A stretch of DNA of 64,000 nucleotides, taken from an uncultured bacterium (GTDB taxonomy: Bacteria > Patescibacteriota > Minisyncoccia > UBA6257 > 2-01-FULL-56-20). The notes beneath the pieces were generated by a model. It did not search any database and had not been told where the DNA came from. It was given only the letters and a program-made list of their open reading frames with translations. Shown one piece after another: positions 1 through 64,000 of the stretch. The position numbers and the translations under genes are program-made. The DNA lies in contig CAVOJZ010000002.1 of NCBI GenBank assembly GCA_963696395.1, positions 495,317-559,316 on the forward strand, given 5' to 3'. The number at the start of each line of letters is the position of its first letter. Position 1 is the first letter of the stretch.

Positions 1-44
1 TGGCGCGCGGCAAAAAATCCCTATTGATAATTTGATGTGTTATG

Positions 45-78
45 GTCGCAGGGCTTCATTGCTCTGCGACTTTTTTTA
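45..78 (+). terminator. rho-independent terminator of an upstream, off-window gene
   Basis: GC-rich inverted repeat gtcgcag...ctgcgac (45-70) followed by a T7 run (71-77). Confidence 0.5.
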
Positions 79-140
79 TTGTGCTAATTGCTATACTAAA
101 TGAAAGGCCGAGTGCACTTTATTAATTAACCATTAATTAT

Positions 141-509
141 ATGTATACTTCTATCATCAGTCAGACTCTCGGAATTTTCTTTGCACTGGTCGGCCTCTCG
201 ATGGTCGTGAATAGCAAAGCTACTACTGCCGCTATCGAGGAGTCAGTCCAAAATCGTGGCATCTTATGGATCTGGGGTTTTCTTGCGATGCTTGTCGGGG
301 CCATCATCGTTGTACTCAACAATGCGTGGACTTCCGGACTGCCTCTGCTTATCACCGTCATCGGATGGATCGCCCTCATAAAAGGAGCCTTTATCCTTTT
401 TCTTCCGGGAAGCGCAGTCTCTCTCTATAGGAAATTCGGCCGGAATGGCATGATCGTGGCATGCGGCGTCGTCGCGTTCATCCTTGGGCTGATTCTGCTT
501 TATTGGTAG
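141..509 (+). CDS. small integral membrane protein (3-4 predicted TM helices), unknown function
   Basis: 122-aa ORF, strongly hydrophobic segments, ATG start. Confidence 0.45.
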   Translation: MYTSIISQTLGIFFALVGLSMVVNSKATTAAIEESVQNRGILWIWGFLAMLVGAIIVVLNNAWTSGLPLLITVIGWIALIKGAFILFLPGSAVSLYRKFGRNGMIVACGVVAFILGLILLYW

Positions 510-605
510 TATTTCTGCGATGAATAAAGCAAAAAAGGCCGCTATTGAACCTGGCGGTCTTTTTATTTCTTTGGCGGTGGTATAATACAACCCATAATAG
601 TAAGG

Positions 606-1886
606 ATGGGAAAATCTTTTGTAACGTACGGAATAATAGGCGCGCTCTTCATAACCGTGGTTATCACGTGGCAACTTCCTCTTGCCCGCGCCACGGCGAC
701 CGGGACGCAAGCAACGGCGGCGACCTCCACAAACGATAGCGCCCTCCAATCCGAAATTGACGCGAATAATCAGCAGATCGCGACGCTCAATCAGCAGATC
801 GCGAATTATCAAGCGGAACTTCAACAGGTTGGGGCGAACAAAAAGACTTTGCAGGCCGCGATTAACTCCCTGGATTTACAGAGAAACACGGTGCAGGCTC
901 GCGTTGCCATCATCCAGCAGCAGATAGCAATCACCCAACTTCAAGTCCAGCAAATCGGCGGACAGATAACGGATACTCAGCAATCGATTATCTCGGCACA
1001 GGCAGCTCTTGCGGCACAGCTTCGGTTGGTCCAGAAAGATGACGCCCGTCCGCTTTTGATCCAGCTTCTGTCCTCGGATACTCTTGCGAATGCATGGGGC
1101 GACATCAACGCAAGCTTGCAGGTACAAAATGCAATTGAGAATCAGGCATCAGCTCTCCAGGCTCAAAAAAGCACTCTCGCAGATTCAGAAAGCGCGTCAG
1201 AACAAAAGCAGACCATGCTTGCGTCGCAGAAATTGTCACTTGCTGCTCAGCAGCAAACTCTTATCGCGACAGAACAGTCAAAAAGCCAGCTTCTTGTTGA
1301 AACAAATTCACAAGAGTCGAATTATGAAAAATTGCTTGCTGCCGCAGAAGCCCAGCTCCAAAGCTTTTCAGCATTTACGGAAAATGCCGGAGGGTCGGGC
1401 ATTCTTGGCAATCAGACCGTTTGTGATGCGTGGGGTTGTTATTATAATCAGCGGGATGCCGCGTGGGGGAAGGACGCGCTTGATGGTACAAAATACACCC
1501 TGGCGAGCGATGGCTGCCTTGTCACGGCGATGGCGATGGTTCTCACGCATTACGGATACCATACGGTGACGCCGGTATCGATAAATGATAATCCGAACAA
1601 TTTCGCCGCGTATTACCCTGCGTCGCTTCTTTCAACGATCAACGTGAACGGTGTGACTGCTACGCGAAAAGCCGCGGCGATTGACGCAACGCTTGCAAGT
1701 GGCAACCCTGTGATCGTCGGGCTTAGGGCCTACGGAGGCACGCATTTCGTTGTTCTTGTGAGCGGCAGTAACGGCAACTATTTAATGCGCGATCCCTATA
1801 TTACCAACGGAAATAACATCAGCTTTTCAGATCATTATTCGCTGAGGAGCATCTTCGCCGTCTCGAAGGTTATAATAGAAAGCTAA
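606..1886 (+). CDS. membrane-anchored coiled-coil protein with C-terminal peptidase C39-like (Peptidase_C39_2 / papain-like) domain; putative cell-wall hydrolase
   Basis: N-terminal TM, ~250 aa Q/A-rich coiled coil, C-terminal motif ...DGCLVTAMAMVL... (catalytic Cys context) and ...GGTHFVVLVSG...RDP (His context) typical of C39-like domains. Confidence 0.5.
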   Translation: MGKSFVTYGIIGALFITVVITWQLPLARATATGTQATAATSTNDSALQSEIDANNQQIATLNQQIANYQAELQQVGANKKTLQAAINSLDLQRNTVQARVAIIQQQIAITQLQVQQIGGQITDTQQSIISAQAALAAQLRLVQKDDARPLLIQLLSSDTLANAWGDINASLQVQNAIENQASALQAQKSTLADSESASEQKQTMLASQKLSLAAQQQTLIATEQSKSQLLVETNSQESNYEKLLAAAEAQLQSFSAFTENAGGSGILGNQTVCDAWGCYYNQRDAAWGKDALDGTKYTLASDGCLVTAMAMVLTHYGYHTVTPVSINDNPNNFAAYYPASLLSTINVNGVTATRKAAAIDATLASGNPVIVGLRAYGGTHFVVLVSGSNGNYLMRDPYITNGNNISFSDHYSLRSIFAVSKVIIES

Positions 1887-1952
1887 ATGAGGAGATAGAA
1901 AGGAGAAAAAAGGAAAACCGCCGATTGCTCGGCGGTAAAATGGGAACACCTT

Positions 1953-2345
1953 TCAAGAAATCGCCGTCGTGTATAGATGATATTTTTCGATAATGCGGCG
2001 GGCGATGTCTACGTGGACGGCATGTTCGGGGAACACCGCCTTTAAGGTGTCGAGTAATTCCGGCAGACAGACAGATTCTTCGCGAATTAATCTGTGGGCT
2101 CCGCAAAAATCCTTGGCACCGTCAACGATAAAACCGGCGTATCTATCGGCCTCGTCTGTCGAATAGTTGTCTTCAAGGAAGATCAGGGGAAGCGGACGCG
2201 CCGGATAGTGTTCGCTAAAGCTGCAGTCCTTCACGATGACAATGAGCTGGTCCAAACTGTCCTGCCAATAGGCTATTGGCTTGAACGGTTGGGGGTGATC
2301 ATGAAAATGATTTCGCACCAGATTTTCCAATGCCTCAATCTTCAT
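1953..2345 (-). CDS. hypothetical protein
   Basis: 130-aa ORF, no recognisable motif. Confidence 0.35.
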   Translation of the reverse strand: MKIEALENLVRNHFHDHPQPFKPIAYWQDSLDQLIVIVKDCSFSEHYPARPLPLIFLEDNYSTDEADRYAGFIVDGAKDFCGAHRLIREESVCLPELLDTLKAVFPEHAVHVDIARRIIEKYHLYTTAIS

Positions 2346-2451
2346 ATCTATCCTCCTTTTCGTAGCCCGAGCATGGGATCACGCCAACAGACTATCGAAC
2401 TCTTACAGTAAAGGCGATAAAAAAGCGTTCGTCAACAACCAGGGTTGCCAT

Positions 2452-2997
2452 TTGAGATATTTTTGTGTATACTATGGCCAGAACTTAATTATTTTGGAGG
2501 AATTCGTGGACGGAAAAAGTGAAAAACTGTCGAGCGATCTTTCGCAAAAAGACTTTATCAGGATCAGATCCTCGAAAACACTCGAAGAACTTGTGGTAAT
2601 TGCTCTTGAGGTGATGAGGCGAATGCCGCCACCGATATCATGGGTTTCCGGGCCAATTACATCCGGGGGCCGGACACCCGAAGAAAATCGCAGACGATTA
2701 AAATCGGTTATCCTCAATCTAAAGCGAAACGGGGAAGCGGTCTTTAACTACTTGCCTTTTGAAAAGCAGGCAGAAAAGATCCTCAGGCGTCAGTTCGGCA
2801 AGGGCCGTCTCCCAGGGGTGGCGCAACATAAACTCCTTAACGAGTTTTATGCTCCCGTCTTTGGGTCCGGTTACATCAAGAAATTGCGTCTTCTGCCCCG
2901 CTGGGATAGTTCCTGCAACGCCATGTGGAAACACGCCTTTGCCAAGGCGAGGGGGATTCCCATCGTCTACGTTCCCAAAGAACTGGTGCGCGGATAA
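2452..2997 (+). CDS. hypothetical protein, possibly DUF4406-like (nucleoside 2-deoxyribosyltransferase-like fold). True start may be the GTG near 2506 after a GGAGG
   Basis: ORF with SGP-containing motif (ISWVSGPITSGG), GGAGG upstream of an internal GTG, terminator immediately downstream. Confidence 0.3.
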   Translation: MRYFCVYYGQNLIILEEFVDGKSEKLSSDLSQKDFIRIRSSKTLEELVVIALEVMRRMPPPISWVSGPITSGGRTPEENRRRLKSVILNLKRNGEAVFNYLPFEKQAEKILRRQFGKGRLPGVAQHKLLNEFYAPVFGSGYIKKLRLLPRWDSSCNAMWKHAFAKARGIPIVYVPKELVRG

Positions 2998-3014
2998 AAA
3001 CTTCGACAATCACA

Positions 3015-3050
3015 AGAGGCGACTCCTTCATTGGCTCGCCTCTTTTTATT
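3015..3050 (+). terminator. rho-independent terminator (agaggcga...tcgcctct + T5) between convergent genes
   Basis: 8-bp inverted repeat followed by TTTTT. Confidence 0.5.
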
Positions 3051-4107
3051 TTGCGTGAGTATCCTTTTCCGCCTCCTTGGTTGCCGGTTCAAACAACTTA
3101 AAAATCTTTCCTTCTATGATTGCAGCTTCCGCCTCGCGGCGAAGGTTGCGGGGATCTTCATTTGGATAACGATGCTTGAGAAAATTCACATGCGTGGCAA
3201 TCTCGCGATCGTCGGCCGTGATATTTGCAGTTTCTTGAATTTTTCGGAATACGAACGAGGTTCGGATCCGATCTTCGATCATCTCGCGGTCTTCTTTCGC
3301 GAGATCCTTCTCCGTTTTTTTGGCTTCCTTCAGATAAGCGTCAAGGGTCATTCCCAGGCGTTCAAATTCAGCATTGCGATGCTCGAGAAAGTGCGCGAGC
3401 TCTTGTTCCATGAGAAGTTCCGGAACCGTCAATTTTGATTTTTGCACTATCGTTTTCACTGCTTCATTCCGCTGCGCACTGCGAATGTTATTTTCCTTGC
3501 CCTGAAGGAGCTCTCGCTTCACTTCATCTTTTAATGCGGCAAGCGTTTTCACTCCTCCGAGTTGTTCCGCGAAGGCATCGTTGAGTTCGGGCAGATCTTT
3601 CCCGCCCGTCGCCTGCATTGTCATGCGGCGAATTTCAAGCAAGGCGTCGTCAATTTCTTTTTCGGTAACGCTCACATCGCTTTTTCGTGAAAGAATTTCT
3701 TTGCCGATAGTTGTGTAATCGGGAAGTTCCACCTCCGGTTCGATGGCAAACCGGACGGTGAAGACAATCGGCTTATTCGGCTCAAGGGTTTCGATGCTCA
3801 CTTTCGGCGTTCCGATGGCGGCAAGCTTTTCCGTCTCCGCAATTTCCTGGATGGCTGCACGCACTGCGGAATCCGCCGTTGCCTCAATAAGATCCGCAAC
3901 GCTAATACGTTCCCGAAGCATGGCTTCCGGGATTTTCCCCCTGCGGAAGCCGGGCATCGAAAAATCTTTGCCTAGACGATGAAGCTCTCGTTTTTCATGA
4001 TCTTGTACGGTCTCGAGGGGCACTTCGGCGCGAAATTCCACCTCGTTATTTTTGTCGGAAAGTTTTTTGAGATTACTATAAGATTCCATTGAGGAATACT
4101 GTACCAC
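3046..4107 (-). CDS. tig: trigger factor (ribosome-associated chaperone), short form
   Basis: N-terminal GFRRGKIP motif characteristic of the trigger-factor ribosome-binding domain, followed by a PPIase-like and C-terminal helical region. 353 aa. Confidence 0.7.
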   Translation of the reverse strand: MVQYSSMESYSNLKKLSDKNNEVEFRAEVPLETVQDHEKRELHRLGKDFSMPGFRRGKIPEAMLRERISVADLIEATADSAVRAAIQEIAETEKLAAIGTPKVSIETLEPNKPIVFTVRFAIEPEVELPDYTTIGKEILSRKSDVSVTEKEIDDALLEIRRMTMQATGGKDLPELNDAFAEQLGGVKTLAALKDEVKRELLQGKENNIRSAQRNEAVKTIVQKSKLTVPELLMEQELAHFLEHRNAEFERLGMTLDAYLKEAKKTEKDLAKEDREMIEDRIRTSFVFRKIQETANITADDREIATHVNFLKHRYPNEDPRNLRREAEAAIIEGKIFKLFEPATKEAEKDTHAK

Positions 4108-4130
4108 ATCTCAACGGAAAAAGCCCCGGA

Positions 4131-4544
4131 TTATTTATCGACAGGCGTTGTGGTGTTTCCCTGCTCCAGGAGCGCTTTCACCTTTTTTGCAATGGTCGCC
4201 AGGTCGTCGGTCTTCTTGATATACTCCATCACTCCAAACCGCCGCACAAACTGATGCTCGGTATTGTGTAGGTCGGTCACCGAATTGCTGAAGTTCGTCA
4301 AGAATGCAATTTTGAGATCCGTGGTTTGCGGATCGTCATACAATAGGAGTGCGGCCTCGCGGCCATCCATCACGGGCATGTCGATGTCCATTAAAATGAG
4401 ATCCGGGCGAATTGCTTTAGCTTTTGCAATGCCTTCTTTTCCGGTGGATGCGGTCTCCACGCGATAGCCCGAAGCCGTGAGCTTTGTCTGGAGAATTTCC
4501 CGAAAATCCGCTTCGTCATCAACAACAAGAACAAGATTGTTCAT
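4131..4544 (-). CDS. response regulator, receiver domain only (CheY-like)
   Basis: VLVVDDE...D...LILMDIDMP...K receiver signature. 4-bp overlap (ATGA) with the upstream kinase gene. Confidence 0.8.
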   Translation of the reverse strand: MNNLVLVVDDEADFREILQTKLTASGYRVETASTGKEGIAKAKAIRPDLILMDIDMPVMDGREAALLLYDDPQTTDLKIAFLTNFSNSVTDLHNTEHQFVRRFGVMEYIKKTDDLATIAKKVKALLEQGNTTTPVDK

Positions 4545-6136
4545 ATAAGGCCTTTGGTTCCTTCGCGTTTTTTCATGCCGCCGAGAGGAATGGTTATAAA
4601 AAATGTGGTTCCTTTATCCTTTTCGCTGTCGAACCATATTTTACCTCCAGATGACTCAACGATTGCCTTCACAAGATAGAGTCCGAGGCCGGTGCCGTCC
4701 GAAACGGCAAGGCGGGCGTTGTCGGCCCTGAAAAGCTTCGAGAATATCATTTGCTGCTGTTCTTTTGGTATGCCGATGCCGGTATCGCTCACGGTGATTT
4801 TAATATCGGATTGGTCGGTCCCTGCGGCAATCGTTATGGTGCCGCCTGCGGGTGTATATTTTACGGCATTCGAAATAATATTCTGGAAAATGATTGACGT
4901 AAGGCCGGGGTCGAGATTGAACTTTTGAGAACCTACGTCCATATTTTTTATAATCGCCAGTTTTTTTTCTTGGATAGTCGGAGAAAGTTCATCGAGCTGG
5001 GCTTCTACAATTTCGCCTATTGTGGTGGGCGAGGGAACGATCGAAAAAATTCCCAGTTCCACTCGCGAAACATTTAAAAACGCATTTACGAGATCGATCA
5101 TCCTTGTGTCCGCGTGGGATATCTGCAGGAGAATATGCTTTTGTTTTTCTGTCATGGATTCGGCGGCCATGTTCTCGAACATCAGCTCGACGTAATCCTT
5201 GATTGCAACAAGAGGGGAGCTTAGCTGATGTGCGGCAAGAGAGACGAATTCCTCTTTGGCCTTATTTAGTTTTAGTTCATTCTCCAGCTTTATAGTCAGA
5301 TCCTCGCTCGCCTTGAGTGTTTTTTCAGCCAGTTTTCGTTCAGTAAGGTCGCGCTGGATGGAAAGAAAACCCAGAATCTCCCCGTGCTCCCCAAGCGCCG
5401 GGGTTACGGTTTCTTCCACGATGATCAATCGGCCGTCGCGTGTTTTATTGGGTATCTCTCCCTTGACGGTTCCCTTTGCCAAAATTGTTTTCCAAAACGC
5501 CGCATACTGTTCCGGCTTGACCAGGCCGCTCTTTAAAACGCGTGGCGTCGTCTTGCCGATGACGTCGCGAGCGGCGTATCCATAAAGGTTCGTGAACTCA
5601 ATGTTCACAAAAGTGATGAGACCGTTGATGTCCGTCATGATGATGACATCGCCGGAGGCATCCACCGCTCTTTTTAGTTTGGTGAGAGTCTCTTCCGCCA
5701 GGCGCGCCTCCGTTACGTCGGATGCTATCCCGGCGAACCGATACACCGAACCATGTTCGTCTTTGATGATCACGACCCGCATGTGAATTAAGCGGATGGC
5801 ACCGTCGGGTCTTTTAATATGATATTCTATCGAACCATTCTCGCCATTTTTAATATGTTCTTCCGCAAATATAAAAAATTTTATGCGATCCTCCGGCAGC
5901 ATGGAGTCCGCCCATGATTCGGGATTCTTTTTTATGGAGTCAAGCGATGCTCCGGAAATTTTTTCGTAGGCAGGGTTAACGTAGAGAACTTCGTATTTTT
6001 TTGTCGCAAGAAAAAAAACCTCATCCATGTTGTCGGCAATCTCATGGAAGTATTCTTCGACTCGAAATGATGCCTCGATTTTTTTCTTCACTTTTTCTTT
6101 GCTGTTAACCCCGACGCGAGCTGCTGTCTTCATCAT
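4541..6136 (-). CDS. sensor histidine kinase with two PAS domains (PAS-PAS-HisKA-HATPase_c)
   Basis: H-box HQLSSPL, N-box NAVKYT, G-boxes DTGIGI and GTGLGL, PAS-like repeats upstream. Confidence 0.8.
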   Translation of the reverse strand: MMKTAARVGVNSKEKVKKKIEASFRVEEYFHEIADNMDEVFFLATKKYEVLYVNPAYEKISGASLDSIKKNPESWADSMLPEDRIKFFIFAEEHIKNGENGSIEYHIKRPDGAIRLIHMRVVIIKDEHGSVYRFAGIASDVTEARLAEETLTKLKRAVDASGDVIIMTDINGLITFVNIEFTNLYGYAARDVIGKTTPRVLKSGLVKPEQYAAFWKTILAKGTVKGEIPNKTRDGRLIIVEETVTPALGEHGEILGFLSIQRDLTERKLAEKTLKASEDLTIKLENELKLNKAKEEFVSLAAHQLSSPLVAIKDYVELMFENMAAESMTEKQKHILLQISHADTRMIDLVNAFLNVSRVELGIFSIVPSPTTIGEIVEAQLDELSPTIQEKKLAIIKNMDVGSQKFNLDPGLTSIIFQNIISNAVKYTPAGGTITIAAGTDQSDIKITVSDTGIGIPKEQQQMIFSKLFRADNARLAVSDGTGLGLYLVKAIVESSGGKIWFDSEKDKGTTFFITIPLGGMKKREGTKGLI

Positions 6137-6232
6137 ACCCTATTTCGACGGCAATTGATCTTTGCGGGAAAAAAAGACAGCATTCTCAAGCGTTAGGGTT
6201 CTCAAAAAAATACATTCCCCAGCCTTACTTGT

Positions 6233-6244
6233 GAGCGGGTTAGT
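6233..6244 (+). repeat. att-like core repeat GAGCGGGTTAGT (copy 0), matching the 3' end of the tRNA-Gly-like gene read on the minus strand
   Basis: same core (AACCCGCTC on the minus strand) recurs at 10156, 11861, 12424 and at the tRNA-like 3' end 12895-12903. Confidence 0.5.
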
Positions 6245-6385
6245 AGATGCTATTAGAACCTTTACGAGGAATAGCCCAGCAATTTTGAATACGTTGAAAC
6301 AAATGAGCGCCTTTAACGATATATTAATATGAGGTTTGATATACTGATAACGACAGTACGGCTTGCGTCCTTGGAAAATTTCGTG

Positions 6386-6391
6386 TATAAT
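6386..6391 (+). promoter_or_regulatory. candidate -10 box (TATAAT) preceded by TG, 11 nt upstream of the hicB start
   Basis: perfect TATAAT hexamer at 6386-6391, TG at 6384-6385. Confidence 0.25.
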
Positions 6392-6402
6392 TTGCAAACC
6401 AA

Positions 6403-6728
6403 TGGCCAACTTAACTGAACAAGAAATTAAAGAGGTAAATAGGCTTCGCGGCTTATTCCCCTCGCAGATCAACGTTACTATCTCTCGTGTAGAAGATGGA
6501 ACTTTTTTGGCGCGCGTGGATACCTTTGAAGGGGCTCGCACCGAAGGAGATAATTTTTCTGAATTGATCGAAATGGTTAACGACGTAGTTAAAACCTATC
6601 TTGAAGTTCCTGAAAAGTTTCTTCCCTATATGCCTAATTACGTTCCCTCCATTGAACTGGCTCAAAAATTGAACGTCTTCCCGGTCGCTCTCGTAAAAGA
6701 AAACGTAATTCTTCCGATTGCTCGGTAG
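6403..6728 (+). CDS. hicB: HicB-like antitoxin (RNase H-like N-terminal HicB domain)
   Basis: motif ...VTISRVEDGTFLARVDTFEGARTEGDNFSELIEMVNDVVKTYLE resembles the HicB N-domain. Translationally coupled to the downstream HicA. Confidence 0.55.
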
Positions 6729-6955
6729 TGAAAGATTTATCCGTCAACACCGCGAATTGTTCGCATAAAGAATTAATTGCAATCGCACAAAAATGCGGCT
6801 TTGATTTATTCGAAGGCAATAAGCATACAAAAGTTAAGACTGCGGATGGAAAATTCGTGACCACAATTCCTCGTCACGAATCATTGAATAAACATACCGC
6901 AAAAGGCATTCTTCAGGATATGAATGCTCACGGGGCAACAATTAAGATTATCTGA
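6728..6955 (+). CDS. hicA: HicA-like mRNA interferase toxin (YcfA family)
   Basis: 75 aa. ...KELIAIAQKCGFDLFEGNKHTKVKTADGKFVTTIPRHESLNKHTAKGILQDM matches the HicA pattern (KHxK...G...TIP.H..L..GTL). GTG start overlaps the hicB stop by 1 nt. Confidence 0.65.
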   Translation: MKDLSVNTANCSHKELIAIAQKCGFDLFEGNKHTKVKTADGKFVTTIPRHESLNKHTAKGILQDMNAHGATIKII

Positions 6956-7021
6956 GTTTGAGGCCGCGCTTTCAGTTAAGGAATAAAAAAAGCGGTGAGC
7001 ATTTCTGCCCACCGCCGTTTG

Positions 7022-7456
7022 TTATCTTTCTCCTCGTTTCGTCTTCAGCTCGTCACGGGTCGTAGGGAGTCCTGCGGCTTCGAGAGCGTCTTTGATCGGA
7101 GTCTTGTCCTCGAAGAGCCATCCTTCCGTTGCTGCGAAAACCAAGTTGTATTCATCGAATCGGTCAAACTTCTTGGACCCTCCCGTCGGTTCGATGGTTA
7201 CAAATATCCGGATGCCTTCTTTCGAAGAGTAGAAATATTCAATGTCTGTGACCACCATGTCGATGTTCGGCTCCATCATGTTCAGGAAGACGAACTTTTC
7301 TCCGACGGAGGGGATCAAGTCTTCGGGCCAAGGAAGATAAAGGGTGGTAGGGGTGCTGTCGACATGTTTGTCAGCCACCGTTTTATAGTCCGCAGATACA
7401 TGCCAGGTGTCTTGATCAGAATCGAATTGCAAGAATGCCTTTCGTTGTACGGGCAT
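7022..7456 (-). CDS. hypothetical protein
   Basis: 144-aa ORF adjacent to IS elements, no recognisable motif. Confidence 0.35.
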   Translation of the reverse strand: MPVQRKAFLQFDSDQDTWHVSADYKTVADKHVDSTPTTLYLPWPEDLIPSVGEKFVFLNMMEPNIDMVVTDIEYFYSSKEGIRIFVTIEPTGGSKKFDRFDEYNLVFAATEGWLFEDKTPIKDALEAAGLPTTRDELKTKRGER

Positions 7457-7507
7457 TAACCCTCCTTTATCACATCAATAAATCTGTGCAGATTATACCC
7501 TCGAATA

Positions 7508-8447
7508 AAGTTCAATAGCTTGTAATCAGTTCGGCGATTTTTTCTTGCGGCGTTTTCATGTCGAGCCCCATGTGGGGCCGTTCGGTATTGTAGTAGTGGA
7601 GATATTCCGGCAGTTCCTTTTTCCACAATGAAAGGTCGCGGGGCACTCGCTTGATATATTCATCTTGGATCGTGCGGTTGAACCGCTCAAGGTGGGCATT
7701 GTCGTTCGGCGTGCGGATCCGCGAATGGCGATGGGAAAGGCCACGCGCCACGAGCTGCTTGGTGAACCATTTTGAAAACTCTGATCCGTGATCCGACTGG
7801 ATCGTTTGAAAGGCAAAGGGTGATGCAATCTGCCCGTATTGCACGAAGGAGAGGCTGCGATGGGTATTGATCCGCAAGGATGGGATCGCATATGCCCAGC
7901 GCGTGCAGACATCGATGAGCGTGTAGAGATACAGCTGGTTGCCCGAGGGACCCACATGCACGGTGTCGATTTCGACGAGCACACCTGGTTTTTCAGGCAG
8001 TGGTCGCGGCGGGTACGTGTGCCACTTCTTCCATTTCGAGGGATACGTGAGATGATAGCGCCGCAACGTCCGCTTGACCGATGAGAGGGAGACCGCAACG
8101 CCATCGCGCGTGAGCATCATATGGAGCACCTCAGCGCATCGATGATATTTTTCACGATATGCGAGGATGGCATCAACCACATCTTCTGAAAGTTCACGTG
8201 GATGATGATGTGGTTTTGATGACCGCGCGGGGATGATCCGCGCCATGCGGTTTGCAGGTGCCCGCTTCATCCATTGGACGATCGCCCCCTGGGAGAAGCC
8301 AAGATGCCGCGCGACCTTTCTCGTCGACCATCCTGACCGCACCAAACGCACTGCCTCCATGCGGACATGGGGCAACTGCTCGTTATTTGAATATGCCATA
8401 TCCATAGCTTGAATCACTCAGGGGTGATTACAAGCTATTGAACCATT
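7508..8447 (-). mobile_element. IS481-family-like insertion sequence (one rve-type transposase gene) with ~19-bp terminal inverted repeats
   Basis: gttcaatagcttgtaatca (7510-7528) is the reverse complement of tgattacaagctattgaac (8427-8445), bracketing the transposase ORF. Confidence 0.6.
7512..8417 (-). CDS. DDE transposase, integrase-core (rve) domain, IS481 family-like
   Basis: N-terminal HTH, DDE region DTVHVG...TLIDVCTRWAY...HSRIRTPNDNAHLERFNRTIQDEY. Confidence 0.75.
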   Translation of the reverse strand: MIQAMDMAYSNNEQLPHVRMEAVRLVRSGWSTRKVARHLGFSQGAIVQWMKRAPANRMARIIPARSSKPHHHPRELSEDVVDAILAYREKYHRCAEVLHMMLTRDGVAVSLSSVKRTLRRYHLTYPSKWKKWHTYPPRPLPEKPGVLVEIDTVHVGPSGNQLYLYTLIDVCTRWAYAIPSLRINTHRSLSFVQYGQIASPFAFQTIQSDHGSEFSKWFTKQLVARGLSHRHSRIRTPNDNAHLERFNRTIQDEYIKRVPRDLSLWKKELPEYLHYYNTERPHMGLDMKTPQEKIAELITSY

Positions 8448-8449
8448 AC

Positions 8450-9590
8450 CGCGAATTCAATCTTGAAATGCAACATCTCCGCGGGTGAGAATATCGGTAC
8501 GTCGAATACCAAAAACCCACATAACGGAGATGTCGCACTCGCATTTTACGCGCGACGACCGTGTCGCGCTAGCCCACCTGCTCTTGGTGGGCAAAACACA
8601 GTCATGGATCGCGGACCGGCTTGGCAAGAGTCCGGGTACAATCAGTCGGGAGATCAGGAGGAACCGTGATGATGACGGCGTATATCGCGGCGGCAGCGCC
8701 CATCACAAGACACAATACCGAAGGTTTGCTGCCAAAGAACCGTCGCAGAAATTGAAGCATGATCGAACGCTCCGCCGCCATGTCATGCGAAAACTCAAGC
8801 ACTATTGGTCGCCCGAACAGATCGCGGGACGTTTGCAGCGAATGACGAAACACACCGTCGTCTCCCATGAGACGATTTACCAGTTCGTATACCGCGACCG
8901 GTCGGACCTCAAAAAATATCTGCGGTATCAAAAGGGAAAGTGGCGCAGGAGGCGTGGCACGAACACGAGGAAAGCCAAGCGGAACGCATTGAAAATCAGG
9001 CGAATCGAAGAACGCCCACCGGTGGTTGAGGAGCGCAGGCGAATCGGCGACTGGGAAGGCGATACGATTCTTGACCGCACCAAAAAGCAACGGATGCTCA
9101 CCCACGTCGATCGGGCGAGTGGTTTTGGTGCGGCGGACAAAGTCGAAAAAGTCACTGCGGAGAACGTACATGCGATCACGCGCGATCGGTTCAAAAAGAT
9201 CCCGAAGAAAAAGCGGCACACCATGACACGTGACAACGGTCCTGAGTTCGGCGATTACGATCGTTTGCTTGAAAAAGATATTGATATTACCGTCTACCGC
9301 GCGACGCCCTATCACTCTTGGGAACGCGGATCGAATGAGAATTGGAACGGCCTGCTCCGGCAATTCTTTCCAAAAGGTATGGATTTTGCTATCGTGAAAC
9401 AATCCGATATCGACCGAGTCGTCCGACTGCTCAATGACCGTCCGAGAAAACGGCTCGGCTATCTCACTCCACGAGAGGTGTTCAATGGTCGTTGCGATTC
9501 AAACTAGAATTCAGGGTTGCAAAACACGTTAACCCTGACACAATTACCGAGGCGAAAGTTTCTCGGGTCGATAGGGAGTTTCTCTTGAAT
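8450..9590 (+). mobile_element. IS30-family element (boundaries approximate, inverted repeats not resolved)
   Basis: transposase gene 8530-9507. Only weak ATTCAA-containing candidate ends near 8455 and 9585. Confidence 0.35.
8530..9507 (+). CDS. IS30-family transposase
   Basis: HTH_38-like N-terminus (DRVALAHLLLVGKTQSWIADRLGKSPGTISREIRRN), GDWEGDTI and TRDNGPEF DDE motifs. Start taken at MSHSH (ATG 8530). Confidence 0.8.
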   Translation: MSHSHFTRDDRVALAHLLLVGKTQSWIADRLGKSPGTISREIRRNRDDDGVYRGGSAHHKTQYRRFAAKEPSQKLKHDRTLRRHVMRKLKHYWSPEQIAGRLQRMTKHTVVSHETIYQFVYRDRSDLKKYLRYQKGKWRRRRGTNTRKAKRNALKIRRIEERPPVVEERRRIGDWEGDTILDRTKKQRMLTHVDRASGFGAADKVEKVTAENVHAITRDRFKKIPKKKRHTMTRDNGPEFGDYDRLLEKDIDITVYRATPYHSWERGSNENWNGLLRQFFPKGMDFAIVKQSDIDRVVRLLNDRPRKRLGYLTPREVFNGRCDSN

Positions 9591-10061
9591 CGAGGTCCGG
9601 ATAAAGGAACGCGCTACGAAGGCGAGACGGTCAGCATCATCGCCGAACAATTGTTGATCCTTGACGGAAAGGGTGAGTCGCTCGCTTCTGTCGGAGGGTT
9701 CCGCATCGAAGTTATCGACAACCGAGCAAAAAAAGCTGCTGCGCCGCGGTGGAAAAGATTCTGGATGGATTCTGAAACAGAAAAATACGTACAGAACCCC
9801 CTTACCATCGAAGAAGCCCTTGAGGGCTTGCGGGAAAGAGGAGTTTTGGATCAAGCTGTGTTCGTCCTCTCGTTTATCAAAGATCTATACTACCTGTGGG
9901 ACGACCCCATTTGCAAAAGGATCGGACACCTTGTTCTCTATAAGCCTCCGAAAGATTTTACGCTTCCTGGCTGGCTTGAAGAAGAAGAACGGCGTGAGCG
10001 CGAGCAGATCCAGCAGACAATCGACACTATCGATGCAGAAGCGACGGCTCCTGTTAGCTGA
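9492..10061 (+). CDS. hypothetical protein (start uncertain, overlaps the IS30 transposase 3' end)
   Basis: 189-aa ORF followed by a terminator-like hairpin. Confidence 0.3.
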   Translation: MRFKLEFRVAKHVNPDTITEAKVSRVDREFLLNRGPDKGTRYEGETVSIIAEQLLILDGKGESLASVGGFRIEVIDNRAKKAAAPRWKRFWMDSETEKYVQNPLTIEEALEGLRERGVLDQAVFVLSFIKDLYYLWDDPICKRIGHLVLYKPPKDFTLPGWLEEEERREREQIQQTIDTIDAEATAPVS

Positions 10062-10127
10062 TCCTTGGATCAACGAACAACCCGGCGGGCGTAGAGCAAT
10101 CTATGTCCGCCTTTTTCTTTATTAAGA

Positions 10128-10164
10128 TCTCTCCACCGCATAGCCCTTGATTTCAGAGCGGGTT
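10128..10164 (+). repeat. att-like repeat copy 1 (tctccaccgcatagcccttgatttcaGAGCGGGTT). ~90% identical over 37 nt to copy 2
   Basis: near-identical 37-41-nt repeat at 11835-11875. Shares the core with 6233, 12424 and the tRNA-Gly-like 3' end. Confidence 0.6.
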
Positions 10165-10200
10165 GGTGGCGGGGTTTTAATGATCGAGAAATGTTGAGGA

Positions 10201-10233
10201 ATAAAAAGAGCCGCCCTCGTAAAGACGGGCGGC
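10201..10233 (-). terminator. rho-independent terminator for the minus-strand gene 10238-10867
   Basis: gccgccc...cgggcggc hairpin (10210-10233) followed on the minus strand by TCTTTTT. Confidence 0.55.
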
Positions 10234-10237
10234 ATTG

Positions 10238-10867
10238 CTATTTCGTAACGAGCCAGGCACGTGACCAGATACGGTAAACGCCATAGTACTCGTTTTCCAT
10301 CATGAAACCGAAAGCCAGCTCTTCGCGTTCGTAGTCGCCATCTCCTCCAAAGAGGCCGTAAAGGCCTCTGTTATTGAAGCACGATGTGCCCCAGCGCTTC
10401 ATTTCCGATTCGATGAAAGCATGGAATGCTTCGAGGATGGTGACTTGCTGTTCAGGATATCGTTCGTACTCACTTTCTGTTATGGCTCCGAACATATGGC
10501 GCAAGCCGAACCTTTTTACGATCCGCATCTGGACAAGATAGCCGTCTTCACCGGGCGACGGGGACTCGGCGGTAAAAATAGCATAGCGTTTCTCGTCAGT
10601 TGTTACTTCGAGCAATCGAAGCAGGGCGTCGAAATCTGCTTTGGCGATCCTATTGCCAAAATAAATCGTACCACCACTTGCTTCCTGTGGCGGCGCACTC
10701 TTGAACGGATCTTTTCCGAAACGGTCTTGATAACCGTAAACTCCGCTACCGTACGGTGCACATTGAGAGAGATCGCCGGGTTGAACTTCGAGCGTGCAGT
10801 TAGGCCAGATCGGAGGCGATACACTGACCCGATCGCCAAGATTGAATACGAGTCGTGTTGGTGGCAT
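10238..10867 (-). CDS. hypothetical protein (cassette gene)
   Basis: 209-aa ORF, no recognisable domain. Confidence 0.4.
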   Translation of the reverse strand: MPPTRLVFNLGDRVSVSPPIWPNCTLEVQPGDLSQCAPYGSGVYGYQDRFGKDPFKSAPPQEASGGTIYFGNRIAKADFDALLRLLEVTTDEKRYAIFTAESPSPGEDGYLVQMRIVKRFGLRHMFGAITESEYERYPEQQVTILEAFHAFIESEMKRWGTSCFNNRGLYGLFGGDGDYEREELAFGFMMENEYYGVYRIWSRAWLVTK

Positions 10868-10997
10868 ACATTCTCCTTACAAAGAGCGATATTCCAATCG
10901 TTTCTACGCCGCAATTATATCCTTTGACAATCGCTCCGTCAAGAAATACAATATCGGCAGCTATCACGAGATAAAAAATGTATAAACAGGAGCGGCT

Positions 10998-11780
10998 ATG
11001 GAGAAAGCAGCAAACAAGGCAATCGGACTTCTCGTCGGCCTCTACCGCCGAATCGCAGATCTCACACAAAAGGACTTAGCAAAGCATTCGGGAGTCGATG
11101 TGAGCAAGATCGCAATGGTTGAATCAGGATTGCGCGCACTAGGGACGGATCGTCATGCTCTAGCTGAGGCGCTCAAGATATCCGCTCTTGGCAAAGAAGA
11201 ACTCGATGTTTTAGCGAATGGATGGTTCGGTATCCCTCAGGCTGATTTTCTGACCCCTGAAGATGTTTTGACCGGAACGCCATTGTTCGTGAGAGGTTTG
11301 TCAGAAGAATTTTCCAATCAGCGGACCAATTTCGATGCCGTTTGGATCGTGACTTCGGGCGATCTCTTGCGTAACCCAGCACTTCAGTCGTTCATTGAGC
11401 AGCGGGTTAAAAAGACGCGGTTTGTATTTTTCATCGCGTCGGATTCCTTATCTCTCGACAGCATTATACTGTTGAGGAATCGGATCATCAAAGAATGCCG
11501 CGTTTCAAAAAAGTGCCTGGATCAGAACCTTCTTTTAATAAAAGTTCCTCCGGCAGTATGTTTACAGGACATGGTGATCTATGACCCGGGCAAAAGCTGT
11601 TGTATGTTTGGACGGATCATCATACGCCTTCAGTTTCCGTGCGGAACATTCGCCATGGATCCATCGCAGCTGATCAGAGTTTATAACGCATTTGGACTTA
11701 TCCTCATGCAGGTCGAGACGAGACCCGGAGTCCATGTCGAGACTTCAGCTGGAGGGTCTATGTTATTGCCCTCTGCGTAG
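10998..11780 (+). CDS. XRE-family HTH protein with an uncharacterised C-terminal domain
   Basis: HTH_XRE-like segment LTQKDLAKHSGVDVSKIAMVESG near the N-terminus. Confidence 0.45.
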   Translation: MEKAANKAIGLLVGLYRRIADLTQKDLAKHSGVDVSKIAMVESGLRALGTDRHALAEALKISALGKEELDVLANGWFGIPQADFLTPEDVLTGTPLFVRGLSEEFSNQRTNFDAVWIVTSGDLLRNPALQSFIEQRVKKTRFVFFIASDSLSLDSIILLRNRIIKECRVSKKCLDQNLLLIKVPPAVCLQDMVIYDPGKSCCMFGRIIIRLQFPCGTFAMDPSQLIRVYNAFGLILMQVETRPGVHVETSAGGSMLLPSA

Positions 11781-11834
11781 CTTTATCGGTTTGGCCGCGA
11801 CAGAAATGTCGTGGCCTTTTATTTATCTAAAATT

Positions 11835-11875
11835 TCTCCACCGTATAGCCCTTGATTTCTGAGCGGGTTAGTCAA
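11835..11875 (+). repeat. att-like repeat copy 2 (tctccaccgtatagcccttgatttctGAGCGGGTTagtcaa)
   Basis: see copy 1. The 3' part (GAGCGGGTTAGTCAA) is shared with copy 3. Confidence 0.6.
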
Positions 11876-11948
11876 CGACGTTCGTACCTGTTTTCTTTTG
11901 GAAAGAGCTAGGAAATTCAGCATTCCCAATTTTGCGTAGTGGACAATG

Positions 11949-12371
11949 CTAGAACTCCGATGTCACTGTTCCCGTCATCTTATCAACGGTGTACCAATTA
12001 AACGTGGCGTCATGATCGGACATGCTTTCGTACGCGTGCACCACATACGTACTTGTCGTTTCTGAATCAATTTCGATTACCGGAACACCGCCGGTCTTGG
12101 GACTTGTTTCGTTCGGGCCAGTGAATTGTGCCATCCACTGCTTAACGTCAGGCAGATTATTTACAAGGGCGATGGCTTCGCTTGTGCTATTAACCGGAGT
12201 TGCGAATGCCGTACTCGAGACGTTACTGCTTATAGGTGTTGGTGCAACGCTTAGAAGATTTTGCGACGATGGTTGGGTTTGGGTTGTCACATAATACCAA
12301 ACTCCACCTGCAACTAATGCCGCTAATACGATAATTCCGACACCGACCAAAAAAGGAATCTCCCTCTTCAT
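11949..12371 (-). CDS. membrane-anchored secreted hypothetical protein
   Basis: N-terminal TM/signal anchor, Ser/Thr-rich linker. Confidence 0.4.
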   Translation of the reverse strand: MKREIPFLVGVGIIVLAALVAGGVWYYVTTQTQPSSQNLLSVAPTPISSNVSSTAFATPVNSTSEAIALVNNLPDVKQWMAQFTGPNETSPKTGGVPVIEIDSETTSTYVVHAYESMSDHDATFNWYTVDKMTGTVTSEF

Positions 12372-12423
12372 AATTCAAGTTTAACACAATAGTGATTCCC
12401 GCCACCGAAATAGGAAGTCACTG

Positions 12424-12438
12424 GAGCGGGTTAGTCAA
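12424..12438 (+). repeat. att-like repeat copy 3 (GAGCGGGTTAGTCAA), followed by tandem gatgtccgga x2
   Basis: 15-nt identity with copy 2. Confidence 0.5.
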
Positions 12439-12474
12439 TGATGTCCGGAGATGTCCGGACCTATGGGAGAAAAA

Positions 12475-12864
12475 CTAGTTCACGCTGTTTATCGTCTTTT
12501 CCATCACGTCAATTGCTTCCCCGACAGTAATAGAATATACCCCAGCGCTACCTTTTTTAAAAGCATCGCACCACATTTCATATTCTTCAGCAAAATCAGG
12601 CAACGGAACATTTTCCTGTAACATTGCAATTACACTTCTTGAAATAGCCTCTTCTGAGAAAGGTGCGTGTTGAATGATTTTAGTAATTCCTTCGGGCGCA
12701 TTTTTATTTAAAACTCGTAATCCCTGAATCGCAACATGAACAATATTCCCAAGCTTTTCACGGGAATCAACCTTAAGAATCGTAAGCGTAGAATTTTCCT
12801 CGTTAAGTCGAGCTTTATAACTCCAGATTTGACCAGCTGCGTAAATACTCTTTTTGTCAATCAC
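12475..12864 (-). CDS. hypothetical protein (cassette gene)
   Basis: 129-aa ORF. Confidence 0.4.
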   Translation of the reverse strand: MIDKKSIYAAGQIWSYKARLNEENSTLTILKVDSREKLGNIVHVAIQGLRVLNKNAPEGITKIIQHAPFSEEAISRSVIAMLQENVPLPDFAEEYEMWCDAFKKGSAGVYSITVGEAIDVMEKTINSVN

Positions 12865-12896
12865 TCTTAAAGTTTAACAAAATGAAGTGTCGCTGA

Positions 12897-12966
12897 GCGG
12901 GTAAGGGGAGTCGGACCCCTGTCAACAGGTTGGAAACCTGTGGTAATGCCGTTATACGATACCCGC
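12897..12966 (-). tRNA. tRNA-Gly(TCC)-like, possibly functional with an atypical T-loop TCCGACT, or a degenerate att-site tRNA
   Basis: Minus-strand cloverleaf: acceptor GCGGGTA/TACCCGC, anticodon stem ACAGG/CCTGT with loop TTTCCAA (anticodon UCC), T-stem AGGGG/CCCCT, discriminator U. A C at T-loop position 55 is also seen in the tRNA-His of this window. Confidence 0.5.
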
Positions 12967-13069
12967 GGCCGAGCGCGCCGTTCGCGCGATGGTTTCTATT
13001 GTATATTGTTCGCGTGTGATTCTCAACCTTGCTTTTTACCCCTGATTTTGATAGAAATAGTGTAATCAA

Positions 13070-13666
13070 ATGACTAAAGTTTCGCGTCGTACCAAGGCCG
13101 TTGTGGTCTTTATTGTTCTCGTGGTTGTCGGCTACGCGATCGCCGTTTTTTGGGGAAACCGGAATCAGGTTCCGGTTGCGTTCACGAATGCGCGATTGCA
13201 GGGAGCCCTTATTTCGGAAAGCATAGTGGGCATCTCTAATTCCTCAACGGCCGAATTGGCGGCAATCAGCAAGGACGACCAAAGTGGGAATTACACCGAC
13301 GCACTCACACTCACGACAAATCTGATAAACCAGAGCCAGGACCTGCGCGATCAGGCGGTCAGTTTGTCGAATCAGATCGGAATCATGACGCAGTCATTGT
13401 CCTCAATCAACAACTTCAATGCCCAGCAGGCCGCACTCGAATCGATCTCGAGTCGGCTCGCGCTCATCAACCAGTTGATCAATTACAGCGGCGACCTCGA
13501 TCATCTGCTTGGCGTTTTGCAGACACGATTCTCCGGAAAATATGTTCCTGCGGGAACGGTGCAGGGGATCGTGAACCAGATCAACACGGACGTGAACGCG
13601 ATCAACAATTTCAACGCGCAGGGAACGGCAGCGATGGATCAATTTGATAAGATAGTCAAAGACTAG
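13070..13666 (+). CDS. membrane-anchored hypothetical protein
   Basis: N-terminal TM helix, N/Q/S-rich extracytoplasmic region. Confidence 0.4.
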   Translation: MTKVSRRTKAVVVFIVLVVVGYAIAVFWGNRNQVPVAFTNARLQGALISESIVGISNSSTAELAAISKDDQSGNYTDALTLTTNLINQSQDLRDQAVSLSNQIGIMTQSLSSINNFNAQQAALESISSRLALINQLINYSGDLDHLLGVLQTRFSGKYVPAGTVQGIVNQINTDVNAINNFNAQGTAAMDQFDKIVKD

Positions 13667-13714
13667 AACTAGCAATCGTCTTAAAACTGGCAGCGAGGTA
13701 AAATGGAAGCGTAT

Positions 13715-13786
13715 GGGCGTGTAGCTCAATGGTAGAGCAGACGTCTTATACACGTCCGGTTCCAGGTTCGAGTCCTGGCACGCCCA
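13715..13786 (+). tRNA. tRNA-Ile (anticodon TAT/UAU), no encoded CCA
   Basis: acceptor GGGCGTG/CACGCCC, D-arm GCTC-AATGGTA-GAGC, anticodon stem GACGT/ACGTC with loop CTTATAC, T-arm CCAGG-TTCGAGT-CCTGG, discriminator A. Confidence 0.7.
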
Positions 13787-13845
13787 CAAAGGACGCCCAT
13801 ACGCTTCCATTTTCACCGAGTGAACCAGTTTTATGGGCGAAGCCC

Positions 13846-13888
13846 ATATACACGTCCGGTTCCAGGTTCGAGTCCTGGCACGCCCACA
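13846..13888 (+). repeat. direct repeat of the 3' 41-43 nt of tRNA-Ile (anticodon loop to discriminator), a truncated tRNA copy / att-site scar
   Basis: atacacgtccggttccaggttcgagtcctggcacgcccaca is identical to 13748-13788. Preceded by palindrome tatgggcgaagcccata. Confidence 0.7.
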
Positions 13889-13904
13889 TTCCCGACTAAG
13901 GAAA

Positions 13905-13935
13905 AATAAAAAACCCCCAAGAGGGGATTTTTTAT
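13905..13935. terminator. bidirectional rho-independent terminator (A-tract, short GC hairpin, T-tract)
   Basis: aaaaaacccccaagaggggatttttta between the tRNA locus and the convergent minus-strand gene. Confidence 0.5.
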
Positions 13936-13949
13936 AATCCGAAGCGTTG

Positions 13950-14177
13950 TTATTTTGCCATCGGCATTCCTGATCCTGACGTGCAGGTCTTGCAGCGGCT
14001 GCCATGGGTAATTGCTTCGTAGATCGCAGCGAGGCCGATAAGAATGTAGATGATCATTGAAAGGGTCGTTCCGGCCCCGAAAATGACGCTCACCAAATTC
14101 CATCCAAAAGCGAAAAGAAGCCAATTCAAACCGCCAACGATAACAAGGATAAACGCGATAATGTGAAGTGCTTTCAT
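13950..14177 (-). CDS. DUF378-family small membrane protein
   Basis: 75 aa, motif GGLNWLLFAFGWNLV typical of DUF378. Confidence 0.5.
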   Translation of the reverse strand: MKALHIIAFILVIVGGLNWLLFAFGWNLVSVIFGAGTTLSMIIYILIGLAAIYEAITHGSRCKTCTSGSGMPMAK

Positions 14178-14223
14178 GTGGGGGAAAATACTATCTTTTC
14201 GACCTTTTCTTTATTATACCAGA

Positions 14224-16098
14224 TTAAGCCGAAATGGGCTTAATCTTGAAAGGCTTCAGAATATCCACAAATTCGTCTTGTTCGATGGTTTCCTTCTGTA
14301 TAAGAGTATCCGCAATCTTCTTGAGTGCGACTCTGTGCCCCTTGAGGATTTTTTCGGCGATTTGGTAGGCGTGGTCAATAAAACCCCTGACTTCTTTGTC
14401 GATCTCCGCCGCGACATGTTCGGAGTAGTCCCGTTCCGAAGAAATTTCCCGTCCAAGGAAGATCATGTCTTCGGTCTTGCCAAAGGTCATCGGGCCGAGA
14501 TTGCTCATGCCGTATTTTGTGACGAGCCGGCGTGCAAGGTCGGATGCCTGTTTGAGGTCGTTCGATGCGCCGGTTGATACGTCGCCAAATATCAATTTTT
14601 CGGAGGCGTAGCCGCCCATCATCATGGCAAGATCGGCGAGGAACTGCTGTTTGGTTTTGAGATGCTGATCTTCGGTGGGAAGTTTCATGGTGTACCCGCC
14701 GGCAAATCCACGGCTGATAATCGAAATTTTTTGTACTGGATCGGCGTCTTTCACGCCAACCGCAACGAGCGCATGTCCGCCCTCATGATATGCGGTGATT
14801 TCTTTCTCGCGCGGCGAGATGACGCGGCTGCGTCGCTCGGGGCCGAGGATCACTTTTTCCGCGGCGTCTAAAAATTCCTGCTGGCCGATGATCTTTTTAT
14901 TGAGGCGCGCGGCGCTGATGGCGGCTTCGTTCATGAGGTTTGCGAGGTCGGCCCCCGAGAAGCCCGGAGTGCGGATCGCAACCCGCCGCAAGTCAACATT
15001 CTTTTCAAGCAGTTTTCCTTCGGCGTGGATTTTCAGAATAGCCTCACGGTCGTTCAGATCCGGTAAATCAAGGATGACACGGCGGTCAAAACGACCGGGC
15101 CGGAGGAGTGCCGGATCGAGAATGTCCGGACGGTTCGTTGCCGCGAGTACGATAACGCGGGTGTCGCGGTCGAAACCGTCCATTTCAACAAGGATTTGAT
15201 TGAGCGTTTGTTCGCGCTCGTCATTGCCTCCGCCGAGACCCGCGCCGCGCTGGCGACCAACGGCATCAATTTCGTCGATAAAGAGGATGGCGGGCGACGC
15301 GCGCTTTGCCGTCGTGAAGGCGTCGCGTGTTCGTGAAGCACCGACGCCGACGAACATCTCAACAAACTCGGATGCGGATATATAGAAGAAGGGGACGTTG
15401 CTTTCTCCGGCGACAGCCCGTGCAACAAGCGTCTTGCCGGTACCCGGAGGGCCCATGAGGAGTATGCCTCGCGGGATTCTAGCGCCGAGGTCAAGAAACT
15501 TTTTAGGATTTTTTAAGAAATCCACGACCTCGATGAGTTCCTCTTTCGCTTCTTTGAGCCCGGCAACGTCCCGGAACATCACTTTATCTTTAAAGGTCGA
15601 CAACCGGAGATTCGAGCGGCCGAAATTAAATGCCTGATTAACGCCGCTTCGCGCCTGGCGGAACATGAACCAGAAAAAAATGCCGATCGCAATCAACGAG
15701 AGGAGCGTCGGTGCAAGGATGCCCGCCCAGTATTCCCATCCTGATTGGTTTTGCACCTCCAGATCGACGGCCTGCAAACTGCTCGACGGCACGCCGTAAT
15801 TTGCGAGCGTCTGCGTGATGCCAAGTTCGGTTTCTTTTTGCGACTGCGCAGCCGTACCGTCTTTGTAAGTAATGGCGAGCTGATCCCCGTTCACAATAAT
15901 TTGCTTCACGGTACCGGCGTCGATCTTGTCGGCGAGCTGGCTCAGACTGATTTGCTGTGGCTGGGTTTGAGGACTTACAAAAAATGAAAAAATCAGCGAC
16001 AGCACGATGAGTGTGACGACGGCCCAGATAATATTTTTAGTTAAGTTGGACATATGGTTTGAAGTTATTATTTTATAAAAAATAGCGCGGGCGGTCAA
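14224..16098 (-). CDS. ftsH: ATP-dependent zinc metalloprotease FtsH
   Basis: Walker [10 protein letters not shown], second region of homology, zinc-binding HEGGHA, N-terminal TM segments. Confidence 0.9.
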
Positions 16099-16745
16099 AC
16101 ATCACTTTCTATACCGGTCGGACTTGGCATATGGGTGCGGCGTCGTTCGAAGAGGCGGCCGATGACTTTGGCGAGCAGATAATCCAGGACGATAAAAAGT
16201 ATGAGCCCGCCCAAGAAAACAAGTTCGAAGTTTTTGAAAGCGGTAATGGTGGAAAGCGGCGAAAGGCCCGCGACGAGTCCGAAAGATAAACCGACGAGCA
16301 CGGGAAGCCAGATGAGGATGGAGAGAATCGAATTTCTGAGAAATTTTTTGAACGGCATTTGCGTCCAGCCAAGAGAGAAAATGACCGGGAAACTCGATGC
16401 ATACACGAACTTTGCGAAGAAGATGAGGATTCCGCCGTTTTTTGCCATGGTCTCCTCCGCCTTCTTGTAGCCGGGGACATGGCTCTTAATCCAGTTCCCG
16501 AATCGCGTATCATGGGTGAACCTGCCAAGGGAATACCACGCCAGGTCGCCGCTTGCGTCAGCGAGGAAAATAATAAGGATGAGAAGCGGAACTCCCCATG
16601 GACCGAAACTCCCTTTTATAACAACCCAGAAACTGACGAAGGCCGAAATGTTGCCGATGAAGATGGTGCCAAGATAAATGATGAAATAAGCCAGGGTAAT
16701 ATTTTGGCTCGCGCCCGCAACCAGGTGGGAAAGAAGTTCGCTCAC
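16095..16745 (-). CDS. polytopic membrane protein (possibly DedA/VTT-like)
   Basis: 216 aa, 5-6 hydrophobic helices. 4-bp overlap with the ftsH start. Confidence 0.4.
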   Translation of the reverse strand: MSELLSHLVAGASQNITLAYFIIYLGTIFIGNISAFVSFWVVIKGSFGPWGVPLLILIIFLADASGDLAWYSLGRFTHDTRFGNWIKSHVPGYKKAEETMAKNGGILIFFAKFVYASSFPVIFSLGWTQMPFKKFLRNSILSILIWLPVLVGLSFGLVAGLSPLSTITAFKNFELVFLGGLILFIVLDYLLAKVIGRLFERRRTHMPSPTGIESDV

Positions 16746-16855
16746 GTTTTCTTAGTATATCAAATAGAACGTTATAGCCGCTTCCTTTGTTAAAGAAATT
16801 GAAAAAAACGGCGAATCGGTGTAGATTAATAGCGATTCGCAGGGGCGAATTTCAT

Positions 16856-16927
16856 GGTGCCTCTAGCTTAATGGTAAAGCTCCGCTCTGTGGCAGCGGCA
16901 ATACGGGTCCGATTCCCGTGAGGCACC
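16856..16927 (+). tRNA. tRNA-His (anticodon GTG) with genome-encoded G-1
   Basis: extra 5' G pairing with discriminator C, acceptor GTGCCTC/GAGGCAC, anticodon loop CTGTGGC, T-loop TCCGATT. Confidence 0.75.
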
Positions 16928-17075
16928 CAAAAAAGCAAATAAAATAACGCAGAAAAGGTTTTTAGGGAGCGAGTCTTCGAGCGATATCCAATTCTCCCAT
17001 GCGGCCATTTTGTTTCGCCCGAGAGCGGGGTATTATTAACGCATGCGGGCTTATAAAAATTAACCTTTTAATCAA

Positions 17076-18344
17076 ATGAAAGATCCTCTCCTCGATAATT
17101 TAATTAAAAAAGAATTGCAGCGCCAGCGGGAATCGCTCGATTTTATTCCGTCGGAAAACATCGTTTCATCCGAGGTCCTGCGCGTTCTTGGTTCGGCGCT
17201 TACGAATAAATATGCCGAAGGATACGCCGGCGCGCGGTATTACGGCGGCAACCAGTTCGTTGACCAGATCGAGCTCTTATGTAAAGAGCGGGCTTTAAAA
17301 GTTTTCAAGCTTTCGCCCAAGGCGTGGCACGTGAATGTTCAGCCGTATTCCGGCTCGCCTGCGAATCTCGCGGTATATCTTGCGCTCGTTCCGCCCGGAG
17401 AAAAAATCATGGGTATGGAGCTCTCAATGGGAGGACATCTCACGCACGGCCATACCGTGAGCGCCACCGGAAAATTCTGGAACGCGATCCGTTACGGCGT
17501 GGACAAGAAAACCGAGATGCTCGATTACGATGCGATCGGACGGCTGGCCCGGCGCGAAAAGCCAAAGCTTATTGTTGCGGGATTCACGGCGTATCCGCGC
17601 ACGATCGATTTTGCAAAGTTCCGGAAGATCGCGGATTCCGTCCATGCTTATCTCATGGTTGATATGTCGCACTTCGCCGGGCTCGTTGCGGGTGGCGCGC
17701 ACCCTTCGCCATTTCCGTACGCCGACATCGTCACGACGACAACGCATAAAACATTGCGTGGCCCGCGCGGGGCAATGATCTTCGCGAACCGCAATTCAAA
17801 AGTTGTCCGAAAGGACAGCAAGGGAAAGCAGGTTGATATCGCACGTGCGATTGACCGTGCAGTTTTTCCCGGTCTGCAGGGAGGGCCGCATGTGAATCAG
17901 ATTGCGGCGACCGCAGTGGCTTTACTCGAAGATGCCCAGCCTGCGTTCAAAAATTATGCTCACCAGATTGTTAAAAATGCGAGGGCGTTGGCGCGAGAAC
18001 TTTCGAAGCATGGCTGGCGGATTGTTTCGGGCGGCACGGACACGCATCTCCTGCTCGTTGATGTTGCGTCGCGGGGCTTGTCGGGCAAAGAGGCGAGCCA
18101 GCGCCTGGAAAACAACGATATCATTGCGAATAAAAATACGATCCCGTTTGATCCGCGCCCGCCGATGGATCCATCCGGCATCCGGCTCGGGACGCCGGCG
18201 CTCACAACCCGCGGCATGAAAGAAAAGGAGATGAAAATAGTCGCGGGATTTTTGAACGACGTACTCGCGGAAAATAAAAATGTGAAACGGCAGGTTGTTG
18301 CGCTGTGTAAAAAATTTCCACTGAAGTCGCTGAATGAACGCTAA
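17076..18344 (+). CDS. glyA: serine hydroxymethyltransferase
   Basis: PLP-lysine region TTTTHKTLRGPRG, N-terminal SENIVS...LTNKYAEGY motif. Confidence 0.9.
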   Translation: MKDPLLDNLIKKELQRQRESLDFIPSENIVSSEVLRVLGSALTNKYAEGYAGARYYGGNQFVDQIELLCKERALKVFKLSPKAWHVNVQPYSGSPANLAVYLALVPPGEKIMGMELSMGGHLTHGHTVSATGKFWNAIRYGVDKKTEMLDYDAIGRLARREKPKLIVAGFTAYPRTIDFAKFRKIADSVHAYLMVDMSHFAGLVAGGAHPSPFPYADIVTTTTHKTLRGPRGAMIFANRNSKVVRKDSKGKQVDIARAIDRAVFPGLQGGPHVNQIAATAVALLEDAQPAFKNYAHQIVKNARALARELSKHGWRIVSGGTDTHLLLVDVASRGLSGKEASQRLENNDIIANKNTIPFDPRPPMDPSGIRLGTPALTTRGMKEKEMKIVAGFLNDVLAENKNVKRQVVALCKKFPLKSLNER

Positions 18345-18972
18345 AGCCATCGCGCACCTCAAGCGGAGCGACCCCGCCTTGAAAGTGCTTATTGAAGGAA
18401 TCAAGCTTCGCGAAATTTCTGATCGTGGAGGCCATTTCGAAGCGCTCGTTGAAGCCATTGTGAGCCAACAGCTTTCCGTGAAAGCGGCGGACACAATATT
18501 CAAACGGTTCGTTGCCCTTACGCCGGGAAAGAAATTTCCGACGCCGCAGGAAGTTCTGAAGATGCCTGCGCGCACGATGCGTAAGGCCGGCTTGTCGAGA
18601 ATGAAGGTGAGTTTTATTAAAGACCTCGCAAAGAAAGTATTGGATAAGACGGTGGACCTTAAGAAAATCGACCAATGGACCGACGAACAGGTTATGGAAC
18701 ATCTGACGGCCGTGAAGGGCATCGGCCGATGGACGGCGGAAATGTTTCTGATCTTTTCCCTGCATCGGGAAGATATTTTTTCTTACGGCGATCTTGGCTT
18801 GCGGAATGCAATCAAAAAGGTTTATAACTTGAAAAAGCATCCGACGGAGAAACAGGCCGAAAAACTTGCTTTGCGATGGAAGCCCTATCGCAGTACGGCC
18901 AGCCGGTATCTGTGGGCAAGCATTGATACTGCGATACCGGCGAAAGTGTCTGCCAAAAAGAAAAAATCATGA
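18334..18972 (+). CDS. HhH-GPD DNA glycosylase, DNA-3-methyladenine glycosylase II (AlkA)-like
   Basis: helix-hairpin-helix with VKGIGRWTAEMFLIF and catalytic Asp context GDLGLRNA. Overlaps glyA and folD ends. Confidence 0.65.
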   Translation: MNAKAIAHLKRSDPALKVLIEGIKLREISDRGGHFEALVEAIVSQQLSVKAADTIFKRFVALTPGKKFPTPQEVLKMPARTMRKAGLSRMKVSFIKDLAKKVLDKTVDLKKIDQWTDEQVMEHLTAVKGIGRWTAEMFLIFSLHREDIFSYGDLGLRNAIKKVYNLKKHPTEKQAEKLALRWKPYRSTASRYLWASIDTAIPAKVSAKKKKS

Positions 18973-19778
18973 TTATCGACGGAAAAAAAATTTCAGAAGG
19001 GATTCTTGCGCGGCTCAAAGAGCAATCACGACCGGATGTATTTTTCGGCGCTGTTCTTGTTGGCGACGATCCGGCCTCGCTTAATTTTTTAAAACAGAAA
19101 GAGCGCGTCGCGCGCGAATTAGGGATTGAATTCAGACTTTATCAACTCTCGGCAACGATCACGACCGATGAATTGCGAAGTGAGATCGGTCGGTTGGCTC
19201 GTCCAAAAAATTGCGGCGGATTTATCGTTCAGCTTCCGTTGCCCGAAACAATCAATCGCCACTACATCTTGAATGCAATTCCAAAAGAAAAAGATGCTGA
19301 CTGTTTGAGCGAGGGAGCGCTTGGCGCGTTTTACACCGAGCGCGGAGTCATCGCGCCTCCGTCGGTTGCAACCGTTGAGGAAATTTTAAAACGTGAAGAG
19401 AGAGATCTGCGAGATTTGAAAGTTGTGATGGTCGGCGCCGGATTCCTGATCGGGAAGCCTGTTGGATTCTGGCTTCAGAATAGGGTGAAGGAGCTCGTCG
19501 TATTGGACGCTGCCGTAAAAAACGTGGCCGCAAAGCTGGGCGATGCGGATATCGTTATTACCGGAACTGGCCAGGCGCATTTGTTTGGCGCTAAACAATT
19601 AAAGGAAGGCGCCATTGTTATTGACTTCGGTTTCAACCAATTGGCAGGGAAAATCGTTGGAGACTTTGATCCGGCAGAAGCCGAACAGAATAGCATCCAT
19701 TACACAAAGACCCCTGGAGGCACAGGACCGATTCTTGTCGCGGAGTTGTTCGAGAATTTCTATAAACTGAATTCCTGA
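18969..19778 (+). CDS. folD: bifunctional methylenetetrahydrofolate dehydrogenase / methenyl-THF cyclohydrolase
   Basis: MIIDGKKIS start, Rossmann GAGFLIGKP, C-terminal TPGGTGPILVAELFEN. Confidence 0.85.
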   Translation: MIIDGKKISEGILARLKEQSRPDVFFGAVLVGDDPASLNFLKQKERVARELGIEFRLYQLSATITTDELRSEIGRLARPKNCGGFIVQLPLPETINRHYILNAIPKEKDADCLSEGALGAFYTERGVIAPPSVATVEEILKREERDLRDLKVVMVGAGFLIGKPVGFWLQNRVKELVVLDAAVKNVAAKLGDADIVITGTGQAHLFGAKQLKEGAIVIDFGFNQLAGKIVGDFDPAEAEQNSIHYTKTPGGTGPILVAELFENFYKLNS

Positions 19779-19781
19779 CGG

Positions 19782-19853
19782 TGCGCGCTGAGGGAATTGA
19801 ACCCCCGACCCACTCGGTGTAAACGAGTTGCTCTACCACTGAGCTAAGCGCGC
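19782..19853 (-). tRNA. tRNA-Val (anticodon TAC)
   Basis: minus-strand cloverleaf GCGCGCT...anticodon loop TTTACAC...T-loop TTCAATT...AGCGCGC-A. Confidence 0.8.
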
Positions 19854-19960
19854 TAGAGAAAGTCCCGTCTGGAGAGACGGGACTTCGTTTAAAATGGTTA
19901 ATGTGCAGAAGGGCGCCGGCCTTCCCCATTCAGGCTTCCCTTTCGGGTGATCACCTCCTC

Positions 19961-20035
19961 TTAACGATTGGCACGGTTGGAGTTCGTTATACGACGCATG
20001 TGTCGAGTGCGGAGGTAATACGTTAGCCTCTTCAT
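19961..20035 (-). CDS. candidate 24-aa highly basic micro-ORF (MKRLTYYLRTRHMRRITNSNRANR) with a strong SD, upstream of tRNA-Val
   Basis: TAAGGAGG 7 nt upstream of the ATG on the minus strand. Not in the ORF track because it is too short. Confidence 0.2.
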   Translation of the reverse strand: MKRLTYYLRTRHMRRITNSNRANR

Positions 20036-20138
20036 ATTTGAATGGCCTCCTTAAGCCTTTCTGTATTTAGTATAGAATAGAAAAAGTGTGCCTACTGTGG
20101 ATAATATAGTATAATTCTGGGGAAAAGCAACTCAAAAC

Positions 20139-20777
20139 ATGAGGAAGAGCGAATGGGCGGTTTTAATAGTTCTCATTGCATCCATTTTGACTGGGATAAT
20201 TTTTTACCCTCAGCTTCCGCCGGTTGTGGCTTCGCACTGGGACGCAGCCGGCAACGTTAACGGTTATATGGCAAAAGGATGGGCTGTTGCGCTATTTCCG
20301 ATCATTCTTGCCATCATTTATGTCATTTTCCTTATCATCCCGAGGATTGACCCGCGCCGGGAAAATATTGAAAAGTTCAGAAAGTATTTCGATTATCTGA
20401 TTCTCGCTATTTCGCTTTTTCTCTACTACTTCTTTGCGCTCTTTCTGCTCTGGAATCTTGGCGTGCCATTCGACTTCAAGGTTGCAACCATCCCCGCGTT
20501 TGCCGCGTTGTGGTGGATCATTGGCGTGATCCTGCCGCATACCCAGTCAAACTGGTTTATCGGCATTCGCACTCCGTGGACCATCTCGAGTGAAACGGTT
20601 TGGAAAAAAACACATGCCGCCGGCGGACGATGGTTTAAAATTTCCGCGATCATCAGCTTGCTTGGGATCGTCTTCCCGACTTCAATGTTGTGGTTCATCC
20701 TGGTGCCGATTATTGCCACGGCGATAGGCGTGGTTGTCTATTCGTATTTTCTGTACGAGCAGGAGAAAAAAAGTTAG
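20139..20777 (+). CDS. SdpI/YhfL-family membrane protein (DUF1648 plus SdpI-like)
   Basis: motifs HWDAAGNVNGY and NWFIGIRTPWTISSETVWKKTH typical of the SdpI immunity / signal-transduction family. Confidence 0.55.
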   Translation: MRKSEWAVLIVLIASILTGIIFYPQLPPVVASHWDAAGNVNGYMAKGWAVALFPIILAIIYVIFLIIPRIDPRRENIEKFRKYFDYLILAISLFLYYFFALFLLWNLGVPFDFKVATIPAFAALWWIIGVILPHTQSNWFIGIRTPWTISSETVWKKTHAAGGRWFKISAIISLLGIVFPTSMLWFILVPIIATAIGVVVYSYFLYEQEKKS

Positions 20778-20849
20778 TACCCTCGGAGGGAATCGAACCC
20801 CCATCAAGGCCTTAGAAGAGCCCTGCTTTATCCATTAAGCTACGAGGGC
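20778..20849 (-). tRNA. tRNA-Arg (anticodon TCT)
   Basis: minus-strand cloverleaf, anticodon loop CTTCTAA, T-loop TTCGATT. Confidence 0.7.
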
Positions 20850-20926
20850 AGAACCGATATAATGGATCTCGCGATTGATTCTAAACCAAAAGTAAGATAG
20901 TTTAAAGGGACGCTTGGTGAGAACGA

Positions 20927-20997
20927 CGGGCCGTCGTATACCGGTAGTACGCCTGTTTTGGGTACAGGTAGACTGGGTTCAATTCCCAGCGGCCCGA
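20927..20997 (+). tRNA. tRNA-Pro (anticodon TGG)
   Basis: acceptor CGGGCCG/CGGCCCG, anticodon stem CCTGT/ACAGG, loop TTTGGGT (G37), T-arm CTGGG-TTCAATT-CCCAG. Confidence 0.7.
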
Positions 20998-21042
20998 CTA
21001 GTTTTAATAAAATTTTAATATATAGATTGCTATGCTCGTGTT

Positions 21043-21744
21043 GTGGCAAGAAATGATAAATCAATCGCAATACGGCTTCGATTGAGCGGAAAGACATACG
21101 GAGAAATCAAGCGAGAATTATCAGGCATTTCAAAATCAACACTTTCTTTGTGGTTGAAAGATTTAGTCCTCTCCGACCGAGCAGTAGAAAAAATTGCCCG
21201 GCGCACGAGGGAGAGATCTTTTACTGGTCTACTGAAAAGAAATCAGAAACAAACCGCAGATGCTATCAAGCGTATGAATGATATTCGGAAAGTGGCACAG
21301 GGGCAGATCGCCGATATTTCAAAGGATGCTTTGCTATTGGTGGGTGCGGCACTCTACTGGGCTGAAGGATATAAGAGGCCGAAATTTCGTGCCGGTAGGG
21401 AATTGACGAATCATCCCGTCTCCCTAACCAATGCCGACCCGCAACTCTTGAATATGTTTATCAAGTTTTTAGTTGAAGTCTGTGCTGTGCCTCGAGGAAA
21501 CATCAAAATAGGCGTGAGGATTTTTCAGCATCTCAATGAGGAAACTGTTCTTGCGTATTGGAGCAAGACCCTGCAAATCCCACGAAGTAATTTCACAAAA
21601 ACGTATCTGGGTATAAGCAAATCAAGTATGGGCAAGAAACCTTTCAATCGCTTGCCTTATGGCGTTGTGCAGATTAGAATAAACAACACCAATCTATTCC
21701 ATCAGATTATGGGATGGATCGAGGGTATGAAGTTAAAAAGTTAA
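21043..21744 (+). CDS. HTH-containing protein with a LAGLIDADG-like motif (possible free-standing homing endonuclease-like gene)
   Basis: N-terminal resolvase-type HTH (GKTYGEIKRELSGISKSTLSLWLK). LLVGAALYWAEGYK resembles a single LAGLIDADG motif ending in an acidic residue plus Gly. Ends 2 nt before the intron-containing tRNA. Confidence 0.35.
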   Translation: MARNDKSIAIRLRLSGKTYGEIKRELSGISKSTLSLWLKDLVLSDRAVEKIARRTRERSFTGLLKRNQKQTADAIKRMNDIRKVAQGQIADISKDALLLVGAALYWAEGYKRPKFRAGRELTNHPVSLTNADPQLLNMFIKFLVEVCAVPRGNIKIGVRIFQHLNEETVLAYWSKTLQIPRSNFTKTYLGISKSSMGKKPFNRLPYGVVQIRINNTNLFHQIMGWIEGMKLKS

Positions 21745-21745
21745 T

Positions 21746-22039
21746 GCCGCGGTAGCTCAGTGGCAGAGCGCAGCCCTAAAATCTTTGGGGCCTTTCACAG
21801 TAATGTGAATTGAATAACCGGGTGAACTCGGGGAAAACTTTATCCAGAAAAATTATGGATAAAACAATCCCGAGCCAAGCTTCGCAGGGGTTTACGTTGC
21901 GAAGAAGGTGTAGAGACTAGCGAGTGAGTCCCAACAATAATCTCGCACAAGCGCCCGGCTTCCTGAAAAGGAAGATGATATAGTCCAAATTCAGCTTCGG
22001 AAGAGGCTGGCGTCGAGTGTTCGATTCACTCCCGCGGCA
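21746..22039 (+). tRNA. tRNA-Phe (anticodon GAA) interrupted by a group I intron between positions 33 and 34
   Basis: exons 21746-21777 and 22000-22039 form a canonical cloverleaf: GCCGCGG acceptor, anticodon stem CAGCC/GGCTG, spliced loop CU|GAAGA, T-arm GAGTG-TTCGATT-CACTC, discriminator A. Confidence 0.7.
21778..21999 (+). ncRNA. group I self-splicing intron (222 nt) in the tRNA anticodon loop
   Basis: P1: exon CCCU pairs with IGS GGGG (21788-21791). P10: 3' exon GAAGA pairs with TCTTT just 5' of the IGS. R element AGAGACTA (21912-21919) and S element GATATAGTCC (21976-21985) form P7. Terminal G (omegaG) at 21999. Confidence 0.7.
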
Positions 22040-22050
22040 CACTGAAAAAA

Positions 22051-22076
22051 ATAACCCGTCAGCGGGTTATTTTTTC
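22051..22076 (+). terminator. rho-independent terminator after the tRNA-Phe (hairpin ataacccg-tcag-cgggttat + T5)
   Basis: inverted repeat 22051-22070 followed by TTTTT. Confidence 0.55.
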
Positions 22077-23221
22077 ATCTTCAGCGTTATACGTTTTTCG
22101 TCGGGTTTTACGGTATCAATTATGAAAGGATATGACTGGCCTACGACGAGCGCCTTCTTCATTTCTTCCTGCCCGCCGAACTCAGAAATGTGCACCATGC
22201 CTTGCATGTCGTGATCGAGTGCGACGACGACACCGAACGGGTTAAACTTGTACACCTTGCCCTGCACGGCCTGGCCCGGTTTGAATTGGTCGCCGATCGT
22301 GGTCCATGGATCCTCTTTAAGGGCTTTTAATGAAAGGAAGACTCGGCCCTCCTTAATGTCGATAATCTTTGCTTTTAACGGATCGTTAATCTTTACGAGC
22401 TCTTTCGGGTTTTCTATGAGCTTATAGTCGAGTTCTGAAATGTGGATCATGCCCTCGATCTGGGGGTTGTCGGTGAAGCGGACGAAGACGCCGAAATCGG
22501 CGGCACCGGAAACGACACAATCAACAATTTGGCCGATGGTGTAGGCGGTGAGCAACTCCTTTACGTTTGCAGAGAGAACTTCGCGCTCTGAAACGATGAT
22601 CTTGTTGGTTCGCGGGTTAACGTCGATGATTTTCACCGTCAATTCCTGACCGACGAATTTCTTGAGTTCGTCCGCGATTTTTACGCGATCACCATCCGGA
22701 ACCTTGGGGTAGTGCTCAAGCGAAAGCTGTGAAACCGGCAGGAATGCTTTAAGGTCGTCGGCGACAAGCGCCATGAGCCCTCCGGCATTTGCGCCCATGA
22801 TTTTCGCTTTGGTAACCTCACCCGACTCGGCGAGCTCTTTTGCGAGCTGCCACTGCTTTTGTTTTCCGGCTTCGGAAAGGGAAAGTTCAATCTGTCCTTC
22901 CTCGCCATCGAGCACCACGATTTTCGCCTGGAGTTTGTCCCCGGGATTCAGATTACGGAGAGCTTCTCGGGCATTGATGACCTCGGCACCGAAGACGATT
23001 CCGGATCCAAAACGGCCCATGTCGAAATAAGCCTTTCGGGGAAGTTTCTTGATGAGCGTCACCTCAACGACGGAGCCTTCCTTGGGCCAATCGGTGAGCG
23101 AGAGTTCGGTTTTGAGCGCCTGCGCGAGGGCAGATGCCTTCGGTTCTTCAGTTTGCGGCATGGGGATAAGTATACAGAGAAAAAAGGAAAATGCAAATTT
23201 CAAGCTCTTTTTTCGTTGCAA
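22067..23221 (-). CDS. rpsA: 30S ribosomal protein S1 (four S1 domains)
   Basis: repeated S1 OB-fold motifs (GxV..V...G.FV.....GLLHISE...). Confidence 0.8.
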   Translation of the reverse strand: MQRKKSLKFAFSFFLCILIPMPQTEEPKASALAQALKTELSLTDWPKEGSVVEVTLIKKLPRKAYFDMGRFGSGIVFGAEVINAREALRNLNPGDKLQAKIVVLDGEEGQIELSLSEAGKQKQWQLAKELAESGEVTKAKIMGANAGGLMALVADDLKAFLPVSQLSLEHYPKVPDGDRVKIADELKKFVGQELTVKIIDVNPRTNKIIVSEREVLSANVKELLTAYTIGQIVDCVVSGAADFGVFVRFTDNPQIEGMIHISELDYKLIENPKELVKINDPLKAKIIDIKEGRVFLSLKALKEDPWTTIGDQFKPGQAVQGKVYKFNPFGVVVALDHDMQGMVHISEFGGQEEMKKALVVGQSYPFIIDTVKPDEKRITLKMKK

Positions 23222-23253
23222 TTAGCCCGTTTTTTTGCTAAAATACTTGGTAT

Positions 23254-23823
23254 ATGGTCATTAATTACTTTGGAAACGGATGTTTCCGGCTGCAAAGCGG
23301 AGAAACATCCGTTCTTCTTGATTCTGACAATAATCGGCTCAAAGCCGACATCTCTTTAAAGACGCTTGCACCAACCGAAATCGTGACGCCCGAGGGCGAC
23401 GGGGTTGAGATTTCATTTCCCGGCGAGTACGAGGTGAAAGGAATTGAGATAACAGGATTCCAAATTGTCGGTGAGTCCACCGATAAATTTATGAAAACCA
23501 CGTACGTTCTTTTGTGGGAGGGAATGAAATTTGTTTTTCTCGGGCATCTTTCAAAACCGATTGACGCGACCATGATGGAGGAATTTTCCGAGCCGGACGT
23601 GCTTTTCCTTCCGGTGGGCGGAGGACATTTCCTGGAGCCGGATGTTGCCGCAAAAATTGCCAAACAGCTCGAGGCCCGCATTGTTGTTCCAAGCTTCTAT
23701 AAAAGTCCGGCAGAATTCCTGAAAGCATTCGGAAAGAAAAGCGAAGACATGGATAAATTGGTTTTTAAGCAAAAGGATATTGCAACCGACAAAGGGCGGG
23801 TCGTTGTTTTAAAAGCCGCGTAA
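23254..23823 (+). CDS. MBL-fold metallo-hydrolase
   Basis: N-terminal MVINYFGNGCFRLQSGETSVLLD pattern of the metallo-beta-lactamase-like (UPF0173-type) fold. Confidence 0.5.
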   Translation: MVINYFGNGCFRLQSGETSVLLDSDNNRLKADISLKTLAPTEIVTPEGDGVEISFPGEYEVKGIEITGFQIVGESTDKFMKTTYVLLWEGMKFVFLGHLSKPIDATMMEEFSEPDVLFLPVGGGHFLEPDVAAKIAKQLEARIVVPSFYKSPAEFLKAFGKKSEDMDKLVFKQKDIATDKGRVVVLKAA

Positions 23824-23824
23824 C

Positions 23825-24265
23825 ATGAAGAACCCGTCCTTGCCTCCATTGCCACCGACTGCGCCGCACCGCGATTATCTTGCCGAATTGCAGTCGCTCA
23901 ATGAGCCGATGAAGCGGCGCGTGCTGATCGCGGCGAGCGCTGTTGTGATGGCGCTCGTGGTATTCGTGTGGGTCGGCTATTTCAATAACATTGTAATGAG
24001 CAACCAATCCGGCCTGGCGGACCAGAGCGCGATCGCGCAGTCGGGAACTGTTGCCCCTGCGGCAGCAGCTGCACCTGTAGCCCCCGCAACGCCGACATCG
24101 GTTGCCGATCTGTCGAACGCCCCCAGTTTTTGGCAAACGCTCGGCGGCGGTATCGCTTCGATGTATCATGGCATCATCTCCGGACTCAAGGAGCCGAGGC
24201 AGTATGACATCGTGCCGGCGCCAAATCAGGGGATACCGACGGTTCAATCGGTCGTGACACAGTAA
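23825..24265 (+). CDS. membrane-anchored hypothetical protein (Ala/Pro-rich)
   Basis: TM helix ~res 35-55. The antisense ORF 23765-24406 is Arg/Cys-rich and judged spurious. Confidence 0.35.
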   Translation: MKNPSLPPLPPTAPHRDYLAELQSLNEPMKRRVLIAASAVVMALVVFVWVGYFNNIVMSNQSGLADQSAIAQSGTVAPAAAAAPVAPATPTSVADLSNAPSFWQTLGGGIASMYHGIISGLKEPRQYDIVPAPNQGIPTVQSVVTQ

Positions 24266-24280
24266 TAATTTCCAGCATCC

Positions 24281-26716
24281 ATGGCAAACAATTCCGAAAA
24301 GCGCGAAATAACCAAAGAGCTCAGCGAATCCTACCTCGACTATGCGATGTCGGTTATTGTTGCGCGCGCCCTTCCGGATGTGCGCGACGGATTGAAGCCG
24401 GTCCATCGGCGTGTGTTATGGGCAATGTGGGATTCGGGACTCACGCATACGGCAAAGACGCGCAAATCCGCAAACGTTGTCGGTGAAACGATGGCGCGAT
24501 ACCATCCGCATGGCGACAGTGCGATCTACGACACCTTGGTCCGCATGGCTCAGGACTTTTCGCTGCGCTATCCGCTCGTGAAAGGGCAGGGAAACTTCGG
24601 CAGCGTTGACGGTGACTCGCCGGCTGCGATGCGTTACACGGAAGCAAAACTTTCCGCGATCGCCGAAGAGATGTTGCTCGACATCGAAAAAGAAACGGTT
24701 GACTGGATGCCGAACTACGACGCGACGCGTGACGAGCCGAAAGTGCTTCCGGCGAAGCTGCCGAATTTATTGCTGAACGGCACGCTTGGCATCGCCGTCG
24801 GCATGGCAACAAGCATCCCGCCGCACAACTTAAACGAAATCTGTGATGCCATTTTGCATCTCACTGAAAATCCGGACGCAACAAGCGAAGACCTTGTGCA
24901 ATTTGTGAAGGGTCCCGACTTTCCGACCGGCGCCATTATTTATGATGCAAAAGCGATCAAACAGGCGTACGTTTCCGGCCGCGGGGCGATCCTTGCGCGC
25001 GCGAAAGCGGAAATTGTGGAACAGAAAGCGGGAAAGCAGTTCGACATTGTGATCACGGAAATTCCGTATCAGGTCAATAAATCCGAGTTGATAAAAAACA
25101 TCGCCGAACTTGCGCAGGAGAAAAAAATCGAAGGCATCCGCGACCTCCGCGATGAATCGGATCGCGACGGCATGCGCATCGTGATCGAACTCAAGAATGA
25201 CGTGACGCCCCAGAAAGTTTTGAACTGGCTCTATAAGCACACCGAATTGGAACGCAATTTCAACCTCAATATGATTGCGCTCGTCACGGAAAATGGAGGA
25301 CTGGTCCCACGCCTTTTGACCCTGCGCGACATTCTGGTTGAATACATCGCCTACCGCAAAGAGGTGATCCGGCGCCGCACGCAATATGACCTCCGCAAAG
25401 CCGAAGAACGGGCTCATATCCTGGAAGGCCTTTCAAAAGCGCTCGATGCGATCGACCGCGTCATTGCAACCATCAAGAAATCGGAAAGCAAGGAAGCCGC
25501 CCACGGGAACCTTATGAAGACATTTAAATTTTCCGAGGTTCAGGCGACGGCTATTCTCGAAATGCGCTTGCAGACACTCGCCGCGCTTGAGCACGAAAAA
25601 ATTGATGAGGAATTAAAAGAAAAGAAGGCCTTGATCGAGGAATTGAAATTAATATTAAAGAGCCCGGCAAGGATATTAAAGATTATTAAAGAGGAGGTTG
25701 TGGGGCTCAAGGAAAAATATGGCGACGAGCGTCGCACGCAGGTTGTTTCCCGCGCGCCAGACCAGGTGAGCGACGAAGACCTTATCACCGACGAAGACGC
25801 CATCGTCACCGTTTCCGGAGGAGGGTATATCAAGCGCCTGCCGCCGGACACATTCAAATCCCAACGCCGCGGCGGCAAAGGCATCATCGGTTCCGAGGTG
25901 GCGGACGAAGATTTTCTGTCGCACTTCTTTAGCGCCCGCACGCATGATAACGTCCTATTCTTCACCGACCGCGGCCGTGTTTTTCAGACGAAGGTTTACG
26001 AAATCCCGCAGGCAACGCGTACCTCTAAGGGAAAGGCGATTCAGAATTTCCTTGAGCTTCCCGCCGATGAAAACGTAAACGCCATTGTAAATTACTCTTC
26101 GAAGGGAGAGAAGAAGAAATATCTCATGATGGTCACCACGCAGGGCGTCATTAAAAAAACGCCGCTCGAAGATTTTGAAAACATCCGTCGCACGGGAATC
26201 ATTGCCATTTCGCTCAAAAAAGGCGACCACCTTAAGTGGGCGAGCCTCACGAGTGGTTCTGATCAGGTGGTTTTGGCGACGCGGCAGGGTCAGTCAATCC
26301 GTTTTGACGAGAAGCAGGTTCGTCCGATGGGGCGGACCGCAAGCGGAGTCCGCGCGATCAAGCTCAAGAAAAACAACGATGCGGTTGCCGGCTTTGATAT
26401 AATCAATAAAGCAGGTGAAGCGATGCTGTTGGTCGTCATGGAGAATGGTTACGCCAAGCAGACAACGCTCAAGGAATATAAAACGCAGAGCCGTGGCGGG
26501 TCGGGAATCAAGACCGCCGAGATCACGGCGAAGACCGGACTGCTCATTTCGGCGCATGTTGTGACGGAGCAAAAAGAAGTTTTTGCATTGTCCGCAAAAG
26601 GCCAGATGATCCGTACGGAAATTTCAACCGTGCGACACACCGGGCGTTCGGCGCAGGGCGTGCGCATTATGGATATGAAGAGCGGGGATCGCGTTGCAGG
26701 GACGGTGGTTATCTAG
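24281..26716 (+). CDS. gyrA: DNA gyrase subunit A
   Basis: N-terminal ESYLDYAMSVIVARALPDVRDGLKPVHRRVLWAM, catalytic Tyr region, C-terminal beta-pinwheel repeats. Confidence 0.9.
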   Translation: MANNSEKREITKELSESYLDYAMSVIVARALPDVRDGLKPVHRRVLWAMWDSGLTHTAKTRKSANVVGETMARYHPHGDSAIYDTLVRMAQDFSLRYPLVKGQGNFGSVDGDSPAAMRYTEAKLSAIAEEMLLDIEKETVDWMPNYDATRDEPKVLPAKLPNLLLNGTLGIAVGMATSIPPHNLNEICDAILHLTENPDATSEDLVQFVKGPDFPTGAIIYDAKAIKQAYVSGRGAILARAKAEIVEQKAGKQFDIVITEIPYQVNKSELIKNIAELAQEKKIEGIRDLRDESDRDGMRIVIELKNDVTPQKVLNWLYKHTELERNFNLNMIALVTENGGLVPRLLTLRDILVEYIAYRKEVIRRRTQYDLRKAEERAHILEGLSKALDAIDRVIATIKKSESKEAAHGNLMKTFKFSEVQATAILEMRLQTLAALEHEKIDEELKEKKALIEELKLILKSPARILKIIKEEVVGLKEKYGDERRTQVVSRAPDQVSDEDLITDEDAIVTVSGGGYIKRLPPDTFKSQRRGGKGIIGSEVADEDFLSHFFSARTHDNVLFFTDRGRVFQTKVYEIPQATRTSKGKAIQNFLELPADENVNAIVNYSSKGEKKKYLMMVTTQGVIKKTPLEDFENIRRTGIIAISLKKGDHLKWASLTSGSDQVVLATRQGQSIRFDEKQVRPMGRTASGVRAIKLKKNNDAVAGFDIINKAGEAMLLVVMENGYAKQTTLKEYKTQSRGGSGIKTAEITAKTGLLISAHVVTEQKEVFALSAKGQMIRTEISTVRHTGRSAQGVRIMDMKSGDRVAGTVVI

Positions 26717-26758
26717 CGTGGTGCGGATCTAACGTGCGGCGCGGGTGCCGCAACGAAT

Positions 26759-28102
26759 ATGCCTACAAAATTAACCCAAAAACAGGTCCTTATCATCGGT
26801 TTTGGATTTTTTGTCATAGTACTCATCGGGGTCGTGGTGTATTTTAATCTCCGTCATACGAATACCGCTTCGACGGCAAAGCTTGTCATGTGGGGCACGG
26901 ACGACCCGAAAGCTATGATGAGCATGATTGACGCCTACGAATCGGTGCACCAGGGCGCAACGGTCACGTATAAACAGATCGATCCCTCGTCATACGAGAC
27001 ACAGCTTTTGTCTGCGCTCGCTGCGGGGACGGGGCCGGATATTTTCGAAGTTAATGACCATGATCTGCCACAATGGGAAAATGTTTTGGCGCCAATGCCG
27101 ACGGCGAATGCCGAGCAATTTACCGTTGCAACCTTAAACAGTGATTACCCAACCGTTGTCGGGCAGGAATTTATGGACGGCGGCAGTATCTATGCCTTGC
27201 CGCTCTCACTCGACACACTTGCGATGATTTACAACAAAGATCTGGTTGATTCCGCCGGCATAGCGATTCTTCCAAAGAACTGGGACGATTTTGACACCGA
27301 CGTGACGAGATTACGGGCCGTAAATACCGAAGGGCAGATCACGCAGGCCGGCGCCGCGATCGGCGGATCCGAAACAAGCATTCCGAATGCCACAGACCTG
27401 CTCTATCTCCTAATGCTGCAAAACGGAGCCGTGCTTCCGTCGTCATCGTCCACGCCTGCTGTTTTTGCGAATGGCACCGGCAACGCGGACGGCGGAAGCG
27501 CGGACAGCGCAAGCGCAGGAGCAAACCCCGGACAGGCGGCTTTCGATTTTTATCTTCAATTTGCAAATGCCGGGTCGCCCTATTATACGTGGAACGATTC
27601 GATGGGTGACGCCGAAAGTAATTTCATACAGGGGAAAACCGCTATCATCTTCGGTTATGCGGCGCTTATGAATGATCTCAAACAAAAAGCGCCGTTCTTG
27701 AACTACGGCGTTGCCCCGATGCCGCAGCCCAGTGGCGCGACGGTTTTCGTAAATTATCCCAACTACGAAGGGCTTGCTGTTGCTCGCTATGGCCAGGTGG
27801 CGGCGGCTTGGGATTTTGTCATCAGCACGCTCACGAACCCAACGGATGTTGGGATGTATAATACAGATACCGGGACTCCGCCCGCGTTGCGGACTTCCAT
27901 CCAGGCCAACGTAAATGATCCGGTCTGGTCGGTATTCGGAGCGCAGGCACTCACCGCGCGGTCATGGTATGAAGCCGACGCCACAAAGATGGATGACGTC
28001 ATGAATGGGGCGATCGTAAGCGTTTTGAGCGGTGCGTCCGATTCCACGAAAGCTTTGCAAACCGCCCAGTCGGGCGTGAATGCCATCATTAATTCCCAAT
28101 AA
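26759..28102 (+). CDS. extracellular solute-binding protein (ABC-type, family 1). Orphan, no adjacent permease
   Basis: N-terminal TM anchor and SBP_bac_1-like features (KLVMWGTDDP...DIFEVNDHDLPQW). Confidence 0.55.
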   Translation: MPTKLTQKQVLIIGFGFFVIVLIGVVVYFNLRHTNTASTAKLVMWGTDDPKAMMSMIDAYESVHQGATVTYKQIDPSSYETQLLSALAAGTGPDIFEVNDHDLPQWENVLAPMPTANAEQFTVATLNSDYPTVVGQEFMDGGSIYALPLSLDTLAMIYNKDLVDSAGIAILPKNWDDFDTDVTRLRAVNTEGQITQAGAAIGGSETSIPNATDLLYLLMLQNGAVLPSSSSTPAVFANGTGNADGGSADSASAGANPGQAAFDFYLQFANAGSPYYTWNDSMGDAESNFIQGKTAIIFGYAALMNDLKQKAPFLNYGVAPMPQPSGATVFVNYPNYEGLAVARYGQVAAAWDFVISTLTNPTDVGMYNTDTGTPPALRTSIQANVNDPVWSVFGAQALTARSWYEADATKMDDVMNGAIVSVLSGASDSTKALQTAQSGVNAIINSQ

Positions 28103-28107
28103 TCGTT

Positions 28108-28593
28108 ATGACAAAAAAAGCAGGCGCGCTCATCTTCCTTGTTTCCATGATTGCAATCCTTGCCCTGCCGATGCTTGCGAATGCGCAAAATGCAACCGGA
28201 ATACCGTATTGGCCTACAAACGGTCTCATTTCGTGCGTTGGGAATTATAGCGTCGGAAATATAACAGGAGTTAATCCCAGTGGAAGGCCGACCTGTTCAA
28301 GCATTTGTGATCTTTTGCAGACCTTTGTGAATATTGTCTATTTCATCATTACGGTTTGTATTTTTGTGCTCGCGCCTATAATGTTCGCCGTGGGCGGGGT
28401 CATGATGATATTTTCCGGGGCGAATCCAGAAATGTTGAGTAAGGGAAAAAGTGTTCTATTGAGTACGGCGACCGGGATTGCGATCGTTTTGTGTTCCTAT
28501 CTTCTCGTTTTTACATTTATCAGCGTACTGAATGCAAACAGCAACGGGATTTTCGGCGGCACTCTGATGTGTACGCCTCAATATTCACAATAA
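28108..28593 (+). CDS. TrbC/VirB2-like pilin family protein (paralog 1)
   Basis: signal peptide, then two hydrophobic helices separated by SGANPE...KGK loop. Same architecture as four following paralogs. Confidence 0.45.
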   Translation: MTKKAGALIFLVSMIAILALPMLANAQNATGIPYWPTNGLISCVGNYSVGNITGVNPSGRPTCSSICDLLQTFVNIVYFIITVCIFVLAPIMFAVGGVMMIFSGANPEMLSKGKSVLLSTATGIAIVLCSYLLVFTFISVLNANSNGIFGGTLMCTPQYSQ

Positions 28594-28598
28594 GGAAC

Positions 28599-29501
28599 AT
28601 GAAAAAGGCGGCGATCCGAGCTTTTGCACTCTCTCTCGCGGTCGTTCCGCTTGCTCTCGCCCCGATCCTTGCTTTTGCCCAGGCTAAAATATCGCTCGCC
28701 ATTCCCGGAAGCTATTCGATCGCAACAAGCACACCTCCGGGCTACGTCATAGCCAATTTCTATCAATTCGCCCTTTCAATAGGCGGCCTGCTTGCATTCG
28801 GCGCCATCGTCTATGGGGGCGTGAAATATGTTGCCTCCGGAGGCAACCCGTCGGCGCAAAGCGAGGCGAAGGAATGGATTTGGAGCGCACTACTCGGTCT
28901 ATTGCTGCTCGTTTGCGCCTATTTCGTTCTCACCGCAATCAATCCAAACCTTGTCCATCTCGATCTCCCGACGCTCTCGCCGGTGAGTATCAGCCAAACA
29001 AATGTCGGCATTGGATATGGCGGCCCGCCGAGCAGTGGAGGCGGGGGCGGAAGTGGAGGGGGAGTCGGAAACGGAACGTGTAGCCCGGCTCCTGCAGGAC
29101 CTTGCAGTGTGAGCCAGCTTCAATCAAGCTGCATGGGGAGCAATGCGCAAGCGGCATCGGAAATCTGCATGAAAGAAAGCAGCGGTAACGCAGCGGCAGG
29201 CGGAGATATTTCCACCGGAGGCCAACCGGTTTCGATTGGTCTTTTCCAAATTAATCTTTCCGTGAATTCGATCGGTGGCCTAAATTGCCCTTCCGCCTTC
29301 AACCATTCTTGGCATGCGCCCGGTGTGTGCGGCAAAGCAGGTACGGGTTGCGGCCCAAGCACGATCACTAACCAAGCTCTTTACGCGCAATGCGTAGCCG
29401 CTGCGCAAAATGTTGCGACGAATATTGCGCAGGCGTGCGCGATGTCTAATTACGGGACAAATTGGAGCCAATGGAGCACGCACAAAACATGTGGTCTATA
29501 A
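28599..29501 (+). CDS. TrbC/VirB2-like pilin module fused via a Gly-rich linker to a lytic transglycosylase (SLT/lysozyme-like) domain (paralog 2)
   Basis: pilin-like N-domain (FALSIGGLLAFGAIVYGGVKYVASGGNPSAQSEAKEWIWSALLGLLLL), linker GGPPSSGGGGGSGGG, C-domain with SLT signature MKESSGN...SIGLFQIN and multiple Cys. Confidence 0.5.
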   Translation: MKKAAIRAFALSLAVVPLALAPILAFAQAKISLAIPGSYSIATSTPPGYVIANFYQFALSIGGLLAFGAIVYGGVKYVASGGNPSAQSEAKEWIWSALLGLLLLVCAYFVLTAINPNLVHLDLPTLSPVSISQTNVGIGYGGPPSSGGGGGSGGGVGNGTCSPAPAGPCSVSQLQSSCMGSNAQAASEICMKESSGNAAAGGDISTGGQPVSIGLFQINLSVNSIGGLNCPSAFNHSWHAPGVCGKAGTGCGPSTITNQALYAQCVAAAQNVATNIAQACAMSNYGTNWSQWSTHKTCGL

Positions 29502-29517
29502 TGGAAATACATTCATA

Positions 29518-30030
29518 ATGAATAAAAAAATTATCATTATCGGCGTGGGAATCCTGATTATCGTCGCCGCCATCGTCATCTATTTTGTTCTTCAGGGTTC
29601 TCCGTCGGGCACCGGTAGCGCGGGGACTGTGGGATCAGGACTCCCGATATCCACGAGCACCACTATGCACGTTGCGCCGACGGGTACAACGATCACGCTT
29701 GGCACGAGTCAAGGGAGCGTGGTCACCGACAATTTTTATAACACCGCCGATTACATTACGCAGGATCAACAAACAGTTGTGATGAATCAGACGTCAACCT
29801 ATAGTATTGTCTACAATGTTTCAGATAGCAGTTTCATCATCACTATCCTCGCGGAACCTCTCGAAGCGAATCGCCAGCTAGCAGAAGCGGCATTTCTTAA
29901 ATCTCTAAAAATTTCGGAGCAGAGTGCGTGCAAATTGAACGTTTATGAAGCGGTGCCGGCGAGCGTATCCGACCAAGCTTCTGGCAAGCCATTCCCTTTG
30001 AGTTTTTGCGGGACCCCATCTCCACTGTAA
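29518..30030 (+). CDS. membrane-anchored hypothetical protein within the pilin cluster
   Basis: N-terminal TM (KKIIIIGVGILIIVAAIVIYFVL), Ser/Thr-rich extracellular part. Start set at the internal ATG 29518. Confidence 0.35.
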   Translation: MNKKIIIIGVGILIIVAAIVIYFVLQGSPSGTGSAGTVGSGLPISTSTTMHVAPTGTTITLGTSQGSVVTDNFYNTADYITQDQQTVVMNQTSTYSIVYNVSDSSFIITILAEPLEANRQLAEAAFLKSLKISEQSACKLNVYEAVPASVSDQASGKPFPLSFCGTPSPL

Positions 30031-30052
30031 AGAAAACGACAGATATTCTATA

Positions 30053-30451
30053 ATGAATAAGATGAAATATGCGATGAAGAGGGGTTTCGGTTTGGCCGCC
30101 GCCGCGCCTGTCGTTTTTGTTGCATGGATGAGTGTGGCGCTCGCGCAATCAACGGGAGGTTCGACGAATATCACGCTGTGCGACCCTTTGGGGAACAATT
30201 GTCAGCCTGGCAACGAAACTTTTTTGTCATTAGCAAATAATGTGATCGGTTTCATTTTTTGGGACATAGCAACGCCGTTGTCGGTGATTATGGTGTTGGT
30301 CGGCGCGTTTCAACTCATGACTTCGGGTGGAAATCCGGAAAAAGCATCGCAGGGTCGCAAAACGATTATGTATGCAGCGATCGGGCTTGCGGTAGCTATT
30401 GCGGCAAGCGGTTTAGCCACTTTCATTAAGAGCCTTCTTAATGGAAGTTGA
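30053..30451 (+). CDS. TrbC/VirB2-like pilin family protein (paralog 3)
   Basis: signal peptide plus helix-SGGNPEKASQGRKT-helix (IMYAAIGLAVAIAASGL). Confidence 0.45.
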   Translation: MNKMKYAMKRGFGLAAAAPVVFVAWMSVALAQSTGGSTNITLCDPLGNNCQPGNETFLSLANNVIGFIFWDIATPLSVIMVLVGAFQLMTSGGNPEKASQGRKTIMYAAIGLAVAIAASGLATFIKSLLNGS

Positions 30452-30490
30452 CAGTGGCACCGCAAACGGTCGAACATAAATAAAAAATTC

Positions 30491-30892
30491 ATGAACAGAA
30501 TAAAAATTTGGTTTGTGCGATGGGCGCCGGTAATCGTCCCGATTGTATATCTCGGCATGAGGGTAGTGGCAGCTCCGCTCGCGCACGCAATTGACCAGCC
30601 TCCGCCTCCTCCGGTCACCGATCAAGCGGATCTCGCCAAATTGATGTGCAATATTGTTTCCTGGTTCTTTTGGATAGTGATCGTAATTTCCGTGATCATG
30701 ATTTTGTATGCCGCGTACACGTATGTCACGGCGGCTTCGGATCAGGAAAAAACCAGCAAGGCCCGGAGGACGTTAACCTATGCAGCCGTCGGCATCGCGG
30801 TCGCGGTCATCGCCGCGGGTTTCCCGGCGATTGTGTCCAGCATTATTCCAAACGAGCCAAATGTCAGTCTTATGGATACGTGCTCGTTCTGA
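30491..30892 (+). CDS. TrbC/VirB2-like pilin family protein (paralog 4)
   Basis: helix-AASDQEKTSKARRT-helix (LTYAAVGIAVAVIAAGF). Confidence 0.45.
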   Translation: MNRIKIWFVRWAPVIVPIVYLGMRVVAAPLAHAIDQPPPPPVTDQADLAKLMCNIVSWFFWIVIVISVIMILYAAYTYVTAASDQEKTSKARRTLTYAAVGIAVAVIAAGFPAIVSSIIPNEPNVSLMDTCSF

Positions 30893-30976
30893 TGTGTAGG
30901 CGGTTGTTAATTAAGGGGTGATTGTGATAGTCTAAATAAGTACTCAGGAAAGGTCGAATATTCCTCACTATTATCT

Positions 30977-31345
30977 ATGAAGAAAACCATCGCCTTTATC
31001 AAGATGTTCGGTCCTACGATCGCATCTTTGGCGTTGCCGGCATTGGTTATGGCTCAGGCGCCGCCGCCGGTTCCGAATACCAATATTACAAGCTTGAATT
31101 CGATCCTCGCGCTTTTGTGCGTGGTCTTTGGATGGGCATTCTGGTTCTTGGTTGTGCTTGCCGTCATCTTCGTTATGGTTGCTGCGTTCCGTTATCTTTC
31201 GGCCGCCGGCAATCCTGAAAATGTTGGTAAAGCCGGAAGCACACTGCTCTATGCGGCGGTTGCAATCGGCGTCGCGCTTCTTGCCCGCGCTGTTCCGTTC
31301 GTTATCGGGACGTTTTTGGGCGCAGGGCAGATCAATTCCTGCTAA
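30977..31345 (+). CDS. TrbC/VirB2-like pilin family protein (paralog 5)
   Basis: signal peptide plus helix-AAGNPENVGKAGST-helix (LLYAAVAIGVALLA). Confidence 0.45.
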   Translation: MKKTIAFIKMFGPTIASLALPALVMAQAPPPVPNTNITSLNSILALLCVVFGWAFWFLVVLAVIFVMVAAFRYLSAAGNPENVGKAGSTLLYAAVAIGVALLARAVPFVIGTFLGAGQINSC

Positions 31346-31372
31346 ATCCTGAAAGTTCTAGAGATAAGAAAA

Positions 31373-31409
31373 AGCTCCTCGCGATAAAATCGCGGGGAGC
31401 TTTGTTTTT
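31373..31409. terminator. bidirectional rho-independent terminator between the pilin cluster and convergent minus-strand genes
   Basis: agctcctcgcg-ataaaat-cgcggggagct hairpin followed by TTGTTTTT. Confidence 0.6.
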
Positions 31410-31415
31410 GGTTCG

Positions 31416-32294
31416 TTACAGGTTCTCGTGAACCACCGGGACTTCAGACAATACCATTTGGTAGTGACCGTAGTTCCATGTGTAGGGAAACGATATGGTG
31501 AGCGTCGGTGCGCCACCGATAACCGGCTTGGTTTGGTGGATGGTGACCGTGCAATTGACCCAGCCCTTCTCGCCGAGTCCGGCTTCAAGCCATGTGTGAT
31601 TTGTTTGTGGATCACACGTGAAGCTTTCGTTGCCGGGCTGTGCGTACTGGTTCCCTTGATCGTCGAGAAAATGGAAATTCTCCGGAGAAAAGTTGTGTCG
31701 TTCGCCTCCCACGTTCCGCGTCTTCATCGGACATCGGATCTCGGCGCCGTGCTGCACGCATGCGATTTGCACCTGCACATCGCCATTCGGTTCAAACCTT
31801 TTGAGAATGAGTTTTGAAACCAGTTGGGCCGGCGCGTCGGTTCCCGCTTCTTTTGCCGCAACACCTACCGCCGAAGATTCAATTCGCTGGCCCGGGACAG
31901 TGGTTGTAGTGATTTTCACGTCCGGATCCGTATTTTGATCTGGCTCCGGTTGTGACTGCGGGGGAGATTTTTTCTCGGCGTCGCTCGCCGATTTCCCTTC
32001 CGCCTTCTTCTTGTTGTTCGGGGACGTTTTTCCCGAAGCGTGCCCGACCGCCGACGTGCCGAAGTCCGTTGCGTGCGTTTGAGCGGTTGTTTGTGTTTGT
32101 CCTGTCGCGGTCGCGACTTCTCCTTTTTTAGTTCCCGCCGCTTCGGAATGTGACGCATTCAAAGTTTTCGTTGTCGGTGTTGTTGTCTTAGCGTTCGATC
32201 GTGGCCACAGCCAGATCGTGGTTGCAATCGCGGACACAAGCGCAATTCCACAGAGAAGGAGGCCGGTCCGGGTCCTTGTAGCAGAAAGATTCAT
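31416..32294 (-). CDS. secreted Lys/Thr/Pro-rich hypothetical protein
   Basis: N-terminal signal/TM anchor, low-complexity K/T/P-rich region, C-terminal globular domain. Confidence 0.35.
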   Translation of the reverse strand: MNLSATRTRTGLLLCGIALVSAIATTIWLWPRSNAKTTTPTTKTLNASHSEAAGTKKGEVATATGQTQTTAQTHATDFGTSAVGHASGKTSPNNKKKAEGKSASDAEKKSPPQSQPEPDQNTDPDVKITTTTVPGQRIESSAVGVAAKEAGTDAPAQLVSKLILKRFEPNGDVQVQIACVQHGAEIRCPMKTRNVGGERHNFSPENFHFLDDQGNQYAQPGNESFTCDPQTNHTWLEAGLGEKGWVNCTVTIHQTKPVIGGAPTLTISFPYTWNYGHYQMVLSEVPVVHENL

Positions 32295-32421
32295 TGGGAT
32301 TTCCCTCGGTCTTCAGTTTTGAAATGCTGCATACAATATAACATATAATATAGACTTTGTCAAAGTAGCGTAAAGTATAAAAAAGCCCAGCAGAATATCC
32401 TGATGGGCCGAGCCTGAAGGC

Positions 32422-32985
32422 TCAATTTTTTGTTATCCACAATGTGCCATGTCCTTGCACATAGAAGTCGATCGTTGATTCTCCGGCCTGCATGCAGCCG
32501 TAGAAATCGCCGCCTCGGTTGAAGGCCGCCGGATTCGGATCGCTCATATAGCTAACCTCTTCCGGGCGGATTGGTTTTGGATACCGGTCTCCGTTGCACC
32601 AGACTGTGGCGTAATCGCCCGGGTTCTGGCTCTTCTGGAAAAAGCAGCCTGCGCCGAACGTGCACATTGGAGGAAGGACGACATGTGTGCAATATCCCCC
32701 TTCGTGCAGTTGAAGTTCAACCTGGTACACGTCTGTTCGTCGGCCTAAGTCGACGGATTTGATGTGCCCAGCATCGCATCGTGCGAGTTTGTAGTTGGGA
32801 TAGAAGTGGGTAGCGTTCAACTGAGATCCCCGTTTTGGCAGCGAATATATCACCGTTGCCGCCACGATGATCGCCACGATCCACAAGAGAAGGCGAGGGC
32901 GCGGTATCCGCACCCTGTCTACATTCCTATGAAAATGGAGATCCGGAGATTCTGTTTGCGGTTTGGTTTGTACCGGAGGCGCCAT
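32422..32985 (-). CDS. secreted Cys-containing hypothetical protein
   Basis: TM anchor (LLLWIVAIIVAATVIYSL), 10 Cys in the extracytoplasmic part. Confidence 0.35.
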   Translation of the reverse strand: MAPPVQTKPQTESPDLHFHRNVDRVRIPRPRLLLWIVAIIVAATVIYSLPKRGSQLNATHFYPNYKLARCDAGHIKSVDLGRRTDVYQVELQLHEGGYCTHVVLPPMCTFGAGCFFQKSQNPGDYATVWCNGDRYPKPIRPEEVSYMSDPNPAAFNRGGDFYGCMQAGESTIDFYVQGHGTLWITKN

Positions 32986-32986
32986 G

Positions 32987-34216
32987 TCATTTCTCCTTCC
33001 CGCCGGAAATCTTATCGGCTATGGCCCTAGTGATCGGACTGAACAGAGCCTCGGCCAGAGTTTGCATCGAGAGGTCGAGTTCAATCTTGTTCACCTGTGT
33101 ATTTTGCCCGGCAAGCTTTCTCTTGATGAGGGTCGCTTGCAAGGGATCGATTGTCTTAGCGACGCCAGAATTAAGATATCCTTTCGCTTCGTTCACGATA
33201 CTATCTGCGGTGATTTTCTGTGCCTCGGCGTCCGCCTCTGCCTTGAAAACCGTCGTCAGGGTTTCTTTCGTCGTCGCATCCGGCTCCAAGTTGTCTACGA
33301 CGAGCCGTTTTATGACGATGCCTAAGGCATGCAGGGGGAAGGATTGATCTCCGTTGCGTACCGCATTGATGAATTTTAATAGTTTTTTCATCGCTGCGTT
33401 AATCTCTTCCTTTCTGTCGTCAGGGTATTTGTCGAAGACGTTGTTTTTCCATTCTAGTTCTTTCGGCCTAAGCGCTCTGTTCTTGTAAAAGCCCATAAGA
33501 GCTTCGGTCGGGATCTCAGAAGGGATGTGGACGATATCGCCTTTAATGAGATTTTCAAGAATCTCATTAATTGCCTCGTCGCCCATTTGCCTCGCTTGAT
33601 CAAGATCGTGAGGCCCCTTTTCCTTAGAAACAATCCAACGCCGCAACACTTCACCGATTTGTTCGGTGAGGCGTCGTTCAACTTCAGGAAATCCGCCAAC
33701 GATTAAGATTTGTGACGGATTTTCCGGATCGATCGTGAAATAAACTTTTATCGGAACCACCACGACCGCCCGATCGCCCGGAACCATCTCTTGCGTAGAA
33801 AAACGACATGCAAGCTCTTCGCCGGTCATGGAGATGAATCCTATCGTGAAATCGCTTCGGAGCGGACACCATATCCAGCCCCATTCAATCAGCTCGTTCA
33901 CCGGGACTCCGGCGACGGTTGGGATGATGTTCGTTGGTGGGTCGATGGGGACGTAGTAGAATCCGTGCCAGATAAATAATCCGACAAGGATCACCGCGAT
34001 TTCCACTCCAACCCAGTGATTCCATAGGATGATCGGCGTGGAAATGGCTCCTACACAAGACAAACCTACGAACGTGAAAATCCAACGCCGCACGTGAAAG
34101 CTTTCCATTTTCCGTCGTTTGCCATCCCTGGTCTTGCGTTCGGGTTGATCGACATTTTCTGCGCCATCGTTTACTAGGGGTGTATCATTTTCCTCATTTG
34201 CCATAAAATCCTCCAT
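32987..34216 (-). CDS. SPFH/band-7 (stomatin/prohibitin-like) domain membrane protein with C-terminal coiled coil
   Basis: two N-terminal TM helices, SPFH-like beta-rich core (DRAVVVVPIKVYFTIDPENP), long helical C-terminus. Confidence 0.4.
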   Translation of the reverse strand: MEDFMANEENDTPLVNDGAENVDQPERKTRDGKRRKMESFHVRRWIFTFVGLSCVGAISTPIILWNHWVGVEIAVILVGLFIWHGFYYVPIDPPTNIIPTVAGVPVNELIEWGWIWCPLRSDFTIGFISMTGEELACRFSTQEMVPGDRAVVVVPIKVYFTIDPENPSQILIVGGFPEVERRLTEQIGEVLRRWIVSKEKGPHDLDQARQMGDEAINEILENLIKGDIVHIPSEIPTEALMGFYKNRALRPKELEWKNNVFDKYPDDRKEEINAAMKKLLKFINAVRNGDQSFPLHALGIVIKRLVVDNLEPDATTKETLTTVFKAEADAEAQKITADSIVNEAKGYLNSGVAKTIDPLQATLIKRKLAGQNTQVNKIELDLSMQTLAEALFSPITRAIADKISGGKEK

Positions 34217-34333
34217 TGCTTTCGATTTTTAGATGTCAAAAAGCTTGAATTTCAGTCCTATCAGTCCGGGTAAATATTAACATATAATAGAGAACTTGTC
34301 AAAACGCCCCGGAACCCTTAGAATATAAGGCAT

Positions 34334-34414
34334 GCTGGGGTGGCGAAATGGCAGACGCACTAGCTTTAGGAGCTAGCGCCGAAAGGCATGCGGGTTCAAG
34401 TCCCGCCCCCAGCA
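34334..34414 (+). tRNA. tRNA-Leu (anticodon TAG), class II with long variable arm
   Basis: GCTGGGG acceptor, anticodon stem CTAGC/GCTAG with loop TTTAGGA, variable arm CGCCGAAAGGCAT, T-arm GCGGG-TTCAAGT-CCCGC. Confidence 0.75.
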
Positions 34415-34654
34415 CAAAAATCTTTCACTAGATAAATCAGGGGCAATTTGAGGTATTGGAGTCCAGACGGAGAACTGGACGATGACCTCGTTGATCTAGT
34501 TTTGATTTGGGCAAAACACCTGGCGACGCCCCCAGTGTACGAAGCGGTAACAAAGATTTTAGCCCAACAAAGGTTGGGCTATTTTCTTATATACTTATCC
34601 CCACCTCCTCATTTTGCCCCCCCCCAGAACACGGTAAACTGATAAGTAAGTTAC

Positions 34655-37600
34655 ATGGCAGTATCCTCGAAGCAATTAGTTCTTGCCGAGGGGCAGACAA
34701 AACAACCACTCTCCACAAAGAGCTCCTTCAAGCCGAGCAAACAACAGAAGAAATCCCTCTATATATTGATCGCCCTTGGGCTTGTCTGTTTTGGGGTGCA
34801 GGCGAAGCAGGCACATGCGGCGATTTCATTGGTGGCCACGAGTAGCGCAACGGCAGGCGGGAGTAGTGTTACCACCCCCGCAATCAACACGACAGGCGCT
34901 TCTCTCATTGTCGTGGTGGGTTCCACTAATGCAGGTACGTCAACCGTATCTGATAACAAAAGCAATACTTGGCATGTGTTATCTACCTGGGCGGGAGGTA
35001 ATAATGATATACAAATATTCTACGCATATACCCCTACTACGAGCTCTACCCAGACTTTCACGATCACCAGTGTCGGTTCGGGTAACTATCCGAGTTTAGT
35101 AGTGTCTGCATGGTCGGGGACGCTCGCCACCTCAGCGGTGTTCGACACCCAGAACGGTTCTAGCACCACAAATAGTGTTACCTCTTTCGGTACCGGCTCC
35201 ATAACCCCCGCGTCGATGGGAGAACTCCTCATCGGGGGTTTGGGCATGGGTCCCTGCACAGCACCGACGAACATATCCCTAAGTCCGGGATTCTCCATTC
35301 TCGGTTCGAACGGCGTTACCGGATGCCAGGGGGAAGCAGTGTCATCCGCCTATCTCATCGATTCGAGTACGAACGCTATCGGGCCACAATGGTCGTGGTC
35401 ACCCATTGTGGGCGGCGTGGTCACGGACATCGCGGCGTTTGAATCGGCAGTTCCCAGCATTTCTTCATTCTCTGCATCTCCCTCCGCTATTGGCTCTGGC
35501 GCTTCATCCACTCTTTCGTGGAACGTCACGAATGCCTCCTCCGTCGCCATTACTCCCGGCAGCTTCTCCACCTCTACCCTCATTGCTTCTACCACGGTGA
35601 GTCCCACCTCCACCACAATCTATACCCTCACTGCCACGAACGCCAATGGCACAAGCACTGCAACAACAACCGTCACGGTGGACAACACCACCCCCACGAC
35701 CCCTACGAGCGTCGTTGCCACCGCGTTCTCGGGATCACAGATCAATCTCACCTGGGCCAGCTCCACGGATAGTGGGGGATCGGGTATTGCTGGCTACAAT
35801 ATCTTCAGGTGCACGGGTGGAGCTTGTACCCCGAATACAAGGGTTGCGACCTCATCCGGTGCTTTATACAGCGACACCGGTCTCAGTGCCTCGACTACTT
35901 ATACGTATGCTATCCAGGCATATAACGGGGTGGGTACCGTTTCCGCAACCTCCACCACGGCGAGCGCAACGACCTTGCCCCCAAACACCATCGATGCGGC
36001 TTCATGCAGTGAGAGTGCTGTGCAGACGGCGATCAGTAACGCTTCGTCTGGCTATACCGTCGTTATCCCATCGGGTACCTGCACGTGGACAAGCGAATTA
36101 TCGATCACGACGCCCATTACGCTCACAGGAACTGGCACGCCGAATTCAGGATCAGGAACGACCGGCGCGGCGACCCCATCAACCATCATCATAGATAACG
36201 GAGGTTCCAGTAACCCGTTGATGCTATTTGAGCCAAGTTATGGTAGTCCTGATGTGCGCCTTTCGATGTTGGCTATCGATCCGTACAGTACTTCTACTGC
36301 ACTTACTGACCCGATATGGATTGAAGGCGCATGTGCCGCCGGGGGATGCCCATACGTACGAATCGACAATCTTACATTCGGATTGAACACCTATTGGTCC
36401 GAAGGTGGCAACGGTTCAAATGCTGAGGCAGGAATTCTCGCGGAAAACGTGTTTGGCGTTGTTGACCATAACACAATCGGGAGCATAGCAACGCCAGCCA
36501 ACAACTTCGAATTGTTTAACGCTCAGCTGGGATCGTACCTCGGGATAGGGCAGTACGGGGATAACTCATGGGTACAGCCGGACTCGTTTGGCGGAGCCAA
36601 TAACCTATACGCGGAGAACAACCTGGACTACGACGCGGGCTATTTGCCGATGACCGACGCCGAGCAGGATTCTGAGTTCGCGATCCGTGGCGGGAGTCGC
36701 GTGGTTGCGCGGGACAACGTTTTACACCAAGGTTCCGGGAATACGGGCGGCTACGGACTATTTCAGGATCATGGCACCGATTCGGGGGGGAGGGCGCGCG
36801 GATCACGCGAAGCTGAAGTTTACGACAATTTCATTTATTGTGATGGAACCACTACAAACTGCTCAGGCGTAGATGGCGCATTGCGCAGCGGGACGGGACT
36901 GTTCTTTGGCAATAGCTTTACATCTGCGTTAGGCTCGGGGCCATGGGTTAGCCTAGCGCTTTATCGCAACGACACGGCGTCATGGAGTCCTTTTTCTCCG
37001 AACTGCGGCGGCTTTGATCCATGGGACAATAACGACAACGCCAGCGTTAGCTCAGTCTATACCATTACCTCCACAAGCACGGGCGCGATCAACGATACCA
37101 GTGCCGGATGGACTGCGGGCCAGTTTGCCCCCGTCGCTGGATCGAACGCATACCTCTTCTATGATGTGACCGCTTCAGCGAATCCGGTCGTAGCCGCGAT
37201 CACCGGAAACACGGCCACACAGCTATCATTGGGAGCTTTTACAGGCGGCACGCCGTCTCCCGGTGACACCTTTGTGATCGTCGGGAGTCATCTTTACTAT
37301 GCGGGCACGGTCACTGCTGTCTCTGGCACTGGCGGGACAGGAAACACCGGAATGACTAACAGCGCCGCCAATTTCGGAAGTACAAACTCCCTGATTCCGT
37401 CTGGTGCGCCATATTCAGTGTTTGATGCCACTGGGGGGTGGGGCGGTGAGATCTCCGGTAATACCTCGACTACTATTACAGTGCAGGGTTACATTGGTTA
37501 TGGCCCGTATGGATTCTCGGTCAGCGACACGTATTGGGTAACCCGTGCGACCGTATGTATCGATCAGCCAACGCGCGGGCAGCAGACCAGTTCCATGCTC

Positions 37601-40525
37601 TCGGGTCTGCCTATCTCACCGATTGGCGTGGTTACGGAATCTATTGACCCTGTCTACCAGTGGGACGACACCACGACAGAAGCAAGCACCAACGGAAATA
37701 TTACATCCGGGTCGCTGCGACTTATTGCTAATAGAGACTACTATGCACAAGCGGGCGGTATTCAGACCACCTCCACGAGCCCGTTCAATGGGACAAGCGG
37801 AACGGGATGGGGAATATTCGCCGACCGCCCCATGACCTGCACCGCGAATCCTGAGGGAGGAGGATCCGCTGGAGTAGGATATTTCGCCACCGATGCGGAC
37901 AATGGCAATGGCATACTGTATACCTGCAACGCTACGAACACTTGGGTTGCCCACTATCAGCCAGCCCCGTATCCATATGCCCTAACCGCCTCTGGCCTCC
38001 CTAACGACCCCACGCTCACCACGACCAGTACTCTCGCGAACGAGGGCTCGATCTCTCAGTTCCCCACGGGGCAGAACTTTATCGCAGGCACAAACGTCAC
38101 TTTGACCGCGAATGCCTCTTCCGGCTATGTTTTCTCTGGCTGGACTGGCAGCGTCACTACGAGCACCAATCCTCTGGCTGTCACCGTCAACAGCAACATG
38201 ACACTTGCCGCGAATTTCACCTCGCAAGCTAGTTCCACCCCCGCCATCACCTCCTTCTCCGCCGCTCCCTCTGAAGTTCTCTCCACAGGAACATCAACCC
38301 TTTCCTGGAACATCTCCAACGCCTCTTCCGTCGCCGTCACCCCAGGAAGCTTCTCGACATCCACCCTCATTGCATCGACCACGGTAAACCCTACCTCAAC
38401 AACCTTGTATACCCTGACGGCTACCAATGGAAACGGAACCAGTACCGCGACAACGACCGTGACCGTGGATATAGTCACGCCCACAACGCCGGCCTCAGTC
38501 GTCGCGACTGCTACCGGCACCTCTACGATTTCCCTTACCTGGGCCTCATCGACTGACGGTAGCGGACCTGGTCTTGCAGGTTACAACATTTTCAGATGTG
38601 CCGGCTCTTGCACGCCTTCCACAAGCATCGCCACATCTTCAGGAGCTTCGTACAACGACTCAGGTCTCACGGCCTCCACCACATATACTTATGCGGTTTC
38701 CGCCTATGACACCCTGGGACTCACTTCGGCGACATCAACGAATGCCTCTGCGACAACTCCAAGCGCCGCGCTGCCTTCCATCTCCTCCTTCTCGTTCTCC
38801 TCCTCTTCTATAACCCTCGGCTCATCATCTCTCCTGTCGTGGAATGTGAGTAATGCCTCATCGGTCGCACTCTCTGGCAACAATCTCAGCTTCTCAACCA
38901 GTACCGCCTCAAGCTCAGTCTCCGTCACTCCGGACGCCACGGGCACCTTCGTCTACACGCTTTCTGCCTCAAATACGAACGGGACCTCGACTGCGACCAC
39001 AAGCATCATGGTAGCTGCGGAGAATACCACCTCTTCTCCTCCCCAAAACCTTTCTGCCACTCCGAGTAACGCCTCAGTCTCTCTCTCTTGGGATACCCCC
39101 TCATCCAACGGGGGATCAGCGCTCACGGAATACCTCGTCTATGACCGTTTCACCGGATCGAGTACCTTTGCCTTTTATTCGACGACCTCTCCCTCGGTGA
39201 CGACCTCAACCGTATCTTCCCTCACGAACGGCCAGAGCTATGACTTCGAGATCATTGCCCAAAATGGAGTAGGGACCTCAACCCCTTCCAATATCGTCTC
39301 GTCAACGCCGTATACGATTCCCAACCCTCCCACCTCAGTCTCTGCCACCGCAGGCAATGCAGAGGCAACCGTCTCTTTCTCAGCTCCCACCTCAACCGGA
39401 GGCTCTCCGATCCTCTATTACACCGCCACGAGTAATCCTGGCAGCATCTCCGCCTCTTCAACGGCAGCTCCCATCTCCGTTCAGAACCTCACGAACGGGC
39501 AGAGCTATACCTTCACCGTCACGGCAACAAATGCCGCAGGAACCAGCGCATCTTCCTCTCCCTCAAATAGCGTCACCCCCACGAGTTCCGCCCCCCTGAT
39601 CGCTTCCTTCTCGGCGTCTCCTCTCTACACCCAACCTGACATCACAAGCACCCTCTCCTGGAGTGTCAGTAACGCTTCCTCCGTCACGATCACCCCAGGG
39701 AATTTCAGCACAAGCACCCTTGCGGGAGCCTGGGACGTGAATCCCACGAGCACGACCACGTATATCCTCACGGCTTTATCCAACGGCAATGGCACCTCCA
39801 CCGCAGAGACGACAATCACTGTCCAAAGCACCCCTCCGAGCGTCCCCACTGGTCTATCGGCAAACGCAGTATCCGTTTCCGAGATTGATCTCTCCTGGAC
39901 TGCATCCACCAGCACCATCCCCATTGCAGGCTATGACGTCTACCAGGACAGCACAAAGATCGCGACCACGAGCGCTACCTCCTACCAAAGCACTGGCCTT
40001 TCCCCCAATACCACTTACAGCTATACCGTGGATGCCTTTGATGCCGCTGGCAACGTATCGGGAGAGAGTTCCAGTACTTCAGCGACGACCCAAGTCCAGC
40101 AATCTGGAAGTGGCGGAGGCGGAGGAGGAGGTGGAGGTGGTTGCTACTACAACTGCAGCTATGGAGGTTCTTCTTCCACAAGCACACCCTCAAGCACAGG
40201 ATCAGGAAGCTCATCTTCTCTCCTCGCAACCCTTCTCGCAGAACTGGAAGCCCTGATCAAAGCAATGAATACCCAATTAGTCACGTCTTTCACACGAAAC
40301 CTCACCATTGGATCACGAGGAACCGATGTCCAAAACCTCCAGATCTTCCTGAATGACAATGGATACCCGATCGCAAGCTCAGGAGCAGGATCAATCGGCA
40401 AAGAATCCACCTACTTTGGCGCAAAGACACAAGAAGCCTTGGCCAAGTGGCAGAAGGCTAATCATCTTCCTGCTACCGGATTCTTTGGAGGACTGACGCG
40501 GGGGGAGATGGAGAAGCTGTACTAG
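34655..40525 (+). CDS. giant (1956 aa) cell-surface protein: N-terminal TM anchor, multiple fibronectin-III-like/Ig-like repeats, beta-helix-like central region, poly-Gly tract, C-terminal peptidoglycan-binding (PG_binding_1) domain
   Basis: repeated ~110-aa modules ending ...LTWASSTD.SG.G.AGYNIFRC. C-terminal LTIGSRGTDVQNLQIFLNDNGY...FGAKTQEALAKWQKANHLPATGFFGGLT matches PG_binding_1. Confidence 0.6.
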   Translation: MAVSSKQLVLAEGQTKQPLSTKSSFKPSKQQKKSLYILIALGLVCFGVQAKQAHAAISLVATSSATAGGSSVTTPAINTTGASLIVVVGSTNAGTSTVSDNKSNTWHVLSTWAGGNNDIQIFYAYTPTTSSTQTFTITSVGSGNYPSLVVSAWSGTLATSAVFDTQNGSSTTNSVTSFGTGSITPASMGELLIGGLGMGPCTAPTNISLSPGFSILGSNGVTGCQGEAVSSAYLIDSSTNAIGPQWSWSPIVGGVVTDIAAFESAVPSISSFSASPSAIGSGASSTLSWNVTNASSVAITPGSFSTSTLIASTTVSPTSTTIYTLTATNANGTSTATTTVTVDNTTPTTPTSVVATAFSGSQINLTWASSTDSGGSGIAGYNIFRCTGGACTPNTRVATSSGALYSDTGLSASTTYTYAIQAYNGVGTVSATSTTASATTLPPNTIDAASCSESAVQTAISNASSGYTVVIPSGTCTWTSELSITTPITLTGTGTPNSGSGTTGAATPSTIIIDNGGSSNPLMLFEPSYGSPDVRLSMLAIDPYSTSTALTDPIWIEGACAAGGCPYVRIDNLTFGLNTYWSEGGNGSNAEAGILAENVFGVVDHNTIGSIATPANNFELFNAQLGSYLGIGQYGDNSWVQPDSFGGANNLYAENNLDYDAGYLPMTDAEQDSEFAIRGGSRVVARDNVLHQGSGNTGGYGLFQDHGTDSGGRARGSREAEVYDNFIYCDGTTTNCSGVDGALRSGTGLFFGNSFTSALGSGPWVSLALYRNDTASWSPFSPNCGGFDPWDNNDNASVSSVYTITSTSTGAINDTSAGWTAGQFAPVAGSNAYLFYDVTASANPVVAAITGNTATQLSLGAFTGGTPSPGDTFVIVGSHLYYAGTVTAVSGTGGTGNTGMTNSAANFGSTNSLIPSGAPYSVFDATGGWGGEISGNTSTTITVQGYIGYGPYGFSVSDTYWVTRATVCIDQPTRGQQTSSMLSGLPISPIGVVTESIDPVYQWDDTTTEASTNGNITSGSLRLIANRDYYAQAGGIQTTSTSPFNGTSGTGWGIFADRPMTCTANPEGGGSAGVGYFATDADNGNGILYTCNATNTWVAHYQPAPYPYALTASGLPNDPTLTTTSTLANEGSISQFPTGQNFIAGTNVTLTANASSGYVFSGWTGSVTTSTNPLAVTVNSNMTLAANFTSQASSTPAITSFSAAPSEVLSTGTSTLSWNISNASSVAVTPGSFSTSTLIASTTVNPTSTTLYTLTATNGNGTSTATTTVTVDIVTPTTPASVVATATGTSTISLTWASSTDGSGPGLAGYNIFRCAGSCTPSTSIATSSGASYNDSGLTASTTYTYAVSAYDTLGLTSATSTNASATTPSAALPSISSFSFSSSSITLGSSSLLSWNVSNASSVALSGNNLSFSTSTASSSVSVTPDATGTFVYTLSASNTNGTSTATTSIMVAAENTTSSPPQNLSATPSNASVSLSWDTPSSNGGSALTEYLVYDRFTGSSTFAFYSTTSPSVTTSTVSSLTNGQSYDFEIIAQNGVGTSTPSNIVSSTPYTIPNPPTSVSATAGNAEATVSFSAPTSTGGSPILYYTATSNPGSISASSTAAPISVQNLTNGQSYTFTVTATNAAGTSASSSPSNSVTPTSSAPLIASFSASPLYTQPDITSTLSWSVSNASSVTITPGNFSTSTLAGAWDVNPTSTTTYILTALSNGNGTSTAETTITVQSTPPSVPTGLSANAVSVSEIDLSWTASTSTIPIAGYDVYQDSTKIATTSATSYQSTGLSPNTTYSYTVDAFDAAGNVSGESSSTSATTQVQQSGSGGGGGGGGGGCYYNCSYGGSSSTSTPSSTGSGSSSSLLATLLAELEALIKAMNTQLVTSFTRNLTIGSRGTDVQNLQIFLNDNGYPIASSGAGSIGKESTYFGAKTQEALAKWQKANHLPATGFFGGLTRGEMEKLY
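35455..35816 (+). repeat. intragenic repeat copy A (~360 bp), near-identical at the protein level to copy B
   Basis: SISSFSASPSAIGS...GYNIFRC versus AITSFSAAPSEVLS...GYNIFRC. Confidence 0.6.
38241..38600 (+). repeat. intragenic repeat copy B
   Basis: see copy A. Further diverged copies near 38770 and 39600. Confidence 0.6.
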
Positions 40526-40608
40526 AAGGAGGCAGCAAAAAAGAAATTTCCTAAGATTTTTGCCTAAAGTTCACCGTGCATTAGGATAGTACAAATGGCC
40601 ACTCATCA

Positions 40609-41043
40609 ATGAAAAAGGTAGGGAATAAAACCAAAGTTTGCAGCAGGGGACATAAGTGCTCGGGCAGTGGATTATGCCCGGTTTGCTGGCCGTCGGGGGC
40701 TGTGGATGCTTACATCCGTAAGGCGCCAAAGGGAGCACGTTCAAAATTAATGGAAATGCGTAAGACAATACGATCGGTCGCGCCAGATGCTCTGGAAGGT
40801 ATAAGTTATAAGATGCCAGCATTCGACAACGGTCGCATAGCATGGTTCGCTAGTATGAGGGGTTATATCGGACTGTATCTCCGCCCGCCGATTATTGAGA
40901 ACCACAAGAAAGAATTGGCGCGATATAAAACTACAAAGTCCGCCATCCATTTTCTCTTGGATGAGAAGCTCCCCATCGCACTGATTAAAAAACTTATCAG
41001 GTCACGCATGAAAACACGGAGCAAATCAGACGCGCGATACTGA
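40609..41043 (+). CDS. DUF1801 (YdhG-like) domain protein with an N-terminal Cys4 zinc-ribbon-like motif
   Basis: C..GH.C......CP.C at the N-terminus. ...YKMPAF..GRIAWFASMRGYIGLY resembles DUF1801. Confidence 0.45.
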   Translation: MKKVGNKTKVCSRGHKCSGSGLCPVCWPSGAVDAYIRKAPKGARSKLMEMRKTIRSVAPDALEGISYKMPAFDNGRIAWFASMRGYIGLYLRPPIIENHKKELARYKTTKSAIHFLLDEKLPIALIKKLIRSRMKTRSKSDARY

Positions 41044-41209
41044 GGCAACCTAAAGTCCACCTTGAACCAGAGCATTGCAGTGGGGTGAAGCGATTGAGAT
41101 TGCGCCATTATGCGGATGCTTTGATGGGCAATGATGCTATGAAAACCTTGCCTTGATTGGCTCGTATGCTGGTTCCAATAGCGTCCACGAGGCTGCACAC
41201 ATGCGGACG

Positions 41210-42097
41210 CTATTCTTTTCTCCTGTTCCCGTGAAATGCCTTGTGCACTTCGCGAAGTTCCTTGTTGGTGAGGTGCGTGTAGATCTGCGTCGTTGAGATA
41301 TTGGCGTGGCCGAGCAGTTCCTGCACCGACCGGAGGTCGGCGCCATTCACAAGAAGATCGGTTGCAAAGCTGTGGCGAAGCTGGTGAGCGTGGATATGCT
41401 TTGGAATCCCGGCTTCGCGTGCGCGGCGCTCAACGACGCGCTGGACCGCGCGCGGGGTAACAGGACCGATCACCTTCCCGGATTTATCCAGGCTCACGAA
41501 TAATTTCTCCTCGGGGTCACTGCGCTTTTCCATGTAAAGTTTAATCGCTTCACGCGCCGAGTCGGATATGAATACCACGCGCAACTTGTCGCCTTTGCCG
41601 CGCACGGTGACTTCGCCCCGGCGAAGGTCAATGTAACGACTCAGAGAGCAAAGCTCGGACAGACGAAGGCCGGTTGAGAAAAAAACCTCAAGGATAGCGC
41701 GGTCGCGCAAGGCGCGGATATCATTTCCCTTTGGCGCGGAAAGCAATCGTTCGAGGTCGCCATATTCAAGCACCTCAATTTGCCGCGAAGGTGTTTTGGG
41801 AAGCTCAATTTTTTCCGCCGCAAGCGCCTTTATATCCCGCTTCGCCAGATATTTCAAAAAATTCCGAATAGCGATGACATAGTAGCTTTGTGTAAGTTTT
41901 TTGAGGTCGCGGCGAGCGAGAGCGAGGCGGAATTCGCGAACCGCCGAATCCGTTATCTCCCGCGCAAGTTTTACTTTAGAAAATTTTAAGAATTCATTCA
42001 GATAATGTTCGTAATTTTCGCGCGTCTTCGGCGATCGGTTTTTTTCGATCTCAAGATAGTTCAGATAATCGTGCAACAATGTTTCGACTTCGGTCAT
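41210..42097 (-). CDS. tyrosine site-specific recombinase XerC/XerD family
   Basis: C-terminal catalytic region HQLRHSFATDLLVNGADLRSVQELLGHANISTTQIYTHL. Start placed at ATG 42097 (MTEVETLL) to avoid overlap with rpsO. Confidence 0.75.
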   Translation of the reverse strand: MTEVETLLHDYLNYLEIEKNRSPKTRENYEHYLNEFLKFSKVKLAREITDSAVREFRLALARRDLKKLTQSYYVIAIRNFLKYLAKRDIKALAAEKIELPKTPSRQIEVLEYGDLERLLSAPKGNDIRALRDRAILEVFFSTGLRLSELCSLSRYIDLRRGEVTVRGKGDKLRVVFISDSAREAIKLYMEKRSDPEEKLFVSLDKSGKVIGPVTPRAVQRVVERRAREAGIPKHIHAHQLRHSFATDLLVNGADLRSVQELLGHANISTTQIYTHLTNKELREVHKAFHGNRRKE

Positions 42098-42186
42098 GTT
42101 ACCAGTATACCGCGATCTGTCGTAAAAGGGGGAGCCAAGGCGCACGGGCTTGCGCTTTTCGTCTAAGCGCGTTATAATAGGTTGTA

Positions 42187-42453
42187 ATGTTAACCAAGCG
42201 AGTAAAAGCCCGCATAATCGGGGAAAGTGCAAAGCACGATAAGGACACCGGCTCAGCCGGCGTTCAAATTTCGGTTGTTTCACGCCAGATCGATGAGTTG
42301 GCTTCTCACCTCAAGAAAAATCCAAAAGACAATCATTCGCGTCGTGGTCTTTTAAAAATGGTTTCCAAGCGGCGCAAACTTTTGGCATACATGAAGAAGA
42401 AAGAAGGGTCTGCATACGAAAAGTTGATTAAAAAGTTGGATCTCAAGCGTTAG
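42187..42453 (+). CDS. rpsO: 30S ribosomal protein S15
   Basis: 88 aa. DTGSAGVQISVVSRQIDELASHLKKNPKDNHSRRGLLKMVSKRRKLLAY matches the S15 signature. Confidence 0.85.
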   Translation: MLTKRVKARIIGESAKHDKDTGSAGVQISVVSRQIDELASHLKKNPKDNHSRRGLLKMVSKRRKLLAYMKKKEGSAYEKLIKKLDLKR

Positions 42454-42484
42454 CGCTTACGGCACGGGCCGATGTTAAATTTTA

Positions 42485-43090
42485 ATGAAGCAAGCTCCTA
42501 GCTATTCAAACCAACGGGTCGGGATTTTTGTTGATGTACAAAATTTGTACCATTCGGCAAAAAATCTCCACCATGCCCGCGTAAATTACGCCGAGCTCAT
42601 GAAGAACCTTGTCGCAGGACGGCAGCTCATCCGCGCCATGGCGTACGTCATTAAAAGTGAAGGCGTGGAACCCCAGCGCCCTACAACACCGCGTGCGGGT
42701 ACGAATGGTGGTGGCGCACAGGCAAATGGCGCCGACAATGAAGCAGGCGGCGGATCTTCCGAAGCGAGTTTTTTCGAGGCGCTTGAAAAAGCCGGCCTCG
42801 AATTGCGCATGAAAGACTTGCAGATTTTTGCGGGCGGCATGAAGAAGGCCGACTGGGATGTCGGTATGGCGGTTGACGCAATCCGTATGTCGCCGTTCCT
42901 TGATGTTGTTATTCTCGTCACCGGCGATGGTGATTTTCTGCCCCTGGTCGATTATCTAAAATGGGGAGCGGGAAGGCTCGTGGAGGTTGCGGCATTTCGC
43001 CGCAGTGCATCGGCAAAGATTCAGGAGGCGGCGGACCGATTCATCAGCATTGAGGATGTTCCGAAAGCGATTATGAAAACGAGGTATTAA
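42485..43090 (+). CDS. NYN-domain (LabA-like, PIN-related) protein inserted between rpsO and pnp
   Basis: VGIFVDVQNLYHS...VILVTGDGDFLPLV signature of NYN/LabA, with a Gly/Asn-rich low-complexity insert. Confidence 0.55.
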   Translation: MKQAPSYSNQRVGIFVDVQNLYHSAKNLHHARVNYAELMKNLVAGRQLIRAMAYVIKSEGVEPQRPTTPRAGTNGGGAQANGADNEAGGGSSEASFFEALEKAGLELRMKDLQIFAGGMKKADWDVGMAVDAIRMSPFLDVVILVTGDGDFLPLVDYLKWGAGRLVEVAAFRRSASAKIQEAADRFISIEDVPKAIMKTRY

Positions 43091-43211
43091 AAATAAATTA
43101 AACGCGCGAATGGAGTAGTCATTCCGAGCTTTGCGAGGAACAAACAATGTTCTTCCTAAAGCTCAGGATGACAACTATCTCCGTCGATTCGTGCAGTAAA
43201 ACATTAAACAT

Positions 43212-45350
43212 ATGTTAGAAAAAAAGCAGTTTTCGGTTGACGTTGCGGGAAAAACATTAACCATTGAGGTTTCGTCGCTTGCCGAGCAGGCGAACGCGGC
43301 TGTCATCGCAAAATACGGCGAGACCGTGGTTCTCGCGACTGCAGTGATGGGGCGGAAGGATGTCGAAATTGACTACATGCCGCTCAAGGTTGATTACGAA
43401 GAAAAATTTTACGCTGCCGGCAAAATTATCGGCAGCCGATATGTGCGCCGCGAAGGACGTTCGTCCGAAGAGGCAATTCTTGCGGGACGTCTTGTTGACC
43501 GCACCGTCCGGCCGTTATTCGATAATCGCGTCCGCCGCGAAATGCAGGTGGTCGTGACTGTCTTGCAGATTGATGAGCAGAACGATCCGGAATTTGTGGG
43601 ACTCGTCGGTGCTTCAACGGCATTGCTCATTTCCGACATCCCCTGGAACGGACCGGTTGCCGGTGTGCGCCTCGCACAATTTTTGCCGGGCTCCGCGCCT
43701 GCGGGAGCAACGGGGCAGTTCATGGTGAACCCCGATAATTCCGTGGTGACCGACCAGACGACCGTTTTCGACGGTTTCATTTCCGGTTCCAAGGATCGGG
43801 TAAACATGATTGAGCTTGGCGGCCTCGATGCACAGGAGAAAGACATTCTCGCCGGCATCGAAGTTGCGCAGAAAGAGATTAATAAACTTGTTGAATTCCA
43901 GCTGAACATCCAAAAGGAAATCGGCAAACCGAAAGCACAGGTGGCGCTTGCGGAACCCGATCCGGAAGTGAAAGCGGCGGTTGAAGCATATTTGAGCGAT
44001 AAGCTCGAAGCTGCGGTTTATCGTCCCAGTAAAATGGAGGAACAGCACGCGGTTACCGCGCTCCGCGCCGATCTCGTGGCTCACATTAAAGAAAAATTTG
44101 TCGCAGAAGGAAAAACGGTGAATTGGAAGGCGGTTGAATTTATAATCGAAGAGATGATTAACGACCTCGTGCACAAAAATGTTCTCGAGAAAGATCGCCG
44201 TCCCGACGGCCGCGGTCTCACCGAAGTCCGCAAGCTCGACGGCGAAGTGAAATTGTTTTCCCGCACGCATGGCTCTGCGCTCTTCGTCCGCGGCAACACC
44301 CAATCGCTCGCTGTGGCAACACTCGCCGCGCCCGGTGCGGAACAACTCATCGAAACGATGGAAACCAACACCAAGCGGCGCTTTATGCTCCACTATAACT
44401 TCCCGCCGTTTTCGGTTGGTGAAGTCGGCAGTTTCCGCGGTCCCGGCCGGCGCGAAATCGGACACGGGAACCTCGCCCGCAAATCGCTTGAGCGCCTGAT
44501 CCCTTCCAAGGAGGAATTCCCGTATACTATCCGCGTCGTTTCGGAAATCATGTCTTCGAACGGTTCATCCTCGATGGCCACGGTTTGCGCATCATCGCTC
44601 GCGTTGATGGATGCCGGCGTGCCGCTCAAGAAGCCAGCCGCAGGCATCGCGATGGGCCTCATGATGAGCGACGTAAAGAACTTTAAAGTTCTTACGGATA
44701 TTCAGGGACCGGAAGACCATCATGGCGACATGGATTTGAAGGTTGCCGGCACTGATGATGGCGTCACCGGCATGCAGATGGACGTGAAAGTTGACGGACT
44801 CACACTCGAAATACTCGCGAAAGGATTGGAGGACGCGCGCAATGCACGAATTCACATTTTGAAAACCGTGAAGGCAACGCTTCCTGCGCCCCGCAAGGAA
44901 CTCTCGCCGTTTGTTCCGAAGATCATGACGCTCAAGATCAGTCCTTCGAAGATCGGCGCCGTGATCGGCCCCGGAGGCAAAATGATCAATGGCCTCATCG
45001 AGAAATATGCGCTTGCAGGCATTGACATCGATGAAGATGGCGGCGTATTCATTTCCGGCATGATTCTCGAGAACGTCGAGAAAGCGGCTGCTGACATCCG
45101 TTCGCTCACCCGCGAATTCAAAGGCGGCGAAATCGTTGAAGGCAACGTCATCAAGATTATGGAATTCGGCGCGATCGTTGATCTTGGAGGCGGCAAAGAC
45201 GGCATGATCCACGTCTCGGAGCTCAAACAGGGATTTGTGAAGAATGTCGAAGAGGTTTTGAAACTCGGCGATTTCGTCCGCGTAAAAATTATTAAGGTTG
45301 ACGAAGAAGGCGGCCGTATCGGCCTCTCCTTGAAGCAAATGGCCGCATAA
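43212..45350 (+). CDS. pnp: polyribonucleotide nucleotidyltransferase (PNPase)
   Basis: two RNase PH-like domains, KH and C-terminal S1 domain. Canonical position downstream of rpsO. Confidence 0.9.
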   Translation: MLEKKQFSVDVAGKTLTIEVSSLAEQANAAVIAKYGETVVLATAVMGRKDVEIDYMPLKVDYEEKFYAAGKIIGSRYVRREGRSSEEAILAGRLVDRTVRPLFDNRVRREMQVVVTVLQIDEQNDPEFVGLVGASTALLISDIPWNGPVAGVRLAQFLPGSAPAGATGQFMVNPDNSVVTDQTTVFDGFISGSKDRVNMIELGGLDAQEKDILAGIEVAQKEINKLVEFQLNIQKEIGKPKAQVALAEPDPEVKAAVEAYLSDKLEAAVYRPSKMEEQHAVTALRADLVAHIKEKFVAEGKTVNWKAVEFIIEEMINDLVHKNVLEKDRRPDGRGLTEVRKLDGEVKLFSRTHGSALFVRGNTQSLAVATLAAPGAEQLIETMETNTKRRFMLHYNFPPFSVGEVGSFRGPGRREIGHGNLARKSLERLIPSKEEFPYTIRVVSEIMSSNGSSSMATVCASSLALMDAGVPLKKPAAGIAMGLMMSDVKNFKVLTDIQGPEDHHGDMDLKVAGTDDGVTGMQMDVKVDGLTLEILAKGLEDARNARIHILKTVKATLPAPRKELSPFVPKIMTLKISPSKIGAVIGPGGKMINGLIEKYALAGIDIDEDGGVFISGMILENVEKAAADIRSLTREFKGGEIVEGNVIKIMEFGAIVDLGGGKDGMIHVSELKQGFVKNVEEVLKLGDFVRVKIIKVDEEGGRIGLSLKQMAA

Positions 45351-45372
45351 GCGGTGTGTTAAACTAAAATTA

Positions 45373-45684
45373 ATGGAAGGGATTCCTGAAATCAATCGAA
45401 CCCCGGAACACGAAACGGCGACGACTGTTTTACCGCCGCCGACCGAGGTAAAGATCCGGACGATGAAGTCGGATGTTGCAGGCCTCGCCGCAAGCGGAGG
45501 GGTTTTGCCGCGATTCCAAAACATTAAAGTTTCCGGATTGTCGCTCGAAAAGGGAATCGATACGCCCGAAGCGGTTCACAAGAACAGTGCTATCATCGCA
45601 GTCTTGATTACGGTTATCGCCGTTGTCGTGCTCGGAACACTTGTATATCTTGGCTATCGGATCCTAACGGGAGGCAGCATTTAG
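45373..45684 (+). CDS. small hypothetical protein with C-terminal TM helix
   Basis: 103-aa ORF, TM IIAVLITVIAVVVLGTLVYLGY. Confidence 0.3.
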   Translation: MEGIPEINRTPEHETATTVLPPPTEVKIRTMKSDVAGLAASGGVLPRFQNIKVSGLSLEKGIDTPEAVHKNSAIIAVLITVIAVVVLGTLVYLGYRILTGGSI

Positions 45685-45822
45685 CGCAGGAAATAAAACC
45701 GGCGGAATAATAAAAGGCGTTCTCGGGAACGGTGTCGCGACGTGCTCGTCGCGCACCTCATCTCTCGCCGCCTTCGCGGCTCCGAGATGCCCCTCGAACG
45801 TCTTTTATTATTCCGCCGGTTC

Positions 45823-46896
45823 CTATTCTTCTTTCTTCTCTTCCTTTGCCACGATGCCGACGCCGTCTTTTACGGCTTCGGTTGTTTTTTTCTTGATGGC
45901 GTCGAACATCTTCCGGTCTTCCTTTAATTTATTGCGTGCGTTATCAAAACCGGCGCCGAGCCGTTCGCCTTCAAAAGCAAAGCTCGATCCGGATTTTTTT
46001 ATGATGCCATGGTTTACCGCCGCGTTCAGAACGTCTCCTTCGTAGGAAATGCCTTCGCCGAAGAGAATATCAAATTCCGCAAACTTAAACGGTGACGCAA
46101 CTTTATTTTTTACAACTTTTGCTTTCACCCGGTTGCCGACTACGTTTTCGCCCTTCTTAACCTGGGCGATGCGGCGGATGTCGATGCGAACCGATGCCGC
46201 AAAAGGAAGCGCGCGACCGCCCGGGGTTGTCTCCGGATTACCAAACATTACGCCGATCTTCATGCGGATCTGGTTGATGAAAATGATGAGCGTGTGGCTG
46301 TTCGCCGCCATTGCAGTGAGCTTGCGGAGTGCCTGACCCATCATGCGCGCCTGGCGGCCGACGTGTTGCTCTCCCATCTCGCCGTCGAGCTCGGCCTGGG
46401 GCGTGAGCGCGGCAACGGAGTCAACGACAACGACAGAGATCATCGAGGATCGTACAAGGCTCTCTAGAATGTTGAGCGCCTCTTCACCGCTGTCCGGCTG
46501 GGAAATGAGAAGCTCGTTCACGTTTACGCCCAGTTTTTTTGCATATTCCGGATCCATGGCGTGCTCTGCGTCGATGAACGCCGCTTTGCCACCGCTTTTT
46601 TGCGCCTGGGCAACCACATTCAGAGCGAGCGTTGTTTTGCCGCTCGATTCCGGACCGAAAATTTCGACGACGCGTCCGCGAGGGAGGCCGCCGACGCCGA
46701 GGGCGAGGTCAAGTGAAAATGAACCGGTTGAAATAACGTCAACGTCCGTTTTTGGTACGTCGCCGAGCTTCATGATTGCCCCTTCCCCGAATTTTTCCTG
46801 CAAGGTGGCAAGGAGATTATCGAGATCTTTTGATTTATTTTCTTTCTGTCCCGCTTTTGCTTCCGCCCGAACATCCGCCTTTTTTGATGGTGTCAT
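45823..46896 (-). CDS. recA: recombinase RecA
   Basis: Walker [14 protein letters not shown]1/L2 loop regions, conserved ...[23 protein letters not shown]... Confidence 0.9.
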
Positions 46897-46971
46897 AGAG
46901 CCATTATAGCAAGGCGCAGATTAAAAGAATATTAAAAAAGCAAAACGCAGAGATTTAGGCCCCGTCGCCTA

Positions 46972-47688
46972 CTAATAGTTTCCCGTGCTGGAAGTGCTGG
47001 TTCCCGAAGAGCCTGCTGGCGTTGTGCTTGCGGCGGTGGACGTCATCACGGGGCCCGACGTCGACCCTTCGTACCACACCTGTTCGGTCGCGTCGGTTTC
47101 GCCGCCGAGAAATTTTTTGGCTGTTATCTGGAAGGTATTGAGGCCGTTTTGGAGCAAAACGCCTTTTTGCCAGGTGCCGTCGGTTGCCGCCGTGACCGGG
47201 TCGCCATTCAAGCTGATCGAATCAGCATTATGGCTCGTGCCCTGGATGATGATCGTATCTTGCGTCGCCGTGTAGGGACTTTGCAAAGGGAAAGTGACCG
47301 AGAGCGACGGTTTGCCGACAATTCTCGTGAATTGGAATATGAGATAGATGAGCACGAGAACGCCCGCGCCGATCGCCCAAAGATATTTCGGAGGTGCCGT
47401 TTTTAGGAAGCGATTTTTCGGCAGTATGTCGAGCTCGCCGGAATTCTTGGCGCCACTTTTCAGGCGGTTCCACCATGCAGCTCCGTCGAAATCGAGAACC
47501 TTGCCGAGACGGATGAGGTATCCCCGAAAATAAGGTGCGGATGGGATATGGCCGAAATCGCCCCGGAGCAGATTTTCGATGTGTACCGGCGCAATGCCGG
47601 TCGCGTCCGCCAATTTTTTCAGGGAATAGCCCTTTGCTTTGATGCGTTCGGCGAAGAATTGTTCAAAAGAAATCTCCTCGGGATTCAT
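46972..47688 (-). CDS. RodZ-like protein (N-terminal XRE HTH, TM helix, C-terminal DUF4115-like domain)
   Basis: HTH LKKLADATGIAPVHIENLLRGDFGHIPSAPYFRGYLIRLGKVL typical of RodZ, central TM, C-terminal beta-rich domain. Confidence 0.45.
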   Translation of the reverse strand: MNPEEISFEQFFAERIKAKGYSLKKLADATGIAPVHIENLLRGDFGHIPSAPYFRGYLIRLGKVLDFDGAAWWNRLKSGAKNSGELDILPKNRFLKTAPPKYLWAIGAGVLVLIYLIFQFTRIVGKPSLSVTFPLQSPYTATQDTIIIQGTSHNADSISLNGDPVTAATDGTWQKGVLLQNGLNTFQITAKKFLGGETDATEQVWYEGSTSGPVMTSTAASTTPAGSSGTSTSSTGNY

Positions 47689-47724
47689 ACCGTGATTTTA
47701 GCACAAAAATCGCAACAAGGGAGT

Positions 47725-49905
47725 TTACGTGAGCCGAGTCGAAATTTTGTCTTCGTTTACGTCGCGTGGCTTCGCTCCGTCGCCGGGACCGATATAGTCG
47801 CCGGCCTCCATAAGATCGAGCAGGCGTGCCGCGCGTGCATAGCCAACTTTTAGTCTGCGTTGCAGAAGCGAAGCGGACGCCTTCTTTGCTTCGAGGACTA
47901 CGGCGAGCGCTTCGTCAAAAAGATCATCGTCTTCATCGCCGCCTGATCCGTTTTCCATGAATGCGTCAAAGGTTTGAGGACCCATGATCCCGCCGCCGAC
48001 ACCGAGCGGCGCGGGACCGCCTTTTTCGATATCCTCTTCTTCGCGCTCCACCATTTCAACTTTGTTATTATCGCGGACGAAATTTGCAACAGCTTTAATT
48101 TCCTCTTCCGTGATGTAGGCGCCCTGGATACGTTTCGGTTTCGAAAGTTCAGCGGAGATAAAGAGCAGGTCGCCATGGCCAAGCAATTTTTCCGCGCCCG
48201 AAGTATCAAGAATAGTCCGTGAATCAATCTGGGATGCAACCTGAAGAGCAATGCGCGAGGTGATGTTGGCTTTGATGAGGCCCGTGATGACTTCAACGGA
48301 CGGGCGCTGGGTTGCAAGCAACAGGTGGATACCGGTCGCGCGCGCCATCTGGGCAAGGCGCACGATCGAGCCTTCCACCTCGCGACCGTAGGAGGTCATC
48401 AGGTCCGCCATCTCGTCTATGCCGATCAAAATGAAGGGCAATGCGTCCGAAGGATTTCCCGCGTTATAGCTCTTAATATCACGGCTGCCGGCCTTCTGGA
48501 GCAGTTCATAGCGGCGTTCCATCTCCTGGATAGCCCATTTCAAAACGCCGACAGCTTTTTTGTTGTCCGTGATGACAGGGCTGATCAAGTGGGGGATGCC
48601 GTCGTAAATGGAAAGCTCGACGCGCTTCGGATCGATCAGCGCCATCTTCAAAGTTTGCGGGGAATTTTTATATAAAAGAGAGGTTAAAAGAGAATGGACA
48701 AGAATGGATTTTCCCGAACCGGTTGCGCCGGCAACAAGCATGTGCGGCATCTTCTCGATGTTTGCAAAAATCGGCTCACCGCTCACGTCGCGTCCGAGCA
48801 CGAAGCCGAGCGGCCCCGATGCATTGAACTCCGGATAATTCATTAAGCTGCCGAGCCGCACGAGCGCCGCCGTTTTATTCGGGACTTCGATGCCGACAAG
48901 AGACTTGCCCGGAATCGGAGCCTCGATGCGGATCGGATGTGCGGCAAGCGAAAGAGCAAGGTCGGCGTTCAGCGCCGTGATGCGCGAAAGCTTCACGCCT
49001 TCCGCCGGTTTCAAAGTGTAGCGCGTGACGGCGGGGCCGACGTTAATCTCGCCCATCTCAACCGGAATGCCGAAACTGTCGAGTGTTCGCTTGATGATGT
49101 TTGCGTGCGCAAGAAGGTCTCCTGTCGTGGGTTTTGTGCTGTCAGAGTTCAGGAGCGAAAGCGGAGGGGGAACATAGTTTGTGAAAACAGGCATTTTGAT
49201 CTTCCTCGGCTTGCCGGAATCTTTCGAATCTTTATGTTCCTTCACGGAAATTTCTTCAAGCTCTTCCGTGGCATCTTTGTCTTTCTTGCCCGCCGATTTC
49301 TTTTCGTCTCCATTATCTCCGCCTTCCGGTTCGTCATCGTTCGTCCCCGTGACGAGGAGTGGTTTGTCGTCCTCTTCGGTAGCTTTCTTAGCCATCCGGC
49401 GAACCTTGAGAGGCACGTTGGCTGTCACAAGGATGGCGACAATAAAAATGAAGACGTTAATAACGTCCGCAGCCGGTGTGCCGAATGGCGAGCGGAGCGA
49501 ACCAAGAACGAGCCCGAGCCATCCTCCGTTGCCCGGGGAGGCAAGCTCAACCAGTCCAAGGAATGAAAGGATAAAGAGCAGTGCGCCGATCATGGTCATG
49601 CCGGCGATTTTCTTTTGGCCTGCAAAAAGGAACACGGTCGCAGCAAAAAAGAGCGCAACGGGCAAAATAAAATATCCCCAGCCGAAAAGGGCATCGAGCC
49701 CTCTATATATGTCATCTCCGGCCGGCCCAGCTTTTGCGAAGCCCGCGAGGATCAGGATGATCGCCGCGCAGACGAGCCCGATCGCCCAGATGCTGTTTTT
49801 GGTGTCGGGATGGAGGCGCGGCTCCTGCGGCTCCGCGGCGCGGACCTGCCGTCCACCATTCCGCTCGCGGCGGCCATCGTTCTTCGACCCATTCTTCTTT
49901 GCCAT
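47725..49905 (-). CDS. ftsK: DNA translocase FtsK/SpoIIIE
   Basis: N-terminal TM helices, linker, Walker A GATGSGKS, C-terminal gamma wHTH domain. Confidence 0.85.
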   Translation of the reverse strand: MAKKNGSKNDGRRERNGGRQVRAAEPQEPRLHPDTKNSIWAIGLVCAAIILILAGFAKAGPAGDDIYRGLDALFGWGYFILPVALFFAATVFLFAGQKKIAGMTMIGALLFILSFLGLVELASPGNGGWLGLVLGSLRSPFGTPAADVINVFIFIVAILVTANVPLKVRRMAKKATEEDDKPLLVTGTNDDEPEGGDNGDEKKSAGKKDKDATEELEEISVKEHKDSKDSGKPRKIKMPVFTNYVPPPLSLLNSDSTKPTTGDLLAHANIIKRTLDSFGIPVEMGEINVGPAVTRYTLKPAEGVKLSRITALNADLALSLAAHPIRIEAPIPGKSLVGIEVPNKTAALVRLGSLMNYPEFNASGPLGFVLGRDVSGEPIFANIEKMPHMLVAGATGSGKSILVHSLLTSLLYKNSPQTLKMALIDPKRVELSIYDGIPHLISPVITDNKKAVGVLKWAIQEMERRYELLQKAGSRDIKSYNAGNPSDALPFILIGIDEMADLMTSYGREVEGSIVRLAQMARATGIHLLLATQRPSVEVITGLIKANITSRIALQVASQIDSRTILDTSGAEKLLGHGDLLFISAELSKPKRIQGAYITEEEIKAVANFVRDNNKVEMVEREEEDIEKGGPAPLGVGGGIMGPQTFDAFMENGSGGDEDDDLFDEALAVVLEAKKASASLLQRRLKVGYARAARLLDLMEAGDYIGPGDGAKPRDVNEDKISTRLT

Positions 49906-49962
49906 TATGGATGTATTTTAGCACAAAAATTCATTTCCACAGCGTTTTGCTACAATTGAGAT

Positions 49963-50742
49963 GTGAAAACTTTCTCCGACAAAGAACTTATCGTCTTCGA
50001 CCTTGATGGAACGCTCACGCCAAGCAAGGCGCCCATGAAGGATGATGTTGCGAAGATGCTGTTGCGGCTTTTGCAAAAGAAAAAAGTGGCCGTCATCGGA
50101 GGCGGAAGATATAAGCAGTTCCGCGAGCAGCTCGTAAAGCGCTTGCCGGGTCGCGGCGAGGAACTGACGCGCCTGTCGCTTTTTCCGACAACTTCAAGCG
50201 CTTTTTATCGCTATCACCATGGATGGAAAAATGTTTACAACCTTGAGCTTCCCCGTCGGGAAAAAGCAAAAATCAGAAAGTCGCTCAATGAGGTTTTTCA
50301 CGAAGTTGGATATGTCCACCCCAAAAAAGTGTACGGCGTGACTCTTGAAGACCGGGGAACGCAGATGAGCTTCTCGCCTCTCGGACAGGATATCGTGACG
50401 GCGCTCGGAACGAGGGGCATCCGCTTAAAAGAAGAATGGAAAAAAAAGAATGACCCTTTGCGATTGAAAATCGCAAAACTGCTCCAGAAAAAATTGCCCC
50501 ACCTCGAGGTGCGCGTCGGTGGATTAACCACTATCGATATCACGCGGAAAGGCATCGATAAGGCCTATGGCATCAGGCAGATTAAAAAAGTATTAAAGAT
50601 TCCTATCGGGAAGATGCTTTTTGTGGGTGACGCCCTCTACCCGGGTGGCAATGATTATGCGGCAAAAAAAACCGGCGTGCTGTGCGTTGCCGTGCGTGGA
50701 CCGGCAGATACAAAAAAAATCATTAAAAAAATATTACGTTGA
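49963..50742 (+). CDS. HAD-superfamily hydrolase, subfamily IIB (phosphomannomutase-like)
   Basis: motif I FDLDGTLT, GGGRY..F.EQL reminiscent of PMM-type HAD-IIB, motif IV GD......ND. Confidence 0.5.
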   Translation: MKTFSDKELIVFDLDGTLTPSKAPMKDDVAKMLLRLLQKKKVAVIGGGRYKQFREQLVKRLPGRGEELTRLSLFPTTSSAFYRYHHGWKNVYNLELPRREKAKIRKSLNEVFHEVGYVHPKKVYGVTLEDRGTQMSFSPLGQDIVTALGTRGIRLKEEWKKKNDPLRLKIAKLLQKKLPHLEVRVGGLTTIDITRKGIDKAYGIRQIKKVLKIPIGKMLFVGDALYPGGNDYAAKKTGVLCVAVRGPADTKKIIKKILR

Positions 50743-50775
50743 CAATCCGCATTCGCTTGCAGTAAACTGCCGGTA

Positions 50776-51255
50776 ATGACAGATTTCCTTAACAGTTCGC
50801 TCGGTGTACGGTTAACCGTCGATCAGGTGGTCGAGGAGATTGTTTCGTACATGAAAGCGGACCTCACGCGCCGATATAAGATAACCATCGGCACCGACTC
50901 GGAATTGCTGGCGGCGAAGGATGCGGATTTCGTCACCGCGATCGTCGTGCATCGGGTTGGCAACGGCGGCCGCTACTTCTGGCGCCGTTTTGAACTGGGA
51001 AAATTCCACACGCTGCGGGACCGCATCATCAAAGAGGTTTTGATTTCACTCGAAGTGGCGCAGAAGGTTCTCGATCAGCTCAAAAAATTTCCGCTTCCGG
51101 AATTTGATTTTGAAATCCACGCGGATTGCGGCGAGAACGGACCGACGAAAGCCGTAATCCAGGAAGTCGTCGGCATGATCCGCGCGCACAATTTTGAGGC
51201 GCGGACAAAGCCATTCAGCTACGCAGCCACGAACGTTGCCGACCGGCACGTATAG
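50776..51255 (+). CDS. hypothetical protein (possibly RNase H-like DUF458/YkuK-type)
   Basis: ITIGTDSE motif near the N-terminus. Weak recognition only. Confidence 0.3.
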   Translation: MTDFLNSSLGVRLTVDQVVEEIVSYMKADLTRRYKITIGTDSELLAAKDADFVTAIVVHRVGNGGRYFWRRFELGKFHTLRDRIIKEVLISLEVAQKVLDQLKKFPLPEFDFEIHADCGENGPTKAVIQEVVGMIRAHNFEARTKPFSYAATNVADRHV

Positions 51256-51284
51256 GGGCTCGAAGAATTCACTTTATAAATAGC

Positions 51285-51863
51285 ATGGACACCCTTGTCT
51301 TTGACATTGAAACATCGAATTATTTTACCGACCCGGGCGTGGGATGGGATAATTTTGACGCGCTCAAAATTTCTGTCGTCGGCATTTATTCATACGACGA
51401 AGATAAATATTATTGCTACGAGGAGAAAGAGATGGAGAAAATCGCCGAGCTTTTCAGCCGTGCGAAAACCATCGTCGGATTCAGCATGAATCGTTACGAC
51501 ATCCCTGTTCTCAATAGTTATTTCCAGAAATTGCGCCTTGCGGTGCCGAATCTATGGGAGAAAGAGCGCGTGGATCTTCTGGAAGAGATCGAAAGGGTTA
51601 TGAACCAGCGTATCAGCCTCAGCAAGCTTGCCGAAGCGAATCTTGGGGTAAAGAAAGATATGCACGGCTCGGAGGCCATCAGGCTTTTTAACGAAGGAAA
51701 AATCGAAGAACTGAAAGAATATTGCCTTAATGACGTGAAGCTCACGAAGGAGCTGTATGATCTTTATGTATCGCAGAATTATTTTCTCATGCCGGACAAA
51801 AAGACCGGCGAAATTGTGAAAGTGGAATTTGCCAAGCATGCCGTCACGCCACGGATAGTTTAA
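51285..51863 (+). CDS. DEDD-family 3'-5' exonuclease (DnaQ-like / RNase H-like fold)
   Basis: Exo I motif VFDIETS, Exo II FSMNRYDIPVL, Exo III YCLNDVKLT. Confidence 0.5.
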   Translation: MDTLVFDIETSNYFTDPGVGWDNFDALKISVVGIYSYDEDKYYCYEEKEMEKIAELFSRAKTIVGFSMNRYDIPVLNSYFQKLRLAVPNLWEKERVDLLEEIERVMNQRISLSKLAEANLGVKKDMHGSEAIRLFNEGKIEELKEYCLNDVKLTKELYDLYVSQNYFLMPDKKTGEIVKVEFAKHAVTPRIV

Positions 51864-52211
51864 GAGCATTGACACCCCGCCGCTCTATTATATTCTTGAA
51901 TGAGCACATCCTGTGCGCGTGGAGGAATATGAATTGAAAAGCCAGTTTAGTCAGGGCACGATAATTGTGGCGATTTGGTTTTCGGGATGTTCACTCGGAG
52001 TTTTTGCGTGGCGCCGCATTTTGAGGTTTGCACATGGTGCTTCGTGGGGAATGCCAATCGCCGGCGCAATCGCGTTCCTTGTGACACTCGCTTTTATTTG
52101 TTCATTCGTGATTCCTTTTGCGAATCGCATAACAGCGAGTTGCGCGGAAAAGAAGACGGGCAAGGTATAACCTTGCCCTTTTTGTTTTGCAGGGCATATA
52201 GTAAAGGCACC

Positions 52212-53384
52212 ATGAACCCCCGTATCTATTTGGACTATGCAGCCTCGACGCCGGTTGACCCGCGCGTCATTAGTGCCATGAGCCCTTATTTTGCGGAAAA
52301 ATTCGGCAATCCCGGCTCGGTCCATTCTTTTGGCCAGGCAGCAATCTCTGCGATAGACAAATCCCGGGAAACGATCGCAAAGCATCTTGGCGCTGATTTT
52401 CGCCAGGTGATTTTTACCGCATCGGCCACGGAGGCAAACAATCTTGTGCTCCGAAGCGCGGCAACCATCGCGCGCAGCGAATCATTAAAAAATCCTAAAA
52501 TAATTATTTCATGCATTGAACATGAATCAATTTTGGAAACCGCGTGCGCTTTGGAAAAAGAAGGCGTTGAGGTCGTTTATCTTCCGGCTGATTCCAGCGG
52601 CATTGTTGACGTGGATAAACTGAAAACAGAACTCAATGGACGGACGGTGCTCGTTTCCATCATGTCTGCCAATAATGAAGTTGGCACGATCCAGCCGATA
52701 GCGGAAGTTGCGAAAATCATCGAAACATTCAGGAGTTCAAAAATTCCGCTCTTTCATGTGGACGCCGCGCAGGCCTTTCAATTTTTGGAATGCACGACCG
52801 GCGCAGGGGATGGTCCAAAAATAGATTTCATGACTATTTCATCGCACAAGATGTATGGGCCGAAGGGATCCGGAGCGCTTTTCGCGCGCGATCCAAAACT
52901 TATTACACCGCAGCTCGAGGGCGGCGGACAGGAATTTGGATTGCGATCTGGTACGGAAAATGTCCCGGCGATCGTCGGATTCGCGAAAGCGGTTGAGCTC
53001 ATCGCGGTAAGCCGTCAGGAAGAAAATAAAAGAATTACAGGTTTGCGTGATGAGCTGTGGGATGGGATCAGGAAGATTACAAAAGACGTCGAGCTAAATG
53101 GTACTCAAAAAGAACGGCTCCCGAATATTCTAAACGTCTACTTCCCTGGCCACGATGCGCAGGATCTTTTAACGCAGTTTGACCTTCGGGGCCTCGCCGC
53201 ATCTTCCGGGTCTGCATGCCGCTCGCGAGCGATCGAGCCTTCCTATGTGCTCCGCGCGATGGGCTTTTCGCAGGAACGCGCAAAATCGAGCGTTCGATTT
53301 AGTCTCGGGAGGCCAACCACTAAAGACGAAATATCGCGGGCGCTCGGCGTCATACGTGAAACTTTTTTCCAAAAAAAGTCGTAA
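52212..53384 (+). CDS. cysteine desulfurase (IscS/NifS family, class V aminotransferase)
   Basis: YLDYAASTP N-terminal motif, PLP-Lys SSHKMYGPKG, catalytic Cys loop SSGSACRS. Start at ATG 52212. Confidence 0.8.
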   Translation: MNPRIYLDYAASTPVDPRVISAMSPYFAEKFGNPGSVHSFGQAAISAIDKSRETIAKHLGADFRQVIFTASATEANNLVLRSAATIARSESLKNPKIIISCIEHESILETACALEKEGVEVVYLPADSSGIVDVDKLKTELNGRTVLVSIMSANNEVGTIQPIAEVAKIIETFRSSKIPLFHVDAAQAFQFLECTTGAGDGPKIDFMTISSHKMYGPKGSGALFARDPKLITPQLEGGGQEFGLRSGTENVPAIVGFAKAVELIAVSRQEENKRITGLRDELWDGIRKITKDVELNGTQKERLPNILNVYFPGHDAQDLLTQFDLRGLAASSGSACRSRAIEPSYVLRAMGFSQERAKSSVRFSLGRPTTKDEISRALGVIRETFFQKKS

Positions 53385-53396
53385 TAAAGAGTAGGC

Positions 53397-54680
53397 ATGG
53401 AAAAGAAAAGCCAAAAAAAGCTTATCATTGCCACACTACTCATCGTGGTTCTTTTCGTTGTCGTTGCGGAAGCACATCCCAAACAGGCTCACGCGAATGC
53501 ATTCACCGATTTTTTCAGCAATCTGGTCGCTCCCTTTGAAGGGCAGGGAAGTTCCACGGGCAACATCATCACCCCGGCAACCTCTTCTGTGGGGCTCTAT
53601 CAACCGGTTGTTGATTATGAAAACGCCGTAGTGAACGCCGTAAAAATGGCTTCCCCGGCTGTCGTTTCAATTACGATTTCAGAAAATGTGCCCGTTGTGG
53701 AAAATTGTCCCTACAACCCGTTTCAGGATGTGCCGCCGGAATTCCAGCAGTTCTTTGGAGATGGAACATCGGGTCTCACCGAGCCGTGCGATACCGGAAA
53801 AACCCAACTGCAGGCGGTTGGGGGCGGCAGCGGATTCATTGTTTCTTCGGACGGATTGATCCTAACGAACAAACATGTCGTTTCCGATACCGGCGCTTCG
53901 TATACCGTTCTCACGAACGATGGCAAGACATATCCCGCGAAAGTGCTTGCCCGCGACCCGAGCCAGGATTTGGCGGTTGTAAAAATTGATGCCACCGGCC
54001 TGCCAACGGTCACGCTCGGCGATTCCAACGGTCTTCAGCTTGGCCAAACTGCGATTGCAATCGGCAATGCTCTTGGGCAATTTTCCAACACCGTTTCCGT
54101 TGGTGTCGTATCCGGCCTTTCCCGCACCGTAACCGCTTCGGCGCCGGATACCGGAGCGCAGGAAACCATTGAGGGCGTCATTCAAACCGATGCCGCGATC
54201 AATCCGGGAAATTCGGGCGGACCCTTGCTCAATCTGGAGGGCCAGGTGATGGGTATTGATACTGCGATCGCCTCGAATGCCGAGAATATCGGTTTCGCCA
54301 TCCCGATTGATCAGGCCAAGCATGATATTGCGTCCGTGGAAGCAACCGGAAACATTCAGGCTCCGTATCTCGGCGTCCGTTATGAAGACTTGGATCCGAC
54401 GACCGCAAGCCAGAATAATCTGCCGGTAAACTACGGGGCGTGGGTGCAAAGCTCGTCCGGCCAGCCGGCTGTTGTTGCGAATTCTCCGGCGGCGCAGGCA
54501 GGAATTCAAGCGGGCGATATTATCACCTCCATCAACGGCCAGGCCCTTGATGCAACTCATGATCTTGGGCAGATCGTGGATCAGCACAATGTGGGAGATG
54601 TGATTACGCTCACGATCAATCGGAAGGGCCAGCAGATAACCGTCCAGGCCACACTTGCGCAGCGGCCTGCCGGATCCTAG
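53397..54680 (+). CDS. HtrA/DegP-family serine protease with C-terminal PDZ domain
   Basis: catalytic triad contexts TNKHVV, D...LAVVKID, GNSGGPLLN. PDZ-like C-terminus. Confidence 0.8.
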   Translation: MEKKSQKKLIIATLLIVVLFVVVAEAHPKQAHANAFTDFFSNLVAPFEGQGSSTGNIITPATSSVGLYQPVVDYENAVVNAVKMASPAVVSITISENVPVVENCPYNPFQDVPPEFQQFFGDGTSGLTEPCDTGKTQLQAVGGGSGFIVSSDGLILTNKHVVSDTGASYTVLTNDGKTYPAKVLARDPSQDLAVVKIDATGLPTVTLGDSNGLQLGQTAIAIGNALGQFSNTVSVGVVSGLSRTVTASAPDTGAQETIEGVIQTDAAINPGNSGGPLLNLEGQVMGIDTAIASNAENIGFAIPIDQAKHDIASVEATGNIQAPYLGVRYEDLDPTTASQNNLPVNYGAWVQSSSGQPAVVANSPAAQAGIQAGDIITSINGQALDATHDLGQIVDQHNVGDVITLTINRKGQQITVQATLAQRPAGS

Positions 54681-54755
54681 CATTAGCAATCTCAGGGTGA
54701 GATTGACAATGGCCGAACACGGCCCTATAATTTCAAGTAACCTATAATAATAAAG

Positions 54756-57410
54756 ATGCCAAACTTTCATCGTTTCACCATTAAAGCGCAGGAAGCCTTG
54801 CAGAATGCCCAGGAAATTGCTGCAAAGAAGAATCACGGCGAATTAAAGTCGCTGCATTTGCTTGCCGCGCTTATCGAAGACGAGCAATCGCTCGTGATCC
54901 CGGTGCTTGAGCGTTCGGGTGTGAACCTTGAAAAGCTGGACGAACAGCTTGAAGTTGAGCTTGATCGCATTCCGCCGATCCTTGCGAACTCCGCGGTCGG
55001 GCAATTGTATCTTTCGCAAGAGCTCATGCGCGTGCTCGACCAGGCCGCAAAGATTGCCGCACAGCAGAAAGACGAGTTTGTTTCGTGCGAGCACCTGCTT
55101 CTCGCCCTGCTCGACGTGTCAGGTTCTGCCAAGTCGCTTCTCGAAAAGTTTGGCGTGCGCCGCGAGACCGCTTTCCGCGTGCTCGCCCAGCTCCGTGGCT
55201 CTGTGCGGGTCACCGACGAAACGCCCGAGAGCAAATTCCAGGTTCTCGAAAAATATGCGATCAATATCACGGACAAAGCAAAAGCTGGCCAGCTTGACCC
55301 GGTGATCGGCCGTGAAGAGGAATTGCGCCGCTTGATGCAGGTGCTTTCTCGCCGCACCAAGAATAATCCGTGCCTCATCGGCGAACCCGGCGTCGGAAAA
55401 ACGGCGATCGTAGAGGGCCTTGCTCAGCGCATTGTCGCCGGTGATGTGCCAGAACTCCTCAAGGGCAAGCAGGTTTTAATGCTCGATCTCGGATCGCTCA
55501 TCGCAGGGACAAAGTTCCGCGGCGAATTCGAAGACCGGCTCAAGGCATTCATGAAGGAAGTGAAGAATGCCGCAGGCCAGATTATCCTCTTTATAGATGA
55601 AATACACACGATCGTGGGCGCCGGTGCCGCAGAAGGGGCGATCGATGCGTCCAATTTGCTGAAGCCCGCTCTCGCGCGTGGTGAATTGCACGCGATCGGT
55701 GCGACAACGATTCGCGAATATCAGAAATACATCGAAAAAGATCCGGCGCTCGAGCGGCGTTTTCAGCCGATCATCGTCGAGGAGCCGTCAATTGAGGACT
55801 CGATAGCTATTTTGCGCGGCCTTAAAGAAAAATATGAAATTCATCACGGCATGCGCATCAGCGACGAGGCCATCATTGAGGCCGTCAATTTGAGCGCGCG
55901 GTATATCACCGACCGCTTTTTGCCGGACAAGGCCGTTGATTTGATTGATGAAGCCGCAGCGGCTCGCCGCTTAGAATCGGAGAGTCTGCCAAAAGAAATC
56001 GATGTTACCCGCCGCGAAATCACCCGGCTCGAAGTTGAAAAGCAGGCCCTTTCGAAAGAAGGCAAGAAAACAAGCGGTGAAAGGCTCAAAGAAATCGAGA
56101 AGCGACTTACTGTCTTAAAGGAGCAGAACGACGAGCTTTCGAGCAAATGGCATACGGAAAAAATTAAATTTGAAACATTGCACCAGCTTCGCCAGAAAGT
56201 GGACAATTTAAAGCGCGAAGCCGAAATGGCCGAACGCGGCGGCAACTTGGAGCGTGTTGCCCAGATCACCTACGGCGAACTGCCGCAGGCCGAGAAAGAC
56301 TTCCAAATGTTCGAAAAGAAAAATTTTGCCGGCACGTCCGGAGCGGGCGGTAAGAACAAACAGGCAAAAGCGGCCGCCGATGACCGGTTCCTTAAAGAAG
56401 CGGTGGACAAAGAAGACGTTGCGGCGGTTGTCGCCGTCTGGACCGGCATTCCATTAAAGCGGATGCTTGAAACCGACACCGACAAGCTTATGCGCATCGA
56501 AGAAGTTCTTCATGAACGTGTCATTGGCCAGGAGCCGGCAATCACTGCCGTTGCAAATGCCCTGCGCCGTTCACGAGCGGGCCTTTCGGATGAGAATCGG
56601 CCGATCGGATCGTTTATGTTCCTCGGTCCCACGGGCGTGGGCAAGACCGAACTCGCAAAAGCGCTTGCGGAGTTCATGTTTAATGATGACAAGGCGCTCG
56701 TGCGCGTGGATATGTCCGAATATATGGAGCGACACGCCGTGTCGCGGCTCATCGGATCGCCCCCGGGCTATGTGGGCCACGAAGAAGGTGGTCAGCTCAC
56801 GGAGATTGTCCGCCATCGGCCTTATAGCCTGATCCTTTTCGATGAAATTGAAAAAGCCCATCCGGAAGTGTTTAACCTGCTTTTGCAGGTGCTCGATAAT
56901 GGCCGCCTCACCGACAGCAAAGGCAAAACGGTGAACTTTAAAAATTCGATCATCATCATGACCTCGAATGTCGGCAGCGAATACCTGAAAGCCATGTCAC
57001 GGATCGGTTTCAGCTCGGCAGGCGCAACGGTTGAAGAAGGGGATTATCGAGAGAAAGTCATGGACGCCCTTCGCGGAAGCTTCCGGCCGGAATTCCTGAA
57101 CCGCATAGACGAAATCGTCATCTTTAACCCGCTTCGGAAGACCGATATCGGCAAGATCGTGGACATTCAGATCAAGCTTATCGAACAGCGCCTCAAAGAC
57201 CGGAACATCAAGCTTGATATTGAGCCCGGTGCCCGGGAATATCTCACGCGCGAAGGCTTCAGCCCCGAGTTTGGTGCCCGCCCCTTGAAGCGGTTGATAC
57301 AGAAGGTTATCCTTGATAAGTTGGCGGACAAAATCATCCGCGGCGAATTCAAAGATGGTGGAAAAGTTAAAGTCAATTTTAAGTCAGACGCATTGGTCTT
57401 TACTCCTTAA
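54756..57410 (+). CDS. clpB: chaperone ClpB (Clp/Hsp100 with two AAA+ modules and middle coiled coil)
   Basis: N-domain repeats, NBD1 [15 protein letters not shown], long M-domain coiled coil, NBD2 [15 protein letters not shown]. Confidence 0.9.
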
Positions 57411-57432
57411 GGGCTTCGTTTTTGCCGCCGCG

Positions 57433-58062
57433 TGGTTTCTGTTTCCGTTCTGGTTGTTTCTCCTCATCGCGCTTTATCTCTATTTCGTCCCTGTCCCGCA
57501 ATCCCGAACGGTTGCGGGTCCGTTTTTAGTGCTTCTTCTTCTCACATTTCTTGAGCCGGTCAGCCTGCTCGTCGCACTCATCTTTGCCGCAATTTTCTTT
57601 TATATCCTTCTCATCAAAGAGCTCATTCTTATAGACAGGAAATCTGCGTATGAGATAACCATATTGTCCCTCATCTTTCTGCTCTTTCTCGGCTTCTTTG
57701 AACGGATGGGCGGATCCATCAATCTGTCCTCCCTCTTTTATTCGTTGGCCGGGGCGGTGATTGCCGGATTCCTCGTACGGGAATTTATCCGCTTTGGCGT
57801 TCCGTCGGGTCGTGAGGCGCTTGCGCGGCCGGTGGTTTTACTTTCAACGGTGCTCATGTGGCAGTTTTTGGTTGTCGCGCTCTTTCTGCCGGTGGACTTT
57901 GTCTACCAGACCGTGGTCGCATTCCTGGGCGCAATATTTCTTATCGATCTCGTGCCGGCACATCTCTTCGGGGAATCATCGCGCGAGAAAGTGCTCGCAA
58001 CCATGAGCGTCATTTTTGTCCTTTTTGTTTTCGTTCTCGGCTCCGCCCGCTGGGGGCTATAA
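57433..58062 (+). CDS. polytopic membrane protein (start uncertain, likely a non-ATG start just downstream of the clpB stop)
   Basis: ORF track 57313-58062 overlaps the clpB 3' end. Hydrophobic helices throughout. 5' extension rejected. Confidence 0.3.
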   Translation, partial: WFLFPFWLFLLIALYLYFVPVPQSRTVAGPFLVLLLLTFLEPVSLLVALIFAAIFFYILLIKELILIDRKSAYEITILSLIFLLFLGFFERMGGSINLSSLFYSLAGAVIAGFLVREFIRFGVPSGREALARPVVLLSTVLMWQFLVVALFLPVDFVYQTVVAFLGAIFLIDLVPAHLFGESSREKVLATMSVIFVLFVFVLGSARWGL

Positions 58063-58700
58063 CGCTTGCTTTTGCCGGATTGCCGGATTATACTTCCGGC
58101 ATGAAAGAATCCGGCAAAAATGCATGGCAACTCAAGAAAGCCTATGAAATTGCCTATGCCGCATACCGAATAGCGACAAAGCTTAACGAGCAGGATTTCG
58201 CCGGACATCTAAAGAGCGCCGGCATTTCGGTGCTTGGAGCCGCGGCCGCGGGGGACTATATAAACACCAGAAAGCGGCTGGTCTCTTTGGAATATTTGAT
58301 CCGGTTTGCAATGGATGTGAATATCATGGGAATAACCAATGGAGAAATAATGTTGAGGGAAATACAGGGTCTTGATGAATCTTTGAATAGTTCGGCAAGT
58401 GAATCTAAGAGCGGCAACGATGTGAACGATAGGAATGAAGCCGACATTGCCGGAATTTTCTCAGAAGTTGATTCGATTGAACCGACTGGTATCCGGCAAG
58501 AGGTGGTCCGGCAAAACGACGAATCCGGCAATGATGCTGAATCCGGCAAAGTAAGCAGTGGCGGAGGAGGAGGTGGCGGCAATGGAAATGGCAATGGCAG
58601 CGGCGGCAACGGAGAAATAGGCGGTATTTTAAAATCGGCAATCCGGCAATCGGCAATCCTCGAGCGAATCCGGCAAGTCGGAAATTGCCGGATGAAAGAT
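58063..58700. repeat. cluster of ~10 copies of the 9-bp motif ATCCGGCAA / TTGCCGGAT (both orientations), spanning the intergenic region and the 5' two-thirds of the regulator gene
   Basis: tandem tgccggat-tgccggat at 58071-58088. atccggcaa at ~58108, 58502, 58529, 58549, 58640, 58649, 58669. ttgccggat at ~58685. Motif falls in different reading frames (ESG versus IRQ), so it is DNA-level. Confidence 0.5.
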
Positions 58701-58838
58701 ATCCAGGAGATATTGCCGGACACGAGTGAGAGAACAATCAGGTACGACCTTCAGACGATGGTTGAGCAGGATCTCATCGACCGGGTAGGGGTCGGGGGAC
58801 CGGCGGTTTACTATCGGATTCGACAAGCCAGCGGGTAA
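58101..58838 (+). CDS. putative regulator: N-terminal four-helix-bundle (23S-rRNA-IVS-protein-like) domain, Gly/Asn-rich linker, C-terminal winged HTH
   Basis: start at MKESGKNAW. C-terminal ILERIRQVGNCRMKDIQEILPDTSERTIRYDLQTMVEQDLIDRVGVGGPAVYYRI is wHTH-like (DeoR/ArsR-type). Confidence 0.4.
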   Translation: MKESGKNAWQLKKAYEIAYAAYRIATKLNEQDFAGHLKSAGISVLGAAAAGDYINTRKRLVSLEYLIRFAMDVNIMGITNGEIMLREIQGLDESLNSSASESKSGNDVNDRNEADIAGIFSEVDSIEPTGIRQEVVRQNDESGNDAESGKVSSGGGGGGGNGNGNGSGGNGEIGGILKSAIRQSAILERIRQVGNCRMKDIQEILPDTSERTIRYDLQTMVEQDLIDRVGVGGPAVYYRIRQASG

Positions 58839-59147
58839 CCTTTTAGAAATGGAGGCGTTATAATACGGGTAAAGGTTCTGCGTGAGGCAGAATCGAAATG
58901 CAAAGAAGTAGCGGTGTTTTCGGGTCTGGTATATGCATGCATTTTTGATCGCCTCACCATTCGTCGGGCGGTTTTTCTTTTATATAGATATTAACCTCGT
59001 TCGTCATCTGAATCCGCGAACCTCACTCGCGAAGAAGGATGGCGAGCGATTCCCAAAAAAAATTAAGCGAAAGGTCGACGTCATCCGGTCCTTAAAAAAG
59101 ATCGTATGGTCGATAACCAAATCAAATGTCGAAAAATTAATTAAACA

Positions 59148-62100
59148 ATGAGTATAAATAAAAAGATTTTTGCATCAGCCCTTACGGTAATGACATTTTT
59201 GTCGTTGTCCGGATTGGCTGTGTTGCCTCTCACGGCAAATGCACAGTCAACGTCTGATCTTCAGGCGCAGATTGCGGCTTTGCTCGCGCAGATCCAACAG
59301 TTGCAAGGTCAGCTCGGCACCGGCGGCAGCACGTCGGGGACGGGAACATCGATGACGTACAATTTCACCAGCGACCTCACCGTTGGTTCAACTGGCGCAT
59401 CGGTTACATCCCTCCAGCAGTTGCTGATCACTAAGGGTTATCTCCAGATTGCAGCCCCGACGGGTTACTTTGGCGCTCTTACACAGAAAGCCTTGGCAGC
59501 CTTCCAGGCAGCAAATGGAATTTCCCCTGCAGCCGGATACTTTGGTCCTAAGACCCGAGCATTCGTTAACGCCATGAGCACCGGCACAACCGGTACAACC
59601 GGTACAACTGGTACAACTGGTACAACCGGTACGACTGGTACAACCGGTACAACGGCCCCGGCAACGGGACTCGTCGTCGGGTTGGCTTCGGATAATCCAG
59701 CAGCTGGCTCTCTTATTACCAGCGCGCAGGGTTGCACGGGTATTTGCTCAGGCGCGGCTCGTGTCCCAGTTTTTAACTTCACTCTCACGGCTGGAAATTC
59801 AGCCGCAGTGACAGTTTCGCAGATCAACATCCACAAGACCGGCGTCTTGTCGGATAACTCGGTTGCCGGGGCCTATCTCATTCAGAATGGCCAGGTGATC
59901 TCGCAGTACAATTCCATCAATAACGGTGTGATCAGTTTCTCAGGCCTGAACCTCTCCATTGGAGCCGGCCAGACCCAGGAATACACATTTGCGATTGATG
60001 TCGCTGGCGGTCTTTCGGCCGGTAACACCACAGGATTCTCTATCCAGAGCGCTTCTGATGTGATGGCATGGACTGGCAGCAATACGGCGGTAACACCTTC
60101 GGGCAATTTCCCGTTGAACGGAAATCAGTTTACGGTGACAACTGTCTCGAACCCGCAACTCGCGAATCTTACAATTAATTCCTCTTCGATCGGCACTTCG
60201 GTGACGGCCGGAACACAGGATAATCTTGTAGGAGCATGGGGTTTCAACGTTGGCAATAACCCGGTGTGGCTGCAGAGCCTCAACGTCCACGTTATTGGTT
60301 CCGCAAACGTTGCGAACATCCAGAACCTTAAGTTAATGGTGAACGGCGTACAAGCTGGAGCAACCCTGTCTTCGGTTTCTTCGAATGGCACGGCTTACTT
60401 CAATATGGCGTCGGCTCCGGTAAAACTGAACACTGGAAATAACCAGGTGCAGGTTTTTGCCGATGTAATGGGTTCTCCGTCGTATAACTTCAACTTCGAA
60501 ATCTTGAATGGCTACGATGTCTTGGCTGTTGACAGCCAGTACAACGTCCCGGTTACCGTGAGCAACCTCGGTGGTGCGGATACCACTGGCGGAGCTAATA
60601 ACACGGGAAACCAGGTGACAATTCAGCAGGGTCAAATTACGATGACGCAGGATTCTGGTACGCCAACCGGTAATGTTGCCGCAGGCGTTTCTCAGGTTCC
60701 GCTCGCGAAGTTTGACATCTATGCCGCCGGCGAAGCAGTGAGAGTCAAATTCCTTGGCTTCTCACTCGTCGTGAACACGACGCAGGCGACTACTTCGTTG
60801 ATCTCGAATTGGTTCAAGAACATTTCACTCACGGATGACGCTGGCGGGCAAGTTGGTTCCACGATCAATACGCCTCCGTCTGGCTCTTCCTGTGATGTTG
60901 GCGGTGTTGCAGCTTCGAACGTTTTCGCAACAGCTGGTTCAGCTGTAACGTATAATGACTGTTTCGGTACGTCCGGATCACCGATTAATTATCAGGTTCC
61001 GGCGAATACGACTCGCGTCTTGACGCTCAAGGCTGATATTGTTGCGGGCGCAAACTTCGGCACGGTCACGGCGAATCTTCTCGGCGAGAGCAATAACCTC
61101 CAAGGTGTTATCTCGAGCGCGATCAGCTCTTCGGGCGGCGCCAGTGGTTCAGCGCTTTCGCTTGTGTCCTCGAGCTTGACCGTTACTCAGAATAACGCGT
61201 TGGGCAACCAGAATGTCTCAGCTGGCGTTACGAATCAAAAAATCGGTTCGTATTCGTTCCAGGCGGCTTCTGCTCAGGGTGTAAACGTGCAAAACGTGAG
61301 CATCCAAGCCAATGGCTCGTACTTCCAAAACCTTCACCTCATGGTGAACGGTGCTCAATTTGGGACTACGCAAGGTACGGTTGGATCGGGTACTCAATAC
61401 ACCTTCTCGGGTTCGGCATTCTCAATTCCGGCGGGCGGGACGGTGAATGTCGATGTCTACGCTGACACGCTTTCGAGCGCTCCGGCTAACACGATAATCA
61501 AGCCGGCCACTCTTCTTGTAGGCTGCTCGGCAGTCGGTCAAATTTCTTACAGCTCGCTTTCTTGCACACCGAACGGATCTATCTCCGGTCAAGGCTTGAC
61601 CTTTGGTGGTTCTCCGCAAATCACGGTGTCAGCTGATTCGACCGAACCCCCGGCAGGGCAGGTTGTGATGGGTTCCACGGGTAATACCCTTGGTATCTAT
61701 CGCTTCACGGAAACCTCAAACATTGAGAACGTGAAGGTGACAACCTTGAATGTGGTTGACGTGGTTTCATCCACGCCCGGAGTGAAGGCTGCATTCAGCA
61801 ATCTTCAATTGTGGAATGGTTCGACGTTGCTCGGTACGGCTGGCGCTCCGACGGCGGATGCTTCCGGCACGGGCTACATCTATACCTTCAATCTCGGTAC
61901 GCCAATCATTGTTCCACAGGCAAATTCCGTCTCTGTAACATTGAAGGGCGACGCTGCGACCTACTCTTCGCAGGGCGCAACGGATGATACCAATCACAAT
62001 TTGGATATCATGACGACGAGCGATGCTTACAATGCTACCTCGACTCAAACCGTCGTGGCGCTTGGTGAAACATCGAATCGAGCAACGGCAGTGACGATTT

Positions 62101-62657
62101 CGGGCGCGAATGGCAACCAGAATACTGTGTTGCGCACAACGCTCTCGGCGACAGCTGCTCCGCTCGGCGTAACAACTGGTCGTTCAAAGGCAAATCCGGA
62201 TGACTTCGGCACAGTGACCCTCACGGCGAACTCTGCTGGCCCGGCTGCGCTCAACACGATCAAGTTCACGTTCAGCGATTCTTCGAGCACGGTCTTCGGT
62301 CCGCTCTTCACAAGTTCGACGATCTCCCTTATTGACCAGAACGGTAATACGGTGAGCCCGGCGATCGATAACGGAACGGAATCGTTCTCAGGACAGACAG
62401 TCACGTGGACTTTTGGAACCGGCACTGCTGGCTTCCAGATCTCTGGTGGCGGTTCGTACACCTTCAAGCTCCGCTTGAACTCAACGGTTGTTCCGGGAGT
62501 CCCCAACACTTCGGAATCGCTCTCAGCGAACATCCAGAATGCTGGCGATGTAACCTACACTGATGGCTTGGATGCCAGCTCGACATCGGGCTTGACCTTG
62601 CCTTCAGCGGCGGTACCTCTCACGATCAACTCGGTGAGCTACGCGAACGGCAACTAG
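59148..62657 (+). CDS. large (1169 aa) secreted surface protein: signal peptide, coiled-coil, peptidoglycan-binding domain, (TGT)n linker, long beta-rich domain
   Basis: PG_binding_1-like LTVGSTGASVTSLQQLLITKGY...FGALTQKALAAFQAANGI. Thr/Gly/Ser/Asn/Val-rich beta-strand pattern. Confidence 0.55.
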   Translation: MSINKKIFASALTVMTFLSLSGLAVLPLTANAQSTSDLQAQIAALLAQIQQLQGQLGTGGSTSGTGTSMTYNFTSDLTVGSTGASVTSLQQLLITKGYLQIAAPTGYFGALTQKALAAFQAANGISPAAGYFGPKTRAFVNAMSTGTTGTTGTTGTTGTTGTTGTTGTTAPATGLVVGLASDNPAAGSLITSAQGCTGICSGAARVPVFNFTLTAGNSAAVTVSQINIHKTGVLSDNSVAGAYLIQNGQVISQYNSINNGVISFSGLNLSIGAGQTQEYTFAIDVAGGLSAGNTTGFSIQSASDVMAWTGSNTAVTPSGNFPLNGNQFTVTTVSNPQLANLTINSSSIGTSVTAGTQDNLVGAWGFNVGNNPVWLQSLNVHVIGSANVANIQNLKLMVNGVQAGATLSSVSSNGTAYFNMASAPVKLNTGNNQVQVFADVMGSPSYNFNFEILNGYDVLAVDSQYNVPVTVSNLGGADTTGGANNTGNQVTIQQGQITMTQDSGTPTGNVAAGVSQVPLAKFDIYAAGEAVRVKFLGFSLVVNTTQATTSLISNWFKNISLTDDAGGQVGSTINTPPSGSSCDVGGVAASNVFATAGSAVTYNDCFGTSGSPINYQVPANTTRVLTLKADIVAGANFGTVTANLLGESNNLQGVISSAISSSGGASGSALSLVSSSLTVTQNNALGNQNVSAGVTNQKIGSYSFQAASAQGVNVQNVSIQANGSYFQNLHLMVNGAQFGTTQGTVGSGTQYTFSGSAFSIPAGGTVNVDVYADTLSSAPANTIIKPATLLVGCSAVGQISYSSLSCTPNGSISGQGLTFGGSPQITVSADSTEPPAGQVVMGSTGNTLGIYRFTETSNIENVKVTTLNVVDVVSSTPGVKAAFSNLQLWNGSTLLGTAGAPTADASGTGYIYTFNLGTPIIVPQANSVSVTLKGDAATYSSQGATDDTNHNLDIMTTSDAYNATSTQTVVALGETSNRATAVTISGANGNQNTVLRTTLSATAAPLGVTTGRSKANPDDFGTVTLTANSAGPAALNTIKFTFSDSSSTVFGPLFTSSTISLIDQNGNTVSPAIDNGTESFSGQTVTWTFGTGTAGFQISGGGSYTFKLRLNSTVVPGVPNTSESLSANIQNAGDVTYTDGLDASSTSGLTLPSAAVPLTINSVSYANGN
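59578..59660 (+). repeat. 9-bp tandem repeat (GGTACAACY)x8-9 encoding (TGT)n
   Basis: ggtacaaccggtacaaccggtacaactggtacaactggtacaaccggtacgactggtacaaccggtacaacg. Confidence 0.7.
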
Positions 62658-62687
62658 TTTTACAGCTTGTGACTGTAAAGCTTGGTT

Positions 62688-62726
62688 AAAAAAACCAGCC
62701 CCCGCAAGGGGGCTGGTTTTGTATTT
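62688..62726 (+). terminator. rho-independent terminator after the surface-protein gene
   Basis: ccagccccc-gcaa-gggggctgg hairpin followed by TTTTGTATTT. Confidence 0.7.
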
Positions 62727-62779
62727 GGAGATGCGGGATTTTAATGCGGATTTAATCGACTCCGGCATAGCATGATTGA

Positions 62780-63271
62780 ATGGCTCCCGTAAAAAATAAC
62801 GCCGCTTTCATTGATGCGGCGAATCTCCATTATGGCAGTGCTCGGCTGGGTTGGCAGCTTGATTATCGGCGTTTCAGGGTTTGGCTTCATGAAAAATATG
62901 ACGTGCAAACAGCGTTCATGTTCGTAGGGTATCTTGATTCACAAAAAGAACTTTACAAAAATTTGTCGCTGGCAGGATTTTCACTTGTTTTCCGGGAAGA
63001 AGCATATGGCGAAAATGGCAAGGTCAAAGGCAATTGTGATGCTGACTTGGTATTAAAAATAATAGTCGATTATTATGAAAAGTGTTTTGATCAGGCTGTG
63101 ATTGTCTCGAGCGATGGCGATTACGCTGGGACGGTGGGGTTCTTACAGAAAAGAGGTGCTTTTCGGACGCTGGTATCGCCAAGCAATGATTGTTCTTACC
63201 TTCTCAGGAGACTTAATATCCCAATTATCTATCTCGATTCCCAAAGGAAGAATCTTGAGTGGCGTCCCTAA
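62780..63271 (+). CDS. NYN-domain (LabA-like) protein, second paralog
   Basis: AAFIDAANLHYG...AVIVSSDGDYAGTV signature. Confidence 0.55.
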   Translation: MAPVKNNAAFIDAANLHYGSARLGWQLDYRRFRVWLHEKYDVQTAFMFVGYLDSQKELYKNLSLAGFSLVFREEAYGENGKVKGNCDADLVLKIIVDYYEKCFDQAVIVSSDGDYAGTVGFLQKRGAFRTLVSPSNDCSYLLRRLNIPIIYLDSQRKNLEWRP

Positions 63272-63276
63272 AAAAG

Positions 63277-63320
63277 AAAGAGCCCCCGATGGGGACGAAA
63301 CCCCATAGGGCTCTCTTTCA
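63277..63320 (+). terminator. terminator-like hairpin after the NYN gene
   Basis: aaagagccc...gggctctcttt extended hairpin, short T-run. Confidence 0.4.
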
Positions 63321-63491
63321 TAGTAATCCACTTATATTTTATCAAGAAATATCATCAGGTCAAATCTCGTTTAATATTTCTTTAATCTAATCCCGAGAAT
63401 TCATATATTTCCACCCCCTTGCGCAAAAAACCCTTGTTTTTGCTATAATAATGGGGAGCATTATTAAAGGTCGGAAGATTCAAACACGAAA

Positions 63492-63767
63492 ATGAACAAA
63501 AAAGGATTAGTGGAATCAGTGATGAAGGCCGCTGGCATGCCCACAAAAGCTGAGGCAGAGCGCGCTGTAGAAGCCGTTTTCGACACCATCGTAAAGACGA
63601 TGGGCCATGGCGAAGAGGTGGCTATCACGGGATTCGGCACATTCCGCGTCGCGAAGCGCGCTGCGCGAGAAGGCCGCAACCCAAAGACCGGCGAGAAGAT
63701 CCAGATCAAAGCTTCGGTCAAACCGAAGTTCCGCGCTGGAAAGCTCCTCAAAGAAGCCGTTCTCTAG
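63492..63767 (+). CDS. hup: DNA-binding protein HU
   Basis: 91 aa. ...GFGTFRVAKRAAREGRNPKTGEKIQIKASVKPKFRAGKLLKEAV matches the HU/IHF arm region. Confidence 0.8.
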   Translation: MNKKGLVESVMKAAGMPTKAEAERAVEAVFDTIVKTMGHGEEVAITGFGTFRVAKRAAREGRNPKTGEKIQIKASVKPKFRAGKLLKEAVL

Positions 63768-63794
63768 TATTGGAAAAGGATCCTTTTTCAATGA

Positions 63795-63830
63795 AAACAA
63801 AACCACCCGTCCGCGGGTGGTTTTGTTTTG
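63795..63830 (+). terminator. rho-independent terminator after hup
   Basis: ccacccg-tc-cgcgggtgg hairpin followed by TTTTGTTTTG. Confidence 0.65.
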
Positions 63831-63886
63831 CGAGCGACGCGACCTTAAAACCTTACCCGCTAGTCTTTGCTTCCATGCTAAAATGA

Positions 63887-64000
63887 ATTCATGGCAAAGT
63901 TTGAAATTGCTTGGGAGGCACCTGAGTTCGAATATCTCGAGAAGGATGTTTCGTGGTATTGGATTTCGATTATTGTTGCCGCGTGCATCGTAGCTTTCGC
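63887..64000 (+). CDS. 5' fragment of a gene running off the window (MAKFEIAWEAPEFEYLEKDVSWYWISIIVAACIVAF...). Membrane protein
   Basis: open frame to the window end, TM helix begins at residue ~25. Confidence 0.25.

Follow-up and report, generated by a model that had tools for sequence, protein, structure and literature searches.

How did a row of small gene cassettes come to lie behind a tRNA-Gly(UCC) gene, and which recombinase put them there, when no integrase gene is found among them? The locus was analysed within a 64-kb stretch of DNA (the window) from a Patescibacteria (CPR) bacterium with a tiny genome. A sequence-only reading had described it as tandem islets accreted at a tRNA gene, and had left the choice between a recombinase acting in trans, a lost recombinase, and an unrecognised mechanism. 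The tRNA gene itself is genuine: ARAGORN called tRNA-Gly(tcc) at 12895–12966 on the minus strand, and the Rfam tRNA model RF00005 scored 55.9 bits at 12896–12966 (gathering score 29).

An exact scan located the core GAGCGGGT exactly five times in the 64 kb, always on the plus strand (start positions in Table 1), so that the recurrence of the tRNA 3' end in five same-orientation, locus-specific copies is real; the part of the tRNA that is repeated exactly, however, amounts to only 7–8 nt (plus 1 nt beyond the tRNA), the best copy matching 12 of 13 nt. With up to two mismatches, the 13-mer has one extra site in the window outside the array, at 22059. Positions 10109–10167 and 11814–11872 have 59 nt in common at 83% identity, and the 25-mer TCTCCACCGYATAGCCCTTGATTTC is confined to these two segments; GAGCGGGTTAGTCAAYGAYGT is common to the copies at 11861 and 12424, and the copy at 6233 shares GAGCGGGTTAGT.

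Table 1 Features of the array (positions in the window)
Feature	Position	Strand	Basis or remark
tRNA-Gly(UCC), intact attachment-site gene	12896..12966	-	ARAGORN, Rfam; 3' end faces the array
Core copy 1	12895..12902	-	ACCCGCTC on the tRNA strand: 3' acceptor strand, discriminator and 1 further nt of the tRNA itself
Core copy 2	12424..12431	-	exact repeat scan
Core copy 3	11861..11868	-	exact repeat scan
Core copy 4	10156..10163	-	exact repeat scan
Core copy 5, distal array end	6233..6240	-	exact repeat scan
Cassette 1; cargo 129-aa orphan protein, 12475..12864 (-)	12432-12894		ORF
R-arm relic, cassette 1	12432..12473	-	nhmmer 12424-12473, E 0.017; motif scan
Cassette 2; cargo 140-aa protein with N-terminal membrane or signal segment, 11949..12371 (-)	11869-12423		ORF
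R-arm relic, cassette 2 (best preserved)	11869..11939	-	nhmmer 11861-11933, E 2.2e-9
Type A L-arm relic (first ~30 nt only), tRNA-proximal end of cassette 3	11828..11860	-	nhmmer 11828-11855, E 3.3e-4
Cassette 3 cargo, 260-aa protein	10998..11780	+	weak N-terminal XRE-type HTH
Cassette 3 cargo, 209-aa hypothetical protein	10238..10867	-	ORF
R-arm relic 'R2', cassette 3	10164..10204	-	nhmmer 10175-10204, E 0.0037, model positions 2-31
Type A L-arm relic (first ~30 nt), tRNA-proximal end of cassette 4	10123..10155	-	nhmmer 10123-10150, E 5.1e-6
Cassette 4 cargo, hypothetical protein of up to 189 aa	9492..10061	+	ORF
IS30-like transposase, secondary insertion in cassette 4	8485..9507	+	HTH_38 E 7e-11; rve below cutoff
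IS481-like insertion sequence (cassette 4)	7510..8443	-	transposase ORF 7512-8417
Cassette 4 cargo, 144-aa hypothetical protein	7022..7456	-	ORF
Cassette 4 cargo, HicA toxin (6728-6955) and upstream possible HicB-like partner (6363-6728)	6363..6955	+	
R-arm relic, cassette 4	6241..6331	-	nhmmer 6233-6287, E 9.6e-8
Possible 3'-end relic of a fifth element's recombinase gene	6180..6232	-	between kinase start codon and core copy 5

The core repeats split the region from 6233 to 12902 into four cassettes of 0.46–3.9 kb, within which gene orientation is mixed. The ORF list and Pfam searches agreed with the gene content described earlier. The 129-aa protein of cassette 1 matched nothing in Pfam or PADLOC and has a single homologue (47% identity), located in a nuo operon of an unrelated bacterium; the 140-aa and 209-aa proteins had no Pfam match, and the 260-aa protein showed a weak HTH_31/HTH_3 match below the Pfam cutoff (HTH_31 E 1.2e-4). 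In cassette 4, the HicA_toxin match reached 28.0 bits (cutoff 27), its putative HicB partner having no Pfam match, and the IS481-like transposase (rve_3 E 3e-15, rve E 1.7e-11) lies in an element with perfect 19-bp terminal inverted repeats (7510–7528 and 8425–8443). The idea that the cargo serves defence or immunity found no backing, PADLOC returning two weak matches for the window (HTH_VI E 2.5e-4, Cmr5 E 0.007), neither of which indicates a defence system. Pfam scans of the array ORFs and a search of the window for large serine recombinases (LSRs) confirmed that the array itself encodes no integrase, and the 64 kb as a whole contain neither an LSR gene nor any sizeable piece of one.

In about 30 related Paceibacterota genomes, FtsH, tRNA-Ile, a 198-aa gene and tRNA-Gly are syntenic, and the gap from tRNA-Gly to tyrS measures 17, 82, 352 and up to 3979 bp, with unrelated content. 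Occupancy thus varies as the sequence-only reading had anticipated, and its view of the locus as foreign islets lined up in tandem behind a tRNA gene is well founded. The gene that ancestrally adjoined tRNA-Gly is tyrS; it lies beyond the window start in the present genome, and the histidine kinase gene, formerly taken for a conserved array end, is a non-conserved boundary when compared with the relatives. Many of the gaps hold the core repeat beside two conserved flanks, the R arm and the L arm. Core and conserved arms follow tRNA-Gly in loci L007, L008, L016, L018, L019, L021, L022 and L023, as well as in 14 contigs from metagenomes; L121 has five cassettes. The same arms with a different core, AGGCACCC, adjoin tRNA-His in relatives. 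No excised or circular form or attP was found in IMG/VR.

Arms of 90–125 nt at every boundary, about 80–85% identical between genomes, would suit an exchange of cassettes by homologous recombination after DNA uptake, with arms and tRNA as anchors, in the manner of the 'minimal mobile elements' of Neisseria. Such exchange would hold whatever the origin of the cassettes and would need no current site-specific step; two L016 arms are identical and enclose different cargo, and competence-type uptake genes are common in CPR bacteria. However, homologous exchange cannot make the first junction at a 7–8-nt core, it does not explain why these arms accompany another core at tRNA-His, and the arms in the window (about 30–70 nt) are too short and too decayed for efficient homology. 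We consider it unlikely, and in any case compatible with an origin by LSR integration.

The arms themselves point to the enzyme. The R arm is uniformly 91 nt long and contains an antisense ORF of 28 codons, SGLVDDVRTFFGENASKFAIPDLMGEKC, with a conserved stop; its variation by codon position is highest at the third (3.69), followed by the first (2.92) and the second (2.23). In L127, a cassette and a core lie behind tRNA-Gly, and next comes a deleted LSR gene (Resolvase N-terminus, E 8.5e-17) that shares its frame with the R-arm ORF, a single TAG standing between the two. Intact LSR genes read antisense into tRNA-His (L021, 8260–9888; Resolvase, Recombinase and Zn_ribbon_recom domains) and into tRNA-Ile (L035, 12521–14101). 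Among the 120 closest LSR homologues, 21 end in the R-arm motif LLRxLDDVRTC, at least 35 contain the antisense tRNA read-through (GDSNP), and 52 stop 25–26 residues past the LEP anchor, indicating a fixed breakpoint. An HMM of the LSR tail aligned with R arms in the place predicted for the tail, and it spanned the junction in L023 as well; the exact Gly-type tail occurs in no protein longer than 45 aa among 5.8 billion. On these sequence comparisons, the R arm is best identified as the split-off last ~28 codons of an LSR gene, and the L arm as a relic of the LSR gene's 3' end.

This assignment bears on two further explanations. A tyrosine recombinase acting in trans, be it the XerC/D homologue at 41210–42283 or a lost phage-type integrase, could have built the array in the fashion of IMEX or classical tDNA islands; the window contains no recombinase besides the Xer homologue, and most tDNA islands use tyrosine integrases (PMC4383910). 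The derivation of the arms from a serine recombinase gene argues against it. The Xer homologue, moreover, is the housekeeping Xer, with orthologues of 59–75% identity in relatives, none of which sits at an array. Among the top 25 Pfam families per scan for 164 ORFs of 44 arrays and flanks, neither Phage_integrase nor another recombinase appeared, and a non-rigorous look identified no dif-like site. An involvement of XerC/D is not supported, and tyrosine recombination in general is very unlikely. An integron-like (CALIN-type) array, with promoterless cassettes and folded attC-type sites captured beside the tRNA by an integron integrase, would share the small cassettes of one or two genes without a recombinase and the conserved element at one end of each. 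Yet the ORF scans (top 25 families each) and tblastn with Xer revealed no IntI or other tyrosine recombinase near any array, the conserved element is an ORF homologous to LSR tails and not an imperfect hairpin with RYYYAAC/GTTRRRY boxes, and the mixed gene orientation does not fit either, making this explanation extremely improbable.

In the window, an nhmmer model built from 15 R arms, all from other genomes, matched exactly four sites, each adjacent to a core (E 2e-9, 1e-7, 4e-3 and 0.017). The R arm of cassette 2 reads SGLVNDVRTCFLLERARKFSIPNFA and a stop on the plus strand. Compared with the family consensus it has three extra nucleotides, inserted in frame, and an Arg codon changed from AGA to CGT; it is the top window match in the LSR-tail HMM scan (E 0.039). 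That of cassette 4 is approximately full length, with a 1-nt deletion which shifts the plus-strand frame after SGLVDAIRTF; that of cassette 1 has an internal deletion and a tandem duplication of TCCGGACATC, its plus-strand ORF reading SGLVNDVRRCPDLWEKN and a stop; and that of cassette 3 has lost the DDVRT part, keeping the distal end (LMIEKC, stop, and GGAATAAAA). L arms in the window are only ~30 nt long, and cassette 1 has no recognisable one. Across core copy 5, the plus strand reads VLKKIHSPALLV, SG and LVDAIRTF in succession, and positions 30–58 of the LSR-tail HMM align across the junction at 6233 (E 0.022), weakly suggesting that 6180–6232 may be a remnant of a fifth element's recombinase gene. 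Protein-level matches to such short tails in the window are weak on their own; the link to an LSR runs through a chain, in that the window R arms resemble the family R arms, and these in turn share a reading frame with an LSR remnant and a motif with LSR tails.

A further candidate would make the repeat a generic element scattered through the genome (REP or terminator), or a product of chance, in otherwise ordinary chromosome. The exact repeat is only 8 nt long, and 5 of 100 shuffles reached five matches of GAGCGGGT somewhere in the window (chance expectation 1.98 for both strands of the whole window, against five observed). That all five copies share one strand and fall within 6.7 kb, with none elsewhere in the window, is nevertheless far from chance, roughly (0.05)^4 by a rough estimate. 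Moreover, every copy outside the tRNA abuts an arm known from tRNA 3' ends elsewhere. The distribution of the repeat, the variable tRNA-Gly/tyrS content of relatives and the R-arm model matches already refute this candidate, to which we assign virtually no probability.

Since the arms are pieces of LSR genes, and intact LSR genes cross the crossover point, the array is best and very probably read as a stack of four LSR-integrated, integrase-deleted and partly decayed elements at the 3' end of tRNA-Gly(UCC). The elements would have entered through a site-specific crossover in the final few base pairs of the tRNA gene, catalysed by an LSR of the phage-integrase/CcrB type whose gene occupied the element's tRNA-proximal end, antisense to the tRNA. 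As its reading frame would span the crossover point, integration would sever the last ~28 codons and move this tail (the R arm) to the far end of the element, beside a copy of the terminal ACCCGCTC, the remainder of the gene then abutting the tRNA. Repeated insertion at one tRNA would give a head-to-tail stack, and each window element would later have lost its LSR gene by deletion, leaving a ~30-nt 3' stub (the L arm), a variously decayed tail and the cargo. Canonical serine integrases recombine attP with attB only; stacking would require attL or attR as target, as with Ccr recombinases. We infer that each of these four cassettes arrived via LSR integration, as we infer their order of arrival and the exact crossover dinucleotide. 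Because the flanks are recognisable LSR gene fragments, a lost recombinase is favoured among the sources suggested earlier, and an unrecognised mechanism is not needed. The cassettes may be regarded as derivatives that have lost their integrase, much like cis-mobilizable elements or pseudo-SCC; with sites this eroded they probably no longer move, and at best a related LSR could mobilise them in trans.

The locus thus appears to belong to a known kind of integration hotspot with one unusual feature, the conserved LSR tail split off by integration. Its closest precedents are the ssrA islands of Dehalococcoides and SCC composite islands. The former, integrated by a DsiB/CcrB-type serine integrase (McMurdie et al. 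2011, PMC3146451), likewise lie in tandem downstream of a small structured-RNA gene with direct repeats of its 3' end. Their LSR adjoins attL on the opposite strand, its 3' end overlapping att into the RNA gene or neighbour island, a layout common to the present LSR family, and many of them lack an integration module and are read as cis-mobilizable or fixed, like the window cassettes (PMC3146451). Differences are the target (tRNA-Gly here, tRNA-His or tRNA-Ile in relatives, versus tmRNA), the exact repeat (7–8 nt versus 20 bp), the second small recombinase and six-gene integration module absent here, the far smaller cassettes, the CPR host, and the severed tail, conserved here with its DDVRT motif and fixed 28 codons, whereas the overlapping LSR part in Dehalococcoides was judged non-functional and divergent (PMC3146451).

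SCC composites (CcrAB/CcrC) resemble the array in that elements insert one after another at the 3' end of a single conserved gene, are bounded by a short direct repeat at every junction, and form stacks of complete and recombinase-less members (summarised in PMC3146451); their target is a protein gene (rlmH/orfX), their ccr genes lie inside the element unsplit by integration, and they measure 20–60 kb. In tandem tDNA islands and the tycheposons of Prochlorococcus, too, only partial tRNA copies separate the islands, newcomers displace the earlier arrivals outward, and decayed remnants lie scattered within the island (PMC4383910; Hackl et al., 10.1101/2020.12.28.424599), but these use tyrosine recombinases and duplicate tens of tRNA nucleotides, against the last 7–8 nt and a serine recombinase here. 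CIMEs formed by accretion are similarly att-flanked without recombination or transfer genes, and are tandem with, or derived from, complete elements (reviewed in PMC5704250). Unlike CIMEs, the cassettes have eroded att flanks and no complete partner element in the window. The partition of a recombinase gene by integration into a tRNA gene recalls the SSV-type integrases of archaeal viruses, in which attP lies within the recombinase ORF, integration splits the gene to the two ends of the element, and excision restores it. Those are tyrosine recombinases inactivated by removal of a large N-terminal part, unlike the serine recombinase proposed here, which would lose only its last ~28 codons.

A tRNA-Gly(UCC) gene, called as a normal tRNA by both ARAGORN and Rfam (55.9 bits against a gathering score of 29), forms one end of the array and confirms the tRNA-Gly-like gene proposed in the sequence-only reading. 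The 8-mer GAGCGGGT, i.e. the complement of the tRNA-Gly 3' acceptor strand plus the discriminator and one further base, occurs five times on the same strand, with no sixth copy in the 64-kb window, and a 13-nt pattern with 2 mismatches allowed retrieved one extra, unrelated site. These core repeats are short: 8 nt match exactly, and the best copy matches at 12/13 nt. The extended flanks that had been claimed for same-orientation cores are likewise present: 59 nt around the copies at 10156 and 11861 are common to both (83% identity), the flanks of the copies at 11861 and 12424 have about 20 nt in common, and the copy at 6233 shares 12 nt with other copies. An intact tRNA gene thus marks the island boundary, and displaced repeats of its 3' end, four extra same-strand copies, lie at the far boundary of each island, as in tDNA tandem islands in the Islander sense. 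With cores on both sides and no recombinase, the cassettes also have the att-site arrangement of a CIME.

The four cassettes measure 463, 555, 1697 and 3915 bp, and their ORF content agrees with the earlier description, including the lack of an integrase gene: only relics of the 3' end of a large serine recombinase (LSR) gene, described below, are left in them. Two IS elements, one IS30-like and one intact and IS481-like, have entered the 3915-bp cassette; their transposases are secondary insertions. The IS481-like element, apparently intact with perfect 19-bp terminal inverted repeats, directly adjoins the IS30-like element, and Logan assemblies of run ERR11563597 break at both, which suggests several genomic copies. 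Apart from a weak 28% match for a 189-aa ORF, no homologues of the cassette proteins were found in 95 related loci; the only homologue of the 129-aa protein is encoded in a nuo operon, a context that says nothing about mobility. PADLOC gave no support for the suggested defence or immunity role of the cargo.

Variability of the site was assessed in 80 loci anchored on FtsH, taken from species-representative genomes; FtsH of the window shares 62-86% identity with FtsH of Paceibacterota/Minisyncoccia MAGs. The order FtsH, tRNA-Ile, 198-aa membrane protein, tRNA-Gly is kept in about 30 of the 80 loci, and the conserved neighbour past tRNA-Gly in the relatives is tyrS, convergent with the tRNA gene. 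In the 17 relatives measured, the distance between tRNA-Gly and tyrS varies (17, 82, 352, 943 ... 3979 bp) and the intervening ORFs are unrelated from genome to genome, i.e. the site is empty or differently occupied in relatives. In the genome of the window, tyrS is located just past the window start, and a histidine kinase, a response regulator, trigger factor and other genes stand between tyrS and the array; the kinase is therefore not the conserved array end that it had been taken for.

In eight of the loci (L007, L008, L016, L018, L019, L021, L022 and L023), extra same-strand copies of CCCGCTC are present past tRNA-Gly, each preceded by ..AAAAGGTTCTAACGTCATCYACTAR. A single scan of metagenome contigs with the arm pattern yielded 14 further loci, and on the metagenome contig L121 the tRNA-Gly gene is followed by five cassettes. 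The conserved sequence before the core, the R arm, comprises 91 nt, a length constant in 13/14 diverse copies. The L arm, which follows the core, extends over up to ~125 nt, starts with ATTTTCAAGGGCTATGCGGTGGAGAGATTTT ("type A") or a second variant, and further contains a module around TTTTGTTCGACCG..ATCC..TTACCC..GGATGATGGTAGAAC. The same arms flank cassettes past tRNA-His, where the core is the 3' end of tRNA-His itself, AGGCACCC.

An R-arm model built exclusively from R arms of other genomes matched the window significantly at four sites, one directly adjoining each of the four non-tRNA cores, and a type-A L-arm model matched at two sites (see the table). The window copies are decayed: L arms are shortened to ~30 nt, and a frameshift, a small duplication and internal deletions have accumulated in the R arms. 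For the junction on the kinase side, a model of a "type B" L arm gave no nhmmer match in the window, where a weak protein-level alignment remains. A chance or dispersed repeat, which would recur independently of this locus, is excluded by the local same-strand copies, the variable gap between tRNA-Gly and tyrS, and the arm-model matches at the cores.

Features of the window and of related loci
Sequence	Feature	Positions	Detail
Window	tRNA-Gly(UCC)	12896-12966	minus strand
Window	Core copies, GAGCGGGT	6233; 10156; 11861; 12424; 12895	
Window	Shared 59-nt flank	10109-10167; 11814-11872	
Window	R-arm match	11861-11933	E 2e-9
Window	R-arm match	6233-6287	E 1e-7
Window	R-arm match	10175-10204	E 4e-3
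Window	R-arm match	12424-12473	E 0.017
Window	R-arm copy with codon changes	11869-11939	
Window	Type-A L-arm matches	10123-10150; 11828-11855	
Window	IS481-like element	7510-8443	
Window	IS30-like element	8485-9507	
Window	tRNA-Phe(GAA)	21746-22041	exons 21746-21777 and 22000-22041
Window	Group I intron	21778-21999	222 nt
Window	Secreted or anchored protein	34655-40525	1956 aa
L016	tRNA-Gln(UUG)	15555-15629	
L021	LSR	8260-9888	542 aa
L031	R-arm-like motifs	3691; 5077; 5805	
L035	LSR	12521-14101	526 aa
L121	Hairpin element	143-350	
L127	Restriction-modification-like cargo	281-3569	
L035	Restriction-modification-like cargo	14329-17086	
L129	Restriction-modification-like cargo	634-2657; 13297-16079	

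Several other readings of the arms were discarded. A search of the L121 array with Rfam at E <= 10 for a decayed tRNA or tRNA-like RNA in the R arm returned the real tRNA alone, and a promoter in the shared flank (TTGACT .. TATACG) has the wrong spacing. Guide-RNA-like covariation of L arm and core, in the manner of the IS110 bridge RNA, does not occur, since Gly-type and His-type L arms share the same ACCCCTAA/ACACCCTAA segment.

Some loci contain additional structures. Directly past tRNA-Gly, L121 carries a ~190-bp element that is mostly a ~90-nt near-perfect hairpin, with an 18-nt direct repeat of the tRNA 3' end, GACTCCCCTTACCCGCTC, as its flanks; this insertion differs in kind from the cassettes at the same tRNA-Gly, and a similar hairpin is located past tRNA-Gly in L018. 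The tRNA-Gln(UUG) gene within the variable region downstream of tRNA-Gly in L016 may be cargo of an inserted element. In the 12-kb locus L031, where no tRNA was detected, a stretch of less than 2 kb contains three R-arm-like motifs (AAACAGGTTCTGACATCGTGGA..) at cores that are neither Gly nor His (AAGGTATCC, AAGATCCCC); they could represent an array that uses a different target or has become separated from its tRNA. Elsewhere in the window, a group I intron (Rfam Intron_gpI, 70.1 bits) interrupts a tRNA-Phe(GAA) gene between U33 and G34 of the anticodon loop; ARAGORN accepted the joined tRNA-Phe, and L002, a relative, has this gene without the interruption. The Ser/Thr-rich 1956-aa protein with repeated fibronectin-III-like segments is a giant surface protein, a type common in CPR episymbionts.

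On the strand antisense to the tRNA, the R arm forms a 28-codon open frame, SGLVDDVRTFFGENASKFAIPDLMGEKC, with a conserved stop, and this frame continues across the core. Its variation peaks at third codon positions, and one window copy contains an in-frame 3-nt insertion and an arginine codon changed from AGA to CGT, suggesting that the R arm has been under coding constraint. No long protein ending in the exact Gly-type tail came to light: among 5.8 billion proteins this tail was found in two products only, of 43 and 45 aa. The genomic context of the 43-aa product, contig L127, revealed a deleted LSR. There, the DNA past tRNA-Gly comprises a 965-bp cassette, whose L and R arms are typical, and then a core; directly past that core lies, on the strand opposite the tRNA, a serine recombinase gene that has lost a large internal segment. 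The remnant retains the Resolvase N-terminus (E 8.5e-17) and a C-terminal part, and is in one reading frame with the R-arm ORF, with a single TAG between them.

With fragments of this remnant as probes, intact relatives were found. The LSR of L021 contains Resolvase, Recombinase and zinc-ribbon domains (E 5e-19, 3e-12 and 5e-7) and runs antisense into tRNA-His; that of L035 runs antisense into tRNA-Ile, directly beside FtsH, and is followed by methyltransferase/restriction-like cargo. A recombinase with these three domains is present in both loci and absent from the window. The family comprises >3500 proteins at E <= 1e-20. Among the 120 closest homologues, 21 have the ending ..IYSQNPxLLRxLDDVRTC(L/I)M.., i.e. 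the motif of the R-arm ORF, in at least 35 the C-terminus is translated antisense tRNA (..GDSNP.., ..DLNP..), and in 52 the stop is located 25-26 residues past a conserved LEP motif; stop positions and endings thus indicate a breakpoint fixed within the protein. In L021, L035, L127 and at least 35/120 homologues, the LSR gene is situated at the attL edge, antisense to the target, its 3' end overlapping att; what is left in the window are ~30-nt L-arm stubs and R-arm tails. L129, which exemplifies the tailed LSRs, is a tandem: past tRNA-His come an 8.7-kb element, in which no integrase was called, and then a second element, whose integrase reads across the junction into the R arm of its neighbour. 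An HMM of the LSR tail aligns to R arms at the expected columns, also across the junctions in L023 and at 6233 in the window, with weak E-values (8e-5 to 0.04) over short segments. As to the L arm, GTTCGA of its module corresponds to codons of the R(L/F)EP motif, and type-A L arms encode, in a shifted frame, ..NKNILEQIYS.., compared with ..NKRTLAEIYS.. of the integrase. We conclude that the R arm is the severed last ~28 codons of the integrase gene and the L arm a stub of its 3' end, and that integrase-less cassettes are deletion derivatives.

The cargo of larger family members resembles restriction-modification systems and comprises an N6/N4 methyltransferase with a ResIII helicase, a fused methyltransferase/endonuclease-like pair, and Dcm with MutH. 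The element family moves defence-type genes in relatives, though the window cassettes show none.

LSR integration at the tRNA gene, followed by deletion of the recombinase, is the most likely origin of the arrays. In the proposed mechanism, attP would lie within the 3' end of the LSR gene, and the LSR would recombine it with the last base pairs of the tRNA gene, which would stay intact because the element brings an identical ACCCGCTC. After integration, the LSR gene would abut the tRNA gene, ending a few codons into the antisense tRNA, and the tail-coding segment with a second ACCCGCTC would form the far end of the element. Repeated insertion at the same place would generate internal junctions of the type R arm-core-L arm, as in L121, L016 and the window, and deletion of the recombinase gene would leave arm-flanked cargo. 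The anatomy of the arrays, its conservation across the family, the variable occupancy, the position of recombinase genes against tRNA genes and the common frame of an LSR remnant and an R arm are shown, and from them we infer LSR integration as the origin of each window cassette; any order of arrival would be provisional, as insertion at attL or attR would yield identical junctions. Junction comparison places the crossover only within or beside CCCGCTC, where a putative crossover dinucleotide would be sought, and the eroded window sites may or may not still recombine. Since canonical serine integrases do not target attL or attR, stacking would imply relaxed specificity of the LSR, as in Ccr recombinases. 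The proposed search of circular elements for an attP was unproductive: IMG/VR yielded no circular junctions, and of four arm/attP patterns, the three specific ones gave 0 matches and a loose 17-mer gave 28, none with arm context, against a chance expectation of ~56 (our estimate, assuming ~60 Gb).

Other recombination routes account less well for these observations. A tyrosine recombinase acting in trans, for which the XerC/D homologue had been considered, finds no support: the sole Xer protein in the window is the housekeeping orthologue and is not involved, the Phage_integrase family was not among the top 25 families per scan of the 164 ORFs of arrays and flanks, and the target is a tRNA 3' end, not dif, as regards Xer-exploiting elements (IMEX). 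An integron or CALIN-like array would be expected to involve IntI; in about 45 loci, the ±10 kb around the array contained no IntI-type tyrosine recombinase, and the boundary element reads as a fragment of an LSR-tail ORF and not as an attC hairpin. Homologous recombination via the arms may contribute to present-day cassette turnover, but accounts neither for junctions at a 7-8-nt core nor for the core switch at tRNA-His. The central idea of the sequence-only reading, serial integration at the tRNA with subsequent loss of the recombinase, was right, and its alternative of an unrecognised mechanism can be dropped, the arms being LSR gene fragments. The window cassettes are relics, their genes are still orphans, and there is no sign of a new recombination mechanism.

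Conservation of the severed tail suggests that it may matter for the enzyme. One speculative and rather improbable explanation is that attP within the 3' end of the recombinase gene provides a built-in activity or directionality switch. The integrase would then carry the conserved ~28-residue tail (..L-x-DDVRT-C/F.. followed by ..IPDL..) when its element is free or circular, or is the distal one of a tandem pair, and integration beside a tRNA would swap this tail for a few antisense-tRNA codons. The two isoforms would differ in activity or directionality, replacing a separate recombination directionality factor, and tail-only R arms in arrays such as that of the window could re-arm an incoming integrase. 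If so, the tRNA-Gly and tRNA-His arrays of Patescibacteria would be a self-regulating cassette-capture platform and no graveyard. The conserved C-terminal tail split off by integration offers a testable hypothesis on directionality control.

Patescibacteria (CPR) have genomes of ~0.9 Mb with little space for accessory DNA, and their mobile elements are poorly charted. Our data suggest that much of the strain-specific gene content beside tRNA-Gly, tRNA-His and tRNA-Ile in Paceibacterota may stem from one family of LSR elements and its integrase-less derivatives. The 91-nt R arm and the ~125-nt L arm provide simple markers by which such islets can be delimited in fragmented MAGs. The family integrases are compact, have a fixed breakpoint, and several appear to target tRNA 3' ends; such numerous compact LSRs may interest those who mine serine integrases for genome engineering.

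We found no specific literature on integrons or tRNA islands in Patescibacteria. The severed LSR tail recalls SSV-type integrases, whose gene is likewise partitioned. Among tyrosine-recombinase elements, stacking at tRNA genes has its parallel in tycheposons and Islander-type islands, and SCC composite islands and pseudo-SCC elements are one serine-recombinase parallel. The other, the ssrA islands of Dehalococcoides, agrees in layout with the present array family almost point for point: the islands are arranged in tandem, bounded by repeats of the 3' end of the RNA gene, and their CcrB-like serine integrase is encoded at attL on the opposite strand, its 3' end always overlapping attL (PMC3146451). 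Fifteen of these islands lack an integration module and were read as cis-mobilizable or fixed (PMC3146451). The present arrays differ in host phylum and tRNA targets, in that their units are very small and their exact repeat is short, and in the conservation of the severed tail.

Follow-up and report, generated by a model that had tools for sequence, protein, structure and literature searches.

The locus analysed here raises a simple question: why is an apparently ordinary bacterial tRNA-Ile(UAU) gene followed by a second, exact copy of its own 3' half? A preliminary description of the window (the whole 64-kb stretch of DNA that was analysed) saw there the classic attL/attR scar of an integrase whose element had since been lost. 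Our answer is different: the locus is a tRNA-Ile(UAU) gene that a non-coding insert of 165 nt (13684-13848) divides precisely between anticodon positions A35 and U36 (CTTA...TAC), and the insert carries a complete tRNA-Ile(UAU) of its own. The downstream half is indeed a piece of tRNA displaced by an insertion that brought its replacement, as an att interpretation would have it, but the element said to be gone from between the repeats is still present as the inner tRNA and its stalk. Read from the outside in, the insert consists of a 7-bp helix (P1), a purine-rich core, a 21-bp helix (P2) and the complete inner tRNA at the tip; a hairpin (P3) follows this nested stalk and abuts the old 3' half. 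The parts are listed in table 1.

Table 1. Parts of the split tRNA-Ile(UAU) locus and its immediate surroundings (window coordinates)
Feature	Position	Strand	Evidence
Gene for membrane-anchored 198-aa protein, function not assigned	13070..13666	+	ORF; homologue search
Outer (older) tRNA-Ile(UAU), 5'-half relic AGCAATCGTCTTA	13671..13683	+	Aligned to intact 5' halves of L002, L005 and L006
P1 5' strand AAACTGG, first bases of insert, abuts outer A35	13684..13690	+	Pairs with 13825-13831
Conserved core, 5' side CAGCGAGG	13691..13698	+	[C/G]AGCGAG invariant in 9/9 leader-keeping instances
P2 5' arm AAAATGGAAGCGTATGGGCGT, overlaps inner tRNA nt 1-6	13700..13720	+	Perfect inverted repeat I1
Inner complete tRNA-Ile(UAU), CCA not encoded	13715..13787	+	ARAGORN; Rfam 73.2 bits; cloverleaf MFE
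P2 3' arm ACGCCCATACGCTTCCATTTT	13793..13813	+	Inverted repeat I1; folding
Conserved core, 3' side CGAGTGAA (CGAGCGAA in most relatives)	13817..13824	+	CGAG[C/T]GA[A/T] in 8/8 trailer-keeping instances
P1 3' strand CCAGTTT	13825..13831	+	Folding, covariation
P3 hairpin TATGGGC-GAA-GCCCATA, final bases of insert	13832..13848	+	Hairpin here in 6/7 complete instances
Outer tRNA-Ile(UAU) relic, 3' half, U36 to A73 plus CA	13849..13888	+	42/42 identity including TA of P3
Bidirectional intrinsic terminator, common to convergent DUF378 gene	13906..13935	.	Inverted repeat I2; folding

The inner gene is, as had been reported, a tRNA-Ile (anticodon tat) that is found by ARAGORN and matches RF00005, and it is the only copy of tRNA-Ile(UAU) in the 64-kb window. 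It has a canonical cloverleaf and a UAU anticodon, and AUA accounts for 156 of the 18,736 codons in the window's ORFs; to judge from these features it is presumably a functional AUA decoder, as tRNA-Ile(UAU) is in bacteria without tilS such as Mycoplasma mobile (PMC3575796). Its 3' segment, 13747-13788, is repeated exactly at 13847-13888 with 58 nt between the copies. The exactness of this repeat and its approximate spacing had been recognized correctly; its length had been put at 41-43 nt, starting at 13746 and 13846, and the gap at 57 nt, but 13746 is t and 13846 is a, so the repeat stops at 42 nt, not 43. The inverted copy of the tRNA leader is likewise real, but it is 21 nt long and lies at 13793-13813, rather than 20 nt at 13790-13801. 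It is 100% complementary to its left arm, which consists of 15 nt of leader and tRNA nt 1-6, and the duplex scores 21 compared with at most 12.5 among 200-300 shuffles. On folding, these arms give the leader/trailer helix that had been suspected, and the region 13695-13940 has a predicted energy of -97 kcal/mol (z = -6.3). The 17-nt palindrome noted earlier, TATGGGCGAAGCCCATA, is the P3 hairpin, with a predicted 7-bp stem and a GAA loop. P3 also resembles the tRNA 5' end (TATGGGCG), in this genome only. The other seven tRNAs of the window have no leader/trailer stalk, and the insert motifs have no second occurrence within the window or outside their locus in the about 95 loci compared.

The upstream 198-aa protein has no Pfam match; its 396 homologues all come from CPR/Paceibacterota-type sources, and its gene served as the syntenic marker for finding the locus in relatives. 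No sigma-70-like promoter was found between this gene and the tRNA, and the two are probably co-transcribed. The terminator at 13906-13935 closes the tRNA transcription unit, and in relatives with an uninterrupted tRNA a terminator lies directly 3' of the tRNA. A nearby "tRNA-Gly-like array", which had been taken to make the region an integration hotspot, is a single tRNA-Gly(UCC) gene (12895-12966, minus strand) that is syntenic in all relatives. There is no integrase gene within about 4 kb on either side of the site; the nearest mobility genes in the window are transposases (7512-9507) and an Xer-like recombinase (41210-42283). The same window has a tRNA-Phe gene split by a group I intron (21768-22009, an RF00028 match).

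In relatives from Candidatus Paceibacterota (referred to below by L numbers) the locus takes one of two forms, a single intact tRNA-Ile(UAU) or one split by an insert of 158-170 nt. The intact gene lies directly 3' of the 198-aa gene in L036, L037, L009/L038, L008/L010 and L095. Homologous inserts at the same tRNA-Ile(UAU) site were found in at least 10 Paceibacterota lineages, and every instance is a tRNA-Ile(UAU) within a tRNA-Ile(UAU). The constant parts are P1, the core (CUGGCAGCGAG / CGAGCGAACCAG), a P2 of 15-22 bp, the inner tRNA-Ile(UAU) and P3. Both outer halves flank the insert in L006/L007/L040, L002-4, L011/L058, L075, L082 and L092. The outer 5' half is found upstream of the leader in L002, L005, L006, L011, L029, L075, L082 and L092, and is intact in all of these but L075; the window retains 13 nt of it, namely the end of the D-stem, the anticodon-stem 5' strand ATCGT and loop positions C32-A35, the remainder having been deleted (the L002 counterpart is GGGCGCGTAGCTCAATGGTAGAGCAATCGTCTTA). 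This 13-nt relic was also recovered as a member of the window's repeat family D3. When the insert is removed in silico, ARAGORN finds a restored tRNA-Ile(UAU) in L006, L011, L082 and L092 but no tRNA in the window. The joined outer halves of L006 are identical at 72 of 72 positions to the intact L036 gene, and the host proteins of these two are 78% identical.

The arrangement spans host-protein identities down to 56%, and the gene order around it differs in L092. The preliminary description had set two other possibilities against its own reading, an assembly artefact and a tRNA plus half-tRNA conserved over distant lineages. Independent assemblies of relatives (JGI, ENA, NCBI and Logan) show the identical architecture, which disposes of the former, and the latter is what we see. 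The right flank is also covered by L001, a Logan unitig of a different run, which terminates inside the repeat as is expected at a branch in a k-mer graph. No relative has a variant with an additional element between the two 3'-half copies, as had been anticipated; a trailer of about 55-60 nt and the hairpin always occupy that position. A scan of metagenomes with a pattern that left the anticodon and the outer gene unspecified gave 55 matches, and the five real ones (L040, L058, L075, L082 and L092) are all tRNA-Ile(UAU) in tRNA-Ile(UAU). The other 50 are chance matches or unrelated coding sequence, many of them in one conserved gene of unrelated bacteria; further motif matches in L008, L013 and L034 lie within coding sequence and are also due to chance. 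About 10 lineages were sampled in all, and the host tree used below is a neighbour-joining tree of the one 198-aa protein.

All seven complete inserts adopt the same fold in RNAfold, at -64 to -84 kcal/mol. P1 is 7 bp long in every instance, and three of its seven pairs, the first three, show compensatory changes (AAA/UUU, ACG/CGU, CCG/CGG and CGG/CCG). The P2 helices comprise 134 Watson-Crick pairs, three G.U pairs and one mismatch; at least five of them have unrelated yet complementary sequences, each scoring 15-21.5 against 12 or less in shuffles. P1, core and P2 together form a duplex of about 35 bp in all instances. The core is predicted to pair as GC/GC plus tandem G.A, and can be drawn equally well as a kink-turn (using the trailer's second GA) or as an ordinary helix with tandem G.A. 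The tandem G.A and an asymmetric CA/GAA loop are possible on the sense strand only, which favours a structure formed at the RNA level. The P3 stems vary, and the triloops are cGAAg or cGCAg in the window clade. The predicted junction is three-way with linkers of 4, 0-1 and 3 nt, with P1 and P3 rooted 0-1 nt from the insertion junctions. The P2 and P3 stems are unrelated in sequence and cannot be aligned by MAFFT, so that RNAalifold recovered only P1 and the inner cloverleaf; P2 and P3 were therefore analysed sequence by sequence. The 57-58 nt between the repeats are thus not random sequence but the 3' strands of two conserved covarying stems and a conserved hairpin.

The outer gene is damaged in six of the 10 lineages, each of which keeps an intact inner tRNA. 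The window has a 5' deletion; in L002 the anticodon is mutated and a recombinase island sits in the T loop; L005 and L029 have lost the 3' half, and L015 the 5' half and leader; and L075 has a G at position 35. We infer that the outer gene of the window is dead and that AUA is decoded by the inner tRNA. The inner and outer 3' halves are identical at 42 of 42 positions in the window but at only 36 of 42 in L006, where the outer half is the same as that of the intact L036 tRNA. The window's outer 3' strand ACGTC cannot pair with the ATCGT of its own 5' relic, which points to gene conversion; the outer 3' half has apparently been overwritten from the inner copy 100 nt upstream, and this would account for the 42/42 identity. 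In L075 the inner and outer tRNAs differ in the acceptor stem only.

Presence of the insert is patchy on the host-protein tree. L082 and L015, whose hosts are 73% identical, have near-identical trailers and P3 hairpins in very different outer tRNAs, and between the window clade, L082 and L029 the inner tRNA varies at three nt or fewer although the hosts are only 56-58% identical. L095 is close to the window (84-85%) but has a quite different tRNA-Ile allele. Relics of the trailer start are found 3' of the outer tRNA of L011 and of the resident tRNAs of L008 and L095. The outer halves do serve as integration sites for serine-recombinase islands: in L002/L094 a large-serine-recombinase island is integrated into the relic 3' half and lies downstream of the half (its far end is not within 10 kb). 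A further such island, in L008, overlaps tRNA-His. No doubly nested copy was seen among the about 10 lineages.

These findings are in our judgement best explained, with good probability, by regarding the insert as a non-coding cassette that replaces the resident tRNA: its stalk would be a processing stem at the RNA level, and the outer halves would be decaying. The unit would be transcribed together with the upstream gene, and the P1-core-P2 duplex would act as a processing stalk, most likely as the substrate of an RNase III-like double-strand-specific RNase, in the manner of rRNA intervening sequences. RNase P, 3' trimming and CCA addition would then complete the inner tRNA, and the outer halves would be by-products. 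These roles for RNases III, P and Z are suggested by the duplex geometry and by analogy with other systems. Such a cassette would invade a resident tRNA-Ile(UAU), after which the cell would come to depend on the cassette's tRNA; homologous recombination between inner and outer copies could then erode or resolve the nested state, giving partial forms and rapid turnover of alleles. Insertion is site-specific and without target duplication, and the element encodes no protein. The analysis turned up no enzyme or mechanism for such site-specific insertion, and a search of viral contigs for an attP or carrier gave no match to the 42-nt repeat or to the two element patterns.

Several observations fit this explanation less comfortably. 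A plain RNase III stalk does not explain the conserved core, the invariant 7 bp of P1 or the conserved P3 at the 3' junction, all of which look like recognition elements for some further factor. Four of the 10 lineages retain an outer tRNA that can be reconstituted perfectly, and in L002 and L006 the outer anticodon stems differ but are each internally compensated (ATCGT/ACGAT and GACGT/ACGTC, respectively), as could equally be expected if the outer tRNA were spliced and functional. Finally, helices that are almost purely Watson-Crick would fit a structure in single-stranded DNA as well.

The first of these alternatives, a new type of intron, we regard as unlikely. The insert would be cut out of the outer pre-tRNA at the foot of P1 and just beyond P3, and the outer halves ligated, giving two tRNA-Ile(UAU) molecules per transcript; the core and P3 would be recognition elements of the splicing machinery, and the window's outer gene would have been lost as redundant with the inner copy. 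Valid outer tRNAs are indeed obtained upon removal of the insert in four lineages with very different tRNA backbones, L006 and L036 match perfectly in spite of their divergent host proteins, and the anticodon-stem differences between L002 and L006 are compensated. P1 moreover begins exactly at the 5' junction, is invariant in length and juxtaposes the two junctions, and the intron-bearing tRNA-Phe of the window indicates that split tRNA genes are tolerated. If the two copies were redundant, however, some inner losses would be expected, and it is only ever the outer gene that is destroyed, in six of the 10 lineages; that of the window cannot function. The insert also lacks a group I signature (no Rfam match, a 5' exon ending in A and a variable last intron base) and a bulge-helix-bulge, the bases before the 3' junction being unable to pair with CUUA, and we know of no bacterial enzyme pair that cuts and rejoins at such junctions.

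The second alternative appears somewhat less likely still. Here the insert would be a hairpin element at the DNA level, a non-autonomous MITE- or PATE-like transposon moved in trans by a transposase or recombinase with specificity for the DNA of the anticodon stem-loop, and its RNA fold would be incidental. The complementary termini (P1) and the ratio of 134 Watson-Crick to three G.U pairs are in keeping with this, as is insertion at the centre of the anticodon loop's palindromic TATA. Triloops of the cGAAg and cGCAg type, cf. d(GCGAAGC), form exceptionally stable DNA mini-hairpins, and these are the P3 triloops of the window clade. The patchy distribution, with the same element type in different resident alleles, and the transposase genes of these genomes point the same way. 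Against it, no consistent target-site duplication is seen (there is none in L082 or L092), and the element occurs once at each locus, with no further copy in the 64 kb or the about 95 loci. The right-junction ends vary (ATA, ACA, GCC, GGT or CGA), unlike IS200/IS605 cleavage sites, and double nesting is unseen even though the inner tRNA offers the same target. The core is not an inverted repeat (GCGAG on the left, CGAGC on the right), its G.A pairs would be C.T mismatches on the opposite strand, and all three wobble pairs are G.U on the sense strand.

The model of the preliminary description, in which the 42-nt copies are attL/attR cores and 58 nt remain of an element that was excised or deleted, is very improbable: the block of identity does begin in the anticodon loop and extend to the 3' end, like a classical att site of that loop, and one serine-recombinase island does sit in the L002/L094 relic half while another overlaps the L008 tRNA-His, but relatives displace the old gene's 5' half upstream as well, which att duplication does not predict, their inserts are structured and conserved at 158-170 nt rather than variable remnants, the spacer consists of covarying strands and a hairpin, their 3' halves differ (so the identity in the window is secondary), and there is no integrase near the window site. 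A hammerhead-type three-way junction, a TA-duplicating transposon, a serine-recombinase "TA crossover" and the group I, bulge-helix-bulge and IS200/IS605 models were also considered and rejected, each failing on at least the L082 and L092 junction sequences.

Bacterial tRNA genes are regarded as uninterrupted, group I introns excepted; tRNA genes that are split or nested are on record for archaea and a few algae. In the present case one bacterial tRNA gene sits inside the anticodon loop of another with the same specificity, within a conserved, covarying, RNA-like scaffold, and this recurs in a CPR lineage. We found no precedent in the literature searched on nested tRNAs, tRNAs in introns and CPR tRNA introns, nor anything comparable to the insert in Rfam. 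If it is mobile, it would be a selfish, protein-less element that knocks out an essential single-copy gene yet brings the substitute with it, with its inserter in question; if it is spliced, it would represent a third type of tRNA intron and an unknown splicing activity in bacteria. We consider the chances about even that this is either an undescribed, protein-less cassette of about 165 nt that homes to A35/U36 of tRNA-Ile(UAU) with its own tRNA, on which the host comes to depend, and passes through cycles of invasion and recombinational resolution that would speed the turnover of this tRNA in Paceibacterota, or a third kind of tRNA intron, distinct from group I and bulge-helix-bulge introns, that would be recognized by a tandem-G.A, kink-turn-like core a fixed 7 bp from the splice site and would have a tRNA inside it. 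In practice tRNA finders report only the inner gene, and the leftover halves mimic att sites, so that they are easily taken for the scars of islands. In these reduced genomes gene replacement apparently has a hotspot at tRNA-Ile(UAU), a rare tilS-independent decoder of AUA.

The arrangement matches no known intron or mobile-element type, although it shares features with several. Archaea are known for bulge-helix-bulge introns, for split and tri-split tRNAs (Nanoarchaeum, Caldivirga) and, in Thermoproteales, for introns that are mobile (PMC10714607, PMC4090602). The parallels with our insert are a long helix of complementary flanking sequences that joins tRNA halves, the mobility of the introns, and tRNA-Ile(UAU) where the C34-modifying enzyme is absent. 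Ours, however, is in a bacterium, lies at position 35/36 rather than 37/38, has a tRNA inside it and has no bulge-helix-bulge; by inspection its 3' ends (..GCCCAUA, ..GGCCAUA, ..UUUGCC or ..CGGGGU) cannot pair with CUUA or UCUU. Group I introns of tRNA genes, such as that of cyanobacterial tRNA-Leu(UAA) and that of the window's tRNA-Phe, resemble it in being inserted in the anticodon loop, patchy and possibly mobile. The present insert is mostly tRNA and simple stalk, with no group I core, no terminal U on the 5' exon (which ends in A35) and no terminal G (the last base is A, A, A, A, C or U by lineage), and RF00028 has no match at 13620-13950 even at E <= 10.

Genomic islands and prophages in tRNA genes also leave a displaced fragment beside a functional replacement, in a block from the anticodon loop to the 3' end, and here too the direct repeat is an exact 42-nt tRNA 3' segment. 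The differences are that both halves are displaced (the 5' part separately), the replacement is a whole tRNA, the element is 165 nt long with paired, RNA-like flanks, and there is no integrase element at the junctions. Compared with MITEs, a TA ambiguity exists in some lineages only (not in L082 or L092) and no dispersed copies were found in the window or the about 95 loci; compared with PATEs of the IS200/IS605 type, the right-junction bases are variable and the small left-end hairpin is absent.

Bacterial Y RNAs (YrlA, Deinococcus Y RNA) recall the insert in shape: their two ends form a long stem with a conserved, protein-binding internal loop close to the bottom, and the apex resembles a tRNA and is open to tRNA enzymes. 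The apex here is a true, complete tRNA with an anticodon arm, and the core is unlike the Ro-binding helix. A permissive Rfam search returned only the tRNA and a sub-threshold match to RF01053 (15.4 bits against a gathering score of 80, E = 3.8), and no Ro/Rsr gene was seen within the window. The intervening sequences of 23S and 16S rRNA genes (in Salmonella, Leptospira and Campylobacter, among others), whose origin and spread are unexplained, are excised by RNase III without religation. The insert agrees with these in that a non-coding sequence of about 100-200 nt replaces the hairpin loop of a stable RNA, has ends that pair as a long stem, and occurs sporadically in close relatives. It differs from them in that the host gene is a tRNA interrupted at the anticodon, where fragmentation would be lethal without a replacement, and in that the insert itself carries a full tRNA of the same specificity, a conserved core and a second hairpin.

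Our analysis of the tRNA-Ile locus recovered all of the sequence features in the preliminary description: a tRNA-Ile with anticodon UAU (called by ARAGORN and Rfam), an exact repeat at 13847-13888 of the 42 nt at its 3' end (13747-13788, U34 to the discriminator plus two bases), a perfect 21-nt inverted repeat that flanks the tRNA and takes in its first six bases, and a palindrome, TATGGGCGAAGCCCATA. The region folds far more strongly than shuffled controls (z = -6.3). Its neighbours are ordinary core genes, with a gene for a 198-aa membrane protein upstream, and DUF378, FtsH, a DedA/VTT protein, tRNA-His and SHMT downstream. By the names attached to homologues of these neighbours, the window belongs to a Candidatus Paceibacterota genome (Parcubacteria, CPR).

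The 198-aa protein served as syntenic marker for retrieving the locus from about 45 related assemblies (L numbers denote these loci). Many relatives have a single intact tRNA-Ile(UAU) directly after the marker gene, followed by a terminator; the gene is uninterrupted in L036, L037, L009/L038, L008/L010, L095 and most distant relatives. In others it is split in the anticodon loop: the 5' half ends ...CTTA, an insert follows, and the 3' half begins TAC.... These inserts are 158-170 nt long and have a constant set of parts, and the outer halves of L006, when joined, are identical to the intact L036 gene at 72 of 72 positions. The "duplicate half" in the window (13849-13888, plus the TA of hairpin P3) is the 3' half of an older, outer gene, split by an insert that carries a complete inner tRNA. 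Only AGCAATCGTCTTA (13671-13683) survives of its 5' half, about 22 nt kept in L002, L005 and L006 having been deleted. The inverted repeat is stem P2 of the insert and the palindrome is P3, which resembles the tRNA 5' end (TATGGGCG) in the window genome only (relatives have TATGGCCC, TGTGGGCC and TATCCGCG). The presence of this architecture in independent assemblies excludes an assembly artefact.

Metagenomes were scanned with a pattern that combined nothing but a T loop and both core motifs; five of the 55 hits were real (L040, L058, L075, L082 and L092). All five are a tRNA-Ile(UAU) nested in a tRNA-Ile(UAU); three have very different outer backbones, and gene order around the element differs in L092. 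In the marker-protein tree the window groups with L002, L005 and L006 in a clade whose members are all interrupted, and through the rest of the tree interrupted and uninterrupted lineages alternate.

Coordinates of the tRNA-Ile insert and of other features in the window and related loci
Feature	Sequence	Position	Strand	Remark
Insert, whole	window	13684-13848		
P1, 5' strand	window	13684-13690		
Core, 5' side	window	13691-13698		
P2, 5' arm	window	13700-13720		
Inner tRNA-Ile(UAU)	window	13715-13787		
P2, 3' arm	window	13793-13813		
Core, 3' side	window	13817-13824		
P1, 3' strand	window	13825-13831		
P3 hairpin	window	13832-13848		
Bidirectional terminator	window	13906-13935		downstream of the repeat
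Trailer-start-like sequence	L011	~1438-1455		CAAGG-N-GCCCATAC
Trailer-start-like sequence	L008	~3673-3690		CAAGG-N-GCCCATAC
Trailer-start-like sequence	L095	~1357-1375		CAAGG-N-GCCCATAC
Large serine recombinase	L002/L094	2864-4483	-	Resolvase, Recombinase, Zn_ribbon_recom domains
Large serine recombinase	L008	6040-6597	-	Resolvase, Recombinase, Zn_ribbon_recom domains
Transposase, rve/rve_3 type	window	7512-8417	-	
Transposase, IS30-like	window	8485-9507	+	HTH_38+rve
tRNA-Gly(UCC)	window	12895-12966		
tRNA-Phe(GAA), split	window	21745-22040	+	GCCGCGG...CCGCGGCA
Group I intron in tRNA-Phe	window	21768-22009		Rfam RF00028, 70 bits
T4SS_pilin/TrbC cluster	window	28491-31345	+	four paralogous small proteins
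Giant ORF	window	34655-40525	+	1956 aa
Tyrosine recombinase, Xer-like	window	41210-42283	-	Phage_integrase + SAM-like N-terminal domain
NYN-domain protein	window	42485-43090	+	predicted RNase; adjoins tyrosine recombinase

The insert begins with P1, a 7-bp stem that starts at its first base, followed by the core (5' side [C/G]AGCGAG, 3' side CGAG[C/U]GA[A/U]), where the predicted pairing is a tandem G.A flanked by G-C pairs, adjoining an asymmetric CA/GAA loop. Beyond this is P2, a stem of 15-22 bp with the complete tRNA-Ile(UAU) at its tip, and P3 follows the P1 3' strand and abuts the outer 3' half. Covariation is seen in the first three pairs of P1 (AAA/UUU, ACG/CGU, CCG/CGG, CGG/CCG). The P2 arms have no sequence similarity between distant lineages, yet they are complementary within each element, with 134 Watson-Crick pairs, three G.U pairs and one mismatch over seven elements and duplex scores of 15-21.5 per element (shuffles reach 12 at most); within the window clade, a point difference in either arm has its match in the other (AAAATGGAAGCGTAT, AAAATATAAACGTAT, AAAATATAAATGTAT). 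P3 is a hairpin in six of the seven elements, with differing stems. What is conserved is structure and not sequence. Neither the window's seven other tRNAs nor the relatives' uninterrupted tRNA-Ile genes have such a leader/trailer stalk, which is therefore a property of the insert, not a general tRNA-processing feature. The tandem G.A and asymmetric loop form on the sense strand only, where all three P2 wobble pairs also read as G.U; this asymmetry speaks for folding at the level of the transcript.

The inner tRNA is intact in every one of the ten lineages. The outer gene is damaged in six, in different ways: the 5' half is deleted (window), the anticodon is mutated and a recombinase island lies in the T loop (L002), the 3' half is lost (L005 and L029), the 5' half and leader are lost (L015), or G occupies position 35 (L075). 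When the insert is removed in silico, ARAGORN finds a tRNA-Ile(UAU) in L006, L011, L082 and L092, decayed anticodons in L002 (UAG) and L075 (UGU), and no tRNA in the window. Such partial forms are what would be expected if the inner and outer sequences, being homologous, had recombined. The anticodon-stem strand of the window relic, ATCGT, would pair with ACGAT, as in L002; the 3' half carries ACGTC instead, the inner type, and the inner and outer 3' halves are identical at 42 of 42 positions in the window as against 36 of 42 in L006. This mismatch and identity indicate that the inner copy, which lies 100 nt upstream, has probably overwritten the outer 3' half by gene conversion. That the outer tRNA can be perfectly reconstituted in four lineages, and that the outer anticodon stems of L002 and L006 differ by compensated changes, would suit a genuine intron of a new type, but decay is one-sided, affecting the outer gene alone, and no known splice signature was found, so we consider an intron unlikely. 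A hairpin transposon acting at the DNA level could explain stems that are almost purely Watson-Crick; we regard it as quite improbable, since neither target duplication nor copy number fits, the ends are not conserved and the core is strand-asymmetric. The attL/attR scar of a lost integrase element, as first proposed, is contradicted by the relatives, which carry a displaced 5' half as well; no integrase lies near the site in the window.

As no promoter-like site was found between the upstream gene and the tRNA unit, the unit is probably transcribed together with the 198-aa gene. By comparison with the intervening sequences and processing stems of rRNA, the P1-core-P2 duplex (about 35 bp) would be a stalk at which a double-strand-specific RNase acts in processing, and the inner tRNA would then mature through RNase P, trimming of the 3' end and addition of CCA. 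This tRNA would decode AUA (156 among 18,736 codons in window ORFs); in bacteria tRNA-Ile(UAU) is known from the tilS-less Mycoplasma mobile (PMC3575796). Processing by such a stalk does not account for three features that look like recognition elements: the core with its strict conservation, a P1 of invariably 7 bp, and the conserved hairpin P3. The core can be drawn as a kink-turn too. The cassette encodes no protein, occurs in one copy per locus and was not found in viral contigs; its site is A35|U36, in the middle of a palindromic UAUA, and target duplication is not consistent. Functional claims for it rest on about ten lineages compared by sequence.

Several comparisons suggest that there has been horizontal movement as well as serial replacement. 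L082 and L015 have nearly identical trailers and P3, unrelated outer tRNAs, and host marker proteins only 73% identical, and no more than 3 nt separate the inner tRNAs found in the window clade, in L082 and in L029, whose hosts are 56-58% identical. L095, whose host is 84-85% identical to the window and L002, has an uninterrupted tRNA-Ile(UAU) (1283-1356) of quite a different allele type from the window's, and its body matches that of distant L075 (1768-1841; host identity 57%). Three tRNAs that are not now inside a cassette, the outer one of L011 and the resident ones of L008 and L095, are each followed by a trailer-start relic (CAAGGNGCCCATAC), so present "resident" genes may be former cassette tRNAs; the relics suggest traces of earlier rounds of insertion and resolution. 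Among close relatives, tRNA-Ile(UAU) alleles are unusually diverse, above all in their acceptor stems.

Other mobile or variable regions were seen. At its 3' end, each large serine recombinase gene lies antisense to a tRNA and overlaps that tRNA's T loop and 3' strand; in L002 the tRNA is the relic tRNA-Ile half and in L008 it is tRNA-His. Serine-recombinase islands in these genomes appear to have the 3' parts of tRNAs as their attachment sites; that of L002/L094 is at least 9.7 kb (to 12626 and beyond), with a DUF87 ATPase, an N6_N4 methyltransferase and Fic. Window positions 7512-12864 are a variable region adjoining tRNA-Gly, with two transposase genes back to back, then HTH and hypothetical genes up to tRNA-Gly(UCC); the stretch is wholly different in relatives, with toxin-antitoxin (L005), Nramp and acetyltransferase (L006) or TyrRS (L036-L038) genes. 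In L012, L014, L015 and L018 the 198-aa gene and tRNA-Ile are separated by a GC-rich, apparently structured spacer of about 150-250 nt; it has conserved ends (...cccctcaaa(g/a)ca...), is absent from the window clade and could be another non-coding RNA or repeat. The first protein of the type IV secretion pilin cluster is fused to a lysozyme-like domain, and at 38-40 kb GC skew is strongly negative (-0.33) and GC content reaches its maximum for the window (0.566). No link was found between the tyrosine recombinase/NYN pair and the tRNA-Ile locus. The split tRNA-Phe, missing from the ARAGORN output, is interrupted after U33 (junctions parsed by eye as CU | intron ...UUCG | GAAGA).

Our literature search turned up archaeal split tRNAs, and rRNA introns in CPR bacteria (PMC9297842, as cited in PMC10714607). 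No report resembling a tRNA nested in a tRNA came up in the literature searched. The insert lacks the core of a group I intron and has the wrong junction bases, no bulge-helix-bulge motif can be drawn at its junctions, and it has neither the target duplication nor the conserved ends of a MITE or IS200-IS605 element. Its match to Y RNA is sub-threshold, and unlike an integrase att duplication it displaces the 5' half too. In its working it would come closest to an intervening sequence of rRNA that doubles as a gene-replacement cassette.

Follow-up and report, generated by a model that had tools for sequence, protein, structure and literature searches.

A gyrA-proximal pilin gene array with a pilin–lysozyme-like fusion in a Patescibacteria chromosome, probably a detached module of a type IV secretion system

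Divergent VirB2-like pilin genes occur as arrays in the Patescibacteria, where a survey that relied on the Pfam families PF18895 and PF04956 recorded 441 arrays in 383 assemblies, each comprising 2-11 pilin genes in tandem or split by one non-pilin gene, with a mean paralog identity of ~25% and a maximum of 54% (Quiñonero-Coronel et al. 2025, PMC12102498). Of the 1,948 assemblies having both, only 1,135 had pilin genes proximal to virB4, so that separation of the two is common in this group; VirB1 homologues were found in few of the pilin-bearing genomes (PMC12102498). Of 3,035 Patescibacteria assemblies, 2,417 (~80%) have VirB4, often close to dnaA. The array of Southlakia epibionticum (SEML1_0014-0019) lies inside a type IV secretion system (T4SS) cluster (Wang et al. 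2023, PMC10633639) and is essential (PMC10633639; PMC12857230); PF18895 pilins rank among the highest-expressed unknown genes in cultures of Ca. Minisyncoccus and Ca. Microsyncoccus (PMC10936435). Few machines have been proven essential for the epibiotic life of Patescibacteria, and the T4SS is among them. The Patescibacteria-type system forms a lineage nested in the monoderm MPF-FATA class, and reviews treat VirB2-like pilins as an oddity of this Gram-positive-type T4SS; no pilus has been reported for any Patescibacteria T4SS (PMC12102498, PMC12857230, PMC10633639). T4SS pilin genes have also multiplied in tandem and diverged in the VirB2 arrays of Bartonella and Anaplasma, a pattern interpreted as surface variation or host adaptation (cited in PMC12102498).

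The pilin locus described here is chromosomal and belongs to an ultrasmall Patescibacteria bacterium; it was analysed within a 64-kb stretch of a 913,682-bp contig, referred to below as the window. ORF finding on the plus strand returned, at the start positions given in the initial annotation, five pilin-domain genes, which encode paralog 1 (28108..28593, 161 aa), a pilin–lysozyme-like fusion in second position (28599..29501, 300 aa), paralog 3 (30053..30451, 132 aa), paralog 4 (30491..30892, 133 aa) and paralog 5 (30977..31345, 122 aa). A single non-pilin gene interrupts the series after its second member, and pairwise identities among the paralogs are 20-34%, which puts the locus within the published definition of an array. 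An alternative start at 30074 would shorten paralog 3 to 125 aa, and a 125-aa version also appears as a gene call.

All five products match PF18895 (T4SS_pilin), four of them above its gathering score of 26.6 bits (the fusion at 42.4 bits, paralogs 3, 4 and 5 at 41.0, 34.7 and 32.7 bits, respectively); paralog 1, whose orthologs occupy the equivalent position in relatives' loci, scores below the cut-off (22.3 bits, E 1.4e-4) but was recovered with a clade-specific pilin HMM built in this analysis. By these matches the short pilins (paralog 1 less firmly than the other three) and the N-terminal region of the fusion belong to the T4SS_pilin family, which bears out the earlier description of five tandem VirB2/TrbC-type pilin paralogs. 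That description holds for PF18895 pilins but not for the TrbC family as a threshold match: PF04956 (TrbC/VirB2, gathering score 27.9 bits) recognized only paralog 3, at 23.0 bits (E 9.1e-5), and none of the other four pilin products at E <= 0.1. Paralog 3 also gave a weak match to NF045849, a Mycoplasma ICE pilin-like model, and a profile search with the pilins returned no significant PDB-sequence match. Many members of the T4SS_pilin family bear additional extracellular domains, and some chains hold several pilin units.

In the translations each pilin product opens with an N-terminal hydrophobic signal segment of the Sec type that closes with an AxA motif, the next residue being Q in four products and I in paralog 4 (ANA-Q in paralog 1, then AFA-Q, ALA-Q, AHA-I in paralog 4, and VMA-Q), and hydropathy places two hydrophobic helices around a short K/R-rich loop. 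This is the VirB2-type architecture of signal peptide, two hydrophobic helices and short polar or basic loop that characterizes RP4 TrbC, Ti-plasmid VirB2 and F TraA, and the topology expected here, with both ends outside, is that of TrbC/VirB2 pilins. Unlike the Gram-negative systems, only one paralog attains even a sub-threshold PF04956 score (23 vs 27.9 bits), the host is monoderm, and VirB4, VirB5 and VirB6 are not encoded adjacent to the array. TrbC and VirB2 undergo head-to-tail peptide cyclisation, whereas most of the pilins here have a cysteine at each end instead. In paralog 1, which carries a Cys-rich N-terminal extension, these are C67 before helix 1 and C155 in the C-terminal tail; paralog 4 (loop SDQEK) has C53 and C131, and paralog 5 (loop AGNPEN) has C48 and C122, the latter being its last residue, with orthologs in relatives that terminate in ...SC or ...GC. 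Paralog 3 is without the terminal pair and has a local C43/C50 pair. Because the two cysteines, one per end, co-occur in most of the short pilins, a disulfide tying the two ends together is suggested.

The fusion gene starts at an ATG with an AAGGAA ribosome-binding site just 5' of it and encodes, in order, a signal peptide, a VirB2-like hairpin whose two helices span residues 47-79 and 84-114 of the model, a Gly-rich linker (residues 129-157 at low model confidence) and an SLT_3 domain (residues ~158-300) containing E193-S194, a GLFQIN motif and conserved cysteines. It had been described as a VirB2–VirB1-like fusion, a description that stands insofar as the C-terminal domain is of the lysozyme superfamily and matches PF18896 SLT_3 (35.5 bits, E 1.4e-8, cut-off 27) but fails for the classical SLT domain: PF01464 gave no match at E <= 0.1, and the resemblance to that family is confined to the Glu-Ser and G-L-x-Q motifs. 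The closest solved fold is that of C-type lysozyme, and the first core helix of the domain bears a conserved, presumably catalytic Glu; by these two features we assign it to the superfamily. In sequence the domain is not significantly related to proteins of the C-type lysozyme/alpha-lactalbumin fold, nor does it significantly match any solved lysozyme or transglycosylase; PDB-sequence profile searches with the full fusion and with the isolated SLT_3 domain returned nothing significant, and hhalign against hen lysozyme aligned the GLFQIN motif alone, at a probability of 2%. Since a conserved Ser occupies the position of hen lysozyme Asp52, the chemistry of the SLT_3 domain may be that of a transglycosylase.

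Across 37 homologs of the fusion E193, S194, G214, F216, Q217 and N219 are invariant, and eight cysteines are likewise invariant or else conserved in at least 90%. Precomputed annotation of close homologs is mostly PF18895 together with PF18896, and the pilin hairpin is present in 56 of 68 SLT_3 ORFs, the others being cut by a contig end or having two membrane helices immediately before the domain. Such SLT_3–pilin hairpin fusions are widespread (838 clusters at 50% identity), and they are candidates for the VirB1 role in lineages that include Paceibacteria and Moranbacteria. The occurrence of a lysozyme-superfamily domain in T4SS operons (here, in those of relatives) parallels VirB1, TraG of pIP501, PrgK and TcpG, hydrolases that presumably make a gap in the wall for the secretion machinery, and the fusion is a candidate for VirB1 function. 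It departs from these proteins in that its cysteine-rich domain belongs to PF18896 rather than to PF01464 or CHAP combinations, and in that the domain is covalently joined to a pilin hairpin, whereas VirB1-type hydrolases are soluble or anchored by a single helix; the VirB1, TrsG and CD419 profiles of the 2025 survey missed it (PMC12102498).

Immediately after the fusion lies the non-pilin gene of the array (29518..30030, plus strand), which encodes a membrane-anchored, Ser/Thr-rich protein of 170 aa without a family assignment; its ATG at 29518 agrees with the gene call L001 4836-5348 and with P0224 (170 aa). Its N-terminal membrane helix is followed by a disordered linker rich in Ser and Thr and by an ectodomain of ~110 residues, built of beta-sheet and helix, in which two cysteines are invariant. 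Partner and fusion form a conserved gene pair, the partner being nearly obligatory beside the fusion. A VirB8- or TcpC-like subunit was considered for this protein and rejected, the combination of an N-terminal membrane helix with an NTF2-like ectodomain not being found.

Set against the published Patescibacteria arrays, the locus is alike in its PF18895 pilins with weak PF04956 similarity, its tandem genes, its non-pilin interruption and, as is often the case, the lack of an adjacent virB4; it adds no new kind of system, virB4-distant pilin arrays being already known. What is modestly new is the fusion as a candidate for the VirB1 role, its unannotated conserved partner, and the terminal cysteines in most of the short pilins; an SLT_3-fused pilin with a conserved partner appears in neither PMC12102498 nor PMC10633639. 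Instead of a fusion, the S. epibionticum cluster has a separate hydrolase of several domains (SEML1_0006, with phage-tail lysozyme, glucosaminidase and cysteine peptidase). The present array is placed after gyrA and the gene of a solute-binding protein. The Bartonella and Anaplasma arrays differ in belonging to diderm intracellular pathogens, in lying in or beside complete virB operons, and in having no enzyme fusions.

The gene upstream of the array (26759..28102, plus strand) encodes a membrane-anchored solute-binding protein (SBP_bac_1, Pfam E 2.4e-26; hydrophobic segment at residues 5-34), and its stop lies 5 nt before the first pilin gene; from this gene through paralog 5 the intergenic gaps measure 5, 5, 16, 22, 39 and 84 nt. 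Plus-strand positions 24000 to 31400 contain no promoter-like site scoring >=10/12. A strong hairpin with a T-run (31371..31403; stem of 15 bp with 8 G-C pairs, then GTTTTTGGTT) separates paralog 5 from the convergent gene on the minus strand and is likely the end of the plus-strand transcription unit. The minus strand downstream encodes the two secreted or anchored proteins noted in the initial annotation, neither with a family match, while the SPFH protein listed with them is a weak Band_7 match at 17.7 bits, below the cut-off.

Elsewhere in the window a Pfam scan of ~56 longer ORFs picked as likely genes, which took in every ORF above ~320 aa and all but a few of the plausible genes of 120-190 aa, returned housekeeping genes only; there was no ABC permease or ATPase gene for SBP_bac_1 among the ORFs scanned, in keeping with the description of the solute-binding protein as an orphan. 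Genes for VirB4, VirB3, VirB6 and a coupling protein are likewise absent from the 64 kb, as had been claimed for VirB4, VirB6 and VirD4: besides the Pfam scan, profile HMMs made from related loci (VirB4, PrgI/VirB3, a TraC-like protein, a ~1000-aa membrane protein and further operon members) matched none of the window's ORFs in any of the six frames, not even at E <= 10. The FtsK_SpoIIIE family is itself related to T4SS coupling ATPases; the single FtsK/SpoIIIE-family protein of the window (47725-49905) contains FtsK alpha and gamma domains and is therefore read as chromosomal FtsK, not as a coupling protein. An integrase gene (41210-42283) adjoins the PNPase gene. A mobile-element origin was rejected, GC content being uniform over the window and the integrase–PNPase adjacency being common to the relatives L006 and L010.

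The genomic context of the fusion in relatives links it to secretion machinery. In 18 of 58 species-level genomes the fusion and its partner lie directly downstream of a PrgI–TraC-like–VirB4 operon, the fusion following VirB4 at no more than 10 kb and sharing one operon-like cluster with it; one such locus, L008, reads PrgI, TraC-like, VirB4, a 257-aa protein, an Rce1-like protein, a 1041-aa protein, fusion, partner. This gene order marks the pair as a T4SS component. In the clade of the present locus the order is gyrA, solute-binding protein, pilin, fusion, partner and 3-5 pilins, which persists to 30% fusion identity, and the GyrA–SBP–pilin order is kept in 11 species-level loci and in additional metagenome contigs. 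No VirB4 lies within 10 kb of the gyrA–SBP-type clusters in these 11 genomes, and 10 more loci have neither VirB4 nor the gyrA–SBP context within 7-10 kb upstream. The solute-binding protein is conserved only together with the whole gyrA neighbourhood and is absent from the VirB4-linked contexts; a functional link to the pilins is conjectural.

We read the locus, with a probability of roughly 0.6, as a detached pilin module of a Patescibacteria-type T4SS that stands beside gyrA and the solute-binding protein gene rather than beside virB4, and we infer its dependence on a distant VirB4 ATPase from the relatives and from the prevalence of that gene. After cleavage of the signal peptides the hairpins would reside in the membrane, their basic loop facing the cell interior and both of their ends the exterior, until a VirB4/VirB6-type machine with its genes at another place in the genome would extract them for polymerisation into a thin pilus or short pseudopilus contacting the host cell, the sequence-divergent paralogs supplying alternative or mixed surfaces. 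The pilin hairpin of the fusion would act as a targeting anchor that brings the exposed lysozyme-like domain to the assembly site, where this domain would cut peptidoglycan in the VirB1 role and the downstream partner would modulate or restrain it. A bolder and rather doubtful version has the fusion co-polymerise with the short pilins, so that lysozyme-like heads on flexible Gly-rich tethers would form a wall-piercing pilus directed against the host, with the partner as a membrane-anchored inhibitor protecting the producer and the short pilins closed by an end-to-end disulfide that replaces TrbC/VirB2 cyclisation; if the enzyme does ride on the pilus, this would offer a concrete mechanism for host-wall breach. 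It is also conceivable, albeit unlikely, that fusion and partner form an effector–immunity pair in which the lysozyme-like domain, pilus-displayed or released, acts on the host wall while the membrane-anchored partner shields the wall of the producer. A role in DNA uptake or attachment is speculation here, as it is in the literature.

In the T4SS studied so far, VirB4 extracts VirB2-type pilins from the membrane. This speaks against a self-contained surface filament or envelope module assembled without a VirB4-type ATPase, for example through Sec insertion and self-association, as do the 18 species whose VirB4 operons include the orthologous pair of fusion and partner, and the presence of VirB4 in ~80% of Patescibacteria assemblies, with pilins distant from it in ~40% of those having both; we consider such a module very unlikely, even with ATPase and channel genes absent from the 64 kb, 11 gyrA–SBP clusters lacking VirB4 within 10 kb, and 10 further loci showing neither context. 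The initial annotation had proposed a self-contained module that was not functionally described, which could not be upheld given the 441 published arrays (PMC12102498), the essential S. epibionticum array and the VirB4 linkage of the fusion pair in 18 of 58 genomes. A role without an extended filament, in which the pilin-like hairpins would serve only as membrane anchors or channel-lining subunits, forming a stalk or pseudopilus within the T4SS or just holding surface domains, would agree with the general lack of pili in Gram-positive-type T4SS (PMC12102498, PMC12857230), with a Patescibacteria T4SS pilus never having been imaged, and with the extra domains and multi-unit chains in the family; paralogs that are this numerous, this small and this quick to diverge nonetheless suit exposed filament subunits, as in Bartonella and Anaplasma, and the high expression of PF18895 pilins (PMC10936435) points the same way, leaving this an improbable alternative. 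Small two-helix membrane proteins beside a lysozyme-fold enzyme also recall a prophage lysis cassette of holin-like proteins and endolysin, and a holin-like or other unrelated two-TM family was the assignment that the initial annotation had named as counting against its own proposal. No such assignment was found: none of nine proteins matched a PHROG, the pilin products have cleavable signal peptides and PF18895 matches instead, there are no phage genes nearby, the chromosomal position between gyrA and housekeeping genes is kept in many species, and the fusion is VirB4-linked elsewhere. We rejected the cassette, whose probability is close to negligible, on the missing PHROG matches and the conserved chromosomal synteny.

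The VirB4 protein of L008 has at least 8000 homologues at E <= 1e-30; the 120 matches listed among these are all at least 70% identical and come mostly from Moranbacteria or the Parcubacteria group.

Seven genes lie close together on the plus strand between positions 26759 and 31345 of the window, encoding in order a membrane-anchored solute-binding protein (26759-28102), a 161-aa pilin (pilin 1, 28108-28593), a 300-aa protein that joins a pilin unit to a lysozyme-like domain (28599-29501), a 170-aa membrane-anchored partner protein (29518-30030) and three further pilins of 132 aa (30053-30451), 133 aa (30491-30892) and 122 aa (30977-31345). Because the intergenic gaps are short (5, 5, 16, 22, 39 and 84 nt, in order), the last pilin gene is followed at 31371-31403 by a hairpin (15-bp stem) with a T-run, and a site scan found no good promoter-like site on the plus strand from gyrA to that gene, the arrangement suggests one transcription unit, possibly with gyrA included. 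The solute-binding protein gene stops 5 nt before the pilin 1 gene, and no ABC permease or ATPase gene to go with it was found in the scanned ORFs of the 64-kb window; in every gyrA-linked relative this gene keeps its place between gyrA and the first pilin gene.

The proposal in the initial annotation that the cluster encodes five pilin paralogs was borne out. All five candidates match PF18895 (T4SS_pilin) in Pfam, four of them exceeding the gathering threshold, which the first (28108) does not reach, and the third (30053) gives an additional sub-threshold TrbC/VirB2 match. Each has a signal segment with AxA at its end and, by hydropathy, a K/R-rich loop between two hydrophobic helices, with 20-34% identity among the paralogs. 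None of the cluster genes matched the PHROG phage protein families. The products of 30053, 30491 and 30977 also weakly match NCBIfam NF045849 (23-30 bits against a cut-off of 40), the 'Mbov_0395 family pilin-like conjugal transfer protein' of Mycoplasma ICEs, a resemblance hinting that VirB2-like pilins may also occur in some MPF-FATA-type systems of wall-less monoderms.

In the 28108, 30491 and 30977 pilins a cysteine marks the outer end of helix 1 and a second lies in the short tail that follows helix 2; the 30053 product lacks both. In a set of 78 distinct short pilins, taken from the window together with every fetched locus, both end cysteines are present in 51, neither in 24 and just one in 3, a co-occurrence whose nominal Fisher p of 1e-16 overstates the support because the orthologs, representing about four or five orthogroups, are not independent. 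The pairing suggests an intramolecular disulfide that would link both ends of the pilin. Such a putative end-to-end disulfide would parallel in function the head-to-tail cyclisation that TrbC and VirB2 pilins undergo. Some database proteins of 550-620 aa (P0266, P0267 and P0364) are tandem pilin fusions with four to six pilin units per chain.

In the 300-aa fusion, the pilin unit (residues 1-120) is followed by a Gly-rich linker (residues 129-157) of low model confidence and by a C-terminal domain (residues ~158-300) that matches PF18896 (SLT_3) above threshold in Pfam. Among 37 aligned homologs E193-S194, the GLFQIN residues G214, F216, Q217 and N219, and also Y262, N275 and W292 are invariant, and eight cysteines are at least 90% conserved or fully invariant. 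The earlier reading gave this protein an SLT-type lytic transglycosylase domain; the domain matches SLT_3 and has the conserved Glu-Ser and GLFQIN motifs, but did not match the classical SLT family in Pfam. Sequence-profile searches against solved structures and hen lysozyme returned no significant match. We conclude that the domain is a member of the lysozyme superfamily, either a lytic transglycosylase or a hydrolase. Given the expected VirB2-type hairpin topology, with both ends outside the membrane, it would be extracytoplasmic, a placement consistent with its many conserved cysteines and with peptidoglycan as substrate.

An identical fusion protein is already on record in the database, on a contig of 913,682 bp; the organism has also been assembled from run ERR11563597. 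A word-indexed search recovered approximately 100 homolog clusters at 90% identity, most of them combining PF18895 and PF18896, with named sources in Minisyncoccia, Paceibacterota or Parcubacteria. Scanning all 1.84 billion representatives with an HMM returned 838 clusters at E <= 1e-30, with end-to-end coverage in a single stretch for most of the best 150 of these, and 25,957 clusters at E <= 1e-10, many of which we assume to be pilin-only proteins. The fusion is closely associated with its neighbor: a homolog of the 170-aa partner follows it in 47 of 54 evaluable loci, and the window partner matches the HMM of this partner family at 4.8e-60. The partner has no Pfam, NCBIfam or PHROG match, and its alignment comprises a membrane helix, a Ser/Thr-rich linker and a conserved domain of ~110 residues that contains two invariant cysteines.

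The surroundings of the fusion differ between lineages. Close relatives (fusion identity 44-62%) share the order S1, a metallo-beta-lactamase-fold gene, a small gene, gyrA, the solute-binding protein, pilin 1, fusion, 170-aa partner and three to five pilins, which is also the order in the window; this gyrA-linked order is kept even in L058, a locus with a fusion identity of only 30%. Two further contigs, contig_32526 (ERZ25039540, 827,485 bp) and DAIDJL010000002.1 (314,167 bp), have this arrangement as well. In more distant Patescibacteria (loci labelled Moranbacteria, Nomurabacteria, Paceibacteria, Doudnabacteria and 'Saccharibacteria') the fusion and a homologous partner come immediately after a T4SS operon with the order PrgI (VirB3-like), TraC-like, VirB4, small protein, Rce1-like protease and ~1000-aa protein, which in locus L008 is close to dnaA. 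Counted over 58 species-level loci, 18 are VirB4-linked, 11 are gyrA–SBP-linked, 10 show neither context within 7-10 kb upstream and 19 are too short to tell. Judged from gene order, the fusion and partner form one unit, which in many lineages is part of the T4SS operon and which in the window's clade probably moved together with the pilins. A pilin hairpin precedes the domain in 56 of 68 SLT_3 ORFs in the fetched loci; six of the remaining 12 are truncated at contig ends, and six are proteins of ~640-1070 aa (L032 4702-7317, L038 7490-10468, and in L043, L051, L057 and L060) with SLT_3 at the C-terminus and two membrane helices directly before it, which look as if the operon's large membrane protein had been joined to the pilin–lysozyme unit. 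The Rce1-like (CAAX/CPBP) intramembrane protease, encoded between virB4 and the ~1000-aa protein gene (L008 6159-6839, with homologs in L022, L029-L031, L034, L036 and L046), is a possible pilin-processing enzyme; an HMM search of the window ORFs found no homolog.

The absence of machinery genes from the window, as initially annotated, was confirmed. A Pfam scan of ~56 longer ORFs, likely genes that include all the large ones, found no T4SS machinery; the products recognised were all housekeeping or other non-T4SS proteins, among them trigger factor, a PAS histidine kinase and its response regulator, FtsH, SHMT, FolD, S1, GyrA, PNPase, RecA, an FtsK that carries alpha and gamma domains, a cysteine desulfurase-like enzyme, HtrA, ClpB, two transposases, a Xer-type recombinase and two very large putative surface proteins. 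Clade-specific HMMs for eight T4SS operon proteins likewise had no match in six-frame window ORFs at E <= 10.

Such separation has precedent. A 2025 survey that covered 3,035 genomes of Patescibacteria (PMC12102498) found VirB4 in 2,417, often near dnaA, and VirB2-like pilins (PF18895 and PF04956) in 1,948 of the assemblies with VirB4, of which only 1,135 had them near virB4; the survey described 441 pilin arrays of 2-11 genes each with a mean identity of 25%, and the majority of pilin-bearing genomes had no VirB1 homolog, PF18896 not being among the profiles used. We found no mention of PF18896 in the literature searched. The pilin array of Southlakia epibionticum lies inside its T4SS cluster and is essential, and the hydrolase of that T4SS is a different multi-domain protein, unlike the fusion in the window (PMC10633639). 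In cultures of Ca. Minisyncoccus and Ca. Microsyncoccus, PF18895 pilins rank among the genes of unknown function with the highest expression (PMC10936435), and a 2025 review regards a possible pilus as the most intriguing feature of this Gram-positive-type system (PMC12857230). The locus is a member of this known class of Patescibacteria VirB2-like pilin arrays, situated apart from the ATPase genes, as is common. The proposal of a module that is self-contained and undescribed does not give the best reading, since such arrays are published and the fusion and partner occur in T4SS operons of other lineages; the observation behind it stands, the interpretation is partly supported, and what is new here is a few previously undescribed details of a known array class.

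The most economical mechanism is one in which the pilin hairpin would bring the enzyme to the site where the machine handles pilins, the lysozyme-like domain would open peptidoglycan there, and the partner would control the enzyme. A more novel possibility is that the enzyme is displayed on the filament and acts on the host wall.

Beyond the terminator hairpin, three convergent minus-strand genes (31416-34216) encode a 292-aa anchored Ser/Thr/Lys-rich protein, a 187-aa anchored Cys-rich protein and a 409-aa weakly Band_7/SPFH-like protein, the last with 30-41% identity to counterparts in loci L002, L003, L006, L007 and L018 and undetected at the corresponding position in L004 and L005. Adjoining divergent transposase genes at 7512-8417 (minus strand) and 8485-9507 (plus strand) encode rve integrase cores and HTH domains. 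The gene at 34655-40525, which shows strong negative GC skew at 38-40 kb, encodes a 1956-aa protein that contains five fibronectin type III stretches and long Ser/Thr-rich repeats and has a peptidoglycan-binding domain at its C-terminus, and that at 59148-62657 a 1169-aa protein with a peptidoglycan-binding domain at its N-terminus; both may be surface proteins or adhesins.
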